From IMG/VR virus record IMGVR_UViG_3300033153_008530, positions 1 to 64,000 of that record: 64,000 nucleotides of DNA. One strand, written 5' to 3'. Under the pieces are notes generated by a model. The model searched no databases, was not told the origin of the DNA, and worked only from the letters and a program-made list of their open reading frames with translations. Positions 1 through 64,000 of this stretch are shown here, in pieces. How positions within the stretch are numbered: the stretch's first letter is position 1; the number at the start of each line of letters is the position of its first letter. Origin of the DNA: a virus. Both the position numbers and the translations under genes were made by a program.

Positions 1-804
1 AACAATTGTTTTTGTTCCTACGTTTACGTGAGTTGTTTTTACCCAACAAGACACACTTATTGCGGTGTCAATGCCAGTTTTTGTAAATTGAATTTGATCG
101 TCCACACCATCAAAGTTCATTGAGTAATTTGAAACCTTATCTTTATTTGTATTCTCAGGCATTAAAATTTGAGGCGTTTGATAAGTTGAATTATCTCCCA
201 TTCTATACCATGCAACTAAATTACTTACGCTTTCTAAGTTAGCGGGTTCTCCATTCTTACGTAAATATGATGAACTAACTAATGCGTCAAAAATAGATAC
301 CTCATCCATTAGTCCATTAAAATAATAACTGGAACCACCAACCATTTGATAACCTAATTGTAAAGGACTATTACTTTCAATAAATAATTCTGGGCCAATT
401 GAATTACTTGCCTCAGTTGAACCATCAAGAATAATTGATATTTGAGTATTCTGATTAATTGTGCCTAATACATGATGCCATTGATTGTCTTTTATATTAG
501 TTGTTCCTGTTGCTGTATATGTAACAATCCCATTTAATGTAACTAAGAATCTTAATACATTACCTGATATATACAATTGATAACCATATAGATTAACTGC
601 ATTATTTCTTTTACTTATCAACATCATTGTAGTTGCTGAATTTGTTTTAAACCAACATGAGACACTGATATTGGATGTAATTTGTAAATCACTTCCATTA
701 CTACAATCAATGTAATCATCTATACCATCAAATGATATAGATTTAGTATTCAGTAAAGGATCTGAAACAAGTCCATTCATATATCCAAAAGGTAATGGCT
801 TCAT
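1..804 (-). CDS. LamG/concanavalin A-like domain tail or receptor-binding protein (partial, runs off the window)
   Basis: Not in the ORF track. ATG at 804, open to position 1: MKPLPFGYM...SISFDGIDDY...WHHV...FNGLMDEVSIF...VAWYRMGD...NKDKVSNYSMNFDGVDD. Paralogous to 1090..3210. Confidence 0.8.
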   Translation of the reverse strand, partial: MKPLPFGYMNGLVSDPLLNTKSISFDGIDDYIDCSNGSDLQITSNISVSCWFKTNSATTMMLISKRNNAVNLYGYQLYISGNVLRFLVTLNGIVTYTATGTTNIKDNQWHHVLGTINQNTQISIILDGSTEASNSIGPELFIESNSPLQLGYQMVGGSSYYFNGLMDEVSIFDALVSSSYLRKNGEPANLESVSNLVAWYRMGDNSTYQTPQILMPENTNKDKVSNYSMNFDGVDDQIQFTKTGIDTAISVSCWVKTTHVNVGTKTIV

Positions 805-808
805 ATTT

Positions 809-1063
809 TTAAGGTGTTATCTCTTCTGACCATTCAGGCGTAGCCATTAAAGTTATTGTTTGTTCATGATCTAGTATTTCACTAGGAACTACAACGCCCG
901 TGTTTATAAAAGTAGGCACTGATCCTTCAGGATACTTGATTACAAATAGTGTGTCGTCTAAACTTCTTCTACAAGTAAGTCCACTAGATTGTGCTACTTG
1001 TGAGAAATCTACATTTTGCATGTCGGTTGCTATATCACATATAGCATAAGTTAAATGATTCAT
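809..1063 (-). CDS. small tail-module protein of unknown function
   Basis: 84-aa ORF packed between two LamG genes in the same operon. Confidence 0.6.
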   Translation of the reverse strand: MNHLTYAICDIATDMQNVDFSQVAQSSGLTCRRSLDDTLFVIKYPEGSVPTFINTGVVVPSEILDHEQTITLMATPEWSEEITP

Positions 1064-1089
1064 ATTTTCTATTTTTATTTACTTAATGT

Positions 1090-3210
1090 TTAAACTGGTG
1101 TATCTTCTTTTCTATCAGCTTCTTCCATATTATAACTTACTATATTACTGTTACTATTAGGTGCTTCTCCTACTCTATAAGTAGCTACAGTATTCTGACT
1201 TAAAGCGTTATTAGCACCATTAGGACTAAAACCGCTTAAATTAAAATTACCACTACCAGCTCCTCCAAAAGATGCTACTGCATCAGCACTCCCTATTTGA
1301 TCTGGTAAATCCCAATTTGATCCAACTGTATTGTATATAGCTTTATCTGCTCTCCAATATGCCACTGGACTATATGTAGATTCATCTACAGGTTCACCTA
1401 AGTTGAATAAAGCAACAGCATTTGAAGATTGATCAGTATTATATATTGCTGCAGTTGCGTGATTTCCTCTACATATAGAAGTTACACCATTACTCATTAT
1501 ACCTGATGTTGTTTGTATATTGTCTATACTTAAACTTCCTATAGTGTTAGTGTTTTCTAAATCACCATCTACATATATTTTTAAATCTCCACCATCATAG
1601 ACACCTAAAATATGATGCCAACCATCTTGAGTATTTGTAGTACCTGTTACTGTGTAGGCAGTTCCTCCACTTCTTATAACAAAAGAAGGTGTTGAACTAC
1701 TTTGTAATAAAGAATAATCTTGAGTGGTTTGGTTGTCACCTTTAACAAATAAATATGAACTTCCACCGCTTTCATAATTATTATACACCCAATAACTAAT
1801 AGATAATGGAGCTGCTGTTATTTGTAATGATGCTGGATTCCCGCTAATAGCTATATTTGCCCCAGTAATTAAAGCAGAACCAAATGAATAATTACCCACT
1901 TTATTTACGTTCTTTTGTTCAGTGCAAAAGAAAGGACCATCATGTAAACGTGATTCATCACCTAATTTCCACCAATTATCTGGATTTAAGTCTGTAAGAT
2001 CAGGTGGAGTACCTCCCCCATAAATCTCTGCAATATTAGCTATTTGATTACTTTTCCATATCGCTAATCCAGACATTAATCCTTCAAAACCATAATAATT
2101 AGGCGCACCATTTGAATAGGTACCTATACTACTCCATGCATATGTAGGATTTAACGATGAATCAATATTACCTGCAAATGTTATAGCTTGTGGAGCACCA
2201 TTTATATAACATTTAAGTCTACCAGCATTCTGTGTAGCTGGATCTCCATCTATAAATGTTCCATCGTAAAAGAAAGTTATATTATACCAATCATCAAGGG
2301 GAAAACCAGAACCAACAGCGAAATCTACTATTCCATTGTTACCAGCACCACTACTAAAGTATATATCAGCTCCAATTAAAGCAACAAAAAAGTCATTACT
2401 ACCTCCTTCACAAAAATATAATCCTTTCCATCCTAAATCATTCTTTTTAGTTATCCATATAGAAAATGTAAGTTTTGTAGTTGCAGGAGGAATTATATCT
2501 AAAGCAGCATTGGGTAATACAAAAGTAGTTCCTACACTATCAAAATACATAGAATAATTTTGAGATTTATCTTTATTAGCTTCTGCTGGTAATAACCATT
2601 GCTTTCTTAAAAATCTTCCATTATCCCCCATTCTATACCACACAATAGGCGGTGTTGTCATTGAATTTAAATCCGCAGTTGTATCAGCACTAGTAGTTAA
2701 TTCATAATCAAAAAACGCTAATTCATCTAATTTTCCAGCAAAAGGATATGGAGTTCCTGTTTTACGTTTTCCTATATAAAGTGGATTTGATCCAGGCGTA
2801 AGTGTAGTAGGAGTATTAGTACTTGTATAAACAGTTGTTCCAAGATTATCTGTTTGATGAAATGTAACACTACTTCCTTGATCTACTATTATAGCAACGT
2901 GAACCCATTTACCTGTTATTATAGGTGGTACAGATGACATAGTAATAGCTGGTCCAACATACATATACCAGCCTGATCCACCAGAAGAATAAAGTTCAAA
3001 AGTAACATTTAGTGCTTCAGAAAAAATAAATGATGTTATTGAAGCTGGCATATAATACCACAAGCTTATAGAGAATTCAGTTGATGCTGCTATTGTAGAA
3101 ATAGGAGAATCTGAAACTAACATATATTCATCTACACCATCAAACTCCATAGAATAGACATTCTCTAGACCTGCAGCAGCAGTCATATATCCAAAAGGAA
3201 GCGTTTTCAT
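1090..3210 (-). CDS. multi-LamG (three ConA-like domains) tail or receptor-binding protein
   Basis: Repeated FDG..Y / W.H / F.G.(L/M)DE / W(Y/W)(R/K)(M/L)GD signatures. Confidence 0.8.
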   Translation of the reverse strand: MKTLPFGYMTAAAGLENVYSMEFDGVDEYMLVSDSPISTIAASTEFSISLWYYMPASITSFIFSEALNVTFELYSSGGSGWYMYVGPAITMSSVPPIITGKWVHVAIIVDQGSSVTFHQTDNLGTTVYTSTNTPTTLTPGSNPLYIGKRKTGTPYPFAGKLDELAFFDYELTTSADTTADLNSMTTPPIVWYRMGDNGRFLRKQWLLPAEANKDKSQNYSMYFDSVGTTFVLPNAALDIIPPATTKLTFSIWITKKNDLGWKGLYFCEGGSNDFFVALIGADIYFSSGAGNNGIVDFAVGSGFPLDDWYNITFFYDGTFIDGDPATQNAGRLKCYINGAPQAITFAGNIDSSLNPTYAWSSIGTYSNGAPNYYGFEGLMSGLAIWKSNQIANIAEIYGGGTPPDLTDLNPDNWWKLGDESRLHDGPFFCTEQKNVNKVGNYSFGSALITGANIAISGNPASLQITAAPLSISYWVYNNYESGGSSYLFVKGDNQTTQDYSLLQSSSTPSFVIRSGGTAYTVTGTTNTQDGWHHILGVYDGGDLKIYVDGDLENTNTIGSLSIDNIQTTSGIMSNGVTSICRGNHATAAIYNTDQSSNAVALFNLGEPVDESTYSPVAYWRADKAIYNTVGSNWDLPDQIGSADAVASFGGAGSGNFNLSGFSPNGANNALSQNTVATYRVGEAPNSNSNIVSYNMEEADRKEDTPV

Positions 3211-3695
3211 TAAACGTAATCTTGAGTTATTACACCTCTTATTGTTGTCCCATCATAAACAAGAGTAACAATATCAATTCTATTTGCTATTAATGTGATT
3301 ACTGGAGCAGCACCTGTTGGCCATCCAACTCCAGTCAATGTTGCCACACCATTTGCTGTTGTATTCTGTTTAATATATACAATATTAGTTCCTATAGATA
3401 ACCCAGTAAAATTAATTGTATAAGGACCAGCTCCATCTGGAAGAGTAATACTAAAATAATCTGCTAAAGATAAATTAGCTGTAAAAGTAGTTCCTACAGC
3501 AGGAACAGTAATCAAACTAGATCCTCCAGTTATATCTCTAACTCTTACCAATCTTGTTCTCATTGATGCTTGGGTAGTAGAATGAATATTCCCCACACCC
3601 GTTTGTCCTACCAACAAAAAGTCATTATCCTTTGGGTTACTAATAATCTGTTTGTTTCTAAATAGACCTACAAAGTCTGATATTACATTGCTCAT
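3210..3695 (-). CDS. tail-fibre-associated beta-rich protein
   Basis: Thr/Gly-rich beta-type C-terminal domain (WPTGAAPVIT...DIVTLVYDG); overlaps the next gene by 1 nt. Confidence 0.55.
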   Translation of the reverse strand: MSNVISDFVGLFRNKQIISNPKDNDFLLVGQTGVGNIHSTTQASMRTRLVRVRDITGGSSLITVPAVGTTFTANLSLADYFSITLPDGAGPYTINFTGLSIGTNIVYIKQNTTANGVATLTGVGWPTGAAPVITLIANRIDIVTLVYDGTTIRGVITQDYV

Positions 3696-3712
3696 AATTA
3701 AAATTTTTTATA

Positions 3713-3720
3713 AATATACA
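3713..3720 (-). promoter_or_regulatory. putative late promoter element TGTATATT
   Basis: The same 8-mer precedes four minus-strand gene starts (3713, 3951, 21434, 23107). Confidence 0.45.
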
Positions 3721-3730
3721 TTAAACAAAT

Positions 3731-3937
3731 TCAATTTTGAAATGAAGCCCTAATATCAGCCGCCCACTTTAAAATATACTCATTAACTTCTCTTTCAGTA
3801 TACTCCGTACTTTGAACAAGAGACTCAATCATATCCATAAATTCATTATAGTTAAGATTGCTTCCCTGCATCTCAATTTTATAAATCTTGCCTCCTTGTT
3901 CAAAAGTAAGTCTTGTTATATCAAAGTTTTCTTGCAT
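3731..3937 (-). CDS. hypothetical protein
   Basis: 68-69 aa ORF preceded by TGTATATT. Confidence 0.6.
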   Translation of the reverse strand: MQENFDITRLTFEQGGKIYKIEMQGSNLNYNEFMDMIESLVQSTEYTEREVNEYILKWAADIRASFQN

Positions 3938-3950
3938 CACTTCTATATAT

Positions 3951-3958
3951 AATATACA
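3951..3958 (-). promoter_or_regulatory. putative late promoter element TGTATATT
   Basis: Intergenic copy upstream of the 3731..3937 gene. Confidence 0.45.
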
Positions 3959-3999
3959 AAATTATAAAGTTAAATTCAAAATTTTTCTATATTACATAT

Positions 4000-4188
4000 A
4001 TGAAATTATTACGTTTCTTTCTTATATGGTATTCACAAAACCTGGCTATACCTTTCTGGATCATAGGACACGTACACTTAAGCCTTAATAACTACCATGA
4101 CCTTATAGAAATTACAAGCTCAATAATGATGCATATTGCAGTTGCCGTAGGATTTTATCTTGACTGGACGGACCACAAGAACAACTAA
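4000..4188 (+). CDS. small membrane protein
   Basis: ATG at 4000, MKLLRFFLIWYSQNLAIPFW..., two hydrophobic segments. Confidence 0.6.
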   Translation: MKLLRFFLIWYSQNLAIPFWIIGHVHLSLNNYHDLIEITSSIMMHIAVAVGFYLDWTDHKNN

Positions 4189-4288
4189 CCTATAGAAAAA
4201 AGTTATGCACGTGAAGATTTAGTGGGTCCCTATGATGAAAAAATATTTTTCAAAAAGTTTTGCCCCACCCCCCATTGTTTTGTGAAGG

Positions 4289-4298
4289 CAACTCCTTA
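4289..4298 (+). promoter_or_regulatory. early cassette motif CAACTCCTTA (copy 1), putative virion-RNAP promoter
   Basis: One of eight intergenic copies; starts 42 nt before ATG 4331. Confidence 0.65.
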
Positions 4299-4330
4299 TT
4301 TCAATCAAATAATAACAAAAAACCTCTGCT

Positions 4331-4594
4331 ATGAAAAATAAAGTCTTCTCTCTTCTCTTGTTATCATATGTTATATCATTGATATGTTTGATAACATTCT
4401 TATGTTATGATTACTTCTTTGCTTACAATGTTACATTGTTTATTATGTGTGTACAAGTTCTATTGCTTGGTCTTATATATGCTATTAAGATACGTAAAGA
4501 TAATGAAGTTATAGTACCTGAAGTACTACCACCAACACACATTACACTAGCTGACTGGCATAGGAAGTGGAACAAGAATAGGAAGGCTCAGTAA
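4331..4594 (+). CDS. early two-TM membrane protein
   Basis: Two hydrophobic helices and a basic tail; framed by the motif and a hairpin. Confidence 0.7.
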   Translation: MKNKVFSLLLLSYVISLICLITFLCYDYFFAYNVTLFIMCVQVLLLGLIYAIKIRKDNEVIVPEVLPPTHITLADWHRKWNKNRKAQ

Positions 4595-4613
4595 GCCTTT
4601 CTGTTTTGTGTTA

Positions 4614-4623
4614 CAACTCCTTG
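4614..4623 (+). promoter_or_regulatory. early cassette motif CAACTCCTTG (copy 2)
   Basis: Follows hairpin 4583-4600; heads an ORF-less cassette. Confidence 0.6.
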
Positions 4624-4627
4624 TTAA

Positions 4628-4809
4628 TAGTAGACCTAATTCCTCTTTTATCTCAATGAAGAGATAATTGAACTGATGTGGGAATGGAGGGTAATGGAGG
4701 CATCCATCATATGGAAAAGCAGAGGCTTTCACCTTATTGCTTTGGTGATGTAAGGACCGTAAACAGCTTTAGCAGGCACACTAAGCACCCATTAATTTGG
4801 GTGCTTTTT
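4628..4809 (+). ncRNA. candidate ~180-nt structured non-coding RNA
   Basis: Lies between motif copy 2 and terminator 4783-4809. No credible ORF, raised GC, several hairpins (TTATCTC/GAGATAA, ATTCC/GGAAT, AAAGC/GCTTT, TCACC/GGTGA). Confidence 0.45.
4783..4809 (+). terminator. intrinsic terminator
   Basis: AAGCACCCA-ttaatt-TGGGTGCTT followed by a T run. Confidence 0.75.
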
Positions 4810-4816
4810 ACTAAAC

Positions 4817-4826
4817 CAACTCCTTA
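4817..4826 (+). promoter_or_regulatory. early cassette motif CAACTCCTTA (copy 3)
   Basis: 4817-4856 is 35/40 identical to 5032-5071. Confidence 0.65.
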
Positions 4827-4853
4827 TTATACTTAATCTTTAAACTTTATATT

Positions 4854-5006
4854 ATGACGATAGAAAGCACAGCAACTGCAATCATTGATGGTATTATAAC
4901 TACTATCCAGATCCTACGCTATTCTGATGGCAAACGTTCTAAACGTTTTTATCAGAAAGGTAGACTCACTGATGTAATTATCCTTGAACCTGAGAAGCCT
5001 ACATAG
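4854..5006 (+). CDS. 50-aa early protein
   Basis: Below the track cutoff: MTIESTATAIIDGIITTIQILRYSDGKRSKRFYQKGRLTDVIILEPEKPT; framed by the motif and hairpin 4993-5012. Confidence 0.6.
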   Translation: MTIESTATAIIDGIITTIQILRYSDGKRSKRFYQKGRLTDVIILEPEKPT

Positions 5007-5031
5007 GCTTCTTTCTTTGCATAATGTAAAA

Positions 5032-5041
5032 CAACTCCTTA
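5032..5041 (+). promoter_or_regulatory. early cassette motif CAACTCCTTA (copy 4)
   Basis: Follows hairpin 4993-5012; starts 37 nt before ATG 5069. Confidence 0.65.
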
Positions 5042-5068
5042 TTATTACTAATCCTTAAACTTAATATT

Positions 5069-5434
5069 ATGGCGTACAAATGTAAAATACCTTTTCGTGT
5101 TAGATATGTAGCACCAAGGAGAGGTAAACTTAAAAGCGAAATGCTTTATTACTGTTATTGGTACAATAATAAAGCATTAATGGTTAGAAGAGACTTAGAT
5201 GATAGTTTACCTCTTCTTAGACTTCCAATCTATCACTTTAAACACTATAAACCCAAATTACCACTATCTGCAGACCAACAAAGAGCACAACGCTTTAAAC
5301 TCAAAAGTACAGGTCATAGAAACATTGTAGAATACAATGAAATCAAACTTGCTGAACACGATAAAAAGTATGGCATTAATAGAGCTCAAAAGATAGCAGA
5401 ATATAATAATAAGGGTAAATCAAGAGAGTCTTAG
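5069..5434 (+). CDS. basic early protein of unknown function
   Basis: 121 aa, K/R/Y-rich; framed by the motif and terminator 5422-5446. Confidence 0.7.
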   Translation: MAYKCKIPFRVRYVAPRRGKLKSEMLYYCYWYNNKALMVRRDLDDSLPLLRLPIYHFKHYKPKLPLSADQQRAQRFKLKSTGHRNIVEYNEIKLAEHDKKYGINRAQKIAEYNNKGKSRES

Positions 5435-5460
5435 GGCTCTCTTTTTATTAAAACACAAGA

Positions 5461-5470
5461 CAACTCCCTA
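5461..5470 (+). promoter_or_regulatory. early cassette motif CAACTCCCTA (copy 5)
   Basis: Follows terminator 5422-5446; starts 29 nt before ATG 5490. Confidence 0.6.
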
Positions 5471-5489
5471 CTTAACCTAAATCAATACT

Positions 5490-5747
5490 ATGGCAACAAA
5501 AATCAAATACAATGTAGTGCACGGTAGACCCGTGGGTAAAGATAGTGAAGGTGCAACCATCTATAAAAACGTGCAAGTTGGCGTGGTTATGGAGAAAGAT
5601 GGCAGGTTCCTGCTTAAACTTAATTATCTGCCAGCTGAAGGAGCCTTGTTCTTCAACTTGTGGAAGCCTAAACCAAAGGCAGAACCAAAACCAGAACCTA
5701 AAGCAGAAGTAATTGCTGATGATGGAGATGATGAAGCACCATTCTAA
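5490..5747 (+). CDS. small SSB-like protein with an acidic C-terminal tail
   Basis: Beta-rich core, PK/EP linker, ends in DDGDDEAPF like an SSB C-terminal tip. Confidence 0.55.
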   Translation: MATKIKYNVVHGRPVGKDSEGATIYKNVQVGVVMEKDGRFLLKLNYLPAEGALFFNLWKPKPKAEPKPEPKAEVIADDGDDEAPF

Positions 5748-5753
5748 CAACTT

Positions 5754-5778
5754 GAGCCACTAACGTGGCTCTTTTTTT
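5754..5778 (+). terminator. intrinsic terminator
   Basis: GAGCCAC-taac-GTGGCTC followed by T7. Confidence 0.8.
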
Positions 5779-5782
5779 AACT

Positions 5783-5792
5783 CAACTCCTCA
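5783..5792 (+). promoter_or_regulatory. early cassette motif CAACTCCTCA (copy 6)
   Basis: Directly after the terminator; starts 35 nt before ATG 5818. Confidence 0.6.
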
Positions 5793-5817
5793 TTTTATTT
5801 AATTAAAATTAAATAAT

Positions 5818-5964
5818 ATGTATAAATATAGCATAAATGAAGTGATGCATTTCAGTCCTTCAAGGTCATTAGTAATGGGAATACTGAATACATCCAGTAA
5901 ACCCAAAAAGATTAAACTTCCAAGTAGGAAGAAGAGAAAGTTTAACAAAAGAAGGTCTAAATAG
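5818..5964 (+). CDS. 48-aa highly basic early protein
   Basis: Below the track cutoff: MYKYSINEVMHFSPSRSLVMGILNTSSKPKKIKLPSRKKRKFNKRRSK. Confidence 0.55.
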   Translation: MYKYSINEVMHFSPSRSLVMGILNTSSKPKKIKLPSRKKRKFNKRRSK

Positions 5965-5986
5965 GCCTTCTTAAAATCAATTAACT

Positions 5987-6289
5987 ATGAGTAATATAAA
6001 ATTTAAATTAGACTTCTGGGAACAAAGACAAAAACTACAAGTAACAGTTTGTGAAGAAGAAATATACACAGATAATGATGAAGACTTTACATATGATGAA
6101 CTTATTGCAAACAAACTTCGTCTAGGTTATGTAATAGTATATCAGTATTGGCATGCTGCAGTAGGTCAAGTAACAGTATTTGAACCTCAACGTCTCTTTG
6201 CAGATGAATCACTTCAGAGTGTACTTAATCAAGCACTTGAACCTGAAGATCCACGTGATTATCCAGAACCAACACTTGGTGAAGACTAA
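5987..6289 (+). CDS. acidic early protein of unknown function
   Basis: 100-aa ORF followed by terminator 6292-6315. Confidence 0.7.
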   Translation: MSNIKFKLDFWEQRQKLQVTVCEEEIYTDNDEDFTYDELIANKLRLGYVIVYQYWHAAVGQVTVFEPQRLFADESLQSVLNQALEPEDPRDYPEPTLGED

Positions 6290-6291
6290 CC

Positions 6292-6315
6292 AAAAGGCCT
6301 TAACGGCCTTTTTTT
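6292..6315 (+). terminator. intrinsic terminator
   Basis: AAAAGGCC-ttaac-GGCCTTTT plus further T residues. Confidence 0.8.
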
Positions 6316-6363
6316 GCAACCTTTAGCAGAGTAAGTGACTTAAGAGCAACATTAAGCACATAC

Positions 6364-6383
6364 TTTCTCTTTTCAACTCCTCA
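6364..6383 (+). promoter_or_regulatory. early cassette motif (copy 7) within the 18-bp direct repeat TTTCTCTTTTCAACTCCT
   Basis: 6364-6381 is identical to 6810-6827. Confidence 0.65.
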
Positions 6384-6391
6384 TTTATTTT

Positions 6392-6778
6392 GTACAACAA
6401 CACCAAAAAGGTTTGCAAGCCTTTTTGTGGTCTTTGGCTGAATAATACTTTGTATAGAGGTATAAGGCACATTGATTAGAGGACACTCTGCAGGTATTAG
6501 GAATCTAATATCTGACTGTTTAGCAACAGAATTAAATGGTGAAATTTGTAGGCAACAGATCTAAAGCATCTATAAACGTTAGTAACTTGAATTAGGCGTG
6601 ATACCCATCAAGTGCACATTATCCTGTAGCGGGAATTTCAATGATAGTTCAAGAGCAGTCTTGCGGAGAACTATTGAGAGATATTTTGTAGTTAGTGTGT
6701 TAACGTAGATAAGACCTATATCATCAAATATTTGCAGGGAAAACTTAATCCTGTAAGACCACGTTGTTGTGCTTTTTT
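6392..6778 (+). ncRNA. candidate ~385-nt multi-domain structured non-coding RNA, class not recognised
   Basis: No ORF. The ends pair (6392-6401 with 6763-6772; 6428-6434 with 6755-6761), there are many nested helices, the early motif lies upstream and a T6 run follows. Confidence 0.65.
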
Positions 6779-6809
6779 AGTAAAGTTAAAAGACAACCTT
6801 AAAAAACTA

Positions 6810-6829
6810 TTTCTCTTTTCAACTCCTTA
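6810..6829 (+). promoter_or_regulatory. early cassette motif (copy 8) within the 18-bp direct repeat
   Basis: CAACTCCTTA at 6820, followed by 5'-leader hairpin 6837-6863 and ATG 6893. Confidence 0.65.
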
Positions 6830-6892
6830 CTATACCTGCGTCTATAAAAGTTATAGGTGCGCAACTAATCTAACATAATAAATTATATTACT

Positions 6893-7378
6893 ATGGCAGT
6901 AAATACAAGCCTTAAAGCATCTTGCATAAATACTTATAGCAAGTTAGACAGGAATCAGAATCCTATAGACGTATTCGTCTACAAAATCACTGGTACTAAA
7001 TCAGCGTTAGCACGTTATGAAGAACTCCAAGGAGATAATTATCGTGAAGACGAAGAGACAGGTGACGTCTTGTTCTTCTCTACAAGATATTTTGGAGAGA
7101 GTGGTAACATCATCATTACAGCAAATGATAAAATTGCACCTGATTTAAGTAGCGTTAAGAAACAAGCATCTCTTGTAAATCAGTTTGGAGGTCAAATTGG
7201 TGAGGCTTTAGCACAGAAAATAGCAGATCAACTGCTTGGTGTGAAAGCAACAACACCACCTGCTGAAACTCCTGTTGTGACAGAGAGTGAAGATAAGGCA
7301 GAAGAAGAGATAGTAGATGAGGTGGAAGAAAGTGAAGTTGATGAAACTATAGATGAAGATGCAGATTTTAATGCATAA
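6893..7378 (+). CDS. early protein with a long acidic C-terminal tail
   Basis: 161 aa; D/E-rich tail ending in EDADFNA. Confidence 0.75.
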   Translation: MAVNTSLKASCINTYSKLDRNQNPIDVFVYKITGTKSALARYEELQGDNYREDEETGDVLFFSTRYFGESGNIIITANDKIAPDLSSVKKQASLVNQFGGQIGEALAQKIADQLLGVKATTPPAETPVVTESEDKAEEEIVDEVEESEVDETIDEDADFNA

Positions 7379-7396
7379 TCAGATATTAAATGGAAT

Positions 7397-7422
7397 AAGG
7401 GTGTGTAATAGCACCCTTTTTT
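7397..7422 (+). terminator. intrinsic terminator
   Basis: AAGGGTG...CACCCTT followed by a T run. Confidence 0.7.
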
Positions 7423-7608
7423 GTTTATTTTTTTAGTTTCCAAGTTTATTCATTACATTACTTACTGAATTTCAAAGCATAAATACAAAAAAAGAACTTT
7501 GAGACGCAAAGAGCTTTGATTGAGAAACCCTCTACATACGTACTATAATATAGTCAGTCAATACTAAATTACTATATTATATATAATACTATTATAATAT
7601 ATATAGCT

Positions 7609-7884
7609 ATGAATGTTATAACAACTAAAAACAAAGAAACAATAAGACAACTACAAATTGCAATACACAACATAAATAAAGATATGAATGCTTTACAGTC
7701 TTATATACATAGTAAGGGAGAAACTATTAGTATCCCGGAATGGATAGTAGATTATTACAATGTTGATATCCCAGTTTTGAAAAAATCACGGAGACAATAT
7801 GCAATTGATCAAGCTAATGATATGTTCTATGAAGATATTATAGATGATATGTGTAGTGAGTTTGATTATGATGACTATTATTAA
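7609..7884 (+). CDS. hypothetical protein
   Basis: 91-aa ORF with an acidic end. Confidence 0.6.
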   Translation: MNVITTKNKETIRQLQIAIHNINKDMNALQSYIHSKGETISIPEWIVDYYNVDIPVLKKSRRQYAIDQANDMFYEDIIDDMCSEFDYDDYY

Positions 7885-7897
7885 ATCCCAAAACACT

Positions 7898-8140
7898 ATG
7901 AATGTTAATGAGCCTACTATAAGACAATTATCTCCACATCAATGGATTCCACAGGTAATGATGCATTTGTTTTATGAACAAATTGAAGAAGCAGCAAAAG
8001 AAATCTGGAATGTAGAGAATCATATACTTACTTTTGATCAGTGTAAAGATATTATAGAAGAATATCTGAAGATTAAGAGTTGGAACTTTCTAAACCCAAC
8101 ACCTGAAATATTAATACTTGACAATTACAGAATGAATTAA
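7898..8140 (+). CDS. hypothetical protein
   Basis: Likely start at ATG 7898 after an A-rich leader. Confidence 0.6.
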   Translation: MNVNEPTIRQLSPHQWIPQVMMHLFYEQIEEAAKEIWNVENHILTFDQCKDIIEEYLKIKSWNFLNPTPEILILDNYRMN

Positions 8141-8611
8141 GATGTAAGATAAGGCAGTCCTTTAAATGACGGTACTATTTCCTTATGTAGAGTGGCGTAG
8201 GACTCATCCTCTACAGCATCTTATTTATATAGGCGTTGAATGGCTTAAAAGTCCAGACGTGGTTGTACCAACTTAATAGAGAACAAAACACTTGCGTTGC
8301 CAACTCTCTACCTATTTTATTATCAAAATTGACAACTTTGTGGGTAATTTTTGATCACTATTGACAGAAATTAACCACTACTTATTTTAGTCAAATAATT
8401 AAAATACTGATTATCAAATGATTAGTATTAAATGAATTAGTGGTATAGATATAGTATATCTATCTAGTAATAATACAGCGGAACTGTTGAAAACCATTTG
8501 TCTTTACAGAGATGATGTAAGCATGGAGGGCCTGTAAGTACTCTAGTCAGACGGCTGTAGAAGCACGTATACCAAATTGTGGGTGAAGGGCATTAATTCT
8601 CTTTACCTACA
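8138..8611 (+). ncRNA. cluster of structured intergenic RNA-like elements
   Basis: Closed multi-branch elements at 8138-8223, 8229-8315 and 8474-8559, plus a 13-bp hairpin at 8578-8611; no plus-strand ORF. Confidence 0.4.
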
Positions 8612-8666
8612 TTTGTTTTAATCTCAGTATTATAGCTATAATTATTAATTTTACAAAAACACTACT

Positions 8667-9146
8667 ATGAAAGATATTATACCCTTTACAAAAGATAATC
8701 TTCCTGTCATACGTATGATGGAAGCTTACGTAACGGAGAATCCTTATTGTGAATGTCATTTCCCAAGTCAACGTAAGTATGATCACTGTAGTCAAAAAAC
8801 TACAAGCATACATTTCTCAAAAGGAAAAGAAAAGAATTTAACCAATGTTTCATCCTGGATGGCAGTATGTACAAGATGTGATAGCATTTTAAATAACCCA
8901 AAGCATGCTAAGTTAGCAGTCAAATATGGTTATACTGATCCAGCACATGTGGTTTACCCTAAGAATAAAGTTATTTCAGCTTCTAAAGCTGCATTAAAAG
9001 ACATAAGTAACCATATTAAAGAAATGGTACAACCTTTTCTTTGGAAAAGAGAAGAGTATGTTAACCCAAAACATTTAAACACAAAAGAAACACGTAATCT
9101 TAATAGAGAATTAGGTGTTCACAAATTAAATATGAAAAACAAATGA
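8667..9146 (+). CDS. Zn-binding, HNH-like protein (possibly degenerate)
   Basis: PYCECH...IHFSKG...WMAVCTRCD parallels the HNH protein at 13464. Confidence 0.5.
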   Translation: MKDIIPFTKDNLPVIRMMEAYVTENPYCECHFPSQRKYDHCSQKTTSIHFSKGKEKNLTNVSSWMAVCTRCDSILNNPKHAKLAVKYGYTDPAHVVYPKNKVISASKAALKDISNHIKEMVQPFLWKREEYVNPKHLNTKETRNLNRELGVHKLNMKNK

Positions 9147-9784
9147 AAAAAAACACTAAAGAATCGGAGATCACATCATTAGAGAAAGTAGCGCTTCAAG
9201 CCACTCTTAAATTAAATAATGAACAATTAGATAATGTATTAACAGTATGTCTTGCAACAGCTGACTTTCGTAAGGCTGTAGAAATATTATGTGGAGTATA
9301 TGTGGAACCAGAAATAGGAACATATGGAATCATAGACTATGCAGGAAATAATTGTGCAGCTAAATTTATATCTTTTAATCCTTTTACAGAAAAGGTAGAA
9401 TATAGTTTTAGAAGACAAATAACTAATAGAGTTTACTGTCCAAATGGTATGGAACAAAAAGAGTTACAAGAGAGAGTTGATGAATTTGCACATATGTCAA
9501 GATCAGAAGTAGAAGAAAAACATGGTGGTTATGACTATCATTTTATTGTAACTGATCCAGATCATATGATGGATGATCATGATGACTGTCGTTTAAGTAC
9601 ATGGATAAATTGTGTTCATGAACATGAGAATCTTGCAATGAAAAAATCAAGACAACTACATGAAGATATAGATTGGAATGGTGAAGAGGATAATACATCT
9701 ATTACACCTGGAAAAATATCACTGTCGCTTGGAGAAACAAAGGCATTAGCTGAACTTAAAACTAAAATGATAAAAAATAAATAA
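9143..9784 (+). CDS. hypothetical protein
   Basis: 213-aa ORF with an ATGA overlap. Confidence 0.7.
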   Translation: MKKNTKESEITSLEKVALQATLKLNNEQLDNVLTVCLATADFRKAVEILCGVYVEPEIGTYGIIDYAGNNCAAKFISFNPFTEKVEYSFRRQITNRVYCPNGMEQKELQERVDEFAHMSRSEVEEKHGGYDYHFIVTDPDHMMDDHDDCRLSTWINCVHEHENLAMKKSRQLHEDIDWNGEEDNTSITPGKISLSLGETKALAELKTKMIKNK

Positions 9785-9787
9785 CCT

Positions 9788-10150
9788 ATGAGATTAACTG
9801 TACACCTTGATAAACCATTTTTTGTTACTAAAGAGCAAAAAATATGGAAAGTGAAACTTGAGAATGGCAAAGAAGACACTGTCAGAAAACCTAAAAAGCC
9901 TAAGTGTATCGTGAATACACTTAGCTTCAAGGATCTTAGAAATAAAGACCAAATAAAAGAGAAACTTGCTTATGTAAAGAGTCATTATGGCATCAGAATA
10001 GCTAAAGAGACCACTCATAATTGGAAAAGGGGCCAACAAATGTATGAGGTTAAAGGAGTATCCCCAGATATTCAGTTAAATCTATCGCAAACATTAAAAG
10101 ACTTCTGCAAAAGAATGTATGATGAGGCAATAGAAAGAGCAAGTAAGTAG
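9788..10150 (+). CDS. hypothetical basic protein
   Basis: 120-aa ORF in the operon. Confidence 0.65.
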   Translation: MRLTVHLDKPFFVTKEQKIWKVKLENGKEDTVRKPKKPKCIVNTLSFKDLRNKDQIKEKLAYVKSHYGIRIAKETTHNWKRGQQMYEVKGVSPDIQLNLSQTLKDFCKRMYDEAIERASK

Positions 10151-10270
10151 TCTCCCTCGTAAGACGAAGAAAGTCACAGTAATGAGTATGTATATTACCT
10201 CTGTATAAGGAGGTGCAGCTACAGAAAGTTATTGTGACTTTTTTATTTATTAACAATTTAAAATATTATT

Positions 10271-10489
10271 ATGAAAAAGCTAAAAAATAATTTTTACAAA
10301 TGGCAAAAAATAGTTACTATATTTATATCACTGTTATATGTTATAGCAATCATAGTTGTAGTTAATGTTATGTCCAGTTGTTCAACAACTTATGAATCAG
10401 GTGCAAGAAAAATAGCACCAATAGTGCATAAATATGATGTTAAAGATATTAAATATCAAACATCACATAATGTATCACCTAAAGACTAA
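10271..10489 (+). CDS. putative lipoprotein or membrane protein
   Basis: Hydrophobic segment followed by a MSSC lipobox-like site. Confidence 0.55.
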   Translation: MKKLKNNFYKWQKIVTIFISLLYVIAIIVVVNVMSSCSTTYESGARKIAPIVHKYDVKDIKYQTSHNVSPKD

Positions 10490-10494
10490 TTATT

Positions 10495-10662
10495 ATGAGT
10501 GACAATGACAAGAATGTATTATACAGATATAAGAAAGATAATATATTGCATATAACACCTAATCTTCAGGTTGCTATTAAAAGAACCCAAGATGGAACAA
10601 TTGGTATGTTTAGAAATAATATATTAATTGATGAAATTATAATTGAACATGAAAAAATTTGA
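10495..10662 (+). CDS. 55-aa hypothetical protein
   Basis: Below the track cutoff; MSDNDKNVLYRYKKDNILHITPNLQVAIKR...; fills the operon gap. Confidence 0.5.
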   Translation: MSDNDKNVLYRYKKDNILHITPNLQVAIKRTQDGTIGMFRNNILIDEIIIEHEKI

Positions 10663-11509
10663 AAGACATTTTTATACTGAAGGTGAAAAAAAAGGATATG
10701 ACAGATATATAAATGCCTTTAACCTTCCATTGAAGTTGCAAAAATTCCTACATTATAAGAACAAATTACCTGGTCATATTTCTTATATAGATGTTGTTGA
10801 AAAAGATGAAACTATTAGTATGATATATAATAAAGCATCTATAGGAATGGGTAGTAAGAGTATTTATAAGAAAATAAGAGAAAAAATAGCATTTACTTAT
10901 TATAAAAAAGGAAGGTCAAATGCAAGAATTAAAATATGGTCCAATGGTAAAGCAAATGACATGTGGTTATTAATGACACAGCTTACCAAATATCTCAATA
11001 TAGATATTTCTTGGTTTGAACAGAAGGACCTTGGAGTTGAGGCGATTAAACATTGTATGACTAAAGGAATGTGGAGTATGATTATTTGTAATAAAATTAA
11101 ATCTAATGATGATTTAGTTAAGTATTGGATAAAATATTCTTTACGTATGAAAATAGATGAGAAATATGTTAATGAGATAAAAACCTTATTAAGTACTTTT
11201 CATACACATAATACAAGAAGGATTTTATATACGTCACATAATCCTAATAGTTTTTTAGAAAGTATATCTAACAAGGCATATAAACATACACCATGGTCAC
11301 CACCTGTTATAGATTATGATCAAATTGAAATGCTATGTGATAATTTAATGGCATTAGATGTGAAAGTAGACTGGTCTTCAACTAAAGAGCAGTTTTATGA
11401 AATTGAGAGAAAAACTATACTTGAAATAGATAAAGGTCTTAGACTATTTGAAATGTGGGATAAAGGACAAGATATAGGAAAAAATGCACTTAGTGACTTA
11501 CCGTTTTAA
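10649..11509 (+). CDS. hypothetical protein ending in DLPF
   Basis: 286-aa ORF. Confidence 0.7.
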   Translation: MKKFERHFYTEGEKKGYDRYINAFNLPLKLQKFLHYKNKLPGHISYIDVVEKDETISMIYNKASIGMGSKSIYKKIREKIAFTYYKKGRSNARIKIWSNGKANDMWLLMTQLTKYLNIDISWFEQKDLGVEAIKHCMTKGMWSMIICNKIKSNDDLVKYWIKYSLRMKIDEKYVNEIKTLLSTFHTHNTRRILYTSHNPNSFLESISNKAYKHTPWSPPVIDYDQIEMLCDNLMALDVKVDWSSTKEQFYEIERKTILEIDKGLRLFEMWDKGQDIGKNALSDLPF

Positions 11510-11693
11510 TGGTTGATGATAGGAATCGTTGACATAAAAGGAGAAAAGGGAAGTATTTTTTTAGTGTATTTATACTTCCCTTCCTTTTTATATCTATATA
11601 GATGACATATATTTACTATATATCATTTAATAAACAATAATCTTTATAATTAAGAATTATATTTGAATAAGACTTTAGAAATAAAGATTATTA

Positions 11694-11942
11694 ATGTTAT
11701 ATCAACTACAAGATGGAAGAACAATTGAACTATCTATTGAGGATTACCTTAGCTACTCTGATCAAGAATTGCATCAATTAATAGGCAACGCCTATTATGG
11801 AGACTTTGTAAATAATCCTTCATATGGAAGTTCAATAACTAAACCAGGGAAACCTGATCCTAATCCTGCTGACGTTAAAAAACTATATAACATAACTGAT
11901 GAATCAAAACTTGCGGATAAAGATTTCCGTAATGAAGAATAA
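11694..11942 (+). CDS. hypothetical protein
   Basis: 82 aa; TATATTTG (Bacteroidota -7-like element) at 11658. Confidence 0.7.
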   Translation: MLYQLQDGRTIELSIEDYLSYSDQELHQLIGNAYYGDFVNNPSYGSSITKPGKPDPNPADVKKLYNITDESKLADKDFRNEE

Positions 11943-11967
11943 TTAATAACTTTTCTAAAACTATTAT

Positions 11968-12537
11968 ATGAATTCTAAAGTTAGAGTTACAGCTAATGAA
12001 GCTGGCTCTGTAATAAAAGTATCTGAAAAAAATCCTGAATATGGGAGTGTAAAAATAGAACAAACCAAGATTATGTTTAAAAAGAATGGTTGGGTTCAAA
12101 AAAAGAGACTTACTGCATTACTACATGGTAGTGTAGAAGAATTAAAAAGTATGAATTTTTTTAATGGACAAGAATTACCTGGCAATATTGTTATTACTGA
12201 ACAATTAGAACCATTTAATTCAGAAGATCCTGATAAAGATTTTAAGGTGGCTGGAGATACGGGTATTGTTTGTTGTGTAGATGGAGAGCCAATATACAGA
12301 ACAACATCCTATGATCAAGATCCATTATCTACTGATTATCTCGTTCAACATACAAATGGTGAGGATATTAAAGACGCCTATTTGAAAGATTTAGATAATC
12401 TAATGGACCAACAGAAAGAGAAAAAAAATAAGAAAGAAAATAAAAAAGAGGAAATAACTAAAGAAGAGAATGAAGAAGAAATATTAGAAGAAGATAATGA
12501 ATTGTCATCAGAAGATGACGCCCAGTTTACCTTATAG
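11968..12537 (+). CDS. putative OB-fold/SSB-like protein with an acidic tail
   Basis: Beta-rich core and a very acidic tail ending in EDDAQFTL. Confidence 0.5.
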   Translation: MNSKVRVTANEAGSVIKVSEKNPEYGSVKIEQTKIMFKKNGWVQKKRLTALLHGSVEELKSMNFFNGQELPGNIVITEQLEPFNSEDPDKDFKVAGDTGIVCCVDGEPIYRTTSYDQDPLSTDYLVQHTNGEDIKDAYLKDLDNLMDQQKEKKNKKENKKEEITKEENEEEILEEDNELSSEDDAQFTL

Positions 12538-12594
12538 AGTGTTATGCTCTAAAGGTTGAGTATACAGGCTTGCATGCGTTGCAAGTCAGAAAAT

Positions 12595-12628
12595 AAAGGA
12601 AGTTGTCCACGGATGGCTTCCTTTTTTT
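12595..12628 (+). terminator. intrinsic terminator
   Basis: AAAGGAAGTTGTC...GATGGCTTCCTTT followed by a T run. Confidence 0.7.
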
Positions 12629-12650
12629 AATTTATTTAAAACAGATTCCT

Positions 12651-13142
12651 ATGAAACCACAAGTATTTAAAAGTCTAAAAGACCTTAGAACAATCAGTAA
12701 TAACAATGTTAATTACAAAGGGCAATTAAAAGATTATCAACAAAAAGGAAATACATATAAAGGTAAGAAGTACATGTCATACCAAAGAGATATGTTTTGT
12801 CAAACACAGAATAACCTTTATAAAAGAGCATTGTTTGGATTAAATGTTTTTACTCAAGATGAGATAAAAGATATGAATCCAAACAAAAGAAAAAGAATTA
12901 AAAAAGTTAATTTAAAAGCACAAAATGTGTTAAATTTATATAAACAAGTTAAAACAAACTATCAACTAAATAGTTTTTTAGCACTTTATTTTCCAAATAA
13001 CAGAATTGGAAAGTTTGATATTATTGATTCTAGTTACATATCTAAAGTAACATTAAAAGAATTAAATATCTCAAAAAAAGATGTAATAGATCTATTTATT
13101 AAAGAAGGTGTTTTAGCAAATAATTTTTATAAGATAAAATGA
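12651..13142 (+). CDS. hypothetical basic protein
   Basis: Likely start at ATG 12651. Confidence 0.7.
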   Translation: MKPQVFKSLKDLRTISNNNVNYKGQLKDYQQKGNTYKGKKYMSYQRDMFCQTQNNLYKRALFGLNVFTQDEIKDMNPNKRKRIKKVNLKAQNVLNLYKQVKTNYQLNSFLALYFPNNRIGKFDIIDSSYISKVTLKELNISKKDVIDLFIKEGVLANNFYKIK

Positions 13143-13486
13143 ATTTTGAAACATTAAATAATGAAGAATGGATCTTTATATATTTATATCTTAGTGATGT
13201 ACATCAGTATTATGATGATATTATTAATAAAGGAGGTATTGAACATCAAATACAAGGACCTTTTGGTGATTTGAAAGTATTTCAGAATTTTGATGACAAT
13301 AAAATTCAAGAAATATTATCAAGTTTAAAATATAAATACATAAAAGATATCATAAAAAAGATAGATCCAATATATGATATTATAGAAGATAGTGCTCCCT
13401 CTCTGGTAGAAAAAGTACAGAAAAGTGTATATGAGGACACAAAATCATTTGATTTAAATATTGATGATGAAGACGAAATTATGTAA
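13139..13486 (+). CDS. hypothetical protein
   Basis: 115 aa with an ATGA overlap. Confidence 0.65.
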   Translation: MNFETLNNEEWIFIYLYLSDVHQYYDDIINKGGIEHQIQGPFGDLKVFQNFDDNKIQEILSSLKYKYIKDIIKKIDPIYDIIEDSAPSLVEKVQKSVYEDTKSFDLNIDDEDEIM

Positions 13487-13871
13487 AGGATGTAACAAAC
13501 AAAAAGTTATATGGAAGAATATTGGAGGAAATAGATATTGTAAATATTGTTGGGGTAAAATCCAACTAAAAAGCAAACCAACAAACTTTAAAAAGTTAAA
13601 ACCTATTTCCTTTAGTTCTTCCAAAAGAATAAAAGAAACCAAAGAATACTCTAAATTAAGAGAAATTTATCTCAATACGCACCCTATGTGTGAAGCAGCA
13701 GTATCTAACTGTAGTCTTAATGCTTCTGAAATACACCATATAAAAGGTAGAAATTCAAATTATTTACTTTGTAATGAATGGATTGCTGTCTGTAGAAATT
13801 GTCATGACTGGATAGAATTACATCCTAAAGAAGCTACAGAAATGGGATATAGGAAATCTAAAATAAGATAA
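13464..13871 (+). CDS. HNH endonuclease with an N-terminal Zn finger
   Basis: CKGC..CKYC; HPMCE...EIHHIKGR...AVCRNCHDWIELHP. Confidence 0.75.
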   Translation: MMKTKLCKGCNKQKVIWKNIGGNRYCKYCWGKIQLKSKPTNFKKLKPISFSSSKRIKETKEYSKLREIYLNTHPMCEAAVSNCSLNASEIHHIKGRNSNYLLCNEWIAVCRNCHDWIELHPKEATEMGYRKSKIR

Positions 13872-13872
13872 A

Positions 13873-13962
13873 ATGCCAGTTACTGATATAGAAATATTTG
13901 TATTAATTTCTATAATGGGCTTTTTTCTAATAATAAGATTTCATAAAACTAAGAAAAAATGA
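13873..13962 (+). CDS. 29-aa membrane peptide
   Basis: MPVTDIEIFVLISIMGFFLIIRFHKTKKK; coupled to both neighbours. Confidence 0.35.
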   Translation: MPVTDIEIFVLISIMGFFLIIRFHKTKKK

Positions 13963-14063
13963 AAACTAAAACGTGCTATAATTGTAACCAAAAGAAACCT
14001 AAATCTGAAATGACATTAATAGGAGTTTGGGTCTGTAATGATTGCATTAAAAAACCAAAATAA
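13959..14063 (+). CDS. 34-aa C4 zinc-finger microprotein
   Basis: MKTKTCYNCNQKKPKSEMTLIGVWVCNDCIKKPK; ATGA overlap. Confidence 0.5.
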   Translation: MKTKTCYNCNQKKPKSEMTLIGVWVCNDCIKKPK

Positions 14064-14199
14064 AGATGAGAGACTTTCATAATGCAGCTTCTAAGAAAGA
14101 AGTAAATAAATTAAAAGAAAAATTAAAAGAAATAAATGTCTTAGTATGGACAAGTTTGATCTTTAATTTTGGACTTTGTATATATTTAATATTAATACA

Positions 14200-15330
14200 A
14201 TGAAAAGTAAAGATACTATTCAAGAAGAAGCTCTTGTAAAATTATCAAAATATGAAAGAGCAGGTCTTGGGATCTCCATGGGAGTGGGAAAAACATTGAT
14301 TGGACTAAAACATTTTGAAAGGATCTGGCATCATTATAAAGATACTTTACAATTAGATAAAGATAGAATTGGTGCTAAAGCATTAGTTGTAGCACCAAAG
14401 AAATCTATATTTAAATCCTGGAAAGATGAAGCAGTTAAGTTTAAACTTGATTATTTACTGGAAGATGTAACGTTTAGTACGTATAGATCTTTAGTTAAAC
14501 AAGATTTAGATTATGATGTTATCTATTTAGATGAGTGTCATAGTTTATTGCCCAATCATAGTAGATGGTTAAAACAATATAAAAATAGAATTATTGGTTT
14601 AACTGGTACACCACCAAAAACAATCTATTCTGAAAAAGGTAGATTAATAGAAAAGTATTGTCCTATTATATATGAATATATAGTAGATGAGGCTATAGAT
14701 GATAGTATATTAAATGATTATGAGATTACTATCCATTTGTTAACTCTAGGTGTGGATAATACTTTAAAGAAGACCCACGGAACAAAGATATGGTATACAT
14801 CTGAACAGAAATCATATGATTACTGGACAGATAGATATAATCAATCTGAAACTGGTAAACAGAGACAAATATCCAGTGTTATGCGTATGAAAGATATGCA
14901 AACATTTGTAAGTAAAGCAGTATATGCTAAAAGACTATTAGAACAGTCTGAAAATAAATGTATATTATTTGCAAACTATCAAGAACAGGCTGATAATTTA
15001 TGTCAGCATAGTTATCATAGTAGTAATCCTGATGCAGATAAGAATTTTGAAATGTTTGTTAACGGAGAAATAGATAAACTATCTTGTGTACTTCAATTAA
15101 ATGAAGGAGTTAATATTCCGGGTTTAAAAGAAGGGATTATTATGCATGCATATGGTAATAATAGAAAAAGCACACAAAGACTTGGTAGATTACTGAGATT
15201 AAACCCTAATGACAAGTCAATAATTCATATACTATGTTATAAGAATACTATTGATGTTAAGTGGGTAAAAGATGCTTTAGAAACTCTTGATCAATCAAAA
15301 ATAAATTGGTATGATCCTGATGAATTTTAA
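14200..15330 (+). CDS. superfamily 2 DNA helicase (UvsW/XPB-like)
   Basis: MGVGKT, DECH, LTGT, QRLGRLLR. Confidence 0.9.
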   Translation: MKSKDTIQEEALVKLSKYERAGLGISMGVGKTLIGLKHFERIWHHYKDTLQLDKDRIGAKALVVAPKKSIFKSWKDEAVKFKLDYLLEDVTFSTYRSLVKQDLDYDVIYLDECHSLLPNHSRWLKQYKNRIIGLTGTPPKTIYSEKGRLIEKYCPIIYEYIVDEAIDDSILNDYEITIHLLTLGVDNTLKKTHGTKIWYTSEQKSYDYWTDRYNQSETGKQRQISSVMRMKDMQTFVSKAVYAKRLLEQSENKCILFANYQEQADNLCQHSYHSSNPDADKNFEMFVNGEIDKLSCVLQLNEGVNIPGLKEGIIMHAYGNNRKSTQRLGRLLRLNPNDKSIIHILCYKNTIDVKWVKDALETLDQSKINWYDPDEF

Positions 15331-15383
15331 GTAAAAATCTCAGAAAAAAGCTGTAAATTGTATATGTAAATCTTATAATATAA

Positions 15384-15686
15384 ATGAAAGAAAATAAATT
15401 AATAGCAGAATTTATGGAGAAGTATTGGTATAACCCTGAATGGAGCGACAAAGCCAATGCAGAACAATGGAAATACCATACTTCTTGGGATTGGCTCATA
15501 CCTGTACTTAAAAAAATAGGTAATATAATATCTAAATTAGAAAATTCAGACTTAGAAAGTGCTGAGAAAATATTTGAAGATATAAACTATTGGATAATGT
15601 CTGATGATATTAAATCTGTTTATAATGCTGTTATCAAATTTATAATATGGACGAAGAAGATGAAAAATATAAATATCATAGTATAA
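15384..15686 (+). CDS. hypothetical phage protein
   Basis: NKLIAEFM...YHTSWDWLIPV pattern, which I recall from Bacteroidota phage proteins. Confidence 0.6.
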   Translation: MKENKLIAEFMEKYWYNPEWSDKANAEQWKYHTSWDWLIPVLKKIGNIISKLENSDLESAEKIFEDINYWIMSDDIKSVYNAVIKFIIWTKKMKNINIIV

Positions 15687-15844
15687 AACATCCTAAACAT
15701 CTTTTTAATAAAGGAGTCAATTTAGGATCAAAAACTATACCTTATTATGAAGATGAAATGTTATATGGAGAATTGAATTTAATTTATAAAATAGAAGATT
15801 TTAGTAAACAAGAAATAGAAACCCCTATAAAAAAGAAAAAATGA
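15647..15844 (+). CDS. hypothetical protein
   Basis: 65-aa ORF filling the operon. Confidence 0.45.
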   Translation: MDEEDEKYKYHSIKHPKHLFNKGVNLGSKTIPYYEDEMLYGELNLIYKIEDFSKQEIETPIKKKK

Positions 15845-16146
15845 TGGATTATTTTGAATTAGAATGTTGTGTACATGCATGGGCTGATGAGAGAAAAATC
15901 TTTAATAGGTCTACCCCTATTAAACAAGCACTAAAGACACAAGAAGAGTTGACTGAGCTGTTGAATGCTATAGTTAATGAAGATAAAGAAGAAATAGAAG
16001 ATGCATTAGGAGATATAATGGTTACATTATTAATTCAGGCTCAAATGCAAGAAACTTCTCTTGAAGAGTGTCTTACAAAAGCTTATAAAACTATAAGAAA
16101 TAGAAAAGGAGAAATGATTAACGGACAATTTGTAAAAGAAAAATGA
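15841..16146 (+). CDS. MazG-like NTP pyrophosphohydrolase
   Basis: KTQEELTEL...EDALGDIMVTL...IRNRKG...GQFVKE. Confidence 0.85.
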   Translation: MMDYFELECCVHAWADERKIFNRSTPIKQALKTQEELTELLNAIVNEDKEEIEDALGDIMVTLLIQAQMQETSLEECLTKAYKTIRNRKGEMINGQFVKEK

Positions 16147-16349
16147 AAAAATTAATACTACTCATGATATTATGTGCAGGATGCTCAAAGTATCAGGTTG
16201 TGTCAGAAGTTAAAGTAAATCTTTATCACTTACACAATCCAAAAAAAATGGATGCTGAAATTATTGTAACAAAAGACAGCCTCGTGATAGGTGGGTGGTA
16301 TAAATTAAGACAAATAAATATAATTGATTTAGAAGATGGGAAAAAATGA
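16143..16349 (+). CDS. lipoprotein
   Basis: MKKLILLMILCAG-C signal peptide and lipobox. Confidence 0.65.
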   Translation: MKKLILLMILCAGCSKYQVVSEVKVNLYHLHNPKKMDAEIIVTKDSLVIGGWYKLRQINIIDLEDGKK

Positions 16350-16803
16350 GATTATGAATAGAGATGATTTTATAAAATTCGTAGATAAATTTGGAATGTG
16401 GATCTTTGCAATATGGATCTTCTTAGTGGCGTTACTTGTAATGAATTCAATTAATGCACAAACTGTAGATAAAGTAAGATTAGAGATTAATAAGTATGAT
16501 ATCAATGAAGAACATAAAGATATTATATTGGCACAATCAATTCTTGAATCAGGATGGTATAAATCTTACTGGTGTAAAAACCATAATAATATTTTTGGTC
16601 TAACCAAAAGAATTAAAGATACAAGAGGACCCCAAGTATTTAAAACATGGGAAGAGTGTGTACAATCATATTATTATCAAATATATATGAAATATACACG
16701 TCTTAAACGAGATAAAGATTATTATGCATTTTTAGTTGATTTACCATATGCAATGGATCCATTGTATGTAAGTAAATTAAAAAAGATTGTAAATACTTTT
16801 TAA
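16336..16803 (+). CDS. GH73 glucosaminidase-family peptidoglycan hydrolase with an N-terminal TM or signal segment
   Basis: LAQSILESGW...NNIFGL...F.TWEECV...YAMDPLYVSKL. Confidence 0.85.
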   Translation: MGKNEIMNRDDFIKFVDKFGMWIFAIWIFLVALLVMNSINAQTVDKVRLEINKYDINEEHKDIILAQSILESGWYKSYWCKNHNNIFGLTKRIKDTRGPQVFKTWEECVQSYYYQIYMKYTRLKRDKDYYAFLVDLPYAMDPLYVSKLKKIVNTF

Positions 16804-16816
16804 TTATATAATTAAT

Positions 16817-17311
16817 ATGAATGAAATAAAAAACACAGAAAAAAGAGTAATTATTAATGAAGAAAATTATAATGATATTAAAGAGCTTTTAGTATCAGCA
16901 GATCATGGATCAATAAAAGTAGGCTTATCAATTCTTGAAGAAGCAGAATATAAAAGATCTGAAATTTATATTTTATGTTTATTAAAAGAAGCATTTCAAC
17001 TTCCTACGTTTAAATTCTCACTGCATGAATTGGCTGATGATTATCCAATTCTTTTTACTAAGACCACGAGATCTGTGGATGTAAGAGAAACTTGGACAAG
17101 ATCAAAAAAAGATACACAAGCAAATGGAGTAACAGTTGAAACATCCTTATCTTATCGTGTGTTGTATGACTTATCACTTGAAAGAGATAATCCCATAGCA
17201 ACTAAATTTATAATTAACTTATTTAAAGATGATTTAGTAAACTTCCTACAAAATTATGGATTTAGTTTTCTTGAATATCTAGATATAGAAATAAAACCAA
17301 AGAAAAAATGA
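16817..17311 (+). CDS. hypothetical protein coupled to the vWA gene
   Basis: ATGA overlap with the vWA gene; shares a helical motif with 28970 and 30114. Confidence 0.65.
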   Translation: MNEIKNTEKRVIINEENYNDIKELLVSADHGSIKVGLSILEEAEYKRSEIYILCLLKEAFQLPTFKFSLHELADDYPILFTKTTRSVDVRETWTRSKKDTQANGVTVETSLSYRVLYDLSLERDNPIATKFIINLFKDDLVNFLQNYGFSFLEYLDIEIKPKKK

Positions 17312-18657
17312 TAAAAAATTCTGATACATTGGCAAGAGCCACAAAAGAATTAATGTTAAAAGAGCCTTTTTACGGGCTCTTTTTAATCACATTAAATAAA
17401 GTATGGATAGATAGTATAGACACAGCAGGTGTCAGTAAAAACGGGATTAACATGCAATTAGCAATTAATCCAGTGTTTTGGATGAATTTATCTTCTGAAT
17501 ATAAAGTAGGTATATTAAAACATGAATTACTTCATATTGCTTTTCAGCATTTAACTTTAAGAGATAGATATAAAAGTCATAAGTTATTTAATATAGCAGC
17601 TGACTTAGAGATCAATCAATATATTGATAGAGCATATTTACCAGGAGGTAATTATCCTGATAAAGAAACTTATGAAGCTGACTTAAAGATATTTATGGAT
17701 GAAGTTAAAAGAAAACTTAAGGCAGATGAATATACTAAAGAAGAAGCAAGAGCACAAATGCTTAAACTTCCTATTAGAGCCTTATTTCTTGAAGATTTTA
17801 AAGAATTAAACTTAGATACTAAAGCAGGTACTGATTATTATTATAAAAAACTTCAAGAAGCACAACAATCAGGACCTGATGGTAAAGGCGGATGTCCTTA
17901 TTTAGATGAGTTAATGCAAGGTGGTGGAGAGGGAGAAGGAGAAGGTAAACCAGGAGATCCTAGAGAACCTCATCATGCACATGCTACGTGGAAAGAATTT
18001 GACGCTCTTGATGAAGCAGAAAAAAAGTTAATCCAAAAACAGGTTGATTATCAACTTAAAGGTGTAGCAGAACAAGTTCAAAAATCTAGAGGATATGTTC
18101 CTGGAGAGATTGCAGATTATATTAATGGCTTATTTGATGATACACCACCTAAATTTGACTGGAAAGGTTTTCTAAGAATGTTTGTAGGAGGGTCTATTAA
18201 GACTTTTACTAAAAAGTCAAGAAGAAAACTTAGTAGAAGATATGAAGGTAATCCAGGTTTAAGGATTAAACAGAAAAAACATATCTTAGTAGGTATTGAT
18301 ACTTCTGGAAGCGTAAGTAATGATGAGTTAGTTGAGTTCTTTAATGAAATCCATCATATGCATAAAACTGGAGCAGAAGTTACTGTTGCACAATGTGATG
18401 CTTCAATAAGTAGTGTTAAATCTTATAAAAGGCCAGCAGACGGTAAAATTGAAGTTACCGGGCGTGGTGGAACCAGTTTTCAACCTGTAATTGATTATTA
18501 CAATGAAAATAAAAGAAAGTTTTCTTGTCTTGTATATCTTACTGATTGTGAAGCGCCTGCGCCTGATCCAAAGCCAAGAGGAAGAATGCTATGGGTATTA
18601 TCATCACGTTCATATGATAATAATGATTTACCAGGAGCAGTAATCAAATTAAGTTAA
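17308..18657 (+). CDS. HEXXH metallopeptidase-like plus vWA domain protein (DUF2201-type)
   Basis: EPFYG, HELLH, NIAADLEIN, MIDAS DTSGS, GRGGT, YLTD. Confidence 0.9.
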   Translation: MIKNSDTLARATKELMLKEPFYGLFLITLNKVWIDSIDTAGVSKNGINMQLAINPVFWMNLSSEYKVGILKHELLHIAFQHLTLRDRYKSHKLFNIAADLEINQYIDRAYLPGGNYPDKETYEADLKIFMDEVKRKLKADEYTKEEARAQMLKLPIRALFLEDFKELNLDTKAGTDYYYKKLQEAQQSGPDGKGGCPYLDELMQGGGEGEGEGKPGDPREPHHAHATWKEFDALDEAEKKLIQKQVDYQLKGVAEQVQKSRGYVPGEIADYINGLFDDTPPKFDWKGFLRMFVGGSIKTFTKKSRRKLSRRYEGNPGLRIKQKKHILVGIDTSGSVSNDELVEFFNEIHHMHKTGAEVTVAQCDASISSVKSYKRPADGKIEVTGRGGTSFQPVIDYYNENKRKFSCLVYLTDCEAPAPDPKPRGRMLWVLSSRSYDNNDLPGAVIKLS

Positions 18658-18683
18658 ACAAACCAAAGTAATAAAAGTAAAGA

Positions 18684-19871
18684 ATGAATAACACAGTAAA
18701 CTTAAATGTTAATGAGCTAAAAGATTTTTTAGGTCATATTATTAAAAACAACAGACACTTACAGGCTAATGGAAAAAATTCTGTTTCCGTTGAAGTAGTA
18801 GGTGAATCTGGTATAGGTAAAACTTCAAGTATATTACAACTTGCTGATGAAATGAATCTAAATTTTATAAAATTAAATTTAGCACAAATAGAAGAATTAG
18901 GAGACTTAGTTGGGTTTCCTATTAGACAATTTCAAATGGCAAAAAAAGATAAAGATGATAAATGGTCAATGAAATGGGCTGATGAACATCTTGTTGGCTC
19001 ATTTAAAGACAAAGGATACCAACCAACTGGTAAATCTCAAATGTCTTATTGTGCACCTGAATGGATTGCAGATAAGAAAAAAGGTGGGATATTATTATTA
19101 GATGATTGGAACAGAGCAGATGTAAGATTTATACAAGCTGTAATGGAATTAATTGATAGACAACAATATATATCATGGACATTACCAGAAGATTGGCATA
19201 TTTTATTAACTGCTAATCCAGATAATGGAGATTATTTAGTTCAAGCAATTGATTCAGCTCAGAGAACAAGGTTTATTACTGCTAATCTAAAGTTTGACGC
19301 AGAAACATGGGCTAAGTGGGCAGAAGGATCACAAATTGATGGTAGATGTATTAACTTCCTTTTAATGCATCCTGAGTTAGTTACACAAGAAACTAATGCA
19401 AGATCAATTACTACTTTCTTTAATGCAATTAGTTCATTTGAGAAATTTGAAAGTGAACTTCCTATGATCCAAATGATTGGTGAAGGGTCAGTAGGACAAG
19501 AATTTTCTACTATGTTTACTACATTTATTAATAATAAGTTGGATAAGCTTCCCACACCAGATACAATGTTGTGTCATGAAAATGAACAACATGTTAGAAC
19601 AACGTTAAAAGAGGCTATTGGTGTTGAACATAATTATAGAGCAGATGTTGCTGCAGTACTATGTACTAGATTAGCTAATTATGCTTTACATTATTCAACA
19701 TCTAATACAATATCTCAAAAAATCATAGATAGATTAGTAATGCTATCTACTGAAGAAATTTTTGCAAATGATTTGAAGTATTACGCTATTAGAGAAATCT
19801 TAAATGGTAATAAACAAAAATTTCAAAAATTAATGATGAATGCTGAAGTAGTTAAAATGGCTACTAAGTAA
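18684..19871 (+). CDS. MoxR-like AAA+ ATPase
   Basis: GESGIGKT, GDLVGFP, LLLDDWNRA, TANP, AQRTRF. Confidence 0.9.
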   Translation: MNNTVNLNVNELKDFLGHIIKNNRHLQANGKNSVSVEVVGESGIGKTSSILQLADEMNLNFIKLNLAQIEELGDLVGFPIRQFQMAKKDKDDKWSMKWADEHLVGSFKDKGYQPTGKSQMSYCAPEWIADKKKGGILLLDDWNRADVRFIQAVMELIDRQQYISWTLPEDWHILLTANPDNGDYLVQAIDSAQRTRFITANLKFDAETWAKWAEGSQIDGRCINFLLMHPELVTQETNARSITTFFNAISSFEKFESELPMIQMIGEGSVGQEFSTMFTTFINNKLDKLPTPDTMLCHENEQHVRTTLKEAIGVEHNYRADVAAVLCTRLANYALHYSTSNTISQKIIDRLVMLSTEEIFANDLKYYAIREILNGNKQKFQKLMMNAEVVKMATK

Positions 19872-19939
19872 ATCATATCTAACATAAGAGGGTGTAATGC
19901 CCTCTTAATATTTATAAACCAACAATTAAAATTTGTATT

Positions 19940-20185
19940 ATGGCAAAAACTGCTAAAAAAACTACTGTAAAGAAAAAAACAGTTACTAAAAATGCATCTG
20001 ATCTAAGAAAAAATTCATTAGAGATTGCAGATGCATGTAAAGACATATGGGATGACAGAGAAGATTTAAAAGCTGCGCAAGTAGCCTTAAAAGGTTATGC
20101 AACAGCTAATTCTGTTACTAAATCACAACTGATATATAAAAAGATGTCAGGTAAACCTGCTAATATTAAATTCCTTGAAGACTAA
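19940..20185 (+). CDS. hypothetical basic protein
   Basis: 81 aa after hairpin 19886-19908. Confidence 0.65.
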   Translation: MAKTAKKTTVKKKTVTKNASDLRKNSLEIADACKDIWDDREDLKAAQVALKGYATANSVTKSQLIYKKMSGKPANIKFLED

Positions 20186-20573
20186 ATGTAAAAATTGTAC
20201 TAAGTGTAAAAAACATTTACCTCTTACTGATTTTTATAAGTCATCAGCAATTAAATTAAATGGATATAAATGGGATGGAAGAAAATCAAGATGTAAATCT
20301 TGTATTTCAAAAATAAATTATGAGAATTATAGGCTAAAACATGAAAATGTAATAGAAAATTATCATGCTAAAAGTCCCATTCCTCTAACAGTAAGAAGAA
20401 AGAAAGTGAGACAAAAACATGTTGATACACTTTCTGATTCATATATTAAACATCGTATTTTTAGTAATCTTTTAATGGATCATGATTGTCGTATAACTTA
20501 TGATGACATTCCACAAGAGCTTATTGATAGTACAAGAAAAAAGATAGAATTGTATAGAGAATTATACAAATAA
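20175..20573 (+). CDS. Zn-finger DNA-binding protein (HNH-associated type)
   Basis: CTKC...TDFYK...SRCKSC; TTG start overlapping the upstream gene. Confidence 0.6.
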   Translation: MKTKCKNCTKCKKHLPLTDFYKSSAIKLNGYKWDGRKSRCKSCISKINYENYRLKHENVIENYHAKSPIPLTVRRKKVRQKHVDTLSDSYIKHRIFSNLLMDHDCRITYDDIPQELIDSTRKKIELYRELYK

Positions 20574-20661
20574 ATAAAGAGGGAGTGCAAGAGATTGCTA
20601 GGCGTTTTTAGATTGTGTTTCGCCTTCATAACCTCCCTCTTTTATTAAAACCAAAAGAAAA

Positions 20662-21057
20662 ATGAAAGGACTATTTGAGGCCAAGTTGAAAAAGAAAGAT
20701 GGTAAATTAATATATACAAAAGAAAGTTATAACATTTTGTATAAGGAGTTTATTAATCTTATAAAGAATAATGACGAGGTAAGTATGATCATGGAGATAG
20801 ATACCGGGACAGTAACATTAGCACAACTAGCTAAAGTCCATAAATGTATAAGAATACTTGCATCAGATTTAGGTTATGATTTTGAAGATGTTAAAATACT
20901 TATTAAAGATAAAGCAGGTTTAGTAATTAAAAGAACTGTTGAAGGAAAAGACTACATGGACTGGAAATCTTTTGGACAATGCTCTAAAGAAGAAATAAAC
21001 CTGGCTATTCAGGCATGTATTACATTAGGAGATATGGTTGGAAGTAATTTAAGATGA
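20662..21057 (+). CDS. NinB-like hypothetical protein
   Basis: TLAQLAKVH...LGY.FED.K...SF...SKEE.. pattern. Confidence 0.5.
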   Translation: MKGLFEAKLKKKDGKLIYTKESYNILYKEFINLIKNNDEVSMIMEIDTGTVTLAQLAKVHKCIRILASDLGYDFEDVKILIKDKAGLVIKRTVEGKDYMDWKSFGQCSKEEINLAIQACITLGDMVGSNLR

Positions 21058-21426
21058 TTCTTTATGTGGTAACCAGATATCAAACAAACTGGAAACTGTA
21101 TTTTCATCAAGAGGAAGTTCTTCAGTATAAAAAAGATCTTTTTCTCTAAACTTAGTATCAATCTCATTTAATAATAAGACTAAAGTCTGTAAATCAAATG
21201 CAGACTTTTTATTTTCAGGAAAGTCTTGATATGTTCCACATTCAGATGCTAATTTATGTGCTTCTTTTATGGCACTCTCATCATTAAAAGTTTGAGAAAA
21301 TGTCATATATAATTTTTGAAGTCTTAAGAAAAAATCAGCACCAACATCTAATGATATTACAGAGCCTTCTTTTACAAATTCAAATTTGTATTTTAATTCT
21401 CCGTCATCTTTTTTATCTTCACTCAT
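21049..21426 (-). CDS. hypothetical protein, antisense to the replication block
   Basis: 125 aa in a gap of the plus strand, preceded by TGTATATT at 21434-21441. Confidence 0.65.
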   Translation of the reverse strand: MSEDKKDDGELKYKFEFVKEGSVISLDVGADFFLRLQKLYMTFSQTFNDESAIKEAHKLASECGTYQDFPENKKSAFDLQTLVLLLNEIDTKFREKDLFYTEELPLDENTVSSLFDIWLPHKESS

Positions 21427-21444
21427 AAATGTAAATATACAAAA

Positions 21445-22143
21445 ATGAAAGAAACCAAATTAAAAGAAGTTCAATTAAAATTATATGAAAGATTATGTAA
21501 AGCAGATTGGGGGGAACCCTTAAAATTATTTGTTCTCTCTCAAGAGTTTATAAATATACTAGATAAATTATGGGATGAATCTCGTAATGGAAAGAAATTT
21601 ACACCAGTTATTAAACAATTATTCAGAGCATTTGAAGAATGTTCATATAATGAAACTAAAGTTGTCATAATTGGTCAGGATCCATATCCGTACTTAAATT
21701 CTGCAGACGGGATTGCCTTCTCATGCAGTAATAAAAACAAAACAGAAACTTCATTAAGATTCATTGGTAATGAAATTAAGAGAACAGTTTATCCAGATCA
21801 GGATTACATAGTACCTAATGATCTTATTTGTTGGGCTAACCAAGGTGTATTATTACTTAATACAGCCTTTACTACACAAGTAAAGAAGGTTGGAAAACAT
21901 TATGAACTCTGGAATCCTTTTATGACATACTTACTTGATGTTCTAAATACTAACCCTAACCTCATATATGTGTTCATGGGAAGAGTGGCCTCACAATGGA
22001 ATAAAAATATAAATGACAAAAATCTTAGGTTTTTTCTAAACCATCCTGCTCACGGAGCGTATAGTAAAAAAGGATGGGACTGTCAAAATGTATTTAATGA
22101 AATAAATAAATTATTAACTAAAAAAGAAAGAATAAAATGGTAG
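21445..22143 (+). CDS. ung: family 1 uracil-DNA glycosylase
   Basis: KVVIIGQDPYP, ADGIAFS, WANQGVLLLN, HPA. Confidence 0.9.
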   Translation: MKETKLKEVQLKLYERLCKADWGEPLKLFVLSQEFINILDKLWDESRNGKKFTPVIKQLFRAFEECSYNETKVVIIGQDPYPYLNSADGIAFSCSNKNKTETSLRFIGNEIKRTVYPDQDYIVPNDLICWANQGVLLLNTAFTTQVKKVGKHYELWNPFMTYLLDVLNTNPNLIYVFMGRVASQWNKNINDKNLRFFLNHPAHGAYSKKGWDCQNVFNEINKLLTKKERIKW

Positions 22144-22236
22144 AAGAATGTAGAATAAACGACTTAATATTGAAATGTATACACAGAAATTATAAAATTG
22201 AAACAGCTCAAAGATACTTAAGAAGATACTGTAAAA

Positions 22237-22647
22237 TTAATTTATCAAATGAAGTATTAGGAGCACGCCACAAGCTATTGTTGAAACTCCAAACCCAGCT
22301 TTAAATATTTTTAATTTGCGTTCTGATTTTTTTAATGATTTTTCTAAAGTATCAATATATCCTTCATTGTTACTGATGATAATCTTATGTTTTACACTGA
22401 TGCTATCACAATTTATTAATTGGTAATCTTTACCTTGTATGACTAATTCTAAAATTTTAATTTCTTTATTTGTTGCATCTAAAAGATCCTGAGATTGATT
22501 GGCCTTAATTAGCTTTCTAGCAATTAAACGAGCCTCATCAGCTTTATAGCATACAACTGTGTCACCATCTGAATCAATTCCAATTTGACCGTATGATACT
22601 GTCAAGTTGATAAATAGTAGAGGTATTAATATATTGAATAGTTTCAT
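22237..22647 (-). CDS. putative spanin-like subunit (signal peptide, coiled coil, C-terminal TM)
   Basis: Overlaps the upstream coiled-coil membrane gene by 74 nt, resembling an Rz/Rz1 layout. Confidence 0.5.
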   Translation of the reverse strand: MKLFNILIPLLFINLTVSYGQIGIDSDGDTVVCYKADEARLIARKLIKANQSQDLLDATNKEIKILELVIQGKDYQLINCDSISVKHKIIISNNEGYIDTLEKSLKKSERKLKIFKAGFGVSTIACGVLLILHLIN

Positions 22648-22882
22648 GATAGATATGTCTTATTGAATCTTTATAAAGGATAATAGTATCTCTTTTAATT
22701 TCTAAATTTTCAATTAAATTTGTAAGAGAATCATTTTGAGAGTGTAAGTCTGTTATTTCTTTCTTAAGCCCGCTATTATCCACTTTTGGTGGAAAAGTAA
22801 CAGGCTTTTGAAAGATTAAAAAGCATATTAAAATAACTATCACTATACTCATAATGATTATTATTTTAGATGGTAAATTCAC
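22574..22882 (-). CDS. putative i-spanin (N-terminal TM plus coiled coil)
   Basis: GTG start overlapping the holin stop; single TM followed by heptads. Confidence 0.55.
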   Translation of the reverse strand: MNLPSKIIIIMSIVIVILICFLIFQKPVTFPPKVDNSGLKKEITDLHSQNDSLTNLIENLEIKRDTIILYKDSIRHIYHETIQYINTSTIYQLDSIIRSNWN

Positions 22883-23082
22883 TATCCTTTCTTTTTCTTT
22901 AAGCCGTTTGCAATGTGCTCTGCACCATTACCCGCTGCATAAAGACCAAAGATCCAGACAATTGAATCTAACCATCCAGCAAAATCACACTTATCCAGAA
23001 ACAAGAAAGTTGTTACTGCAATAAATAATAATAATGCAAAAGTAGTCTTACGACCACCACAGAAATTAAATAACTTTTCCAT
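22882..23082 (-). CDS. putative holin
   Basis: 66 aa, GGRK then two TM helices, basic tail KKKG; TGTATATT at 23107-23114. Confidence 0.6.
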   Translation of the reverse strand: MEKLFNFCGGRKTTFALLLFIAVTTFLFLDKCDFAGWLDSIVWIFGLYAAGNGAEHIANGLKKKKG

Positions 23083-23120
23083 AATTTTTAATTTAAAATG
23101 TAACATAATATACAGAAAAT

Positions 23121-23606
23121 ATGACACTTAGAAAAATAAAAATAAAAGAAGCTGAAGAACTTATAGATAGTTTTAGATCAAACTTTAAAGAATTAATAGG
23201 AACAGACGTAATAATTAAATATATGCTTAAAGACGATTATACAAAAGAAAATCTACCCATATTGAATCTTATTGAACTTGAAGAAATTGTTAATAAATTT
23301 CTATTAGAAGTATTTCCAAGTGGAATAAAAGATACTATTAAATCCAGAAAAGGTTCATATATTATGTATAAACACATATTTTGTAAACTTGCATATGATA
23401 TGAATCACACAACAGTTGAAATTGGAAAATATTTAAATCAGACACATTCAACAGTATGTTGTGGAAAACTTAGATGTAAAGATCTTTTATTCTCTAGAGA
23501 TAAAGAATATGTTGAAACATATACTAAGATAGTAACCTATATAAAAATAATTTATGGATATGATGACAATGTACAACATACTGATAAAGAAGAATGTAAC
23601 ACCTAA
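23121..23606 (+). CDS. DnaA domain IV-like HTH protein
   Basis: KHIFCKLA...TTVEIGKYLNQTHSTV resembles the DnaA C-terminal IG..F..DHTTV motif. Confidence 0.6.
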   Translation: MTLRKIKIKEAEELIDSFRSNFKELIGTDVIIKYMLKDDYTKENLPILNLIELEEIVNKFLLEVFPSGIKDTIKSRKGSYIMYKHIFCKLAYDMNHTTVEIGKYLNQTHSTVCCGKLRCKDLLFSRDKEYVETYTKIVTYIKIIYGYDDNVQHTDKEECNT

Positions 23607-24147
23607 TCAATTCTATTTGATGTATTGTATTAAAGAAAATCTTGATACACCCTTAATTAATATATCACTTGAATTAAGATTATTAAAGAAAAATGACTGG
23701 ATAGATAACCAAAATACTCTATTACCAAAAAGTCTAAAACTTATTGATGATATAGAAAGTTATTTTAAAGTTTCTAAAACTAAAACAAACAAAATTATAT
23801 TAGGTAATAAGTTTAGTGATAATATAAAAATATATAGAGAACTCTTTCCTAAAGGATTGTTACCACACGGTAAACCAGGAAGAAGCTCTATTAAAAATTT
23901 AGAAATAGGATTTAGATGGTTTTTTAAAAACTTTTCCTACACATGGACTATTATATTAAAAGCTACTGCAATTTACGTTGATGAATATGAAAAAGCCAAC
24001 TATAAATTTATGCAGACATCACAATACTTTATAAGAAAACAAGCAAGTGATAAAAGCTGGAACTCAACATTAGCTGATTATTGTGAAATTGTTGATTCTG
24101 GTGAAGATATAGAAGAAGATACACACTTCTCAGAAAATGTAGTATAA
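23554..24147 (+). CDS. putative replication initiator or helicase loader
   Basis: N-terminal wHTH-like part; YRELFP...YMQ/FMQTSQYFI-type C-terminal part; lies upstream of DnaB. Confidence 0.5.
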   Translation: MDMMTMYNILIKKNVTPNQFYLMYCIKENLDTPLINISLELRLLKKNDWIDNQNTLLPKSLKLIDDIESYFKVSKTKTNKIILGNKFSDNIKIYRELFPKGLLPHGKPGRSSIKNLEIGFRWFFKNFSYTWTIILKATAIYVDEYEKANYKFMQTSQYFIRKQASDKSWNSTLADYCEIVDSGEDIEEDTHFSENVV

Positions 24148-24329
24148 TGGAAAAAACAAAAACAAAAACAAAGTCACATTTTAAAAATATTTTTATAGGA
24201 ATTATATGCTCATTATTAGCATTTACACTGATAAATCTTTTGATAATTAACATTAGCATTTATCAATATATATTCCTTGAAATATGTTTTGTAATGTGTC
24301 GTAAATTACATATATTAGCACAAGAGTAA
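24147..24329 (+). CDS. small membrane protein
   Basis: Two hydrophobic segments; TAATG coupling. Confidence 0.5.
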   Translation: MEKTKTKTKSHFKNIFIGIICSLLAFTLINLLIINISIYQYIFLEICFVMCRKLHILAQE

Positions 24330-24375
24330 ACTGACGATACTCCTATATATGCTATAAACCAATAAATTTAACTAT

Positions 24376-25407
24376 ATGTCAAGTATGGCCCTTAAACCGT
24401 GGAAAAAACAAAAGGAAGGGTTTGAAGATTCATTAATATATTTAAAAGGCAGACAGAAAGGTATAATCACAAGTATCAAAACACCTTGGTTAAAGGTAAA
24501 TGATGCAACAACAGATGGTATAGAATGGCATTCTATGACTGTTATTGGTGGAAGACCAGGTAGTGGCAAGACGTTAATGAAAGATCAGCTTATAAAAGAA
24601 GCTTTTCCTTTAAATCCAGCGGAGAATTTCAGATGTTTAGAATTTCAATTAGAAATGCTAGCAAGAACATCTGCAATCAGAGCGTATTCAAGTGAATTAG
24701 GAGTTACATATAAATATTTATGTAGCGCTGATGGTAAGTTATCTGAAAATGACTTATCAAGATGCTATGAATATGCTAAAAAGAGGATTAAATATCCTAT
24801 AGATATTGTTGAATTAGCACCAACAGTTGAACAATTAAAAAATATAATTGAAGATTATATGAATGTACATAGTAAGTACATTGAAAAGACAATTAAAAAA
24901 GAAGGGGTTGAACAAATAGTTAAACTTAAAGAGTTTACTAAAACTATTATAACTCTTGATCATTCAATATTAATAAAATCTGCAAAATCACATAAAGGAA
25001 AACAAGATACTTTATATGAATTAGGTGAAGTACTTACTGAACTTAAAAGAAAATATCCTATAGCGTTTATTATTCTTAGTCAATTAAATAGAGGAATTGA
25101 TAAACCAGAAAGAAATGAAGATGGAAAGTATGGGAACTATGTATTAGATTCAGATATATTTGGAGCTGATGCTCTATTGCAACATGCTGATACTGTGATT
25201 GGTCTTAATAGACCAGGTAAGCAGAAAATACGTTTTTATGGCCCTGATAGATATATCATTGAAAATGATAAAGTACTTGTTATGCATTTTTTAAAATGTA
25301 GAAATGGAGACGCAAGAATGAGTTTCTTTAATGCAGCATTTGAAAGAATGTCAATTGAAGAAATGGCAACTCCTCCTACAATGGATAGAAGATCAAATAG
25401 AATGTAA
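24376..25407 (+). CDS. dnaB: DnaB-like replicative helicase (SF4)
   Basis: GGRPGSGKT, FQLEM, ITLDH, LSQLNR, KCRNG. Confidence 0.9.
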   Translation: MSSMALKPWKKQKEGFEDSLIYLKGRQKGIITSIKTPWLKVNDATTDGIEWHSMTVIGGRPGSGKTLMKDQLIKEAFPLNPAENFRCLEFQLEMLARTSAIRAYSSELGVTYKYLCSADGKLSENDLSRCYEYAKKRIKYPIDIVELAPTVEQLKNIIEDYMNVHSKYIEKTIKKEGVEQIVKLKEFTKTIITLDHSILIKSAKSHKGKQDTLYELGEVLTELKRKYPIAFIILSQLNRGIDKPERNEDGKYGNYVLDSDIFGADALLQHADTVIGLNRPGKQKIRFYGPDRYIIENDKVLVMHFLKCRNGDARMSFFNAAFERMSIEEMATPPTMDRRSNRM

Positions 25408-25408
25408 A

Positions 25409-25933
25409 ATGAATTTAGAAAAAAAGAAACCAACACCTCAAGAAAGAAAACATATTACAGAAGAATTAAGAAAAAAACATAAGCCAATTTTTGATAAATT
25501 AGATGCACCAGATGCATTATATATCCCTAAAATGGCATATGTACCAAAAGGACTTAATGAAGTGTGTATGGGGTTCTTTGAGAGTGAATTAGATAACGGT
25601 GATATTTACACTGAAAAAGTAAGTATGAGTATGGAATCAGAAGATCCATCAAGAACATTGTATAAAATAAAATATAATCCTTATTACAAGGATGAATATG
25701 CAGCAAGTGAGCCTAATAACATTACGGGTAACGTAAGGTATTATGTACCATTTGCGGAAATGGAGGTAGTTCAAGAACCTGAAGAAGAAAGTGAGTTTAA
25801 CTTAATAGATCCAGATGAAGACATGCCTTTAGACCAAATGACTATGAGAGATTTTGCTGCCATTGTGCTGGTTGAACCAGTGAGTAAAAAAGAATGGCTA
25901 AATAAGATAATTAAGAATGTAAATATAAAATAA
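25409..25933 (+). CDS. hypothetical replication-module protein
   Basis: ATG 25409; C-terminal MTMRDFAAI...PVSKKEWLN motif. Confidence 0.7.
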   Translation: MNLEKKKPTPQERKHITEELRKKHKPIFDKLDAPDALYIPKMAYVPKGLNEVCMGFFESELDNGDIYTEKVSMSMESEDPSRTLYKIKYNPYYKDEYAASEPNNITGNVRYYVPFAEMEVVQEPEEESEFNLIDPDEDMPLDQMTMRDFAAIVLVEPVSKKEWLNKIIKNVNIK

Positions 25934-25950
25934 CCAACAAATAAGTAAAT

Positions 25951-26634
25951 ATGGCACAAAGTATTTTGATCATTGCTGAGTCTGGAGCTGGTAAATCCAC
26001 TGCAGGTAGGCATTTAAATCCAAAAGAAACATTTTGGATAAACGTAGCAAATAAACCATTACCATTTAAGGGATGGAAAAAGAAGTATAAAAAATTAAAT
26101 AAAGAAAATTTAGATGGTAATTTATCATCTGTTGCAACACCAACTGGTATTATTAAGGCCATGGACTATGTAAGTAATGAGAGACCTGAAATTAAAGTTC
26201 TAATTGTAGATGATTGGCAATATATGTCAGCATTTGAATATTTTGATAGAGCAGATGAAGTAGGTTATGCTAAGTTTACTGACATTGGTAAATGGTTAGC
26301 CAAAGTTGCAAAAAAACCTATGTCATTAAGAGAAGACCTATTTATATTTTTCATGACTCACTCTGAAGAAACAACAGACTATAAAGGAAAAAGAAAACAA
26401 AAAGCAAAAACAATTGGTAAGATGGTAGATGAAAAGCTTACCCTTGAAGGTTTATTTTCAATTGTCCTTTATGGAAAGATAAAACAGAATGAGAATGGTG
26501 AAACTGACTATGTATTTGAAACAACAAGTGATGGATCAAATACATGTAAAGCACCTATGGGAATGTTTAAAACAGAAGTTATACCAAATGATCTGAAAAT
26601 TGTTAAAGAAGCAATTATTGAATACGAAAAATAA
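25951..26634 (+). CDS. AAA_24 / Sak4-like ATPase
   Basis: AESGAGKST, KPLPF, IVDDWQY, NTCKAPMGMF. Confidence 0.85.
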   Translation: MAQSILIIAESGAGKSTAGRHLNPKETFWINVANKPLPFKGWKKKYKKLNKENLDGNLSSVATPTGIIKAMDYVSNERPEIKVLIVDDWQYMSAFEYFDRADEVGYAKFTDIGKWLAKVAKKPMSLREDLFIFFMTHSEETTDYKGKRKQKAKTIGKMVDEKLTLEGLFSIVLYGKIKQNENGETDYVFETTSDGSNTCKAPMGMFKTEVIPNDLKIVKEAIIEYEK

Positions 26635-26641
26635 AATAAAA

Positions 26642-27331
26642 ATGATTAGTACAAAAAACATTAGTAATGGTGGTTCTATTTCAAAAGTATTAGAACCAGG
26701 GAACAAAGTAATTAAAATAAATTCAATTAAGCTTGAAGAATATCCTTATAGAGATAATGCATATCATTTTGTAATGCATTGTGAAGGTCAGGATCTTGGG
26801 AAAGATTTTGAAGGGTTTTATATTGACCCCGCTAAACCAAAAACAGGAAGATATAAAGGACAAGTAGGGAATGTAAAAGCTGGTGAATGGGCCTTTAGTG
26901 ATTTTATCACACAAAGCGGTATTGAAATCAGTAGAGATGAAGAGATACTTAAGTTTGTTAAAAACCTTTGTGATTTATTTGATTCAGAATGGTTAGATGC
27001 ACAAGATAATAAGCATGAAACTATTGAAGAATTAGTAATCCAGTTTAATGAAGATAAACCTTTTCAAGGTGCCTTCTTTAATGCATGTCTATGTGGTAAA
27101 GAATACACAAATAAAAATGGATATACTAATTATGATATATTTCTACCAAAGTTTACAAGGAATGGTCTTCCATTTGAACCTGAAGATGTAGATTCATCTA
27201 TCTCACGTGTTTATACTTTTGATCCTAATGAACATATTAGAAAGAAAAAAGTATCAAAGGAAGTTGATTCCTTTAAGAAGGAAGAAGAAAAAGAAGAAAC
27301 TACTACAAAGTCTGATGATTTTGAGCTATAA
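26642..27331 (+). CDS. putative ssDNA-binding protein
   Basis: Lies between the Sak4-like ATPase and primase; acidic tail SDDFEL. Confidence 0.6.
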   Translation: MISTKNISNGGSISKVLEPGNKVIKINSIKLEEYPYRDNAYHFVMHCEGQDLGKDFEGFYIDPAKPKTGRYKGQVGNVKAGEWAFSDFITQSGIEISRDEEILKFVKNLCDLFDSEWLDAQDNKHETIEELVIQFNEDKPFQGAFFNACLCGKEYTNKNGYTNYDIFLPKFTRNGLPFEPEDVDSSISRVYTFDPNEHIRKKKVSKEVDSFKKEEEKEETTTKSDDFEL

Positions 27332-27384
27332 TTAACACTAATGAGGAGGTACTAACCTGCCTCCTCATTAATAACCTTCTAACT

Positions 27385-28332
27385 ATGATAAGAACTAAGA
27401 TTGATATTGACAAAATACCATCTAATTGGATATTTGAATATTATTGTAAAACAACTGAAAAATTACATGGACAGGACTTAAAGATACTATCATTATTTAA
27501 TGAGTCAGATACAGTACCTTCTATGTGTATTTATGTTAAAGATAATAAGTATAAATTTAAAGATTTTTCATCTGGTTACGGAGGAGATGGCATACAACTA
27601 GTGTCCTTACTTTTTGATATTAAATCAAAAGACAGAGTTATCCGTAAGATTATTGATGACTATGATCAACAAGAAAATGTAATTCCAAATGACATTAAAC
27701 CAGTTTCTAAATTTAAAATAACATCACATATAAAAAGAAAATGGAATGTTATTGATGCAAAATACTGGTTAAACTATAATATAGATTCAGATATACTTCA
27801 AAAGTATAATGTATTCCCTTTAAAAGGAGTAACTCTAAGTAAAAATATTGATGATAACATTGTTGAATTTAAAAGAACAAATAATCAAATGTATGGTTAC
27901 TTTAAGAAAGATGGTACTCTATATAAAACATATCAACCAAAAGATAAAAAGAGGAAGTTTTTTAATGTAAGTTCCTATATTCAAGGTACTGACCAATTAG
28001 AATATAAGAATAAAACATTAGTTATAGCCTCTTCATTAAAAGATATGATGTCTATTGACTCATTGAAACTTGCAGTAGATTTGGTTGCTCCAGGAAGTGA
28101 AAATACACTTATTCCAAAAACAAATATGTCGTCATATGTATTAAAGTATGATAACATGTATACATTATTTGATAATGATGACGCTGGTTTCAGAGCATCA
28201 GATAAATATGAGAGTGTATATGGAATTAGTAGTATATACTTAAATCTTGCTAAAGACGTATCAGATTCAATATATGAATATGGCGCAAATACTGTTAAAA
28301 ATTGTTTAAAACCTTTAATTCCAATATTATGA
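27385..28332 (+). CDS. DNA primase (TOPRIM)
   Basis: FKDFSSGYGGD, SSLKD, APGSE, FDNDDAG, KDVSD. Confidence 0.85.
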   Translation: MIRTKIDIDKIPSNWIFEYYCKTTEKLHGQDLKILSLFNESDTVPSMCIYVKDNKYKFKDFSSGYGGDGIQLVSLLFDIKSKDRVIRKIIDDYDQQENVIPNDIKPVSKFKITSHIKRKWNVIDAKYWLNYNIDSDILQKYNVFPLKGVTLSKNIDDNIVEFKRTNNQMYGYFKKDGTLYKTYQPKDKKRKFFNVSSYIQGTDQLEYKNKTLVIASSLKDMMSIDSLKLAVDLVAPGSENTLIPKTNMSSYVLKYDNMYTLFDNDDAGFRASDKYESVYGISSIYLNLAKDVSDSIYEYGANTVKNCLKPLIPIL

Positions 28333-28511
28333 GTAATATTACCGTAGAAGAACTTGAAAAAACATATGATGAAATGATTGAAAAATCAGATAGCCCTTTT
28401 GAAAAGAATATTCTTAAAGCTGAATTAAAACATAAATTATATTTACTTTCAGTAGGATTGGAGAATATAACACCTCCAGATCCAGAAGATTGTATTGCAT
28501 GTAGCGGATGA
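28329..28511 (+). CDS. 60-aa protein with a C-terminal CxxC
   Basis: Ends in PEDCIACSG; ATGA overlaps at both ends. Confidence 0.6.
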   Translation: MSNITVEELEKTYDEMIEKSDSPFEKNILKAELKHKLYLLSVGLENITPPDPEDCIACSG

Positions 28512-28951
28512 AAATATTAAGCTTAGACATAGCATCTACAACAGGATGGTGTATTGATGAACATCTATATGGAACGTGGGATTTTAAAACACGTAAAGAT
28601 GAATCAATGGGTATGAAACTCATTAGATTTATGTCAAAATTAAAAGAAGTATATGAATATGAAAAATTTGATATTGTTGTATATGAACGTCCCGCAGGGA
28701 GACATGCTCATGCTATTATACATCAGGCAAAACTAATTGCCATACTTGAAAAATTTTGTGAAGAAAATAATGTAGACTACAAATCCTATTCTGCATCTGA
28801 AATAAAAAAGTTTGCCACCGGAAAAGGGAACGCAAACAAACAACAAATGATTGACGCAGCAAAAGCAAAACATAATTATCTTGGAAATGATGATAATGAA
28901 GCTGATGCAATTCATATGCGTTATCTTATAAAAGACGAATTAGGTCTTTAA
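28508..28951 (+). CDS. ruvC: RuvC-like Holliday junction resolvase
   Basis: ILSLDIASTTGW, VVYE, IKKFATGKGNANK, DDNEADA. Confidence 0.85.
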   Translation: MKILSLDIASTTGWCIDEHLYGTWDFKTRKDESMGMKLIRFMSKLKEVYEYEKFDIVVYERPAGRHAHAIIHQAKLIAILEKFCEENNVDYKSYSASEIKKFATGKGNANKQQMIDAAKAKHNYLGNDDNEADAIHMRYLIKDELGL

Positions 28952-28969
28952 TTTAAAAAATTAATAATT

Positions 28970-30127
28970 ATGGCATACAATCCATTTATAGAATTGGATG
29001 ATGCTGAGATATCAAAACTTGGTTTTGAGTTCAAAGAGCATCCCTATTTATATTATTCTGAAACAACTGGTAAAAATTTAGGAACCATTTATTCAGTTGA
29101 TGATAAAATATATAAAACAATAATAAAAATACTTGAAGGAGATTCTAATAATACAATATCTAAAAAAGATAAAGTATTTTTTACTCCAGGTTGTAAACTA
29201 CCGCAATTTAGAATTAAGGAATATCTTAAATCTATAAAAGCTACAATGACTAGAGATATGTCTAAAGCAACAATAGTTGTAGGGACAGATGATATTGCTG
29301 AAAGTGTTCAGCATGGAACTAATGATTATAAACAAGCTAGACTTGGTAGACTTCTCTTTGAAGATGATACTTTATGGAGAGTGGATGATCTAGATAATTT
29401 TAGTGATGATGATATAGAAACATTACATCAAGATATAAGAAATGAAATTGGAGGTTATATTAGTGATAAACTTACAGATGATCAACTTTTAAATTTACGT
29501 ATGTCTAATGCATATAGAAATGAAACCTCATGGTCAGATATTTTTGTAAAAGATAGTGAATATTATCTTTATATATATCCAATAACTCTAAAAATCATTT
29601 ATGAAGTATTGGCTAATAAATTACCAATAATCCATGAAGATGACTTTTGTTCTATTGCTAATTCAGGAATGAAATTAAATGATCAAGAGACTTTTAACAG
29701 TATACTGTTAATGTTAGATAGTCAAGACTCTAAAGATAAATCAATGGCTGTTGAGATGTTATGCAATTGTGATTTTTCTGATGCAACATATGAGCTATGG
29801 AAAATAGCTACAAAGCATTCACATATTCAATATATTAATAATAGTAAAAATTTGAAATATTTTCTAAATGAGTCTAACTTTTGGAAATTGGGACTCATGA
29901 ATGAGTCAGAATTTATAAGTTATTTAAAAGAGGATAATGAATTAACAAAAGATTTATTTGGAAAATTTCTTCCAGACTTTATGAACAGTGCTTTTGTAGA
30001 ATGGGAAAATAATACTCATATGGAGAAATTTTTTGATATAACATTAACTCTTAAAGATAATTGGAAGGACTATTCCTATAAAAAAGATCATATTACTAAA
30101 AAAACTAAAGAACATGAAATGGAATGA
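28970..30127 (+). CDS. hypothetical protein (BRCT-like N-terminal part), paralog of the next gene
   Basis: DKVFFTPGCKLPQFRIK...TRDMSKAT aligns with DKLFFSPSCIAPRHKVR...TIKLEKAT. Confidence 0.65.
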   Translation: MAYNPFIELDDAEISKLGFEFKEHPYLYYSETTGKNLGTIYSVDDKIYKTIIKILEGDSNNTISKKDKVFFTPGCKLPQFRIKEYLKSIKATMTRDMSKATIVVGTDDIAESVQHGTNDYKQARLGRLLFEDDTLWRVDDLDNFSDDDIETLHQDIRNEIGGYISDKLTDDQLLNLRMSNAYRNETSWSDIFVKDSEYYLYIYPITLKIIYEVLANKLPIIHEDDFCSIANSGMKLNDQETFNSILLMLDSQDSKDKSMAVEMLCNCDFSDATYELWKIATKHSHIQYINNSKNLKYFLNESNFWKLGLMNESEFISYLKEDNELTKDLFGKFLPDFMNSAFVEWENNTHMEKFFDITLTLKDNWKDYSYKKDHITKKTKEHEME

Positions 30128-31253
30128 ATTTGATAATGTAGTTGTCATTGAAAGTCTTCATCATCCTGCCTCTAAAGAGGAAAAAATACATTATTCTAAA
30201 AGACTAATGTATAAGGATGGGAATACAGATCCAATGTTAACATTAAATAAATATATACCTCAGAAAAATGATAAATTATTTTTTAGTCCAAGTTGCATCG
30301 CACCCAGACATAAAGTAAGAGAATGGGGTAAAAAGAATGATATAAAAATAACAATTAAATTAGAAAAGGCTACTGCTAATTTTGTTAGTAATAAATGGTT
30401 TTTTAATATATTTGATTGGTATATTTCATGTTATGCTACTGTTATAAATGCAGATAACATGATTAAGTTTATTGAACTTAATTATCCTGATGAAAAAGGT
30501 ATTATAAAAGAAATTATCAATTCAGGAAAAGAAAATATATTACTGAGAAATTCATATGGTTCTACACAAACCATGATAGGTGACAAAGATACCTATGGAT
30601 CCAACAATCTAACCCAAATAAAAAAAGATGAAAAAGGTATTGTAAAGACCTTTTGTGAGATGTTTGGAACTGGCATAATGAATAATAAATTAAAAAGTAG
30701 CCGTTCTGTAGTTGCAGAAAATAAAGTTAGTGAACTTCGTAGATGTTTAAAAGAAACAGAGAATATTCCTTTATATACAGATACATCATTATTAGATTAT
30801 TTAACTGAAGATTGTGTTACTATTAATGATGAGATGTATATACAACTCAGAAATATGTTTGGTAGTCGTGATCATGCAAATTATGTTATTGGAATGGAAA
30901 TCCTAGCTAACTGTAATTATAGAACGTCTATACTTAAGATATTACTTACTCTTAAGGATTATGGACATGTTATGTATGGTACAAAAGAACGTACTCATGT
31001 AAACTTTAAAAGTTTTATAAAGTTTCTTGATGTACGTGATTGGACCCGTTTAACATTTGATGATATAATAAAGTGTATGATGGATAAAAAATATCTTACA
31101 GGAAAATTTTTAAAAGAGATGATGCCTCTTGTAAAGAAGGAAATGGAAAATAATTCAAATGGTAGATATGATAATTTTACTATTAAAACTATAACTGTTT
31201 CAGATGATATTAAAAGTTATTTTGGAGCACAAATTGAAGAAAAAAATAATTAA
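30114..31253 (+). CDS. hypothetical protein (BRCT-like N-terminal part), paralog of the previous gene
   Basis: Shares N- and C-terminal motifs with 28970..30127. Confidence 0.65.
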   Translation: MKWNEFDNVVVIESLHHPASKEEKIHYSKRLMYKDGNTDPMLTLNKYIPQKNDKLFFSPSCIAPRHKVREWGKKNDIKITIKLEKATANFVSNKWFFNIFDWYISCYATVINADNMIKFIELNYPDEKGIIKEIINSGKENILLRNSYGSTQTMIGDKDTYGSNNLTQIKKDEKGIVKTFCEMFGTGIMNNKLKSSRSVVAENKVSELRRCLKETENIPLYTDTSLLDYLTEDCVTINDEMYIQLRNMFGSRDHANYVIGMEILANCNYRTSILKILLTLKDYGHVMYGTKERTHVNFKSFIKFLDVRDWTRLTFDDIIKCMMDKKYLTGKFLKEMMPLVKKEMENNSNGRYDNFTIKTITVSDDIKSYFGAQIEEKNN

Positions 31254-31255
31254 TT

Positions 31256-32248
31256 ATGATAGAAGATAAAATTAAAGAATTTTATAATAAAGATTTCTAT
31301 TTTAGTTACTCAAGCTTGAATAAGCTTTTGTATTCTCCAACATTATTTTTTGATTGGTACGTATTGAATCAAAGAGAAGACAGAACAGATAAGCATCTTA
31401 TTGAAGGTAAGGTGCTTCATTGTCTTCTTCTTGAGAAAGATAAGTTTGATGATAATTTTATCATTGCACCTAATACAGTACCAACCGGGAATAATAAGGC
31501 TATTATAGAAAGTATATATGGACATTGGTTAAACGATAATAAATCATCCAAACTCAGTGATTTCAAAGATGAAATCATTGACTGGTTAAAATATAATGAT
31601 CTTCATCAGAAATTAAGTTCAGATGAAAAAAGAATAGAAAAGATAACTATTGATAAGAATGTTGTTTATTTTGAACATTTAATAAAAGCATCCGGGAATA
31701 AAGACATCGTAGATGAGGAGATGCTTGAAAAATGTGAAGGATATATAAAAGCTATAAGAGGTTATCAAAAAGCTGTAGAGCTTCTAAGATTAGGAGATAG
31801 CAGTTTTGAATTAGTTGAAGTTTTTAATGAAACCTTGCTAAAACGAAAATTAACCAAGTTTCCGTTTGGAATTCATGGAATAATTGATAACTTTGTAATA
31901 GATCACACTCAGCGTACACTCTACATTAACGACCTAAAGACCACTCAAAAATCACTCTCTGATTTTCCAGATTCAGTTGAATACTATAAATATTGGCTAC
32001 AAGCTGCCATTTATAAAACTCTCTGTACTGGTTACCTAAAAAACATCCAAAAAGAAGATTATAAAATTATCTTTAACTTTATTGTTGCAGATAAGTATAA
32101 TCAAGTGTATTGTTTTGAAGTTAGTAAATCAACTATGAGAGATTGGGAAATTAAAACAGCAGAAGTACTAAAAAAAGCGAAGTATCATTACAAAGAAAAA
32201 GAATATAAGTTACCATATGAGTTTGCCCAAGGAAGCGTAGTATTATAG
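31256..32248 (+). CDS. PD-(D/E)XK exonuclease (RecE/DUF3799-like)
   Basis: FSYSSL, GKVLH, HGIID, INDLKT, YWLQAAIY. Confidence 0.85.
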   Translation: MIEDKIKEFYNKDFYFSYSSLNKLLYSPTLFFDWYVLNQREDRTDKHLIEGKVLHCLLLEKDKFDDNFIIAPNTVPTGNNKAIIESIYGHWLNDNKSSKLSDFKDEIIDWLKYNDLHQKLSSDEKRIEKITIDKNVVYFEHLIKASGNKDIVDEEMLEKCEGYIKAIRGYQKAVELLRLGDSSFELVEVFNETLLKRKLTKFPFGIHGIIDNFVIDHTQRTLYINDLKTTQKSLSDFPDSVEYYKYWLQAAIYKTLCTGYLKNIQKEDYKIIFNFIVADKYNQVYCFEVSKSTMRDWEIKTAEVLKKAKYHYKEKEYKLPYEFAQGSVVL

Positions 32249-32257
32249 TTAAAATAT

Positions 32258-32848
32258 ATGAAGCCATATAAAATAAAAAATGTATATGAAAAATATTTTC
32301 AAAAATCCAGGGTGTTTTTATATCCTGCGTTGTCAATAAAAAGAGGAACAAGTGTTACTCCAATTGAGACATATGTATCATGGAAAAAAGTAATGGATAG
32401 ACATGTTGGTAGAACAGAGATGAAACTAATATGTCTATACCATTTAAGAGATGATGATGAATTTTTAAGATTTGAAGAGCAAAAACTACTTAGTAACCCT
32501 TTATTCTGTGATTATTTTGAAACAGATAAAAAAGATCAAGCAGTTTATACTTTTAATTTTGAAGATTATGAAAGAGACTGGTTTTACTTTCTGCATGGGA
32601 GATATTCAAAATTGTCAAATAGTCTTAAAAAATCTATAATGAATTTTTATGGAGAAAATAAGGCAAATTATAAGTTAATTGATAGTTATCTTAACCCACA
32701 TAAATATTATGATCAATATAGTAATCTCCTGAATGTTAGTGTAGAAACACTTGAGAAAGTAATTGAATTATGTAATAAGCCAAATTTTGAAAAAGAAGAG
32801 TTAGACTTAAAAATTGAAAAAACAATTTGTAACATTCAAGATTTATAA
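32258..32848 (+). CDS. hypothetical conserved phage protein
   Basis: KSRVFLYP...FLHGRYSKL pattern. Confidence 0.7.
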   Translation: MKPYKIKNVYEKYFQKSRVFLYPALSIKRGTSVTPIETYVSWKKVMDRHVGRTEMKLICLYHLRDDDEFLRFEEQKLLSNPLFCDYFETDKKDQAVYTFNFEDYERDWFYFLHGRYSKLSNSLKKSIMNFYGENKANYKLIDSYLNPHKYYDQYSNLLNVSVETLEKVIELCNKPNFEKEELDLKIEKTICNIQDL

Positions 32849-32879
32849 CTAATATTGCACAAACCAATAATTATATATC

Positions 32880-33329
32880 ATGCCAGAAAAAAAATCATAT
32901 GTTGACCCATCAATGATGCTTGTAACAAGCAATTGGGGACCAAGTAAAACTTTCAAATTAATGCCTATAAATATTAGTTCTCCATTCATTGAAGGAATAT
33001 TCAATCCAGCTGCAAAAGTATTAGCAGTCATTGGGAAGGAGAAGAAAAACGTTTTTCATATGGTTGAAAGACTAGATGAAAATGGTGATCACAGAATAAG
33101 AAAAGGAAAACCAAACAAAGAAGAACCTTATCAAAAACAAAGAGTTGAAATTGAAAGTTATAGTGAATATTATATTACTGAAGAAAAAGAAATTATTGAC
33201 TTCATTAAAAAATTTACTATTAATCACAAAGAATATGATTATAAAGTACATATGGATGCCCCAAATATGGATCCAACTAATGGTATCACACAAATGGTTC
33301 CAGAAATTACTTTAGATACTAAAGTATAA
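32880..33329 (+). CDS. hypothetical protein
   Basis: 149 aa; TTTG-N20-TAATATTG host-like promoter candidate at 32826-32857; terminator downstream. Confidence 0.7.
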   Translation: MPEKKSYVDPSMMLVTSNWGPSKTFKLMPINISSPFIEGIFNPAAKVLAVIGKEKKNVFHMVERLDENGDHRIRKGKPNKEEPYQKQRVEIESYSEYYITEEKEIIDFIKKFTINHKEYDYKVHMDAPNMDPTNGITQMVPEITLDTKV

Positions 33330-33350
33330 TTATATACTTTTCAACATATT

Positions 33351-33376
33351 AGCACGGATAGTCCGTGCTTTTTTTT
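33351..33376 (+). terminator. intrinsic terminator
   Basis: AGCACGGA-tag-TCCGTGCT followed by a T run. Confidence 0.8.
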
Positions 33377-33394
33377 GCTTAAAATTTAAAATAT

Positions 33395-35305
33395 ATGGAT
33401 AACCATTGGGTAATGGATTATGAAACCATGATCAATTGTTTTGTGGGTGTATTTGAGCACTATAAAACAGATGAACAAAAGATTTTTATAATTCATGAAT
33501 TACAAAATGATTTCATTGACTTAGTTAAATTTTTAGAACAAAATAAAGAAAACGGAGAAAAACATATTTCATATAATGGTTTAGCATTTGATGCTCAAAT
33601 CACTGAATACATACTTAAAAATAGCACAAAATGGGCTAAATTAAGTGGAGATGAAGTAGTTACTGAAATATATAAAATGGCACAATATGTTATTGAAAGA
33701 TCTAATGCCAGAGAATGGTTAGATTTCTATGAATATAACATGTCAATTCCTCAATTAGATGTTTATAAACTTAATCATTGGGATAATGCCGCTAAAAGAT
33801 CAAGTCTTAAATGGATACAATTTTCAATGGATTGGTATAACTTACAGGATATGCCAATTAAACATGATGAATTTATTCACTCAAGAGAAGATCTTGATAT
33901 AATAATTAATTATTGTATTAATGATGTAAAGTCAACAAAAGAAATTTTATATAAATCAAAAGATCTCATTTCTTTACGTAAAGATCTAACAAATAAATAC
34001 AAGATAAACCTATACAATGCTTCAGAACCTAAAATATCTAAAGAACTATTTCTACACTTTTTAAGTAAAAAGTCAGGAGTTCCTAAAAATGATATTAAAT
34101 ATTCTAGCACAAATAGAAAAGAAATAATAGTTAAGGATATTTTACTTGATTATATTAGTTTTAATAATCTTGTATTCAAAGAGTTACATGAAAAGTTTAA
34201 AGAAAAAGTTATATATGCAGATCAAACCAAAGGAGGTTTTAAAACAACTGTAAAGTTCCATGGTGTAAAAACACATTTTGGATTAGGTGGAGTGCATGGC
34301 GCTAGACCAAGTGGGGTATACGAGAACAATGAAGATATGATGATCATGACTTCAGATGTTACAAGCTTCTATCCCAATTTAGCTATTAAGAATAAATGGT
34401 CTCCAGCTCATTTACCAAAAGAAGACTTTTGTGAGCAATATGAGTGGTTTTTTAATGAAAGGAAATTAATTCCTAAAACAGATATTAGAAACTACACATA
34501 TAAGATCATACTAAATTCTACTTATGGTCTCTCTAATGATAAGTTTAGTTTCCTATATGACCCGCAGTTTACTATGCAGGTTACAATCAATGGTCAATTG
34601 TCATTGATGATGTTATATGAAATGATCATGGACGGTATTCCTGGTGCTATTCCAATCATGCAAAATACTGATGGTTTAGAAACTATGATACCAAGAACTT
34701 ATGAAGATAAATATCTTGAGATCTCTAAAAAATGGGAAGAGATAACTAAGCTTAATCTAGAGCATGATAAGTATCAAAAGCTAATTCTTGCAGATGTTAA
34801 TAGTTATATAGCTGTTAACACATTTAAAGAAGTTACTAAAGATGAATTTAGTGATCTGAAAAAGAATCCACATAATATCATAAAAGAAGAGGATGGTAAA
34901 TATTATCATGCAAAAACTAAATGTAAAGGTAGATTTGAATTTCAAGATTTGCCATTACATAAAAATAAGAGTAACTTAATCTTTGACTACTGTATAGGAG
35001 TTAAAATCAAAGGAAACTGGACATTTAAGATGAGATGGATTGATGAAGAATTAAAAGAAGAAGCTCTTCAGAAAACAATTAGATACTATGTGAGTAATCA
35101 TGGTAGTAAAATTTATAAATGTAATAATGCAGATGGACGTGAAATCCAAGCTGAAAGTGGTAAATGGTTACTTAAACTATTTAATGTATATAAAAAGAAA
35201 GCCTGGAAAGATTATAATGTTAATGAACAATATTATCTGAAATCTATTTATAGAGAAATAGAAAATATAGCAGGTCCAAAACTAAAACAACTAAAATTAT
35301 TTTAA
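33395..35305 (+). CDS. polB: family B DNA polymerase (crAss-type)
   Basis: Exonuclease motifs DYE, YNGLAFD, YCINDV; polymerase motifs DVTSFYP, KIILNSTYG, NTDG. Confidence 0.92.
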   Translation: MDNHWVMDYETMINCFVGVFEHYKTDEQKIFIIHELQNDFIDLVKFLEQNKENGEKHISYNGLAFDAQITEYILKNSTKWAKLSGDEVVTEIYKMAQYVIERSNAREWLDFYEYNMSIPQLDVYKLNHWDNAAKRSSLKWIQFSMDWYNLQDMPIKHDEFIHSREDLDIIINYCINDVKSTKEILYKSKDLISLRKDLTNKYKINLYNASEPKISKELFLHFLSKKSGVPKNDIKYSSTNRKEIIVKDILLDYISFNNLVFKELHEKFKEKVIYADQTKGGFKTTVKFHGVKTHFGLGGVHGARPSGVYENNEDMMIMTSDVTSFYPNLAIKNKWSPAHLPKEDFCEQYEWFFNERKLIPKTDIRNYTYKIILNSTYGLSNDKFSFLYDPQFTMQVTINGQLSLMMLYEMIMDGIPGAIPIMQNTDGLETMIPRTYEDKYLEISKKWEEITKLNLEHDKYQKLILADVNSYIAVNTFKEVTKDEFSDLKKNPHNIIKEEDGKYYHAKTKCKGRFEFQDLPLHKNKSNLIFDYCIGVKIKGNWTFKMRWIDEELKEEALQKTIRYYVSNHGSKIYKCNNADGREIQAESGKWLLKLFNVYKKKAWKDYNVNEQYYLKSIYREIENIAGPKLKQLKLF

Positions 35306-35306
35306 A

Positions 35307-36656
35307 ATGCCAAAAAGTATAGAAAATATATCAGAAATGGAGCTTAAACAAGTTCCACTTCCAACAAGTCATAGTAAACAATACGCTGTGGTATCTCATG
35401 GATACATAATTGATATTGTTAAACAAGAATTAGAAAATAATAATCTTGAAATAGATGCTGAGTATTATAGATCTACTCACGATGGTCAAGTAGCACAAGG
35501 AATATATCATATAAAATATGATAATGACCCTGAATTAGGTCTCATGTTTGCATGGTGTAACTCATATAATAAAACTATGAGATTTAAGTGTGCAGTAGGC
35601 GCACATGTGTTTGTATGCGGTAACGGAGTCATGGTTGGTGATATGGGTAATTATACCAAGAAACACTATGGTGACTCAGCTAAAGTAAAAGGTTTAGTTA
35701 AAAATCATATAGAAACACAAATAGCATCTGCAGATAATTTCTATAATATGTTACAAAAGGATAAAGAGGCAATGAAATTAGTTTGCTTATCTGAAGAGGA
35801 CATAGCAGGGATGATGGGATGTGTATTCTTTAAAGATATAATGACTATTAATCAGTTAAGTATTGCTAAGAAGCAATATGAAAAACCGGATTATGATTAC
35901 AACGCAGAACGTAACTCTTTATGGTCTGTATATAATCATATTACTTTTGCTCTTAAGACAAGTCATCCCAAGAATTGGATGGATCAACAAGCAGACTTGC
36001 ACAAGTATGTAGTTAAAACATATTTACAAAATAGTTTAACTCCTCCTGTTGTCACGGAGCTAGATCCTAACCAAATCAACATTGTTGATCAGATTGATGA
36101 AATAGAAAAAGAAGATTCTAATGATCAATTAATTGATAGGGAGATAACTCCTAGTCCACTTGAATGTTCTAAACCTGAAGGGACAGAGTTTGATACTCCA
36201 CATGATATCCCGGAAGACATAATGGAACAGTATGATGATCAAACTAGATTAGAAGAAGGTTTAGATCATAAAGGTGAATTTCCTGAACATGATCCTGTTA
36301 GTTTAAGAGTGAGAGATGATAAAATAGAACAGTTTGATGATGAAACAGGTGAAGTAGTAAAAAATGAAGCTTTAGATAATGCTGCTAATGAAGAAGCTGA
36401 TATGATTGAAAAAGAAGAGATCATTGAAGAAAGAGAAGAAGAAGATCTTGAGGAGTCAGACCTTACGTTTGAGGATTATCTAGGTAGCGAAGATGCTGAC
36501 CTGGATCCACTTCATGATACTGAAGCTGAACTTAATAAAGAATCAGAAGAAGTAATTGAAGAGGAAGAACCAGACTTAAGTACTGACAGTGATGTTGGAT
36601 TAGTTGATGAAGATTCAGATGAAGGTAAATTGGAGTTGCCAGATTTTGAGTTTTAA
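35307..36656 (+). CDS. DUF932-like protein with a ~200-aa acidic tail
   Basis: VVSH, NSYNK..RF...VG..VFVCGNG, KKH, SLWSVYNHIT.ALK; D/E-rich C-terminus. Confidence 0.7.
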   Translation: MPKSIENISEMELKQVPLPTSHSKQYAVVSHGYIIDIVKQELENNNLEIDAEYYRSTHDGQVAQGIYHIKYDNDPELGLMFAWCNSYNKTMRFKCAVGAHVFVCGNGVMVGDMGNYTKKHYGDSAKVKGLVKNHIETQIASADNFYNMLQKDKEAMKLVCLSEEDIAGMMGCVFFKDIMTINQLSIAKKQYEKPDYDYNAERNSLWSVYNHITFALKTSHPKNWMDQQADLHKYVVKTYLQNSLTPPVVTELDPNQINIVDQIDEIEKEDSNDQLIDREITPSPLECSKPEGTEFDTPHDIPEDIMEQYDDQTRLEEGLDHKGEFPEHDPVSLRVRDDKIEQFDDETGEVVKNEALDNAANEEADMIEKEEIIEEREEEDLEESDLTFEDYLGSEDADLDPLHDTEAELNKESEEVIEEEEPDLSTDSDVGLVDEDSDEGKLELPDFEF

Positions 36657-36659
36657 TAG

Positions 36660-36691
36660 AAAAAGGGAGGTGAAAACCTCCCTTTTTTTTT
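36660..36691. terminator. bidirectional terminator between converging blocks
   Basis: AAAAAGGGAGGT-gaaa-ACCTCCCTTTTTTTTT. Confidence 0.8.
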
Positions 36692-36793
36692 ACTAACCTT
36701 TAATCTAACTATATAGATTGTAATAAACTTGACGATTGTCAAATATAAACAAAAATTATTTATTAAACAATTTTAATTAACCATTATCTGATA

Positions 36794-39700
36794 TTATCTA
36801 AAACGTTGTCTTATTGCATTATGATTTTTAACAGCATTTGCAGGATCAATACTTGAACCTGTTATACCAAATAGTTTAAAGAAGTGATTCCAAGCTTTTG
36901 CAGAACCTTGTTTCTGCCATGAATATGGGCCAACATCTTGTTGATAGAATCTTCTATCATCTCCTGTAAGACTCTGATAAAAGTCAACTACGAGTTTGCC
37001 ATAACCATCAAGAGTAGGGCCAAATACCACTGAAGTAACATTCTTTAATTGTAATAAATCTCCAAGACCATACCCTGGTAGTGGAATAAATTGTTCATTC
37101 TCTGCACGTATATTCATTAACAACCATAATCCATGATTGGCCATCCAGCCAGTCCATTGAAAGTCTTCATCTTTACCTTGTTTTGTTCTTAACTTCTTAT
37201 ATTTCTCCTCATCGTCTGGATCCCATCCATATAGTAATGCCATTAATAATACAAGTGAACTCAACATAGCAACTTCAACTCCTGTTTTCATTAATGCCTG
37301 TTTTTCTTCAGGTGTAGCATACATCATTTCTTTCCCTCCTGACTTAAGTCCTCTTCCTAACCACTTCATTGACCTTACATAATAACCCATTGATGATTCT
37401 CCAAGGCCAATATTATATCTTTCCTGTGGATCCTTCCAACTTCCTTTATATGACCATCTATTTACCATCATTGGTACAAAATATCTTCTTAAGAAACTTA
37501 CCATTCTAAAAGCTAAGTATCTCTGAGCTTCAGGTTGATCAAATTTTGAGTATGCTCCTTGTAGATTATTGTTCACCATATGAATTCTATTTTTCATTTG
37601 ATGAAATTTAGTACCACCTAGATCCCATGACTTATCTTCTACGTCATCTCTTAATTTAATTTGTTGATCAACTGTCTCATACGCATGTAATAATGATATT
37701 TCAGTACCATCTTTAAGTTTTACTTTCTGATGTTCCATCATCCCTGCAAATGTTTGGAGTGTTGCTTCAATCTCCATCCACTTTCTTGGTGAGTACATCC
37801 ATGATGTTCCAATGGCATCCATTAAAAACCCTCTAGAAGATGAATCTCCTAGTTTAGACTCAGTTCTTCCTTGGACAGCATCATACTCATCCATTAACTG
37901 TAATTTATGTGTTTTTGGACCACGTTTATAAATTTGTGCACTCATTTCTATTGCTGTTGCAGCTGACCATACTCTCCCTTTTGCATATGAGATTGGTGTC
38001 ATGTATCTGCCTGCTGTTGTTTCAATAGTTGCTTGAAACATGGCCCCATATCTGTTCTTTAATGCTGACGGTATGTTTAATGCAAAGAAAGCAAACGAGG
38101 CACGTCCCATAATTGCATTTACTGTCTTATGTAATGTATTATTATCTTTTCCCAATCCTGTCAATGTCTGACCTTCAAATTCCCTTTCATAGAAACCATT
38201 CACCATCATTGCTCTAACATTCTTATCCTTCTTATTACGATATGTAAACATACCTTTATTGAGAAAGTTTTGTTTCTGAATCTCTTTTATCTGATTTGCA
38301 GGATCATGTAGGGTATCTCTTAATGCTGCTGCAACTGGGTTGATCTCAGTTTTCTTAGATTGCTCATTTAAACTCTGATTATATATTATAAGTGCTTTTA
38401 CTACATCTAATGAAACCTGATCTAAAGGTATATCATATATACCTTTTACAGGTATATTTACAGTCTTATCAAATAAACCAGCATTTGTTAAATTATCTGT
38501 CTCATCATAGTTTAAATCATTATAATGATCATATTCTGTCTCAACGAAAAAATCCTTTATTCCCTGCCATATGGTTTTAACTTTACTATATGCTTTTTTA
38601 CCAGTTCCTTTGGCTTTTAAATATTCAAAGTTTGACATTGGGAGACGTGGTACATCCAAATATAATCTACTTTCTTCTTCTGAATCACTTTGAAAGTCTA
38701 ATGAGGCTTTTACTAACTTTTCAATTAATTTAAAACGCTCTGGATCTTCACGTTTAATTCTAAAATAATCTTCATTTCTAAAGATATCAGGTACACCTGG
38801 GGCTAGATCTTTCCCTTCTTTTGGTAACCATCTTCCCCTATTGTCAACGGTCTCTCCAACTATTTTTGGAGTTTTTAATTGAATAGTTTCTCCTGTTTCC
38901 TCATCCACATATGAATCCTTTACTTTTCTATCAAAATACTCAAAGGTTGGGACACCTACAATTGGATCTCCTATTTGCTTACCTTCTTTATCTCTTATTA
39001 TTGTTGTTTCATAATACTCTTCATCATTTGGTCTTACAACTGTCCATGCATAAACAATGTCATATCTTTTAACATGAGATTCACTAGCTTTATCATAAAC
39101 CTTTTTATCAATATGATTCTTATCAAACCAGTCTTTAAATTTATCATCTTGAGATAGCATTTTAAGAACTAAACTTCTATTATTTAAAAATGCAGCAACG
39201 TTTGCTTTGGTTACTTCATTTGTTTTGAGTTTTAGGATCATATCTGTTGTATCAACCTTACTTAAGTAGTTATTTATTATATCTAAATAATATTCAGTTG
39301 GCTCTTTATGTTGAAGTTCATTTAATTCACCAAACAAAGAGAATAACTCAGATCTTTCAAATTTATTGAGACCAATTTTTACTTTCTCACCTGTTATAGG
39401 ATCTATAGACATTCCCTCATCCATAATTTTTCTAAGAACAGACCATCTATCTATTTCAGATTGAGTAGGTTGTATATCATTTTTGAGTTTATATTGTATT
39501 TCGTCAAACTCTTCTTTTTCCTGTAGTGTTAATCCGCTATATCCGGCAACTCTTTCTTTTGCCTCAATTAATTCTTCTTGTAATGCTTTAATATGTGCTA
39601 TGAGTTTATCAGCCATATCTGTTCCTTCAGGTTGACCATCAACATCTTTATATGGCCCAATTGAGTCAAAGATTTGAGTATATATATCTGAAAGGTCAAG

Positions 39701-42700
39701 TTTTTCCTGAGTTTCTTCTGGAAGTTTTGATATAAGCTCACTTAATCTTGCACTTATGTCAGCTCTTGTATCATAAAATTCTTTTTTAACCTGGACTCTT
39801 GTATTGTTAGTTACCCACTCTTCTAATTTAACTTTAATCTCATCTTCATTAAGACCAAATCCCTCTAACTCTGTTCTATAATCCTCATACTTTCTTTGCC
39901 ATAGGTTTGGTGACTCAGTGTATTCAAAGAACTTACGTGAATCTTCATTATATTGTTTTAATATCATAGCAACATCAAGATCATTATGCGCATCCTTTGC
40001 TCCTGCAATCTTTCTATTACCGTTTAAGTCTGTTAATGATGATAATTGTCTAAGTTGTCTTAAAAGAGCTTTTTTATCATCTAAATTCTCTATTTTTTGT
40101 GTTTCATTGCCTGCTATTCTATCTAGATTTGACAATGCTTCTAATATCTGTTGTCTTCCCGTCCACGCCTTTTGACCAGCAGGTGTATCAAATACTTGCT
40201 GTCTATCATAGTATACTTGGGTAAAAGGTCTCCAATAATAATCTCTTAAAAATTTTCTAAATTTGTTTGATGCATCAATAATACCTGTTTTATTTCCAGT
40301 TTCAACAGCATCATTTTTTGCTTGTTGAATTGCATTAAGATGTTCCTGATATGCTTTCCTATTTCCAATAAAAGGATTTAAGAATGTATAAATCTCTCTT
40401 TCTTCCCATGTTACTTCACCCTCTTCAGTCTCAACTCTTTTAAGAAGGATGTCTACAAATGTTGTTTTTTCTCCTATTGCTCGTGGATTCATACTTACAT
40501 TTGCAGCTTTAATATCAGCCTCCATTATCTTAAGAAATCCGTTTGTTTCTTTGTTTGTCTTGACAATTATATCAGATATTGCATTTTTTACAAAGACTGC
40601 TAATGACGAAATAACAGGATCTGCATTATACATAAATCCCTCAAAGAAACTATTTGCCCAATGGGCATCTCCTAATTCTCCTTTAAGAGTCTTGAGCATT
40701 TGGGGTTTTGTCAAGTTTAACTTATCAAAATCTGCTTTTAATTTTTTTAAGTATTTATCTCTTGCTTTTCCTTCTGGTCTTACTTCCTCAGCATGTTTTT
40801 TTAATTCTTCATAACGTATTTTAATATTTTCTAACATTGGTTCAAGCTGCTCCATTAAAGCATCTTGTAAACCATATAGATATATACCCTTTATTGTTTC
40901 CTGAGCATGGGTGATTTCTGTTCTTATATCTTTTATGATATCAAAAAATGGTGAACGTCTATTTATAGACTTACCTTCTTTATTTAATTGTTCTATTATA
41001 GATGTAAGATCCTTATCAAATTGATCCCAGTACTTAATTATCTCCTTATAATAAAAGGCTTTCTGTAAGTTATCTTTGTTATTTGGATCTCGTGATATCT
41101 CATCAAGATGATCATTTATCTTTACTAACATATCTCTAGTCTGAAGCATGTTGGTTACTAGACTTTCTTGATGTTGTCTCACATAATCAACGTCCTCACT
41201 TAATTTCATCATCTCTTTCTCTAGATTCTCTGCAGATAGGTTTTCCATTGTTTGATAGTTACGTAAACTCTTTTGTATCCCAGATAAATAACCACGCCCT
41301 TCTTCTGTAGCAAGTATTTCTTTCATGGCCTCATAATTCTTATTATTAAGAACTTCTTTTATCTGTCTACTAACTGTATCATAATATGCATTTGTTATCT
41401 GTAACAAATCTGAATTTTTTAAATTAGCAAGACTATCAGAAAATTTGTTTAAGTTACTTGCATATGCTGCAACATCTTTATCTGTGATTATCTCAGTGTC
41501 AATCTGAAACTGCTCACTAACTAACATATCTGCAAGTTCACTAAGAGTTGTATTTTCAGATAGATTTTCAATTTTTACTTTTCCAAACACTTTTCTTAAA
41601 AGTTGTTTTAAAGCAAATACTATCTTATTAATTACTTTTTGAAATGCTGATGGGGCTTTTAAGTCTTCTGTATTAACTTTACTCTTCTCCGCAAGGGCCC
41701 TAACTATGGCTTCTTCTTTGAAATATTTGTAAGTTTCATCATATTCTTCCTTTAGATTCTCAATTATCTCTTTTCCTTCCTTTGTTTTTACTAGATCCTC
41801 ATAGATCTTGTTAAACAATCTGGGATTCTGAGCCCCAATTGAGCGCACCAATGGATGAGCAAACTCATGTAATACATCTTGTAATGATGCATTATCTCCT
41901 ACTAAGAACACTTTACCATCAAAGAAGAATGCATTCTGGCCCTCATATGGATATATTGTATTTTTTAAAAGGTCAACAGCCTGTTCAGATGTAATAACAT
42001 TAAAAGGAATGCCTAGATTAATAGAAAGATGATTGGCAAGCTTGTAAAGGATCTCTTTAGCTTTGAGTTTCTTTTGTGATTCAACATCCATTTCTATTGG
42101 TGCTACTTCAGGATCCTTTTCTTCTAATATAGCTTCTACAACAGTTTCTTCAGTAGTAGATTCCTCTAATCCATACATTAATGGATTTTTATAATTATAA
42201 TTTGATAAATCAACTAAATAACCACCTGCATCATTTTTAATTCCAGATATTTTGTGTACATATTTTAACTTAATACCAGGCATTGATGAAAGTGTGTTAT
42301 AGAGAGCACCAGTAGTTAAAGGTTGATTGTTTGTTTCAGCAAAAAGAGCCTTTACATATTTCACCATCTTACTATTGTCCTTGTATTTATAAATATTTAA
42401 AGCCTTTTTTATATCTTCAATTGTTCTTGGAAAATTTATTTCCATCATATCAAAAGTAACGGGATCTTCATCATATAATTTATCAAAAATCTGTCTTATA
42501 ATATTATCTACTTTTTCTTGTTTAACTTGATTATATTTTTTAGTATAGTCTTTTTTACTTATTTTTTCACCATTTTCTCTATATACTGGTTGTTTTCCGT
42601 CTTCTAAAAATGCAGTATATTTTTCAGCTCCAAATTCAAAACTCTCAAAAGCTACAAATTGTGCTACTTCTTCTGGACCTGCATATATTAAAGCTGTTTG

Positions 42701-45700
42701 TTTACTTGATTGAAGCAGATTTGCTAATTCAAATCCAGAAAAATACATTGGCATATCTTTTCCAAATCTATTTATATGTCTTTGTATAGCTTCATTAACT
42801 AAAGGTCTAAAATAATTTTCTTCTACAGTAAGTGCTTGAGATAACTGATTTAAATCTGTAGTTTTAACTTTTTCTATAGCTTTATCTCTCTCAACTTCAG
42901 CCTTTTGCATCTCTTCTAATAAAATATAGTCAAGCTCCTGTTTTTTCTTATCACTTATTTTAGTTCTTTTATTAATGATTACATTCTTTAAGGCAGCTGA
43001 TAAAAAGATTTGTGCGTTATACTCAATGTTTGATGCATACTTAACAAACATATCTAGTGTCATATGCTTTTTTACATCATTTATTAATTTATGTTTTTTA
43101 TTGGTTTGTTCACTATATATTAGTTGTTGTTTAGCAAAATTTAACTCTTTATATACATGATCTTGATTTCTAATATTTGAAAATCTATTTATAATATTAA
43201 TATTTGTTCCTAATTCATCAACTCTTGGTTTTTTTACTACATTTACTTCATAAAAGGGTCTGAATCTTGAATTTCTTTCTTTAAAATATGCGAAATGTTC
43301 AGCAAGAAAGTCATTTATCTTTGCATAAACTGATCCCTCAGTCACACCTTGAGGCGTGTTACCAAGTGCTAGTTGAACCCTATTTTTCCTATCATTCATC
43401 CCTACTATCCCAATATTATTAACCTCTTCAATTATCCTGATAACTTCATCACTTACTTCTTGAGGCATAATATTAAGAATACCACCTTTTCCACGTATTG
43501 ATAAACTTGTAGGTTTATTTATGTAATCAAAAATATGTTTTTGAGTATATAATTCATCTACTTTTTTTCTTCTTCTTTTTATTTCTTTATTTACGTCTTC
43601 TATATTACCTATATATTGAAGATCTTCTTCTAATATTTCTTTAAAGCGGTCAAATAGGTTTTTTTGAGCCTCTTTTGAAACTGTTTTTATTGATCTCTCT
43701 ATCTGTAAATTTTTTACTGCTTCATCTATATTTGAAGGATCTATTTGTGAGATACTTATAGTCTTATTATAATAGTTCCTTATACCAATAGCGTGGCCTG
43801 CAGCAGATACTAAATAATTTAAACCTGTACTTATTGCTGGCCCATGCTGGGCAAAAAGCATGTCCCAATCAAAGCTAATACTCTCACTATTTAAGCTATC
43901 TAGCTTCTTTTTCCATCTTCTATTTAAATTAAATAAATGATCATCAAATTCTTCCTCAATTTTTTGATTTATATCTACATCATCATCTACTTTACTTTTA
44001 ACTAATTCTCTTATATGTTCTATATGATCATTCTGTATTTCATGAAGAATTACAGCATCTTTTTGAGAAGATGAAGGGTCTGAATAAAAATATGTTAAAG
44101 TTGCAAAGGCTGAAGGAGAACCAAAATCATGCATATAAAAATGTCCTCCACGTTGCATGGCTTCTTTATTAAATATTATTGATATTTTTTCATGTAAAAC
44201 TTGATCAACATGAACAGGAGTACTTTCTTTTAATGTAGTTAATACTCCTGGATCTATCACATCCTGAGCATTAAGAGCTGTAATTAGAAACTGTCGTTCT
44301 TCATATGGTAAATTTCTTATTTGATCTTCTGTAAGATTATTATAATGATCCATTTGTTCAACGGTTAAAGAGACATCAGCCTGTCTTCCCCCTGAATCTA
44401 ATCTTGTAAATGTGTTATTTACACCATAAGAAAGATGATCATTTTCATTCATAAAGGATAATAAATAATGAGCCTGCATGAATGCTTCTAATTCTTTAAT
44501 TAATTCAATACCTTTTATTGATTTTAATTTTGGATTTTCCTTTTTTATAAGATTAAGAATATCCTGATAAATACCTTTATCAAATTTTGGAAAACCTTCT
44601 AATTTAAGAGACTGATTAAGTGGAATGGATCTATCCCCATATTTTTCAATAAATTCAGAAACACTTCTTAATGAGGGTACTTTCTCTATATATTTTTTAG
44701 AAGTCTCTAACCTCTTTACTAGAGTTGGATCAACTTTCTTTTTTAAATCTTTACTTGCATCAAAAGATAATCTAAAGTGTTTTCTAATGTTAGGAGCTGC
44801 CAAAGTGGATTTAATTATTTTATTTATTGTTTTTGGAAGATACCTTGTTCTCTTTTTAAATTGATTATTAAGTTTCTTTATAATAGCAGATGATTCAATA
44901 ACTAAATCATTATTTTCTTTTTCTACAACAGCCTGGTATGACAACATACTTTCATGGAGAGATCCATACATTTTGTGATACTCATCAAAAGTCATTAGAT
45001 CTGTTAAATCTGATGTAAGTATTCTATATGCTGCATGATCCCATAGATTATTATCTTCATCTTTTAATTCAGCCGTTAAAGATCTCCATGAACTAAATAA
45101 ATCCTTAAACCATTTAATAAATGCTTTTAAGAAACTATAGTCTTCAGGTGTTGCAGCTTTTTTGTTTTGTACTCTCTCTATGGCATCAGCAATTAACTGA
45201 CCTATTGATTCTTCTGTAAGTGTATCTAGTAATTCTGAGGACACGTTAGAAGGGTCAATCACTGGTGTATCGCCTGAATACACATCCTTATATGATACAT
45301 CTTTTAGTAATTCTTGTAATTTATCAGATCTTTTTGCAGCCTCCCAGAGTTCTTTCTTTAATCCAGAATCTTCTTTTAACAATCTATAAAAAAAATGCGC
45401 TGCTTCTTCAGGGACCTTATCCCATGCTTTCTTTCTTTTTGTAATCTCATCTACAATGTCAACAGAACCATTCATAAAGTTGGCCACAGCTAATGCAGAT
45501 TTTACTACATCCCCTCTCTCAGATAATATTCTGGGAACTAAGTTTATGTCAACTCCAAGTTTTTCTAAGAACTGTTGAACAACGTCTATTGTACCAGAAT
45601 AAAATCTCCAGTTATCTTTATATTCATTTTTTAGGATACCAAACAAACTAGTTTGATCTGTAGTCTCTACTATCTTATCTAATTCACTGTTAGTTAATGC

Positions 45701-46054
45701 AGGTTTAGTATCTTCAAAATCTTCAACAATATGTAAATATAGCTTTTCAGTTAAGTCTTTTCCAATATAACTTGTGAATATAGGGTCATTAAATAGCTTA
45801 TCATTAGCCGCCTCTATTATAATTCTAGATGGCGTATTAGGTGTAAAAGCGTCTCTAGATTCTTCATCCACATATTGATCTAAAAGTAATGCAGCCTCAT
45901 TAAAATTATTCTCTAAAAAATTCTGATATAATGAAATTTTAGGTTCTACTATCTCATTGTTTCTTCCCCAGCTCTTCCAAGCTCCATCATCTTTTAGAAT
46001 CTCAACTGACTTTTTCCATTCTCGTGTGTTTGTATTTGGACATGTTGCTCCCAT
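36794..46054 (-). CDS. giant virion-ejected polyvalent protein with zincin-like domains
   Basis: 3086 aa next to the RNAP gene; HEFAH..EEAIV, EEAAH and HEIQND motifs; hydrophobic C-terminal region. Confidence 0.75.
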   Translation of the reverse strand: MGATCPNTNTREWKKSVEILKDDGAWKSWGRNNEIVEPKISLYQNFLENNFNEAALLLDQYVDEESRDAFTPNTPSRIIIEAANDKLFNDPIFTSYIGKDLTEKLYLHIVEDFEDTKPALTNSELDKIVETTDQTSLFGILKNEYKDNWRFYSGTIDVVQQFLEKLGVDINLVPRILSERGDVVKSALAVANFMNGSVDIVDEITKRKKAWDKVPEEAAHFFYRLLKEDSGLKKELWEAAKRSDKLQELLKDVSYKDVYSGDTPVIDPSNVSSELLDTLTEESIGQLIADAIERVQNKKAATPEDYSFLKAFIKWFKDLFSSWRSLTAELKDEDNNLWDHAAYRILTSDLTDLMTFDEYHKMYGSLHESMLSYQAVVEKENNDLVIESSAIIKKLNNQFKKRTRYLPKTINKIIKSTLAAPNIRKHFRLSFDASKDLKKKVDPTLVKRLETSKKYIEKVPSLRSVSEFIEKYGDRSIPLNQSLKLEGFPKFDKGIYQDILNLIKKENPKLKSIKGIELIKELEAFMQAHYLLSFMNENDHLSYGVNNTFTRLDSGGRQADVSLTVEQMDHYNNLTEDQIRNLPYEERQFLITALNAQDVIDPGVLTTLKESTPVHVDQVLHEKISIIFNKEAMQRGGHFYMHDFGSPSAFATLTYFYSDPSSSQKDAVILHEIQNDHIEHIRELVKSKVDDDVDINQKIEEEFDDHLFNLNRRWKKKLDSLNSESISFDWDMLFAQHGPAISTGLNYLVSAAGHAIGIRNYYNKTISISQIDPSNIDEAVKNLQIERSIKTVSKEAQKNLFDRFKEILEEDLQYIGNIEDVNKEIKRRRKKVDELYTQKHIFDYINKPTSLSIRGKGGILNIMPQEVSDEVIRIIEEVNNIGIVGMNDRKNRVQLALGNTPQGVTEGSVYAKINDFLAEHFAYFKERNSRFRPFYEVNVVKKPRVDELGTNINIINRFSNIRNQDHVYKELNFAKQQLIYSEQTNKKHKLINDVKKHMTLDMFVKYASNIEYNAQIFLSAALKNVIINKRTKISDKKKQELDYILLEEMQKAEVERDKAIEKVKTTDLNQLSQALTVEENYFRPLVNEAIQRHINRFGKDMPMYFSGFELANLLQSSKQTALIYAGPEEVAQFVAFESFEFGAEKYTAFLEDGKQPVYRENGEKISKKDYTKKYNQVKQEKVDNIIRQIFDKLYDEDPVTFDMMEINFPRTIEDIKKALNIYKYKDNSKMVKYVKALFAETNNQPLTTGALYNTLSSMPGIKLKYVHKISGIKNDAGGYLVDLSNYNYKNPLMYGLEESTTEETVVEAILEEKDPEVAPIEMDVESQKKLKAKEILYKLANHLSINLGIPFNVITSEQAVDLLKNTIYPYEGQNAFFFDGKVFLVGDNASLQDVLHEFAHPLVRSIGAQNPRLFNKIYEDLVKTKEGKEIIENLKEEYDETYKYFKEEAIVRALAEKSKVNTEDLKAPSAFQKVINKIVFALKQLLRKVFGKVKIENLSENTTLSELADMLVSEQFQIDTEIITDKDVAAYASNLNKFSDSLANLKNSDLLQITNAYYDTVSRQIKEVLNNKNYEAMKEILATEEGRGYLSGIQKSLRNYQTMENLSAENLEKEMMKLSEDVDYVRQHQESLVTNMLQTRDMLVKINDHLDEISRDPNNKDNLQKAFYYKEIIKYWDQFDKDLTSIIEQLNKEGKSINRRSPFFDIIKDIRTEITHAQETIKGIYLYGLQDALMEQLEPMLENIKIRYEELKKHAEEVRPEGKARDKYLKKLKADFDKLNLTKPQMLKTLKGELGDAHWANSFFEGFMYNADPVISSLAVFVKNAISDIIVKTNKETNGFLKIMEADIKAANVSMNPRAIGEKTTFVDILLKRVETEEGEVTWEEREIYTFLNPFIGNRKAYQEHLNAIQQAKNDAVETGNKTGIIDASNKFRKFLRDYYWRPFTQVYYDRQQVFDTPAGQKAWTGRQQILEALSNLDRIAGNETQKIENLDDKKALLRQLRQLSSLTDLNGNRKIAGAKDAHNDLDVAMILKQYNEDSRKFFEYTESPNLWQRKYEDYRTELEGFGLNEDEIKVKLEEWVTNNTRVQVKKEFYDTRADISARLSELISKLPEETQEKLDLSDIYTQIFDSIGPYKDVDGQPEGTDMADKLIAHIKALQEELIEAKERVAGYSGLTLQEKEEFDEIQYKLKNDIQPTQSEIDRWSVLRKIMDEGMSIDPITGEKVKIGLNKFERSELFSLFGELNELQHKEPTEYYLDIINNYLSKVDTTDMILKLKTNEVTKANVAAFLNNRSLVLKMLSQDDKFKDWFDKNHIDKKVYDKASESHVKRYDIVYAWTVVRPNDEEYYETTIIRDKEGKQIGDPIVGVPTFEYFDRKVKDSYVDEETGETIQLKTPKIVGETVDNRGRWLPKEGKDLAPGVPDIFRNEDYFRIKREDPERFKLIEKLVKASLDFQSDSEEESRLYLDVPRLPMSNFEYLKAKGTGKKAYSKVKTIWQGIKDFFVETEYDHYNDLNYDETDNLTNAGLFDKTVNIPVKGIYDIPLDQVSLDVVKALIIYNQSLNEQSKKTEINPVAAALRDTLHDPANQIKEIQKQNFLNKGMFTYRNKKDKNVRAMMVNGFYEREFEGQTLTGLGKDNNTLHKTVNAIMGRASFAFFALNIPSALKNRYGAMFQATIETTAGRYMTPISYAKGRVWSAATAIEMSAQIYKRGPKTHKLQLMDEYDAVQGRTESKLGDSSSRGFLMDAIGTSWMYSPRKWMEIEATLQTFAGMMEHQKVKLKDGTEISLLHAYETVDQQIKLRDDVEDKSWDLGGTKFHQMKNRIHMVNNNLQGAYSKFDQPEAQRYLAFRMVSFLRRYFVPMMVNRWSYKGSWKDPQERYNIGLGESSMGYYVRSMKWLGRGLKSGGKEMMYATPEEKQALMKTGVEVAMLSSLVLLMALLYGWDPDDEEKYKKLRTKQGKDEDFQWTGWMANHGLWLLMNIRAENEQFIPLPGYGLGDLLQLKNVTSVVFGPTLDGYGKLVVDFYQSLTGDDRRFYQQDVGPYSWQKQGSAKAWNHFFKLFGITGSSIDPANAVKNHNAIRQRFR

Positions 46055-46055
46055 A

Positions 46056-49000
46056 TTATGCTAAACATTTGTTTTTTAATTCTTGAATTTCATAATCACT
46101 AATAGGTTGATCTTTTTGGATTATGGCTCTTATACTGGTAGATCTTAATGATCCAGGATTAATATAACCAAATTTATCATAAAGTTTACTAGATAAGTGA
46201 ACATATGTTTTTCTTGATTTTACATTATCTAACAATTCTTTACCATATCCAGTTTTAATTAAGGCAATAGAATTGTTTCCCTTCATTAAATTAGCTATCT
46301 TATCAATAGCATTATCAATTAAGATCTTGTTTTCTTCTAATGTTTCATCAGTCATCATCTTTCCATCGTTTATTAATGGGATACCAAGACTGTTATCAAA
46401 CTCACTTAATGATTCATCTCTTCCTTTTTTTCCTCTCTCATTATATATAAAGGTTACTCCACCACTCTGAGTTGCTAAAACTTCATATTTACTTGATGAT
46501 GTTTGTGCATCATATATATAAACATCTTTAGTTTTATACTTTTTTAAGGGTATTCCTTCTTTAACTGGTACTTTCTGCTCAGATGTCATGGTACTTGCCA
46601 AAGTTTTATCAATCATATAATTTTTAGAGCGCATGTTTAATGATTTAGTTATTGCCCTATTCATTGTTATCATTCTATTTGTATAAAGTGTAAGAATCTC
46701 TTCATTTAGATTCTTAATATATGATTCATAAGGACCTTTAAGAAGTAATAATATATTACGTTGATCAATAATCCTAGTCATTGAGAGTGGGCTCTTTGTA
46801 TTTAACCCGGATTGTAAGAAGGCGTAGTAGTTAAATCTCTGAAAGAAGTTAGTTATTTTTAATTTATCCTCTGGATCATCTATTTTTATTTCACTTGGAT
46901 TACTAAGTTCTAGTAGATTCTCATGATAAACCTCTACTGTATCTGGGTCTAAAACAGTTTCTTTCAGTTTCAAGTTCTTTATTCTTTCACCAGGCTTTGC
47001 TTTTGATTGGATAATACTTTCCATTAATGGATAATCTCTTGATAATGAGGGATATTTAGCTTTAATATCCATAAACTGATTAACCATACTATTATGTCCA
47101 TAGAACATATTTCTAATATTAAGAGTATTGTCAAGAGCTTTGTCACGTAGTATCTCTTCGTAAGTGAGTAATTTCATTCTCTTCTCATACATGTTATCAG
47201 TTTCTCCTTCTTGTCTTTCTGTTTCAATAGAATCAACTTGATTCATGTTTCTCTTAAGTTTTTCTTTAAATTCTTCTTTTTTACTTTCTTCTTTAAAAGA
47301 AATAATACTTCTTAAGTATTCTCTTTCATATATAAATTTGTAAAATTCTTTTTCACTTAAAACATCTCTTGTTTTAAAAGCATCTGGAGTGAGAAGAGCA
47401 TGTCCTGATAACACCCATTCTTTCTTTACACCTTTTCCTTCTTTGTTAATCTTCTGCACCCATCTAACTCTTTTATTTTGGTCTGCATATGTTTTGTTCT
47501 TAAACATATCATTAAGAGCTTCTTTGTTAACATATAATACATTATCTTTTACATAAGCGCCTACAGTTAATACATCTACTTCTTCAACTCCAATCTTATC
47601 ATTAACTGTTAGACTTCTATATTCTTTTGTATTCTTATTAAAACCTTTTATTGAATTTTGGAATATAAAGCTTACAAGATCATTTTTCCATGCAGCAACA
47701 AACTTCTCTTGTTCATTCTGACCATAGGTTGTTCTTACTGCACCTTTTCCAGCGGCTGTATCCAAAAAGTCATATAAGAATTTATTAACTAATTCATGAT
47801 TACGAAGTGGGAAATATTTACTCCATACCTCTTCTTGAAAGTCAGGTACTGAGGCAAATGAAGATATTGGACTTTCTGTAAGCAATCTATCTAAAGGTCC
47901 TCTTGGAAACAATCCATATTTGTTAATTGTTCTCATGTTTCTTCTTCTCTCCTGAACATTATATAAAGAGGCTGCGGGATCTGTATCTAAATTTGTATTA
48001 AGTTTTACATCACGTACAGAACCAGCTATTAATTCTAACTCAATAAAGTGTAAGAATGCATCTCGTGCTGTATCATTAACAGTTCCATTTAATGCAATCT
48101 CTTTAAGTTTAGCAGGATTAAAGTTTGATGTACGTCTCTGAGCTGTAAGAAGTATGTTTGGTACACTAGGTGTATTCGTTGCATCTAACCCTAATGTGGA
48201 ATAATTATCAAATCCATTACGTGCAATTACATTTACCTTTGCTTGATATCTAGTATACTGAGTTTCATCAGGGGCCATTCCTAGAGGCATTGAAAATGAG
48301 CTACTCATAATTCTCTGTTCCTTTACGTACTCTTTTATAAGAGGATTAGAAAGGAACATAACTGCGTCAGTCAATGATACACCTGATTCAACTAATAATA
48401 ATAATATAGGTGTTAACTCAGTATTACCCTGAAGATGAAAAATCCAAGGATCTTTTTCAACATCAACCCAACCATTTATTAATTGTTCTAGTATTTGAGC
48501 TATTTCAACACCGTCTACATTATTTATATTAGATAAAGATATTACGTCATTCTTACCAACTTTAAAAGTATTATGATCTAATAAGATTCTTGTATTAAAC
48601 TCACTCTTGTCTCTCATAAAAGTTGGCATTAAATACATACCTACTCTATTAAATAATGCATTATAAGTATTTGCAATTGCTCCTTGTCCTAATGTCTTTT
48701 TACCAACGTTAAAGGCCTCATGAATATCTGTATTAAATCCTATTTCTAATATTTTTGTATGACTAATGTTTTCTGCTTCTTCACCACGTATCTGATCTAC
48801 AACATCCATTGCAAGATGATTTGAGTTTGGACGAACAAGACTTATAAAGTTATGTGGTAATTCAAGAATTTCTTTCATCTTATACATTATCTCATTCTCC
48901 ACTCCTCTAACACCTTCAGTAGATAAAATTACTTCACCTTCTTTATTTCTTCTAATATTAGGCATCATTATAGTTAACTTGTCTATGTCAAAATCAGAAC

Positions 49001-52000
49001 CTGATTTAGAAACAATTTCTGATGGTGGAATAATTATGTTACCTGCGGATTCTGGTAAAAACTCATATACTTCCATGAACTCTGCGGAGTTAAGACCCTG
49101 AACTGGAATACGCACACCCACCATGGTGATTAGTTTCCTATTATCATCTCTATTTAACCACTGTTCATCTTTGATCATTTCATTAAGCCTAAGTCTTGTT
49201 TTTATTCTTTCACCATCATTATGTGTTAATCCTAATAATTTAATAAAACCACCTTGTAAAGCTATTTTAACTTTCATAGCAGATATGGTCTTACGTATAT
49301 TACCTTCTGCGTCAAACATTGAGTATGTAGGTAGATCACTTGATCCCCACTTTGCAATTTCTGCATCTGTAGGATTAGTGAAATTTCTATCAGCGGGGGT
49401 GGCCTCATTGTTTGTAAATAGAGCAGTTGATATCTGAACTAACATTTGTCCATTAACTTTTTGTCTAACAAGCTGTTTATTAACTACTGCAAAAAGAATA
49501 TTCTCAATACTCTCTGCATTAACTGACATTCCAAATGGAAATACTAAGTCTCCTTTATCATCAACTTCTAATACATCAAGTTCAGATGCTGTTATATCTT
49601 TTCTTTCAAGATTTGGTATGATAACTTTATTTAGAAGATCCTGAAGATTTCCTTCTAATTTACCTTTTTCATTATATGACCATCCTGCATCTTTAAGTAA
49701 TTGATCTTTCTTATACTTCATTAACTTATCTAATAACTCCTCGTATTCTTTATATTTAGAAAAGTAATCAGATTCATCCTTCATTACTTGTAAACCCTTT
49801 TTCTCAATCTTCTTCCATTCAACACGTCTCTTTGTAAGGCTTGTACCGGGCATAAAGTCAATTGGTACGCCACCTTCAACTAAACCAGTTTCAATTAGTT
49901 TTCTAAGCTGAGTAGAGAATGTTACTTTAGTTTTATGCTTTGAATCAATATCTAATTGATCTTTTAGAAATTCCAAAAACATAACATTAGGTGTATATTG
50001 ATCTGCAGATTCAACAGACTTAAAGATCCTTTTTATGGGGTCTGCATAAACTTCATCATAAGTTCCATCTTTTGTAATAGTACTTATTTTTGAACCTGAT
50101 TCAAATAATGCATAATCAAATTTTTGATCAACTAAACTATCATGAAGATCTTGTAATCTAGTATTCTCTATAACGTTTGGTATAAGAGGCATTAAAGAGA
50201 ACTTATGACCAGCTATAACTGGTAAACCATCTGTTTTTAAGGGCCCAAAATATTGTACTTTCTTTGGTGGAAAAAATTCTGTTACAAGTCTTGGATCAAC
50301 ATACTCACCAGCAACAATTTTTTTATAAAGTTGTTCTTGTGTATTACTCCATTTTCCTATTGCAAACTGATATATCCTATATGCATCAAATGTAATCCAA
50401 CCTTGACCATCACCTTCGTTCATTTCTTTGTAAGGTTTTATAGCATGGTAAACCGCATTCTCTAATTTTTTACCTTTTAATTCTGCTACAGTGCTATAAT
50501 AATCTCTAAACGCTTTTTCATATTCTTTAACATATACTGAAGATACTATATGATCCTGAAATACTGCTGACTTAAATGTACCATCAAAGTCTTTATCTTT
50601 TATCCCTCTTTTTATACTGTAATCACCCTTCATATTATTTCTAATATAATTGATAATTGCCTGATCAGTTCTAGGGAAACGTCCTGTTGATGCAACCATT
50701 TTGTTTCTCTTAAAGAACTCCATTCCATTCTTATATTGGGCAGGATCTCCATAAAAGAAAATTAACGTTTCAAAATCACGTATCCATTTATTATAAACAA
50801 AAGACTCAAATATTGCTTCTCTTATTTGTGGAGTTGTTGCACTGTGATTCTGATAAGATATTTGTTTTATCAATGAATCAGATATATAGTTAAGATCTCT
50901 ATATCTTTCAGTAACATCTTTTACTTGACTATTAAAATACTTAGTTATTTCATCATGTAATCTATTATATAAATCCTGATTAGTTTTTAATTCCTCAAGT
51001 AGTTCAACATTAAGATCTTTTAGTTCTTTCTTTAAAGGATTTGAAAGAATCTTGTCAAATATTGAAAACTCTTTAGCTCTTTTATTATAACCAGGTACAT
51101 TTTTTACTTGATCTGCTTTATTAATTCTAGTTAATTCAGCTTGTATATAAGGAATAATTATTTCTACTGCCTTATCTTCCCCAGTATTTGTAAAGAAATC
51201 TTTAGTGTCAACATATAAATGCTTATCACTTCCTAATGTGTGAGCTTCAGATATACCTGCAGAATAAGCGCTCCCAGCAGAAGCATGTCTTAATAACTCA
51301 GGAGATCCTGAGACTGGTGTACCACTTAACAGTGTATAATGAAGATCTGTGATTAGTTTTGTATGCTTGTCTGCCTCTACAGTAGTTGAGCTATATCCAA
51401 TATCTGTAATAAGATTATCTACTACCATCTGGTTTCCAGATAGATTATTTAAATCTAGTGTAACACCTTTTCTTTTAATACCACCATTTTCAAAATCAAA
51501 TAAAGAATTTAACCATTGTGATGTGCTTTTATTTTGCCCGTTTTCATCCTGATAAATATACGTCCATGGATTACGTTTTGATGAAAGATAAGACATAAAA
51601 GGTTTATTAATTAACTCATTAAAGGACTTTGAGTCATTAATTTCATTGATAATCACACTTAGCGAACTTTGAAGTGAATATTCATATTGGATATCACCTA
51701 ATGCATTTGTAACAGCTGCAGAAGAATATTTATCTGAGTATTTTAACTGTAATAAAGCTAACTCTTTAAGATTCCCTTTATGACCTTTATGTACAACTCT
51801 CCCTTTTTCAATTATATCATATTCTAAAGCTTCAATAATATTTCTTACTTTAGTACCTTTTTCATTAAAATATTTTAATCTTTTTACTATTTCCTCAACA
51901 AACACTCTGTATCTACTCTTACTATTAATATTTTGTTTTAATTTTATATTTCTTGTATCAAGATCAATTCCAATATCTCTTAAGAATACAAACGGATTAC

Positions 52001-55000
52001 CTGATGGAGATGCAAATTTTTTCATGACAGAATTTATGTCAAGATAATTTCCTTCTGTATCTGGTTTTATGTGTGGAGACTCTTTTGTTGTTGCAAAAGA
52101 ATTCATCCAATCAAATCTTATTCTTCTCCAATTTGCAGAGGCATTCCCAATTTTATCCGTGTATGACCATGCATTTTCTGTATCTCCAAATGCACCTTCC
52201 CTTGTTAAAAGTGTTCTATCCATTGTGTATTGGACCAATGGAATTCTTGTTCTGTTAAACGCTTCAACAAATTTATTCCATAACATGGCATCATAGTATG
52301 TCTCATGACCAGGAGTTTCATCACCTTTTTCATTTATAACAACAGGTTTACCAAGGCGCTCTATAAGTTGTTTATAAACTGGAAAGTCTTGAGAATCCTC
52401 TTCTAATAGATCATATATTTTATTTGAGTCTCTTACTCCCTGTAATAGAGATAATGTATGTTCCCAAGTTACTTTAAAGTTTGAAAGCTTTTTTACACCA
52501 AGTTTGTTATACACACCGTCAGGATCTTGTGGTGTCACTTCAAAGAGAGTCCTTAAAAGATAAAGCACCTCATTTGAAGCTAAATCTTTTACTGAAAGTT
52601 CATTACCTTTTCTGTCATGACCTTTAATTTTGTTAGATGTCTCCTCTTCAGAAAATTCTGTAATGAATTTATCCTCAAGATTTAAGATTTCAGTTCGTTT
52701 TTGATGAAAGGCAATAACACCTTTAGTTTGTTTTTTAGTTATGAATGATTCAAAGTCACCAAAATTATCAATTGCAAATGTCAATAGATCTATACTATTC
52801 TTTGTTACTATATCCTGTGGCTTCTTTTCTTCTTTTGTTCTAAGTTCATTTAGTCTTTCTATGACATATTCATATGCAGTATTTAATCCTGTCTTACTTG
52901 ATAATAATTTGCTTATAGCTGCACGTCCTTTCCCGCTTACAATAAACTCTCTATTAGCTTTATCTATAAGTTCTCCAATTAATGAATCAACTGTTTCACT
53001 GATTAAAATAGAATCAGTAAAAGATATTTGTTCGTCATTAAGTCCTTTTATACCACCCTTATCAAGCTTTGCAAACATCATATTATTTAGAGATGGCGTA
53101 TAATCATTTATGTCACCAATATATAATTTGTCATAAAGATCTTTAACTCCTTCAACACTTTGTTGATCAATAACAACTTGGTCAAGAGTTGAATTTCCAA
53201 ATAGTTGTTTTAGAAAGTCTAATATCTTTTGGAAAATAGTCTTGGCAGCTGGCGTATTTATTTTACGCTTGCCGTCTGAAAGTACATATAACCTAAAATC
53301 TTCAGCTAAATATTCTTCTAACATATAATCAGAAGCCTTTTTAAAACTGATTTTATCACCTAAATAATTTGTAAATGTTCCACTTCTCTTCTTTAAACTA
53401 TCATATAGATCTCTTTTTTGTTCAACTGTAAGATACATTTGACTAAATCCGTGCCATGCCTCATGATAGAGATCTGTATAATTAGAACCTTTGTATAATA
53501 TTATTCCGTTTTTAGTAAATTCTGCAAAGTTTTTGGAATTGACTATATTGAACGCAGCCTGGTATGGAAGATTTTCTCGCATTGGATGGTTGTTATACCA
53601 CTCTTCAGCATCTCTTATTTGTTTTTTAGTAGCTGCATTATTAATATTTTTGTTTTTATCTAACTTAAGAAATCTATTAAGTGCACTGTCCCTGTTATTG
53701 TCAGTGGGATTTTTCGTGACTGCATTGTAATCTTTAAGAATATTTTGAGTTAACTCATCTTCTAATTCTTGTTCTTCTAATTTAATTACTACAGCGGAGC
53801 TCTTTTTAATATTTGGGATTTCTCTTCTCTTTATGAAATCATCTGCATTATCTTTATTACCAAATCTACCTTCAATTCTTTTATTACTTGAGGGAACCTG
53901 GATTACATAATCAGCATGCTCAATAAAATTATACGTACCAGTCAAAATAACTTTACCTTCTTCTTTTAGATCTTTTATTTGCCCTAAGACATCATCTTGT
54001 ACAAGCTTGTAACTTACACCGCTATCTTTTTTCCAATATTCTAAAATAAAATTCTTATCCTTTTTCACTTTAAAATCAGGATCTCTTCTTTTTATTTCAG
54101 CTTTTAGTAGTTCATCCGCATCAATAACACCTTCCATTGTTGGGACAAAAGTAGTCTTACCTGCTCCAGGAGTTGCATAGATTAATTTACCCGTGTATTT
54201 TGATTTAGATTTTTTACCAGCTTTTGGAGTTGAAATAGAAGGATAAGTTGCTGTGTTCTCTAATACTTCACCAGGTTTATATTCAGTGTATATATCATAT
54301 ATGGATTTCTTTTTTAATGGTATAGTTAAAGAACCATCAGAAGATTTTGGAGATTCAGCTGTTGAATATTCTCTCTTACCAATCCCCTTATTTCTTATTA
54401 ATTTAGTTGTAACTGGAAATATTTTAAGTGTATCTAATACTATTCCTGTACGTTGTCTGAATAACTCAGCGTAGGCATTTAGTTGAATCTCGTCTTGAGC
54501 TTGATAATTATATTGTTTGGTTTTATAGGCAATACGTCTATTAAGACCAGATGTTTTAAGATCTACAAGATGAAAGGTTTTATTCTTTTCATGATATAAT
54601 AACATGTCAATTGTACCAGCATAATTAACATTTCCAAGTGTCCCCCATAGGGTTGGTATCTCAGTATATATTCTATAATTCTTCTTAAGTCTTTTCTTTG
54701 CCTCAGCATATACATCATAGAGTTCACCTAAAAACACATCTGAAAATACCTCAGTATTTTTTCTTTCAGGGTGTTCAACATACATTTTTTTAAAAGCCTT
54801 ATATGATGTTATCTGATCAGATAATGTAGCTCTAAATAAATCATCAGCAATTGTACCTCTTGTACGTGCTTGTCCTTCATCTCTAGGAGCATCAGCTGGA
54901 TACGGAATAAGATCTCCTTTAAAGGCGCTTACTCTTCTAAATGATTCTCTAGCTTCATCTATATAAAATTCAGAATCTTTTTTATTTACAGTTAATTTCT

Positions 55001-56810
55001 TTTCTGAAAGTGGTTTAAGTGCTTCAGTTGGATTATCTACTTTGCTTATGATCAGATCATCTGGAGTGCTCTCAATTATATTCTTTTTCTTTCTTCCAAT
55101 TTGTTCTAACGCCTTATTGGACAAAGCATATGTAAAATATGCATTTAACTTAACAATCTTCTTTTCTTTATTTATAGCTGTTTTAGCTTCAAAATTATCT
55201 GTAATCCATAGATTATACTCCATTTCTGTTAGAGTAACAATATTATCCTCAACACTAAAGCTATTAAACCTCTGATTGATAAACTTTTTATTTATGTTCA
55301 GTCTTGAGGCAGATGTATTGTTTTTTCTTTCTTCTTGAAGATATTGTATAATCTTATCTCTTACTGCTTCAGGATTATCTGATTTACTTATATTTTCCTT
55401 TTTAAACTTAAATATAATTGATTTACCTACCTGATCTCTTCTAAAATATATACCATCATACTTTGGGAAATATATAGAGGATAATAGTTCAAATCTCTGT
55501 TGAGGTCTTAATTCTTCTAAAGTTCCTCTTTTGGTTTTAATGTTAAGAGGCATTGTCATCATACTTGCCAAGTTAAAGATCTGATCATCAATCATCTTTG
55601 GTCTGTCAACATATATAGGATCAGTACTATTTTCTTCATAGTCAAAATATGTGAAACCTTTATTTTTTCCAAAAGAATTATCAAGTGCTGGATATGGAAG
55701 GAAACCAAACTCTCCAAAATCTATTTCAGAAAGTTTTGTGTTTCTTTCATATGATACAGGACGATATCCTAAACTGCTACTTTCTAATATTGATGCAGTT
55801 ACAGTTTCTCCATTACTTACAGATCTTTGTATTGCTACAATATCTTCTAAACCTTGATATTGAAGTTTCTTAACATGATCAGTTTGCTTTTTAGTTGGTG
55901 TATCACCATACATTTTTCTTGCAACCTCATTAACTTGCTGAATATCTGATCTCTCCAAAAATAATTTACCATCACTTTTTCTTATAGGCGTTCTCATTTT
56001 AATAGGAATGACATAACCATTTTCTTCATTGGTTATTTTTAACTCATCATTAAAATATATAGGATGTCCTTCACTATCAGTAATTATCCATACAACACCT
56101 TTTTTTGTTTTTTCAGGATTTTTTGTAATATACTGTTGTTCACCTTGGGTCCAATTTTTAAGAGGAACATCAGCTGCTAAAACTGCAGTTATATAATAAC
56201 CCATCTTATCCCCCGTGTCATCACTACTAATTCTTATTTTACTTATAATATCTCTTATAACAGCATATCTACGTTTTGAAGCTGGATCTTTACTTGGTAT
56301 ATTAGTAAATTTTCCTTTTTCTGTTTCAGGAGCTTCATTACCTGTTGTTGTATTTGAAGATATTGGTCTTGCTTCAAAATTTCCTTCAATGTCCAGCTCT
56401 TCATTGGTAAGATCTTTTCTCTCCTCTGGATCAAGCATATTTAATATTCTCAATCTTGTTACAATAATCTCAAGTTCTTTAATATCTACTTCAGGATATA
56501 CATACTTAAATACATTATCAAGATTTTCAAATGACTCTGTCATCTCAACTAACTCACTGTACTTATTACCAACGTATTTACCTATGGTATTATCATTTGC
56601 TGCCAGCTTCTTTACAAAATCTGGAACCAATTGAACATATGCAAGAACTTTTGCCTTTTCTTTTTTAAGGTCATTAGATGCAATGTTCTCTATATGATTA
56701 ATGATGTCATTAAGGTTATATTCAACCTCCTCATTCATCATATTTTTAAGTTTTCTTGCAGTAATAGACAATATTGCTTCTATATGTTTATCTGGTAATC
56801 TACATTTCAT
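46056..56810 (-). CDS. virion-packaged single-chain RNA polymerase (phi14:2 gp66-like) with accessory N-terminal domains
   Basis: GVRIPVQG...SGSDFDIDK (48981-48995), DGQGWIT, WVDVEKDP. Confidence 0.9.
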   Translation of the reverse strand: MKCRLPDKHIEAILSITARKLKNMMNEEVEYNLNDIINHIENIASNDLKKEKAKVLAYVQLVPDFVKKLAANDNTIGKYVGNKYSELVEMTESFENLDNVFKYVYPEVDIKELEIIVTRLRILNMLDPEERKDLTNEELDIEGNFEARPISSNTTTGNEAPETEKGKFTNIPSKDPASKRRYAVIRDIISKIRISSDDTGDKMGYYITAVLAADVPLKNWTQGEQQYITKNPEKTKKGVVWIITDSEGHPIYFNDELKITNEENGYVIPIKMRTPIRKSDGKLFLERSDIQQVNEVARKMYGDTPTKKQTDHVKKLQYQGLEDIVAIQRSVSNGETVTASILESSSLGYRPVSYERNTKLSEIDFGEFGFLPYPALDNSFGKNKGFTYFDYEENSTDPIYVDRPKMIDDQIFNLASMMTMPLNIKTKRGTLEELRPQQRFELLSSIYFPKYDGIYFRRDQVGKSIIFKFKKENISKSDNPEAVRDKIIQYLQEERKNNTSASRLNINKKFINQRFNSFSVEDNIVTLTEMEYNLWITDNFEAKTAINKEKKIVKLNAYFTYALSNKALEQIGRKKKNIIESTPDDLIISKVDNPTEALKPLSEKKLTVNKKDSEFYIDEARESFRRVSAFKGDLIPYPADAPRDEGQARTRGTIADDLFRATLSDQITSYKAFKKMYVEHPERKNTEVFSDVFLGELYDVYAEAKKRLKKNYRIYTEIPTLWGTLGNVNYAGTIDMLLYHEKNKTFHLVDLKTSGLNRRIAYKTKQYNYQAQDEIQLNAYAELFRQRTGIVLDTLKIFPVTTKLIRNKGIGKREYSTAESPKSSDGSLTIPLKKKSIYDIYTEYKPGEVLENTATYPSISTPKAGKKSKSKYTGKLIYATPGAGKTTFVPTMEGVIDADELLKAEIKRRDPDFKVKKDKNFILEYWKKDSGVSYKLVQDDVLGQIKDLKEEGKVILTGTYNFIEHADYVIQVPSSNKRIEGRFGNKDNADDFIKRREIPNIKKSSAVVIKLEEQELEDELTQNILKDYNAVTKNPTDNNRDSALNRFLKLDKNKNINNAATKKQIRDAEEWYNNHPMRENLPYQAAFNIVNSKNFAEFTKNGIILYKGSNYTDLYHEAWHGFSQMYLTVEQKRDLYDSLKKRSGTFTNYLGDKISFKKASDYMLEEYLAEDFRLYVLSDGKRKINTPAAKTIFQKILDFLKQLFGNSTLDQVVIDQQSVEGVKDLYDKLYIGDINDYTPSLNNMMFAKLDKGGIKGLNDEQISFTDSILISETVDSLIGELIDKANREFIVSGKGRAAISKLLSSKTGLNTAYEYVIERLNELRTKEEKKPQDIVTKNSIDLLTFAIDNFGDFESFITKKQTKGVIAFHQKRTEILNLEDKFITEFSEEETSNKIKGHDRKGNELSVKDLASNEVLYLLRTLFEVTPQDPDGVYNKLGVKKLSNFKVTWEHTLSLLQGVRDSNKIYDLLEEDSQDFPVYKQLIERLGKPVVINEKGDETPGHETYYDAMLWNKFVEAFNRTRIPLVQYTMDRTLLTREGAFGDTENAWSYTDKIGNASANWRRIRFDWMNSFATTKESPHIKPDTEGNYLDINSVMKKFASPSGNPFVFLRDIGIDLDTRNIKLKQNINSKSRYRVFVEEIVKRLKYFNEKGTKVRNIIEALEYDIIEKGRVVHKGHKGNLKELALLQLKYSDKYSSAAVTNALGDIQYEYSLQSSLSVIINEINDSKSFNELINKPFMSYLSSKRNPWTYIYQDENGQNKSTSQWLNSLFDFENGGIKRKGVTLDLNNLSGNQMVVDNLITDIGYSSTTVEADKHTKLITDLHYTLLSGTPVSGSPELLRHASAGSAYSAGISEAHTLGSDKHLYVDTKDFFTNTGEDKAVEIIIPYIQAELTRINKADQVKNVPGYNKRAKEFSIFDKILSNPLKKELKDLNVELLEELKTNQDLYNRLHDEITKYFNSQVKDVTERYRDLNYISDSLIKQISYQNHSATTPQIREAIFESFVYNKWIRDFETLIFFYGDPAQYKNGMEFFKRNKMVASTGRFPRTDQAIINYIRNNMKGDYSIKRGIKDKDFDGTFKSAVFQDHIVSSVYVKEYEKAFRDYYSTVAELKGKKLENAVYHAIKPYKEMNEGDGQGWITFDAYRIYQFAIGKWSNTQEQLYKKIVAGEYVDPRLVTEFFPPKKVQYFGPLKTDGLPVIAGHKFSLMPLIPNVIENTRLQDLHDSLVDQKFDYALFESGSKISTITKDGTYDEVYADPIKRIFKSVESADQYTPNVMFLEFLKDQLDIDSKHKTKVTFSTQLRKLIETGLVEGGVPIDFMPGTSLTKRRVEWKKIEKKGLQVMKDESDYFSKYKEYEELLDKLMKYKKDQLLKDAGWSYNEKGKLEGNLQDLLNKVIIPNLERKDITASELDVLEVDDKGDLVFPFGMSVNAESIENILFAVVNKQLVRQKVNGQMLVQISTALFTNNEATPADRNFTNPTDAEIAKWGSSDLPTYSMFDAEGNIRKTISAMKVKIALQGGFIKLLGLTHNDGERIKTRLRLNEMIKDEQWLNRDDNRKLITMVGVRIPVQGLNSAEFMEVYEFLPESAGNIIIPPSEIVSKSGSDFDIDKLTIMMPNIRRNKEGEVILSTEGVRGVENEIMYKMKEILELPHNFISLVRPNSNHLAMDVVDQIRGEEAENISHTKILEIGFNTDIHEAFNVGKKTLGQGAIANTYNALFNRVGMYLMPTFMRDKSEFNTRILLDHNTFKVGKNDVISLSNINNVDGVEIAQILEQLINGWVDVEKDPWIFHLQGNTELTPILLLLVESGVSLTDAVMFLSNPLIKEYVKEQRIMSSSFSMPLGMAPDETQYTRYQAKVNVIARNGFDNYSTLGLDATNTPSVPNILLTAQRRTSNFNPAKLKEIALNGTVNDTARDAFLHFIELELIAGSVRDVKLNTNLDTDPAASLYNVQERRRNMRTINKYGLFPRGPLDRLLTESPISSFASVPDFQEEVWSKYFPLRNHELVNKFLYDFLDTAAGKGAVRTTYGQNEQEKFVAAWKNDLVSFIFQNSIKGFNKNTKEYRSLTVNDKIGVEEVDVLTVGAYVKDNVLYVNKEALNDMFKNKTYADQNKRVRWVQKINKEGKGVKKEWVLSGHALLTPDAFKTRDVLSEKEFYKFIYEREYLRSIISFKEESKKEEFKEKLKRNMNQVDSIETERQEGETDNMYEKRMKLLTYEEILRDKALDNTLNIRNMFYGHNSMVNQFMDIKAKYPSLSRDYPLMESIIQSKAKPGERIKNLKLKETVLDPDTVEVYHENLLELSNPSEIKIDDPEDKLKITNFFQRFNYYAFLQSGLNTKSPLSMTRIIDQRNILLLLKGPYESYIKNLNEEILTLYTNRMITMNRAITKSLNMRSKNYMIDKTLASTMTSEQKVPVKEGIPLKKYKTKDVYIYDAQTSSSKYEVLATQSGGVTFIYNERGKKGRDESLSEFDNSLGIPLINDGKMMTDETLEENKILIDNAIDKIANLMKGNNSIALIKTGYGKELLDNVKSRKTYVHLSSKLYDKFGYINPGSLRSTSIRAIIQKDQPISDYEIQELKNKCLA

Positions 56811-56824
56811 AATCTCTAACTATT

Positions 56825-59800
56825 TTAAGTAGGTGAACAAGGGGGTTCATCTTCTAATGCACTAATATCCTCATCATCAGTTTTATCATCAGATAGTTTA
56901 ATTATCTCTTTAACTTTATCACTATCATCACCTATATCTAAAGCAGCATCTTTAGTTTCATTTATACTTTCTGCATCTTCTCCTGTTATTACCTCTGTTA
57001 TCTCTGGTTTAACAAACTTAGTCCCTTCAACAACACCTCTTATTTGTTTATCAAATGTTTCTCTTTTTATTACTAATTCATTTCCCTTTTGATCTTGTGC
57101 AATAATTTGGTTTTTAGAAACTTTAACTACCATCACGGGACCTGATATATCTTTACCGGGATTTATTGGACTAAGAAGCATTTTTGCTTTTACATCATCA
57201 AAGCTGAATTTTATTAGTTCTTTCTTTATGTTATACATATCTGTAATTAAATCTGAATTAAGTGATCTACCATCTATTATTATACTACTTCTTAATTTTG
57301 AGTTAAGTGTTAAGAGTTTTTCAGCTGCCTTAGACCATTTCTCTAAATCTTTAAAAGTTTTAATATTTTTATATTGTGATGATAATACTCTATGTATTTG
57401 CATATTAATATCAATATCTTCTGGATCAGCTTCTTTAATCTCTTTTTCAACTTCAACAATATCATATGCATGTAATTCTCCTTTTTTTAACCATGTTTTT
57501 ATAGTTGTGTCTTCAGTATCTACAATAAGATCATCAACAACTATATCTCCTACTGGGATACGCCCATGATGTACTAATGTATATACTTTATCTCCAATTA
57601 CTATATGACCTATTTGGTTTTTTGTTTTTAAACCAATCTGTGTAGCTCTTGTTGCATTTACAACTAAAACCTTTCTTCCTTCTTTTTCTTGTATATTTTC
57701 AATTTCTTCAGGTGTTAGTATATCTGAACTTATACGTATACCTAATTTTTCTTTTTCAATATCTGTTAATCCTTCAAGTTCTTTTGCTGAAGGCATTCCT
57801 TCTTTTAATGCAATGAGCTCATTATTTCTACGATCACTTATCTTTTTTATAAGCGCTTTTTTGCTACTTGCTTCAAGTTGAACTTTTTCTCCATTACTCT
57901 TTTCATAAATTGTTGTAAAAACCTTACGTGATCTTTCATCATCTAAATCTTCTATGTCTTCACTGATATTATCTATAGCATCTTTAGCTCTTCTGGCTAT
58001 ATCATCTTTTTTAGATAATTTTTTAGATTTCTTTTTAACTTTTTTCTTATCTGTTTTAAGACTCTGATTATATTTTGCAATAATTACAGCGGCAGAATTT
58101 GTATTTTCTATATATTCCTTTAATCCAATTGGTTTTTCATCAATTGCTTCTTTTCTCTTATTATGCGTTTCTAAACCTTTTTTAAGTTGCTCTATTAAGG
58201 GAGCTGGCAAATCTTCAATCTTTGTGTCAGGAGTAAAACCAAGATCAGGTCCATCATTGTCCTTTGGATCTTGTTTACCAGTGTTTGTCTGATCAATATA
58301 CTCTGTTGTTAAAGCTATTGTTTGATCTAAAACTGTATTACCCGTTTTGATACCTAATGCTTTATTTAAGAATCTTGTAACAGCTTTAAGGAATTCTTGC
58401 CAAGCGGATGTTTTTGCATCATCCCATTTGATTTCTTTTAATAACTTTTGGAAGTTATCATTTGTCATTGCTTCAGCAACAAATTCTTCAATATCTTTTA
58501 ACCCATAAGGAACTATACCAATTTTACCAGTATTAGCTAAATAATAATCAACTGTTTTTTTCCATATTTCCTCTATTGCTGTTCTATATTCTGTATCTGT
58601 TCTTAATCCTTTAACAGTAAGTCTATGTATTATTTCATGAAGAATTGTATGCTCAATTGCGTTTTGTCCTGCTGTATAGTCAATAGAAGAATATCTTACA
58701 TCTATATATACGTCACCAGATTCTGTATCATAAACACCGGGTGTTGAAAGGTTATTTACAAACTTGATTGTATCAGTTGCGTTTGTTTTCATTAATAATG
58801 CAGCCGCTAACTTTTTCTCTCGTGGTGTAGATAAAGACCCACTGTCTATAATTGACTGTAATACCACTCTTTGTAATACTGTACTTTCTGCAGAATCAGG
58901 ATCAAAACCAAATTGCTCTGCATAATCTTTATAAGTACGTTTATCATTTTTATATTTACTTCTTCCTCTTGGATCATATCTTGTATCAGCTCTTGCTTCA
59001 GGAATTGGCTTTCCAGTTACTTCACTCCATTTATTGACAATTTCTAATATTTTTACCCAATCTTCTGGATGAGTGTCTTGTGTTATTTCTTCAAGATCTG
59101 TTACTCTGTAAAAGGTAGCTGGTAATATCTTATCTGTTTTAAATGCTTGTGCATCATCTGGATCAAAAAAGTATCCTGCTTCATAAAGAGACTGAAACAA
59201 ACCATTATCATCTGATATATCTTCGTAAAGATTTAATAAGTGAGCTATATCTTCCTTTTTACGTTTGTATGTTTCCTTCATTATAGAAGCTTCTCTCCTA
59301 GCGCTATTGATCATAGGGGCTCCTGATGGATCTAGTAGTATGTTAACTGAGTTTGTTAGATTTATACTCTCATTTTCTAATTTATAGTAATCTGCTAGTT
59401 TTTCAAATGAAGCTTCTATATCTTCATTAAATACATGACCACTATTTATTTTAGCTATAACTTCTAAATAATTTTTATATTTATCAAATAACTTTTCCTT
59501 TGAAGTCATTTGTTTTTTAACCTGATCAAAATCAAACTCCAATTGACCAGCTTCAACTTTAGCATTAGTAATTGATTCTTCTTCTAAATTGTTTTTATAT
59601 TCCTCAATTGAATCTTTTAACTCTTTTAAAGCATCTAATTTTAATTGTTTAGACTTTTTAACTGCTTTAAATGTTTGATCACCCTCTGAAAATTGTTCAA
59701 CTTCTTTCTTTAAGAGCTCTATTTCTTTATAAATTGAACCAAGCGCAAGCTCTGTTGATTCATCTTTTGAATCAAATAAAAGATTAAAGTCATGGGCTTT

Positions 59801-62089
59801 AGCTTTAGATACAGGTATATCAGTTGATATATCCTGATAAATAGAATCCATTCTTTCTAATGCTCTATCAAATGAATGTGTCATAAAAACTGCACGTTTT
59901 AGTGCTTTGTCATATGCAAGTTGACGTATACCTTCATCTTCCCATTCTTTAGAACCAAAATCAAATTTGTTTGCATTAAAAGGATTAGTAAATCTTTTTG
60001 AAACATATTCATATCTTGCTTCTATTCTTTTTGATCTTTCAATAGTCTTATCAATTTTAGCATGAAAATCTTTTTTAGAAACAGCAAGTTTGTCTAATGA
60101 GTAACCATAAGCTTCTTTTAATTCTTCATTGCTCATGTTTTTCATTCCTTCTAACCTTTCTCTATAGAAATTCATTTTTCCAGTTTGAATTGCCGTTACA
60201 ACATGATTATAAATACTTTCATCTTTTAAATCTTGCCATGCTTTTCTATCACCATTACGTTCTGCTTCATTCATAGCTGATGCAAGCTTTCTGTTAAGAG
60301 ACATATTTTCCATATCAGGTGCAAAATATTTAAATGGATCAGCATACATCTGATTAAGTTGTTCTGCTACTTTGTCTCTATCTTCTTTACGTTTAGCATT
60401 TTTAGCTTTATATCCTTCTTTATCAGACATATATTCTAATGCTTTTGCGCTATATGTAGGTATTTTAATTATTGGTTGTACAAGACCTCCCATTAAGAAA
60501 CCAGACATAAAAATTTCAAAACCTTGTTGAGAATACTGTTTAGATATATTATTTGCAATATTTGTATAAATACCACCTCTTGCTGGATCATTCTTATATA
60601 GTTCAGTATAGTAATCAGTTGCAGTACCTCCAATTATTTCCTGCATAGTCTCTTGAATTCCTTCAGCAAAGTTTGCTTTAAAATATGATAAACCTATTCT
60701 ACCATATGTTCCAGGCATATATACACTTTTTGCAAGATTTTTAAAATTCTTTTCCTGAAATGAAAAGACATCATCAAGACCTTTTTTTGCTGCTTTTCTA
60801 TTATATACTAACCTTGCACCTAATGCATGTTCAAGCGCTCCTCCTCCTGCTTTAGTGTAAGGTCTAAAACCTCTGAACATATTGTCAAACACTATTCTAT
60901 TAGAAAATAAAATAACTGGTAAATTCCACCCAACTGTAGCAAATCCTGCTTTTTGACCTGTCTCTGCTATTTCTCTTGCTTCCTCAGAAGTTGGATTTTT
61001 TCCATTTTCTTGATAAAAATCATTAAATAACTTTGCAGATACTTCATTAGCTACTAATCCACCTTCAAGTTTAGATTCTGCTAATGCAAAATTAATTTCA
61101 CGTACATCTCTATAAAAAGATCCAAAAAAACTATGTGCTTTTGTAAACTCAGTTATGTTATCTGCGTTTCTAAACCCTTTAACATAATCAAATGTTCTTT
61201 CAAAAGGATTAATAAATCTACCCGCACCTCTGCCTAAGTTTTTCCAAAACTGTCTTGCTGTGCTAACATCATTTAATCCTTTAAATGCTTTTGTTGTTGA
61301 CTTTACTGCATTTCCAAATTTATTTACAGGTAATCCTTTTGCAATTCTACCCATACCACTTGCAAAACGTGAGGCACCTAATCCAAATGTAGAACCTCCT
61401 GTAAGAGCGCCTACACCTAAAAGAGCTGCTTCTTCCATGGCCATTTCTGCAAGAATACCAAATGTATGTGCACTATTTAGAATCAGATTGTTTGTGAATG
61501 CACCAACTCCTCCTCTTGAACTATACCCAACTGCCATTGCTTTAGCTTGTTCCTCAGCTGTTTCAAGATCTGGAGACATTGGTCTACCTGTGAACATATC
61601 ACCCCAACTTCTAAAACCACTTTTAATACCACTCCACATTAAATTAAAAAACTGATCATTACCTCTTTGCCAATCTTCATATGGAGTACTATTTTGATTA
61701 TAGTAAGAGTCATTATTTCTCCATGGATTAAAATCTAATTTTTCAAAAGCTGGATGTGTATAATATCTAGCAAAGTTAGCTCCAGTATAACTTGCATCAT
61801 AATATGTATTAGCTCCCATTTTATAGGGGTTAGCAGCATGTGAAGGTGCAGTTTGGAATGAATTCAACATATATGCATTCATATCATCTGGTGAAGGAAG
61901 TTCAGGGGGTTGTGAAAGATTACCTGCATATCTGTTTGACATGGCGTATCTTGAAGGCGCATTTGTACCATACTGGTCTGGTGTAAGAATACCTTGTTGC
62001 TGTAATATATCGTCTACTGCAAGAGAGATCTGATTAGGTCTGTCCCCTAACATCTTATCTAAAGGATCTATGTTATTATTATCTGACAT
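56825..62089 (-). CDS. large virion-ejected protein with a zincin domain
   Basis: Gly/Ala-rich membrane-like segments, EGIQETMQ, HEIIH...EEFVAEA. Confidence 0.75.
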   Translation of the reverse strand: MSDNNNIDPLDKMLGDRPNQISLAVDDILQQQGILTPDQYGTNAPSRYAMSNRYAGNLSQPPELPSPDDMNAYMLNSFQTAPSHAANPYKMGANTYYDASYTGANFARYYTHPAFEKLDFNPWRNNDSYYNQNSTPYEDWQRGNDQFFNLMWSGIKSGFRSWGDMFTGRPMSPDLETAEEQAKAMAVGYSSRGGVGAFTNNLILNSAHTFGILAEMAMEEAALLGVGALTGGSTFGLGASRFASGMGRIAKGLPVNKFGNAVKSTTKAFKGLNDVSTARQFWKNLGRGAGRFINPFERTFDYVKGFRNADNITEFTKAHSFFGSFYRDVREINFALAESKLEGGLVANEVSAKLFNDFYQENGKNPTSEEAREIAETGQKAGFATVGWNLPVILFSNRIVFDNMFRGFRPYTKAGGGALEHALGARLVYNRKAAKKGLDDVFSFQEKNFKNLAKSVYMPGTYGRIGLSYFKANFAEGIQETMQEIIGGTATDYYTELYKNDPARGGIYTNIANNISKQYSQQGFEIFMSGFLMGGLVQPIIKIPTYSAKALEYMSDKEGYKAKNAKRKEDRDKVAEQLNQMYADPFKYFAPDMENMSLNRKLASAMNEAERNGDRKAWQDLKDESIYNHVVTAIQTGKMNFYRERLEGMKNMSNEELKEAYGYSLDKLAVSKKDFHAKIDKTIERSKRIEARYEYVSKRFTNPFNANKFDFGSKEWEDEGIRQLAYDKALKRAVFMTHSFDRALERMDSIYQDISTDIPVSKAKAHDFNLLFDSKDESTELALGSIYKEIELLKKEVEQFSEGDQTFKAVKKSKQLKLDALKELKDSIEEYKNNLEEESITNAKVEAGQLEFDFDQVKKQMTSKEKLFDKYKNYLEVIAKINSGHVFNEDIEASFEKLADYYKLENESINLTNSVNILLDPSGAPMINSARREASIMKETYKRKKEDIAHLLNLYEDISDDNGLFQSLYEAGYFFDPDDAQAFKTDKILPATFYRVTDLEEITQDTHPEDWVKILEIVNKWSEVTGKPIPEARADTRYDPRGRSKYKNDKRTYKDYAEQFGFDPDSAESTVLQRVVLQSIIDSGSLSTPREKKLAAALLMKTNATDTIKFVNNLSTPGVYDTESGDVYIDVRYSSIDYTAGQNAIEHTILHEIIHRLTVKGLRTDTEYRTAIEEIWKKTVDYYLANTGKIGIVPYGLKDIEEFVAEAMTNDNFQKLLKEIKWDDAKTSAWQEFLKAVTRFLNKALGIKTGNTVLDQTIALTTEYIDQTNTGKQDPKDNDGPDLGFTPDTKIEDLPAPLIEQLKKGLETHNKRKEAIDEKPIGLKEYIENTNSAAVIIAKYNQSLKTDKKKVKKKSKKLSKKDDIARRAKDAIDNISEDIEDLDDERSRKVFTTIYEKSNGEKVQLEASSKKALIKKISDRRNNELIALKEGMPSAKELEGLTDIEKEKLGIRISSDILTPEEIENIQEKEGRKVLVVNATRATQIGLKTKNQIGHIVIGDKVYTLVHHGRIPVGDIVVDDLIVDTEDTTIKTWLKKGELHAYDIVEVEKEIKEADPEDIDINMQIHRVLSSQYKNIKTFKDLEKWSKAAEKLLTLNSKLRSSIIIDGRSLNSDLITDMYNIKKELIKFSFDDVKAKMLLSPINPGKDISGPVMVVKVSKNQIIAQDQKGNELVIKRETFDKQIRGVVEGTKFVKPEITEVITGEDAESINETKDAALDIGDDSDKVKEIIKLSDDKTDDEDISALEDEPPCSPT

Positions 62090-62094
62090 TTAAC

Positions 62095-63999
62095 TTAAAA
62101 TTGTGACTGACTATCTAATATTTCATTAACTCTCTTTTCCACGTCAAGTGGTTGCCATGGTTTATACACTGCTTGATCTAAACTATTACCCATACCACCG
62201 TCTTGTGTAAACCATGCAGGCACCTGAGCTTTACCATTTTTAATTTCTCGTGCAAGAATACTCATCTGTCTATTATAGGCATCCTGCATAGCGAACTTAT
62301 TAACATAGAAATCTCTAGTTTTATCTGCATCAACAAAATTAATGGGACCTAAAAACTGTGTTTCTTCTTTTAATATTTTATGTACTAATTGGTTGTTACC
62401 CTCTGCATCAACTTGAACTTCATAACCTTTTAATTGATATGTTGAAAATAGTCCACCTTCTTTTGCAAATATCTTTACTCTTCCTGCAGTTTTATCATAA
62501 GTATCAATTACATATCCTTCATCACCATTTTCTCTTATAAGTAAATCTGTTTTAGTAAATGCAGAACTTGTTTTCATAACATGATCTGTTTTATCTGCTT
62601 TTTGATATATTGTAAAACCTTCTCCACTAGCTAGAAGATTTAAAAACTCAGCATCATTTGAATCTTTAATTTTACCTTTAAACCAATCTTTATGTTTTGC
62701 TTGCCATTCCAAATTTGGTTGAATATGAGCAACAGTCCAGTCTGCGTCATTCCCAGCTATATTTTGATATGAAAAGTTTGCCCATGCTCTATTTGTCTGT
62801 TTAAGTAATTCTTTAGTAGGATTAAATCTCTGTGCATCTCTATCTCCAAAAAATTGCATTGCTATAGTCTGAGCTAAATCTGAATGTTGAGGAATTTTTC
62901 CTACAGCTGGTCCACCAACTGATACATGATAATTTGATTGATCTCCTTGTAGTTGAAGAAAATTTCTTTGTATATCATCTAGATTTACATTAGCAATTGA
63001 CGTTTTATCAGCAGGATCTGAATACATATTTGCTGCCATTGTAGTTTCTGCAGTTGCTCCTTTACCCCAGCCTCCATAACCTGTAGCATTTTTCTGATAT
63101 GAATCTCCATATGCGTTTACTAAGTCATCATATAAGTCATTTATATTATTTGTACGAGTAGCAGGATAACGATTTTTAAATTGAACTGATCCAAAATAGT
63201 CACTACCAAATGTTAGTCCTTTTAAAACAAGATTCCTAAAACTTTTTAAAGTTTGATAACCATCTCTAAGAGATAAGGTTGGTTTAGAATTATAATTATA
63301 TGCTACTACTTTGGATAAAGATTGTTCTTTACCATTAATAATGACTTTTTTATTTGGATCAATTCTATCTAAATAAACATTATTATCACCATTTAAGTGT
63401 TCTTGATAAGTAGGCATTGCACTCTCCACTAACTCCCTAAACTCTTCTCTTGTTGGAAATTTAAAATAGTCACCATCTAAATAATTACCCGCCCAGTCCT
63501 GACGTCTTGCAAACATATCAAGGAGCATTGGTGCCCAGTCCATGCCTTCACCTAGAGATATAGGTAAAGCATCCAAGGCAGCTCTATTATTTTTATTAGA
63601 TAATTTACCAATTGCTGTTAAGGTCTCTTGCTTTGTTTTATTATCTTCAATTGCTGTTGCATTCTTAAGGAAAAAATTTGGTATTGATGCGTTTTTATCA
63701 TTAGCATACCAGCTTGTTGCAATATCATAACCTTTCCATTTTCCTCCTCTTAATGATATTATTTCATGATACAAAGATTGTTGTTGTGCAGCATCTAAAG
63801 TTCCAAGATATTTGTCTATTATTCCAGCATACTCTCCTCCTTTAGCTTTTTGAACTTTGTAAAGAACCTCCATAATTTTACTACTACTCTTTTTGTTATT
63901 CCATTGCCTATTTTCTATATTATCTAGAAAACTTGCTGCAAATGAGCCTGATATGTTTCCTTCTTCCTGATGATGCATTTTAGCATCAATAAACAATTC
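62095..63999 (-). CDS. large virion or ejection protein (5' end outside the window)
   Basis: Frame stays open to the window edge; same operon as the RNAP gene. Confidence 0.65.
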   Translation of the reverse strand, partial: ELFIDAKMHHQEEGNISGSFAASFLDNIENRQWNNKKSSSKIMEVLYKVQKAKGGEYAGIIDKYLGTLDAAQQQSLYHEIISLRGGKWKGYDIATSWYANDKNASIPNFFLKNATAIEDNKTKQETLTAIGKLSNKNNRAALDALPISLGEGMDWAPMLLDMFARRQDWAGNYLDGDYFKFPTREEFRELVESAMPTYQEHLNGDNNVYLDRIDPNKKVIINGKEQSLSKVVAYNYNSKPTLSLRDGYQTLKSFRNLVLKGLTFGSDYFGSVQFKNRYPATRTNNINDLYDDLVNAYGDSYQKNATGYGGWGKGATAETTMAANMYSDPADKTSIANVNLDDIQRNFLQLQGDQSNYHVSVGGPAVGKIPQHSDLAQTIAMQFFGDRDAQRFNPTKELLKQTNRAWANFSYQNIAGNDADWTVAHIQPNLEWQAKHKDWFKGKIKDSNDAEFLNLLASGEGFTIYQKADKTDHVMKTSSAFTKTDLLIRENGDEGYVIDTYDKTAGRVKIFAKEGGLFSTYQLKGYEVQVDAEGNNQLVHKILKEETQFLGPINFVDADKTRDFYVNKFAMQDAYNRQMSILAREIKNGKAQVPAWFTQDGGMGNSLDQAVYKPWQPLDVEKRVNEILDSQSQF

Positions 64000-64000
64000 A

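Follow-up and report, generated by a model that had tools for sequence, protein, structure and literature searches.

Organization of the putative early array

Across the window (the whole 64,000-nt stretch analysed, which belongs to an 87-kb record that is itself a linear fragment), the 10-mer CAACTCCYYR has eight exact matches, where 0.47 would be expected by chance and at most 3 appeared in any of 100 shuffles. All eight fall within ~2.5 kb (4289-6829), at precisely the positions given in the preliminary description (Table 1), and, as claimed there, all are non-coding and on the plus strand. A ninth copy in the whole record, at 72770, lies within a minus-strand ORF. The 7-mer CAACTCC was found 19 times in the window on both strands against 3.97 expected, and all other enriched intergenic 7-mers are AT-rich; its matches outside the array are scattered, as had been reported, but one quoted position, 37277, is really 37276. 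The array forms the head of a rightward module and follows directly on a divergent junction (~3940-4290).

Each of the eight units runs from the motif through a short leader to a small ORF, a pair of ORFs or a structured RNA, and ends in a hairpin/T-tract terminator. Seven small ORFs are present, one each in units 1, 3, 4, 5 and 8 and two in unit 6, whereas units 2 and 7 are ORF-less and hold structured RNAs, that of unit 2 being a likely one. No function could be assigned to any cassette protein from PHROGs or Pfam, and Rfam and tRNA scans returned no match. Successive motif copies are 325, 203, 215, 429, 322, 591 and 446 bp apart, spacings that track gene borders.

Table 1. Coordinates of the motif copies, the unit terminators and the polymerase ORF
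Feature	Position	Strand	Sequence	Description
Motif copy 1	4289..4298	+	CAACTCCTTA	Heads ORF 4331-4594 (87 aa, hydrophobic)
Motif copy 2	4614..4623	+	CAACTCCTTG	Heads ORF-less unit of ~185 nt (~4624-4809)
Motif copy 3	4817..4826	+		Heads ORF 4854-5006 (50 aa)
Motif copy 4	5032..5041	+		Heads ORF 5069-5434 (121 aa)
Motif copy 5	5461..5470	+	CAACTCCCTA	Heads ORF 5490-5747 (85 aa); identical in relative L017
Motif copy 6	5783..5792	+	CAACTCCTCA	Heads ORFs 5818-5964 (48 aa, basic) and 5987-6289 (100 aa)
Motif copy 7	6374..6383	+	CAACTCCTCA	Heads structured ORF-less RNA (~6384-6778), T6 at end
Motif copy 8	6820..6829	+	CAACTCCTTA	Heads hairpin 6838-6860 and ORF 6893-7378 (161 aa, acidic tail)
Terminator, unit 1	4583..4608	+		Hairpin and T-rich tail; 48-nt fold, -19.3 kcal/mol
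Terminator, unit 2	4783..4809	+		-15.2 kcal/mol
Terminator, unit 3	4992..5019	+		-14.3 kcal/mol
Terminator, unit 4	5422..5448	+		Hairpin/T-tract
Terminator, unit 5	5754..5778	+		Hairpin/T-tract
Terminator, unit 6	6292..6319	+		Hairpin/T-tract
Terminator, unit 8	7397..7436	+		End of array; no motif after it
gp66-type two-barrel RNA polymerase core	46056..56810	-		ORF of 3584 aa; DFDID kept

The information in the motif is limited to positions 0-12 (~13 bases), with no second conserved block. Five copies had been described as lying 29-42 nt before an ATG, and we measured 42, 37, 37, 29 and 35 nt from motif start to start codon; for copy 8 the distance is 73 nt. RNA structure had been noted close to copies 7 and 8, and it begins 18 nt past the motif start in both: at copy 7 with the helix that closes a 399-nt fold (z -3.3), and at copy 8 with a leader hairpin in which three pairs show compensatory changes among relatives. 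Seven copies had been said to follow a hairpin or U-tract. This applies directly to copies 2-6, which lie ~4-13 nt past a strong hairpin and T-tract, but copies 7 and 8 lie farther away, ~55 and ~42 nt past the previous terminator or T6 run. Because the distances to the ATG (five copies) and to the RNA helices (two copies) are set from the motif, whereas the gap from the upstream terminator is loose (~4 to ~55 nt), copy 1 is not preceded by a terminator and no motif comes after the final terminator, the placement supports the motif as the head of each unit and not its tail.

Conservation in relatives and exchange of cassettes

Three marine relatives, the contigs L017, L018 and L019 (1.5-3 kb each), were recovered by a metagenome scan, and the motif, which had been expected in related phages, is kept in two of them and altered in the third. 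Four copies are kept exactly in L017. In L018 (65% amino acid identity), CAACTCC is kept whereas its flanks have changed. In L019 (52%; Ga0080013), the orthologues of cassettes 1, 2, 6 and 8 carry CAACTAT; for copy 8, the orthologous sites are CAACTCCTGA at position 258 of L018 and CAACTATGGA at position 2282 of L019. The orthologue of copy 1 in L019 (position 185) has no plus-strand ORF upstream. Since the same two-base change occurred in concert at four separate sites of L019, it points to a trans-acting reader encoded by the phage and not by the host; gene conversion among the leaders could also have produced such a change. L019 also has one CAACTCC and one CAACACC copy beside CAACTAT, and therefore either the reader would tolerate variation or some of the copies may be imports or inactive. 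L017 and L018 appear to correspond to the DNA around P0001 and P0002.

Searches for further relatives covered several sources. Among GenBank phages, blastn with 3900-7300 and tblastn with the 161-aa protein found nothing, and the best helicase matches were only 27% identical. The tail-fibre protein, the 161-aa protein, the polymerase and the 48-aa peptide identified no near relative in IMG/VR scans, and scans of genome contigs likewise found none. The pattern CAACTAT-N190-220-CAACTAT gave at least 116 chance matches in IMG/VR, mostly Thr-Thr-Ile codons of tail fibres, and no relative. Two contigs related through the helicase (L009 and L010, 55%) lack a CAACTCC array; the TTGTAGA repeated in them looks like the -33 element of host-type promoters, and a TAnnTTTG match lies downstream of one copy.

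Comparison of these contigs and of strains X1 and X4 from public metagenome runs, which the preliminary description had proposed as a check, revealed gains, losses and replacements of cassettes. The phage occurs in sediment, vent and seawater, its host is probably a marine member of the Bacteroidota, and none of the public runs listed as containing the stretch was an RNA run. In X1, the ORF of unit 4 is replaced between break points at 5071 and 5423, and its leader and terminator stay. In L017 and the X4 strain, an extra 85-aa ORF is inserted at the leader 5968-5989 within unit 6. The RNA cassette of copy 7 is wholly absent from L018 and L019, and L018 has a single motif copy where two (copies 7 and 8) flank this cassette here. 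Unit 2 is kept at 85% in L019, and X4 shows 0 changes in 4614-4718 versus 4 in the preceding 25 nt.

Long leaders shared between cassettes had been reported, and both cases are exact: 35/40 nt are identical between the leaders at 4817 and 5032, and 18/18 between 6364-6381 and 6810-6827. Since leaders, motifs and terminators are common to the cassettes, they would provide the stretches of homology by which units are gained, lost and swapped among strains. The suggestion that cassettes are shuffled through shared leaders thus stands in so far as whole cassettes or ORFs vary between strains and the breaks fall at leaders and terminators; leaders and terminators lacking CAACTCC are used as well, and so the motif is not the sole recombination arm.

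A candidate promoter of the virion RNA polymerase

The large ORF previously described as a phage-encoded RNA polymerase was confirmed as a homologue of phi14:2 gp66, matching 6VR4 chain A at E 1.7e-24 in three aligned stretches and keeping the catalytic GSDFDIDK. By analogy with phi14:2 and crAss001, the 3584-aa protein is presumably packaged and injected. In phi14:2, gp66 makes rifampicin-resistant early transcripts, among which two non-coding RNAs are abundant, and these transcripts have no common motif upstream; in vitro, gp66 transcribed only single-stranded or denatured DNA and did not start on native double-stranded DNA (bioRxiv 10.1101/2020.03.07.982082). Both the missing motif and the template requirement speak against a promoter reading.

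Our favoured interpretation, which we hold to be somewhat better than an even bet, is that CAACTCC(YYR)TTT constitutes a compact phage-specific promoter made of a single block, that it heads eight insulated early units, that the virion polymerase reads it and that the cassettes serve as recombination modules. The virion RNA polymerase of this uncultured marine crAss-like phage is the most likely reader, and we infer both the reader and the start sites from the DNA sequence. As would be expected of a virion-polymerase promoter, all copies stand before the first genes next to the junction, and every one of them is on the sense strand. According to this model, the virion-delivered polymerase would bind the motif right after DNA entry, start transcription somewhere from motif position 10, at which a purine is kept, to position 18, the point at which the RNA helices begin, and stop at the hairpin/T-tract of each unit.

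A promoter read instead by the host RNA polymerase, through an alternative host sigma or a small CAACTCC-recognising DNA-binding factor supplied by the virion or the host, is unlikely but is the alternative that fares best. The terminators are ordinary intrinsic hairpin/T-tracts of the type that bacterial RNA polymerase obeys, the motif-less early transcripts of phi14:2 suggest that a gp66-type enzyme may need no motif, and the CAAC of the motif bears a faint resemblance to the AAC found in ECF-type -35 boxes, a likeness that we take to count for a host reader. Against these points, no second element is conserved at -10 spacing and the Bacteroidota -33/-7 consensus is missing. As had been stated, the motif is unlike TAnnTTTG: between 4189 and 8600 no intergenic plus-strand TAnnTTTG was found and hence no pair of -7 TAnnTTTG with -33 TTTG, the sites elsewhere being at 3964 (minus strand), 8608 and 11658. 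The CC versus AT difference at four orthologous sites in close relatives is not favoured under a host sigma either. Moreover, every unit, including the first, is headed by the motif, and the reader must therefore pre-exist any phage gene expression.

Other promoter classes fit no better. No sigma-70-type pair of hexamers 16-18 bp apart accompanies the motif, and a scan with the sigma-70 consensus gave 28 sites against 23.8 expected, 0 of them tied to CAACTCC. An 11/12 sigma-70 match at 7520-7549 was not called a promoter because L018 does not share its -10. The idea of a sigma-54 or ECF look-alike was dropped for want of a second conserved block.

It is decidedly improbable that the motif acts in RNA or at transcript ends, as a processing site, a 5'-leader element or a polymerase-specific termination and re-initiation signal. 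The ~4-13 nt between hairpin/T-tract and motif in five copies would suit such a role, in Thermus phage P23-45 seven terminators close to the left end share a conserved 26-nt motif, and the count alone (nine units, eight junctions) cannot separate heads from tails. However, nothing lies ahead of the L019 orthologue of copy 1 that would call for termination, the last unit lacks a motif at its end, and the distance from the upstream hairpin is loose whereas that to the downstream ATG or helix is tight. In addition, the motif is placed past the T-tract and therefore outside the terminated transcript. Its likeness to an anti-Shine-Dalgarno sequence (CUCCUU) is lost in CAACTAT; a minus-strand Shine-Dalgarno or an RNA anti-Shine-Dalgarno role was rejected on this loss of CUCC and on the two ORF-less units.

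That the motif has no role in expression and is a scar or homology arm of mobile cassettes, or a recombination site spreading along with them, is very improbable. Differences between strains that span whole cassettes or ORFs, and the single L018 copy in place of two flanking ones, would fit this explanation, but most break points fall at ATGs, leaders and terminators and not inside the 7-mer, a mere scar would not keep just 13 bases against fully diverged flanks, and a single orientation, a fixed ATG distance and concerted change at four loci would not be expected of it. Least probable of all are iterons, or another set of protein-binding sites belonging to a replication origin or a packaging site close to the genome junction: the copies are direct repeats in one orientation near the divergent junction and a G/C-rich tract, but they are 203-591 bp apart, bound to gene boundaries, each associated with a terminator and with a start codon, and, on spacing, not the close, helically phased repeats of an iteron array.

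Comparison with known transcription systems

The promoter reading finds its closest parallel in P23-45, whose virion two-barrel RNA polymerase gp96 is related to crAss gp66; in its pre-early promoters, a short conserved motif precedes 14 start sites at one genome end, with the starts determined by ONT-cappable-seq and the enzyme placed by ChIP-seq, and phages with the enzyme keep the motif (PMC10770324). Here too, a short conserved motif is repeated in one genome region of a phage that encodes a two-barrel, putatively virion-delivered polymerase. The P23-45 motif is AT-rich and its terminators carry the 26-nt motif, whereas CAACTCC accompanies ordinary hairpin/T-tracts, and the P23-45 starts were mapped experimentally while the CAACTCC array is known from sequence. 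The phage shares with phi14:2 the homologous polymerase and an early module that runs rightward from the genome end, and the two RNA cassettes parallel the two abundant non-coding RNAs; unlike in phi14:2, whose first 14 kb at the left end contain no comparable motif-headed array, a sharp motif heads every unit.

The boxes also resemble the PeSL cassettes of T4-type phages, in which a promoter and a stem-loop terminator lie between small accessory genes and recombination produces insertions, deletions and replacements between close relatives (PMC2839356). Eight units with a putative promoter and a terminator between small genes correspond to this arrangement, and cassette recombination of this kind accounts for the X1 replacement, the X4/L017 insertion and the L018 loss. 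PeSL promoters are sigma-70-like and read by the host polymerase, whereas CAACTCC is not sigma-like.

In coliphage N4, the early promoters P1-P3 lie at the genome end that enters first and likewise serve a giant polymerase that is injected, but they are DNA hairpins with a 5-7 bp stem and a 3-nt loop; that enzyme is T7-like and not two-barrel. At the CAACTCC sites, folding of -12..+28 on both strands gave 0 to -2.4 kcal/mol without a hairpin shared by the copies, and an N4-like hairpin promoter was dropped. In T7, T3 and SP6, a single-block promoter extends up to the start site and a few positions change in concert in all the copies of a genome, along with the polymerase. The CC and AT motif classes look the same as these specificity classes; the enzyme family is a different one, and the relatives compared here are contigs of 1.5-3 kb, too short to include their polymerase genes.

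With slightly less than even confidence, we extend the promoter reading to propose that CAACT(CC/AT)TNR is a double-stranded promoter of the Crassvirales virion RNA polymerase, that positions 6-7 are co-evolving specificity determinants and that through the boxes marine crAss-like phages trade host-takeover genes and small RNAs. If this is true, it would be the first defined promoter for the giant two-barrel enzyme family, with CC and AT classes in sister phages. It bears on how the injected crAss-like polymerase finds its genes: no paper that we found describes its promoter, and the work on phi14:2, the only experimental study found, detected no promoter motif. A sharp signal of 7-13 bases with natural CC/AT variants would supply templates for in vitro transcription and for structures of two-barrel single-chain RNA polymerases, and under the promoter reading the motif would mark the small genes and RNAs made first. 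The strain comparisons show that the early region of these abundant phages changes through swapped boxes of putative promoter and terminator. The same layout, with a motif of its own (GTATYATATCTCAT), is present on the unrelated contig G004.

The motif array and its cassettes

CAACTCCYYR occurred as eight exact matches in the 64-kb window, all on the plus strand, against 0.47 expected, which confirmed the one-stranded array of the preliminary description. One further match lay at 72770, within a minus-strand ORF, in the whole 87,011-bp record (linear, 72% complete). The 7-mer CAACTCC alone occurred 19 times on both strands of the window, scattered outside the array, and allowing one mismatch gained nothing beyond background. 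Of the intergenic words of 7 or 8 nt enriched in the whole record, only CAACTCC(T) was not AT-rich.

The array comprises eight units. In each, the motif is followed by a short AT-rich leader, then by the payload and lastly by a terminator made of a hairpin and T-tract. As previously described, the ATG follows closely in five units, at 42, 37, 37, 29 and 35 nt from the motif. The claim that seven copies follow a terminator held for copies 2-6, which lie directly after a strong hairpin and T-tract, but not for copies 7 and 8, whose distances from the preceding terminator are ~55 and ~42 nt; no terminator precedes copy 1. No cassette protein had a useful match in PHROGs or Pfam, and no Rfam match was found. 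In unit 7, the fold is closed by a helix that starts 18 nt past the motif start and pairs 6392-6401 with sequence immediately upstream of the T6 run. This unit is an accessory module, because the whole cassette is missing from L018 and L019, two metagenome contigs of relatives.

The ORF map showed a crAss-like layout. The nearest GenBank phages by helicase were crAss-like phages of Flavobacterium, Cellulophaga and Bacteroides (~27% identity), and the public runs containing parts of the stretch were marine (sediment, vent and seawater; 16 studies), together pointing to a marine member of the Bacteroidota as the probable host.

Coordinates of the array, its payloads and the genome setting
Feature	Coordinates	Strand	Basis or remark
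CAACTCCYYR copies	4289, 4614, 4817, 5032, 5461, 5783, 6374, 6820	+	exact match
ORF payloads	4331-4594; 4854-5006; 5069-5434; 5490-5747; 5818-5964 plus 5987-6289; 6893-7378	+	
ORF-less unit 2	~4624-4809	+	fold z -2.1
ORF-less unit 7	~6384-6778	+	399-nt fold, -106 kcal/mol, z -3.3
Tail-fibre and structural genes	1-3937	-	ORF map
Divergent junction	~3940-4290		ORF map
Plus-strand module including helicase	4000-36656	+	ORF map
Giant ORFs	36794-86893	-	ORF map
G/C-rich tract	window 4262-4277; L019 161-178; L022 (G004) ~23300-23420		

The motif in relatives and its candidate reader

Close relatives were rare among the GenBank phages and IMG/VR records searched, and the 161-aa protein of unit 8 had only two related clusters among 5.8 billion. 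A metagenome scan with an alignment of these two clusters yielded three contigs. The strain-level contig L017 keeps copies 5-8 exactly. L018 (65% at the amino-acid level) carries a single CAACTCCTGA, whose left flank resembles that of copy 7 and whose right side resembles the leader of copy 8, indicating that it lacks the 6384-6810 RNA cassette and has one motif at the joint. L019 (52%) has in common with the window phage the small-RNA cassette of unit 2 (L019 448-620; 85%) and the 48-aa ORF cassette (88%). In this contig CAACTAT heads the orthologues of cassettes 1, 2, 6 and 8 and occurs at two further heads. It also has a single CAACTCC with a leader like that of copy 4, and a single CAACACC that is doubtful. 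An identical two-base change at four orthologous sites with diverged flanks would be expected of a promoter co-evolving with a phage-encoded reader; alternatively, gene conversion among the leaders may have produced the concerted CC/AT change.

In an alignment of 17 motif-anchored copies, drawn from this phage and two relatives and including the doubtful CAACACC variant (L019 2268), information was restricted to positions 0-12: CAACT, CC or AT, then T-N-R-T-T-T, with a purine at position 10 in 16 of the 17. No second conserved block was found at sigma spacing in this alignment. The Bacteroidota -7 promoter element, TAnnTTTG, did not occur in intergenic sequence within the array. Outside it, intergenic copies were present on the minus strand at 3964, ahead of the first leftward gene, and on the plus strand at 8608 and 11658. 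An N4-type promoter was ruled out, because the motif forms no DNA hairpin on either strand.

Since every unit, the first included, carries the motif, its reader must already be there when phage expression begins, and is therefore either the host RNA polymerase or a protein of the virion. An architecture unlike that of sigma promoters and the motif difference between sister phages favour a phage protein as the putative reader. The phage encodes a gp66-type polymerase: the 3584-aa ORF (46056-56810) matched the phi14:2 virion RNA polymerase gp66 (PDB 6VR4) over three stretches (E 1.7e-24), and the alignment showed that the catalytic GSDFDIDK is retained. The phi14:2 enzyme is virion-borne and rifampicin-resistant, and makes early transcripts including two abundant non-coding RNAs (bioRxiv 10.1101/2020.03.07.982082). 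P23-45, in which a conserved motif precedes the start sites of the virion two-barrel RNA polymerase (PMC10770324), is a direct precedent for motif-headed starts read by such an enzyme. Counting against this polymerase as the reader, the phi14:2 authors detected no motif shared by the early transcripts, and the enzyme did not initiate on double-stranded DNA in its native state (bioRxiv 10.1101/2020.03.07.982082); we found no comparable motif array at the phi14:2 left end, whereas here a sharp motif stands at the head of every unit. With moderate confidence, we propose that the motif serves as an early promoter specific to the phage, set in cassettes of promoter and terminator, and that its most likely reader is the injected polymerase, which would recognize CAACTCC at the head of each unit. 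The host RNA polymerase with another factor would also pre-exist phage expression; set against the architecture and the motif difference, it is a clearly weaker candidate. The array of this uncultured phage, known from sequence alone, provides testable templates for studying how the injected polymerase of crAss-like phages recognizes its genes.

The motif might instead act at the RNA level or in termination. Unit counting fits heads and tails equally, because the window holds nine plus-strand units and eight junctions. The distance from the motif to downstream elements is tight (ATG at 29-42 nt in five units, an RNA helix from +18 in two), but that to the upstream hairpin is loose (~4 to ~55 nt). 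One of the two +18 helices, the leader hairpin 6838-6860, shows three compensatory pairs among three distinct sequences. Moreover, the L019 orthologue of copy 1 directly follows the junction, with no plus-strand ORF ahead, and the final unit closes without a motif (terminator 7397-7436); what comes next is a different non-coding sequence, well conserved in a relative. The tight downstream spacing, the context of copy 1 in L019 and the motif-free last end favour a head signal, and we regard an RNA-level or termination element as rather improbable.

Cassette shuffling

The preliminary description also proposed that shared leaders let cassettes be shuffled by recombination. The likeness was reproduced (35/40 identity between two leaders; 18/18 at 6364 versus 6810), and Logan contigs of four marine runs were compared over 3900-7400. 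In run X1, ORF 5069-5434 is swapped for 286 other nucleotides, the exchange running from a break at the ATG (5071) to one at the terminator (5423); the run X4 sequence diverges right past the ATG at 5987 and agrees with L017. The latter (strain contig PVBE011809914.1) is of the same type as X4. At the repeated leader 5968-5989 it has gained an 85-aa ORF together with a terminator (731-988), and in place of window 6268-6309 it has 122 nt of other sequence ending in a strong terminator (1311-1432). The motif copies contained none of the listed variants against ~1.4 expected, a difference that is not significant. The breaks and insertions at leaders and terminators support shuffling, with whole regulatory boxes (leader, motif and terminator), rather than the 7-mer alone, as the recombination arms. 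This behaviour resembles that of the PeSL cassettes of T4-type phages, for which such regulatory-box recombination has been described (PMC2839356). That the motif is purely a recombination scar is quite improbable. An iteron array was excluded by the 203-591 bp spacing, which tracks gene borders, and an origin or packaging array is scarcely credible. On the promoter reading, the array would fall among known kinds, namely promoters of virion polymerases and PeSL-like cassettes.

A probable shared small RNA and the flanks of the array

A 61-nt core of unit 2 (4720-4780) is 96.7% identical in the otherwise unrelated phage contig L022 (G004, IMGVR_UViG_3300008267_000557; ~11742-11802), where one hairpin shows a compensatory change (CACC/GGTG versus CTCC/GGAG around the loop TTATTGCTTT). 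Several contigs of run X2 carry 4719-4835 in differing contexts. From these comparisons, unit 2 looks like a small RNA common to marine phages. G004 encodes terminase, portal, capsid and tail fibres, followed by a junction. At ~23450-23870, where the contig ends, it repeats the early-cassette layout but with a different motif, GTATYATATCTCAT, in three copies. At least two of the copies follow terminator T-tracts, and the three stand before one ORF, the shared RNA and a second ORF.

A distant crAss-like phage with a complete genome of 70.7 kb (G003, IMGVR_UViG_3300030328_003618) has CCCTTTG(TGCTTTG) in eight intergenic copies on the plus strand (8950-12965, 25274 and 29483), with none on the opposite strand. 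In several, the motif apparently makes up the 3' side of a hairpin (CAAAGCACAAAGG...CCTTTGTGCTTTG) ~25-30 nt before ATGs, and the repeat could act as a hairpin-type signal, marking either a start or a stop.

Ahead of copy 1, a 62-aa plus-strand ORF (4000-4188) has no motif of its own and is absent from L019; 4036-4082 was found in other contexts in runs X2 and X3, indicating that this region is a variable junction element. A tract of C or G runs lies just before the first cassette in three phages, in DNA of otherwise 30% GC, and could mark a genome terminus or first-entering end. In 3938-3999, TAATTTTG at 3964 (minus strand), with TTTG upstream, precedes the first leftward gene (3937) and is a candidate Bacteroidota-type promoter pointing away from the array. 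Beyond the array, non-coding 7470-7608 (L018 ~900-1060) is better conserved than the adjacent genes. It contains a CTTTG...CAAAG hairpin whose loop varies, followed by GCTTTGATTGAGAAAC and by a long AT-rich run that reaches the ATG at 7609. An 11/12 sigma-70 match at 7520-7549 has lost its -10 element in L018. This stretch may switch transcription to the next class.

Follow-up and report, generated by a model that had tools for sequence, protein, structure and literature searches.

A probable enlarged manA-type RNA in the early region of an uncultured marine crAss-like phage

The source record is an 87-kb IMG/VR virus with a completeness rating of 72 %, and we analysed its first 64 kb (the window, meaning the whole 64,000-nt stretch). 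The window has a GC content of ~30 % and carries two long gene blocks on opposite strands, with giant ORFs of 3086, 3584 and 1754 aa on the minus strand. In the 3584-aa protein, 600 residues around a DFDID motif (Table 1) are similar to the polymerase ORF (2184 aa) of the crAss-like Cellulophaga phage phi14:2 (39 % identity around the motif, E value 2e-13), corresponding to the catalytic motif region of phi14:2 gp66, and the same flanking residues also match a 4740-aa ORF from a 120-kb relative. Because of these two matches, the source virus is, as judged from sequence, a crAss-like phage with a virion-type RNA polymerase. PHROGs returned a single weak exonuclease-family match for the three giant proteins, on the 3584-aa protein, and a helicase scan yielded just two loci. 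The early proteins had no match in Pfam or PHROGs, and the small proteins flanking the RNA described below had no relatives in IMG/VR. Contigs at least 99 % identical to positions 5700–7500 come from sediment, marine-sediment, hydrothermal-vent and marine metagenomes of four studies; the phage is an uncultured, marine one. No RNA run was listed among the sequencing runs that contain the sequence, and the contigs from four DNA runs (at least 99 % identical) differ within the RNA by two SNPs and one doubtful 1-nt deletion.

A row of small plus-strand units occupies 4.2–6.9 kb, each headed by the motif CAACTCCTYAT. Seven plus-strand copies fall within 4289–6830, and the motif has 12 matches window-wide against 2.6 expected. 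The copies lie mostly 35–73 nt before an ATG and 3′ of a terminator, and hairpin-plus-T terminators close most of the early units (10 found, 1.1 expected). The motif is a candidate promoter of the injected phage polymerase. It is not kept in relatives at 54–69 % polymerase identity; a closer metagenomic relative, L135, retains CAACTCCT. One further early unit (4628–4809) is preceded by a motif copy of its own (4614) and contains, as its sole ORF, a short and doubtful one; a 387-nt segment starting at 4592 folds at z = −3.2, and 4628–4809 may represent a second small RNA. The 161-aa early protein encoded downstream of the RNA (6893–7378) belongs to no Pfam or PHROG family. Its C-terminal end is a long acidic stretch (...DEDADFNA), which all three relatives conserve and which recalls the acidic tails of phage single-strand-binding or DNA-mimic proteins.

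Table 1. Positions of the polymerase motif, the early-region signals and the elements of the RNA unit in the window
Feature	Position	Strand	Description
DFDID motif	48981–48995	−	Residues 2606–2610 of the 3584-aa protein
Early-cassette motif CAACTCCTYAT	4289, 4614, 4817, 5032, 5783, 6374, 6820	+	Pattern count
Left 18-bp repeat plus motif CAACTCCTCAT	6364–6384 (repeat 6364–6381, motif 6374–6384)	+	Candidate promoter of the RNA cassette
10-bp terminal clamp	6392–6401/6763–6772	+	MFE; 5′ strand identical in L134
P0 hairpin before P1	6404–6427	+	MFE; position of the first hairpin of the manA model
P1 helix UGGUCUU/AAGACCA	6428–6434/6755–6761	+	MFE; followed by 2-nt spacer UG
P2 module	6437–6470	+	GCUGAAUAAU (6437–6446), hairpin (6447–6461), AUAAGGCAC (6462–6470)
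P3 domain	6472–6535	+	Stem 6472–6477/6530–6535; hairpins 6477–6490, 6491–6514 and 6516–6529
GGUG junction after P3	6538–6541	+	Conserved in most listed manA RNAs
Enlarged P4 arm, ~190 nt, branched	6542–6731	+	Long stem; three-way tip (hairpin 6585–6613, arm 6614–6698)
P5 hairpin	6734–6754	+	GCAGGG...AAUCCUGU (loop ending AAU, CCUGU); directly abuts P1′
Clamp 3′ strand plus U6	6763–6778 (6763–6772, 6773–6778)	+	Identical in L134; likely transcript end
Right 18-bp repeat plus next motif copy	6810–6830 (repeat 6810–6827)	+	Candidate promoter of the 161-aa gene

One of these units, at 6392–6778, lacks a gene. It holds no ORF longer than 36 aa on either strand, and the two short ORFs present (30 and 36 aa) are lost or truncated in L134, a metagenomic relative whose copy of the RNA is 94 % identical and differs from the window by indels of 1, 3, 1 and 1 nt. 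Since the short ORFs are not kept and the indels do not run in multiples of three, the unit is, on this comparison, a non-coding, gene-free folded RNA unit. The initial annotation had described it as a large, structured plus-strand RNA without an ORF, and both the fold and the lost ORFs support that description. The same holds for its claim that the RNA has a cassette of its own: the motif CAACTCCTCAT starts 18 nt upstream of the RNA (6374 versus 6392), the unit closes with a clamp and a U6 tract (T6 in the DNA) that ends 115 nt before the 161-aa gene, likewise on the plus strand, and a further motif copy follows shortly downstream. The 18-bp direct repeats that had been noted on either side proved to be exact copies. 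The U6 tract is preceded by a long-range helix rather than a local hairpin, and termination there is assumed. The immediate-early timing that had been proposed is inferred from the position of the unit and its motif.

Unconstrained folding of 6392–6778 gave a minimum free energy (MFE) of −106.1 kcal/mol. Nearly all helices previously drawn by eye recur in the MFE structure, including the side hairpin now labelled P0 and most of what had been called domain 2, but the TCCTG/CGGGA helix was re-paired. The expectation that the RNA would fold better than shuffled controls was borne out in itself (z = −3.96 on the plus strand and −2.51 on the minus strand), yet neighbouring 387-nt segments of the same early region scored as low (z = −5.2, −4.0 and −3.8, driven by terminators and hairpins). 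We therefore rejected the folding z-score as a discriminator: because adjacent early segments fold similarly well, stability alone does not single out 6392–6778. Enforcing the closing stem of P3 costs 2.3 kcal/mol. The P0 loop contains the palindrome UUGCAA (6413–6418), which is kept in L134 despite a change at 6412, and a natural variant (6759 C>T) converts a G-C pair of P1 to G-U.

In the window, every Rfam family stayed below its gathering score; this includes group I and II introns, RNase P, ROOL, GOLLD, OLE, raiA, HEARO and small ribozymes. ARAGORN found no tRNA or tmRNA in the window, and the Rfam tmRNA model had no match at E ≤ 10 in 6200–6950. These results agree with the initial annotation, in which tmRNA, RNase P and intron signatures had not been seen, and the tmRNA reading, a candidate suggested by phi14:2, was rejected on the same grounds. 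At E ≤ 10, the Rfam matches within 6200–6950 were manA and a chance mir-15 match only, with no match inside the P4 arm.

The manA match (RF01745), obtained in a permissive search, spans 6414–6572 and scores 22.7 bits against a gathering cut-off of 55.2 (E value 7e-4 for the region and 3.5e-5 for the genome); the L134 copy scores 25.5 bits. The RF01745 model was built independently of the window sequence. Its alignment was driven by the P2 module, which was aligned with top posterior probability, and by the stem closing the three P3 hairpins. Only the 5′ half of the RNA was aligned, and P1′ was misplaced on account of a large insertion; the score stays below the Rfam cut-off because P4 is enlarged about five-fold.

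The full manA consensus runs in the order P0, P1, P2 module, multi-hairpin P3, GGUG, a P4 of ~36 nt, P5 (GGUA...AAUCC), P1′ and AC. When the window RNA was read against this order by position, the P2 module showed CUGAAUAA, a hairpin and then UAAGG, closed by two base pairs. P1 leaves 2 nt between its 5′ strand and the P2 module, and its 3′ strand abuts P5 and is followed by AC if the final U-A pair is left open. The P3 stem surrounds three hairpins and is followed by GGUG, and P5 follows the pattern GG(U)A...AAUCC, with G where the consensus has U. The main departure is P4, where a branched domain of ~190 nt takes the place of a single ~36-nt hairpin with an internal loop. Loop sequences also deviate, in that the P0 loop reads UUGCAA/UGCA where manA usually has a GACG-type loop, and the Rfam consensus loops GUGGUG and ACCA in P3 and GACG in P0 are not kept; the third P3 loop (UUAGCA) is close to the UUAGCG seen in loops of viral manA RNAs. 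Nor does the locus have the layout of a 5′ UTR, given its own motif, its clamp with U6 and a second promoter copy before the next ORF.

The initial annotation had ranked the unit as the best candidate for an undescribed system and had pointed to Rfam as the test. The scan itself returned nothing at gathering score, but the manA architecture, which is matched almost base by base at P1, P2, the P3/P4 junction and P5, removes the claim of novelty. As far as sequence and predicted structure allow, the RNA falls outside RF01745 as currently defined and is an enlarged, uncatalogued manA-type variant of twice the usual size. The idea of a ‘double core’, i.e. a second manA core nested in P4, was rejected: local alignment of 6428–6541 against 6573–6712 scored below the shuffle mean, Rfam sees no second match, and 6585–6613 is only loosely P2-like by eye.

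We then used an 18-base signature from 6437–6470, with a free gap for the hairpin, as a fishing pattern against IMG/VR. It matched 45 viral contigs; on inspection by eye, 38 of them had UG in front of the signature, U behind it and a gap that forms a hairpin. RF01745 matched 27 of the 45 at E ≤ 0.1, 11 of them above the gathering score, and the scores formed a continuum from 78.6 down to 13 bits. As a control, among the 120 pattern matches listed from prokaryote genomes, two passed a scripted context test. Since 27 of the 45 IMG/VR contigs are RF01745 matches and 2 of the 120 listed prokaryote matches pass the context test, the signature in context is close to diagnostic for viral manA-type RNAs, many of which lie below the Rfam threshold. 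The P2 module is invariant in the MAFFT alignment of these RNAs (A5), an invariance that is partly built in, as the pattern was taken from the window RNA itself.

The likeness at the 3′ end, by contrast, is independent of the fishing pattern: MAFFT, which is blind to structure, aligns both ends of the RNA, P5 included, with manA RNAs, and a P5 pattern derived from other manA RNAs has four matches in 128 kb (0.47 expected), one of them abutting P1′. Of the 38 other viral-contig RNAs, 25 yielded a P1, and in 20 of these 25 the 2-nt spacing between its 5′ strand and the signature recurs; P1 sequences differ among these RNAs yet stay complementary. From signature to P1′ the window RNA measures 284 nt, versus ~97–162 nt in those other viral manA RNAs whose P1 is credible. 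BLAST showed no likeness beyond the P2 module between the window RNA and any of the 45 viral contigs bearing the signature, and blastn of the RNA against 50,697 cultured-phage records returned no match.

The other manA loci differ in their genomic settings. Many in IMG/VR have an ORF start 160–230 nt after the signature, and about a quarter of the viral manA RNAs sit between tRNAs. In several viral contigs (L148:5000–5331(−), L139, L154, L168 and L171), a canonical manA RNA is embedded in an array of tRNAs on its own strand, where a tRNA ends ~6 nt before manA P0 and the next starts right after the manA 3′ end; in L148, the order is tRNA, manA, tRNA with gaps of 0–7 nt. For manA within tRNA arrays, a processed free RNA would fit this arrangement better than a 5′-UTR regulator. 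L202 (= G051:17001–17236, minus strand) and L143 carry a 236-nt manA-type variant with an insertion in the P5 region that includes a tRNA T-arm-like GGUUCAAGUCC, an enlarged form in which a different arm is expanded.

The 161-aa protein has three relatives in public metagenomes, L134, L135 and L136. In L134, the protein is 96 % identical and the RNA is present at ~94 % nucleotide identity; both the promoter regions and the 3′-terminal 47 nt of the RNA are identical to the window. L135 (65 %) and L136 (52 %) agree with the window in the end of the upstream gene, the terminator and the downstream gene. The ~446 bp that the two 18-bp repeats enclose in the window are missing from both, and the promoter runs straight into the gene leader. 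Because both keep the flanking genes and miss the segment exactly between the promoter repeats, the RNA cassette is, as these comparisons indicate, an exchangeable unit, in line with the module suggested in the initial annotation. Among 45 further relatives (~4 Mb; DNA polymerase 54–69 % identical), there was no RF01745 match at E ≤ 1, and BLAST and nhmmer searches of the RNA against those relatives and their early regions gave chance matches inside coding DNA only. None of the 38 manA-bearing contigs tested carries a crAss-type polymerase. The cassette was probably acquired by this phage lineage.

Between the window and L134, the RNA has diverged by 5.5 %, compared with 11.8 % at third codon positions of the 161-aa gene, in which 19 of 26 substitutions fall at third positions. 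This slower divergence suggests some constraint on the RNA, in a region that is a recombination mosaic. A stretch of ~190 nt (6709–6892), comprising the RNA 3′ end, the second promoter and the gene leader, is 100 % identical to L134, with flanks that differ by 5–7 %; the patch points to recent recombination around the promoter repeat. When the 22 L134 substitutions were placed on the MFE structure computed from the window alone, 9–10 kept pairs and 7–8 broke them (permutation P = 0.22–0.45). As the sole RNA-bearing relative is 94 % identical and pairs are kept no better than at random, the P4 fold is unsupported by covariation. One possible compensatory change (6561/6708, C-G to U-A) lies beside an indel and is ambiguous. 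An RNAalifold consensus with L134, in which six of six paired changes keep pairing, was rejected as a measure of covariation on account of the bias of the consensus.

In Rfam and in Weinberg et al. 2010 (PMC2864571), manA is listed as probably a 5′-UTR element. More recently, manA RNAs were reported to form RNA-only cages of 8, 10 and 60 copies in vitro via kissing loops, and manA variants to have a common core fold but differing peripheral helices (bioRxiv 10.64898/2026.07.01.735769). Against this background, we favour, with a probability of roughly 60 %, the reading that 6392–6778 is a free-standing RNA of ~385 nt, a divergent and enlarged member of the manA lineage carried in an early cassette. 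The injected crAss-type RNA polymerase (the 3584-aa DFDID protein) would probably be the enzyme that transcribes the unit early, using the motif 18 nt upstream. A start ~18 nt after the beginning of the motif would place the 5′ strand of the clamp at the very 5′ end, and the transcript would end at U6 once the clamp closes, leaving both RNA ends paired. The product would act in trans as a stable RNA rather than as a gene leader. By analogy with the manA RNAs seen by cryo-EM, its copies may assemble with one another into a closed multimer, in which the enlarged P4 could serve as a peripheral arm that changes the geometry or offers a binding surface. In this context, the one feature of note is the palindromic P0 loop. 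A free RNA is preferred over a leader because of the second promoter copy, the relatives without the RNA and the manA RNAs found between tRNAs elsewhere.

A more far-reaching version, which we regard as clearly less likely than not, is that the enlarged manA RNA, driven by the injected polymerase and among the earliest products of the phage, self-assembles in the cell into an RNA-only shell or scaffold whose P4, a new module facing outward or inward, binds a host or phage component. This would provide the first biological setting for the in vitro manA cages and would make manA RNAs trans-acting particles rather than riboswitches. Among the roles put forward in the initial annotation, a scaffold is the best fit to the reported cages, whereas nothing points to a ribozyme or a decoy.

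The published 5′-UTR classification, the many IMG/VR loci with an ORF start 160–230 nt after the signature, and the helix followed by U6 located 115 nt before the next same-strand gene would all suit a cis-acting, riboswitch-like manA leader of the 161-aa gene, in which a ligand would govern whether P1 and the clamp close, and hence whether transcription terminates or continues into the gene. We consider this unlikely, given that an exact second promoter repeat separates the RNA from the 161-aa gene, that L135 and L136 run the same gene from that promoter without the RNA, that roughly one viral manA RNA in four, being placed between tRNAs, lacks a gene that it could regulate, and that manA has no known ligand. 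A decaying or neutral passenger is about as unlikely in our view. Such a recently recombined manA-type cassette would have no role, and its enlarged arm would be a junk insertion; its absence from L135, L136 and all 45 more distant relatives, the lack of significant covariation in P4 and the loss of several canonical manA loop motifs are consistent with this. At least four studies, however, have metagenomes in which the phage with the RNA occurs at ≥99 % identity, divergence of the RNA is half that at third codon positions of the next gene, the core helices, clamp and signature are intact in both copies, and the sole P1 SNP keeps its pair as G-U.

It is also conceivable that the RNA belongs to an unrelated new class and that its likeness to manA arose by chance or by convergence on a common structural module. 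The score below the Rfam gathering score, the restriction of BLAST matches to the 21-nt P2 module and the absence of a manA counterpart for P4 and the clamp would be compatible with this, but six features occupy manA relative positions (P0, P1 with its 2-nt offset, P2, P3 with GGUG, P5-P1′ and AC) and hardly any occurrence of the signature in its full context falls outside viral manA RNAs, making such a coincidence very hard to credit.

The reading as a free-standing, enlarged manA RNA bears on what has, from 2010 onwards, been an orphan family, catalogued as probably cis-regulatory and reported in 2026 to form RNA-only cages in vitro, to which no biological role is assigned. The window copy cannot be a simple 5′ leader, because it has its own start signal, an end-pairing clamp and a U-tract and is gained or lost as a whole unit among relatives; together with the tRNA-wedged manA RNAs, it supports treating the family as free-standing RNAs. 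It places a manA-type RNA in a crAss-like phage, from a virus group not known to carry manA, and in a genomic setting that is also unreported for the family. Positions 6392–6778 provide a defined construct for the effect of an enlarged peripheral arm on assembly, and at this locus the product assigned to a candidate promoter of the crAss-type virion polymerase is a non-coding one.

A precedent for early non-coding RNAs in a marine crAss-like phage comes from phi14:2, whose long ones are already abundant when first sampled (bioRxiv 10.1101/2020.03.07.982082). Like the window RNA, those from g004-g005 and g005-g006 are ORF-free, several hundred nucleotides long and encoded on the early-gene strand of a marine crAss-like phage, but they have no sequence or Rfam likeness to it. 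The g005-g006 RNA, the function of which was called undetermined (bioRxiv 10.1101/2020.03.07.982082), matches the tmRNA family RF00023 at 4031–4502 of the phi14:2 genome (L137, NC_021806) with 46.0 bits against a cut-off of 47 (E value 3e-16) and has a clear acceptor stem and T-arm. The other lncRNA region (2905–3590) folds no better than shuffles and has no manA match.

The cassette arrangement recalls the promoter-early stem-loop (PeSL) cassettes of T4-type phages, which shuffle genes as promoter-terminator modules (Arbiol et al. 2010, PMC2839356). In both cases, small units are arrayed with a repeated promoter and a terminator hairpin, and whole units are gained or lost at the repeats among relatives; the likeness is one of working and not of family membership. 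The signal differs, CAACTCCTYAT not being sigma-70-like and probably being read by the phage's own injected polymerase, as does the cargo, which is here an RNA gene.

ROOL, GOLLD, OLE and raiA RNAs form multimers. They share with the window RNA that they are large, ornate, often phage-borne free RNAs without an assigned function, and differ in that none of them matches by Rfam at E ≤ 10 within 6200–6950, the core here being manA-like.

The closest counterpart is manA (RF01745) itself, the best and only credible Rfam match for the window RNA, with which it shares the order and spacing of P0, P1, P2 module, P3, GGUG, P5 and P1′ as well as occurrence in marine phages. The window RNA departs from RF01745 in having a branched P4 of ~190 nt instead of a ~36-nt hairpin, an added 10-bp terminal clamp with U6 and other P0 and P3 loop sequences. 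It also lies in a promoter-terminator cassette of its own rather than in a 5′ UTR, and in a crAss-like virus rather than a T4-like cyanophage.
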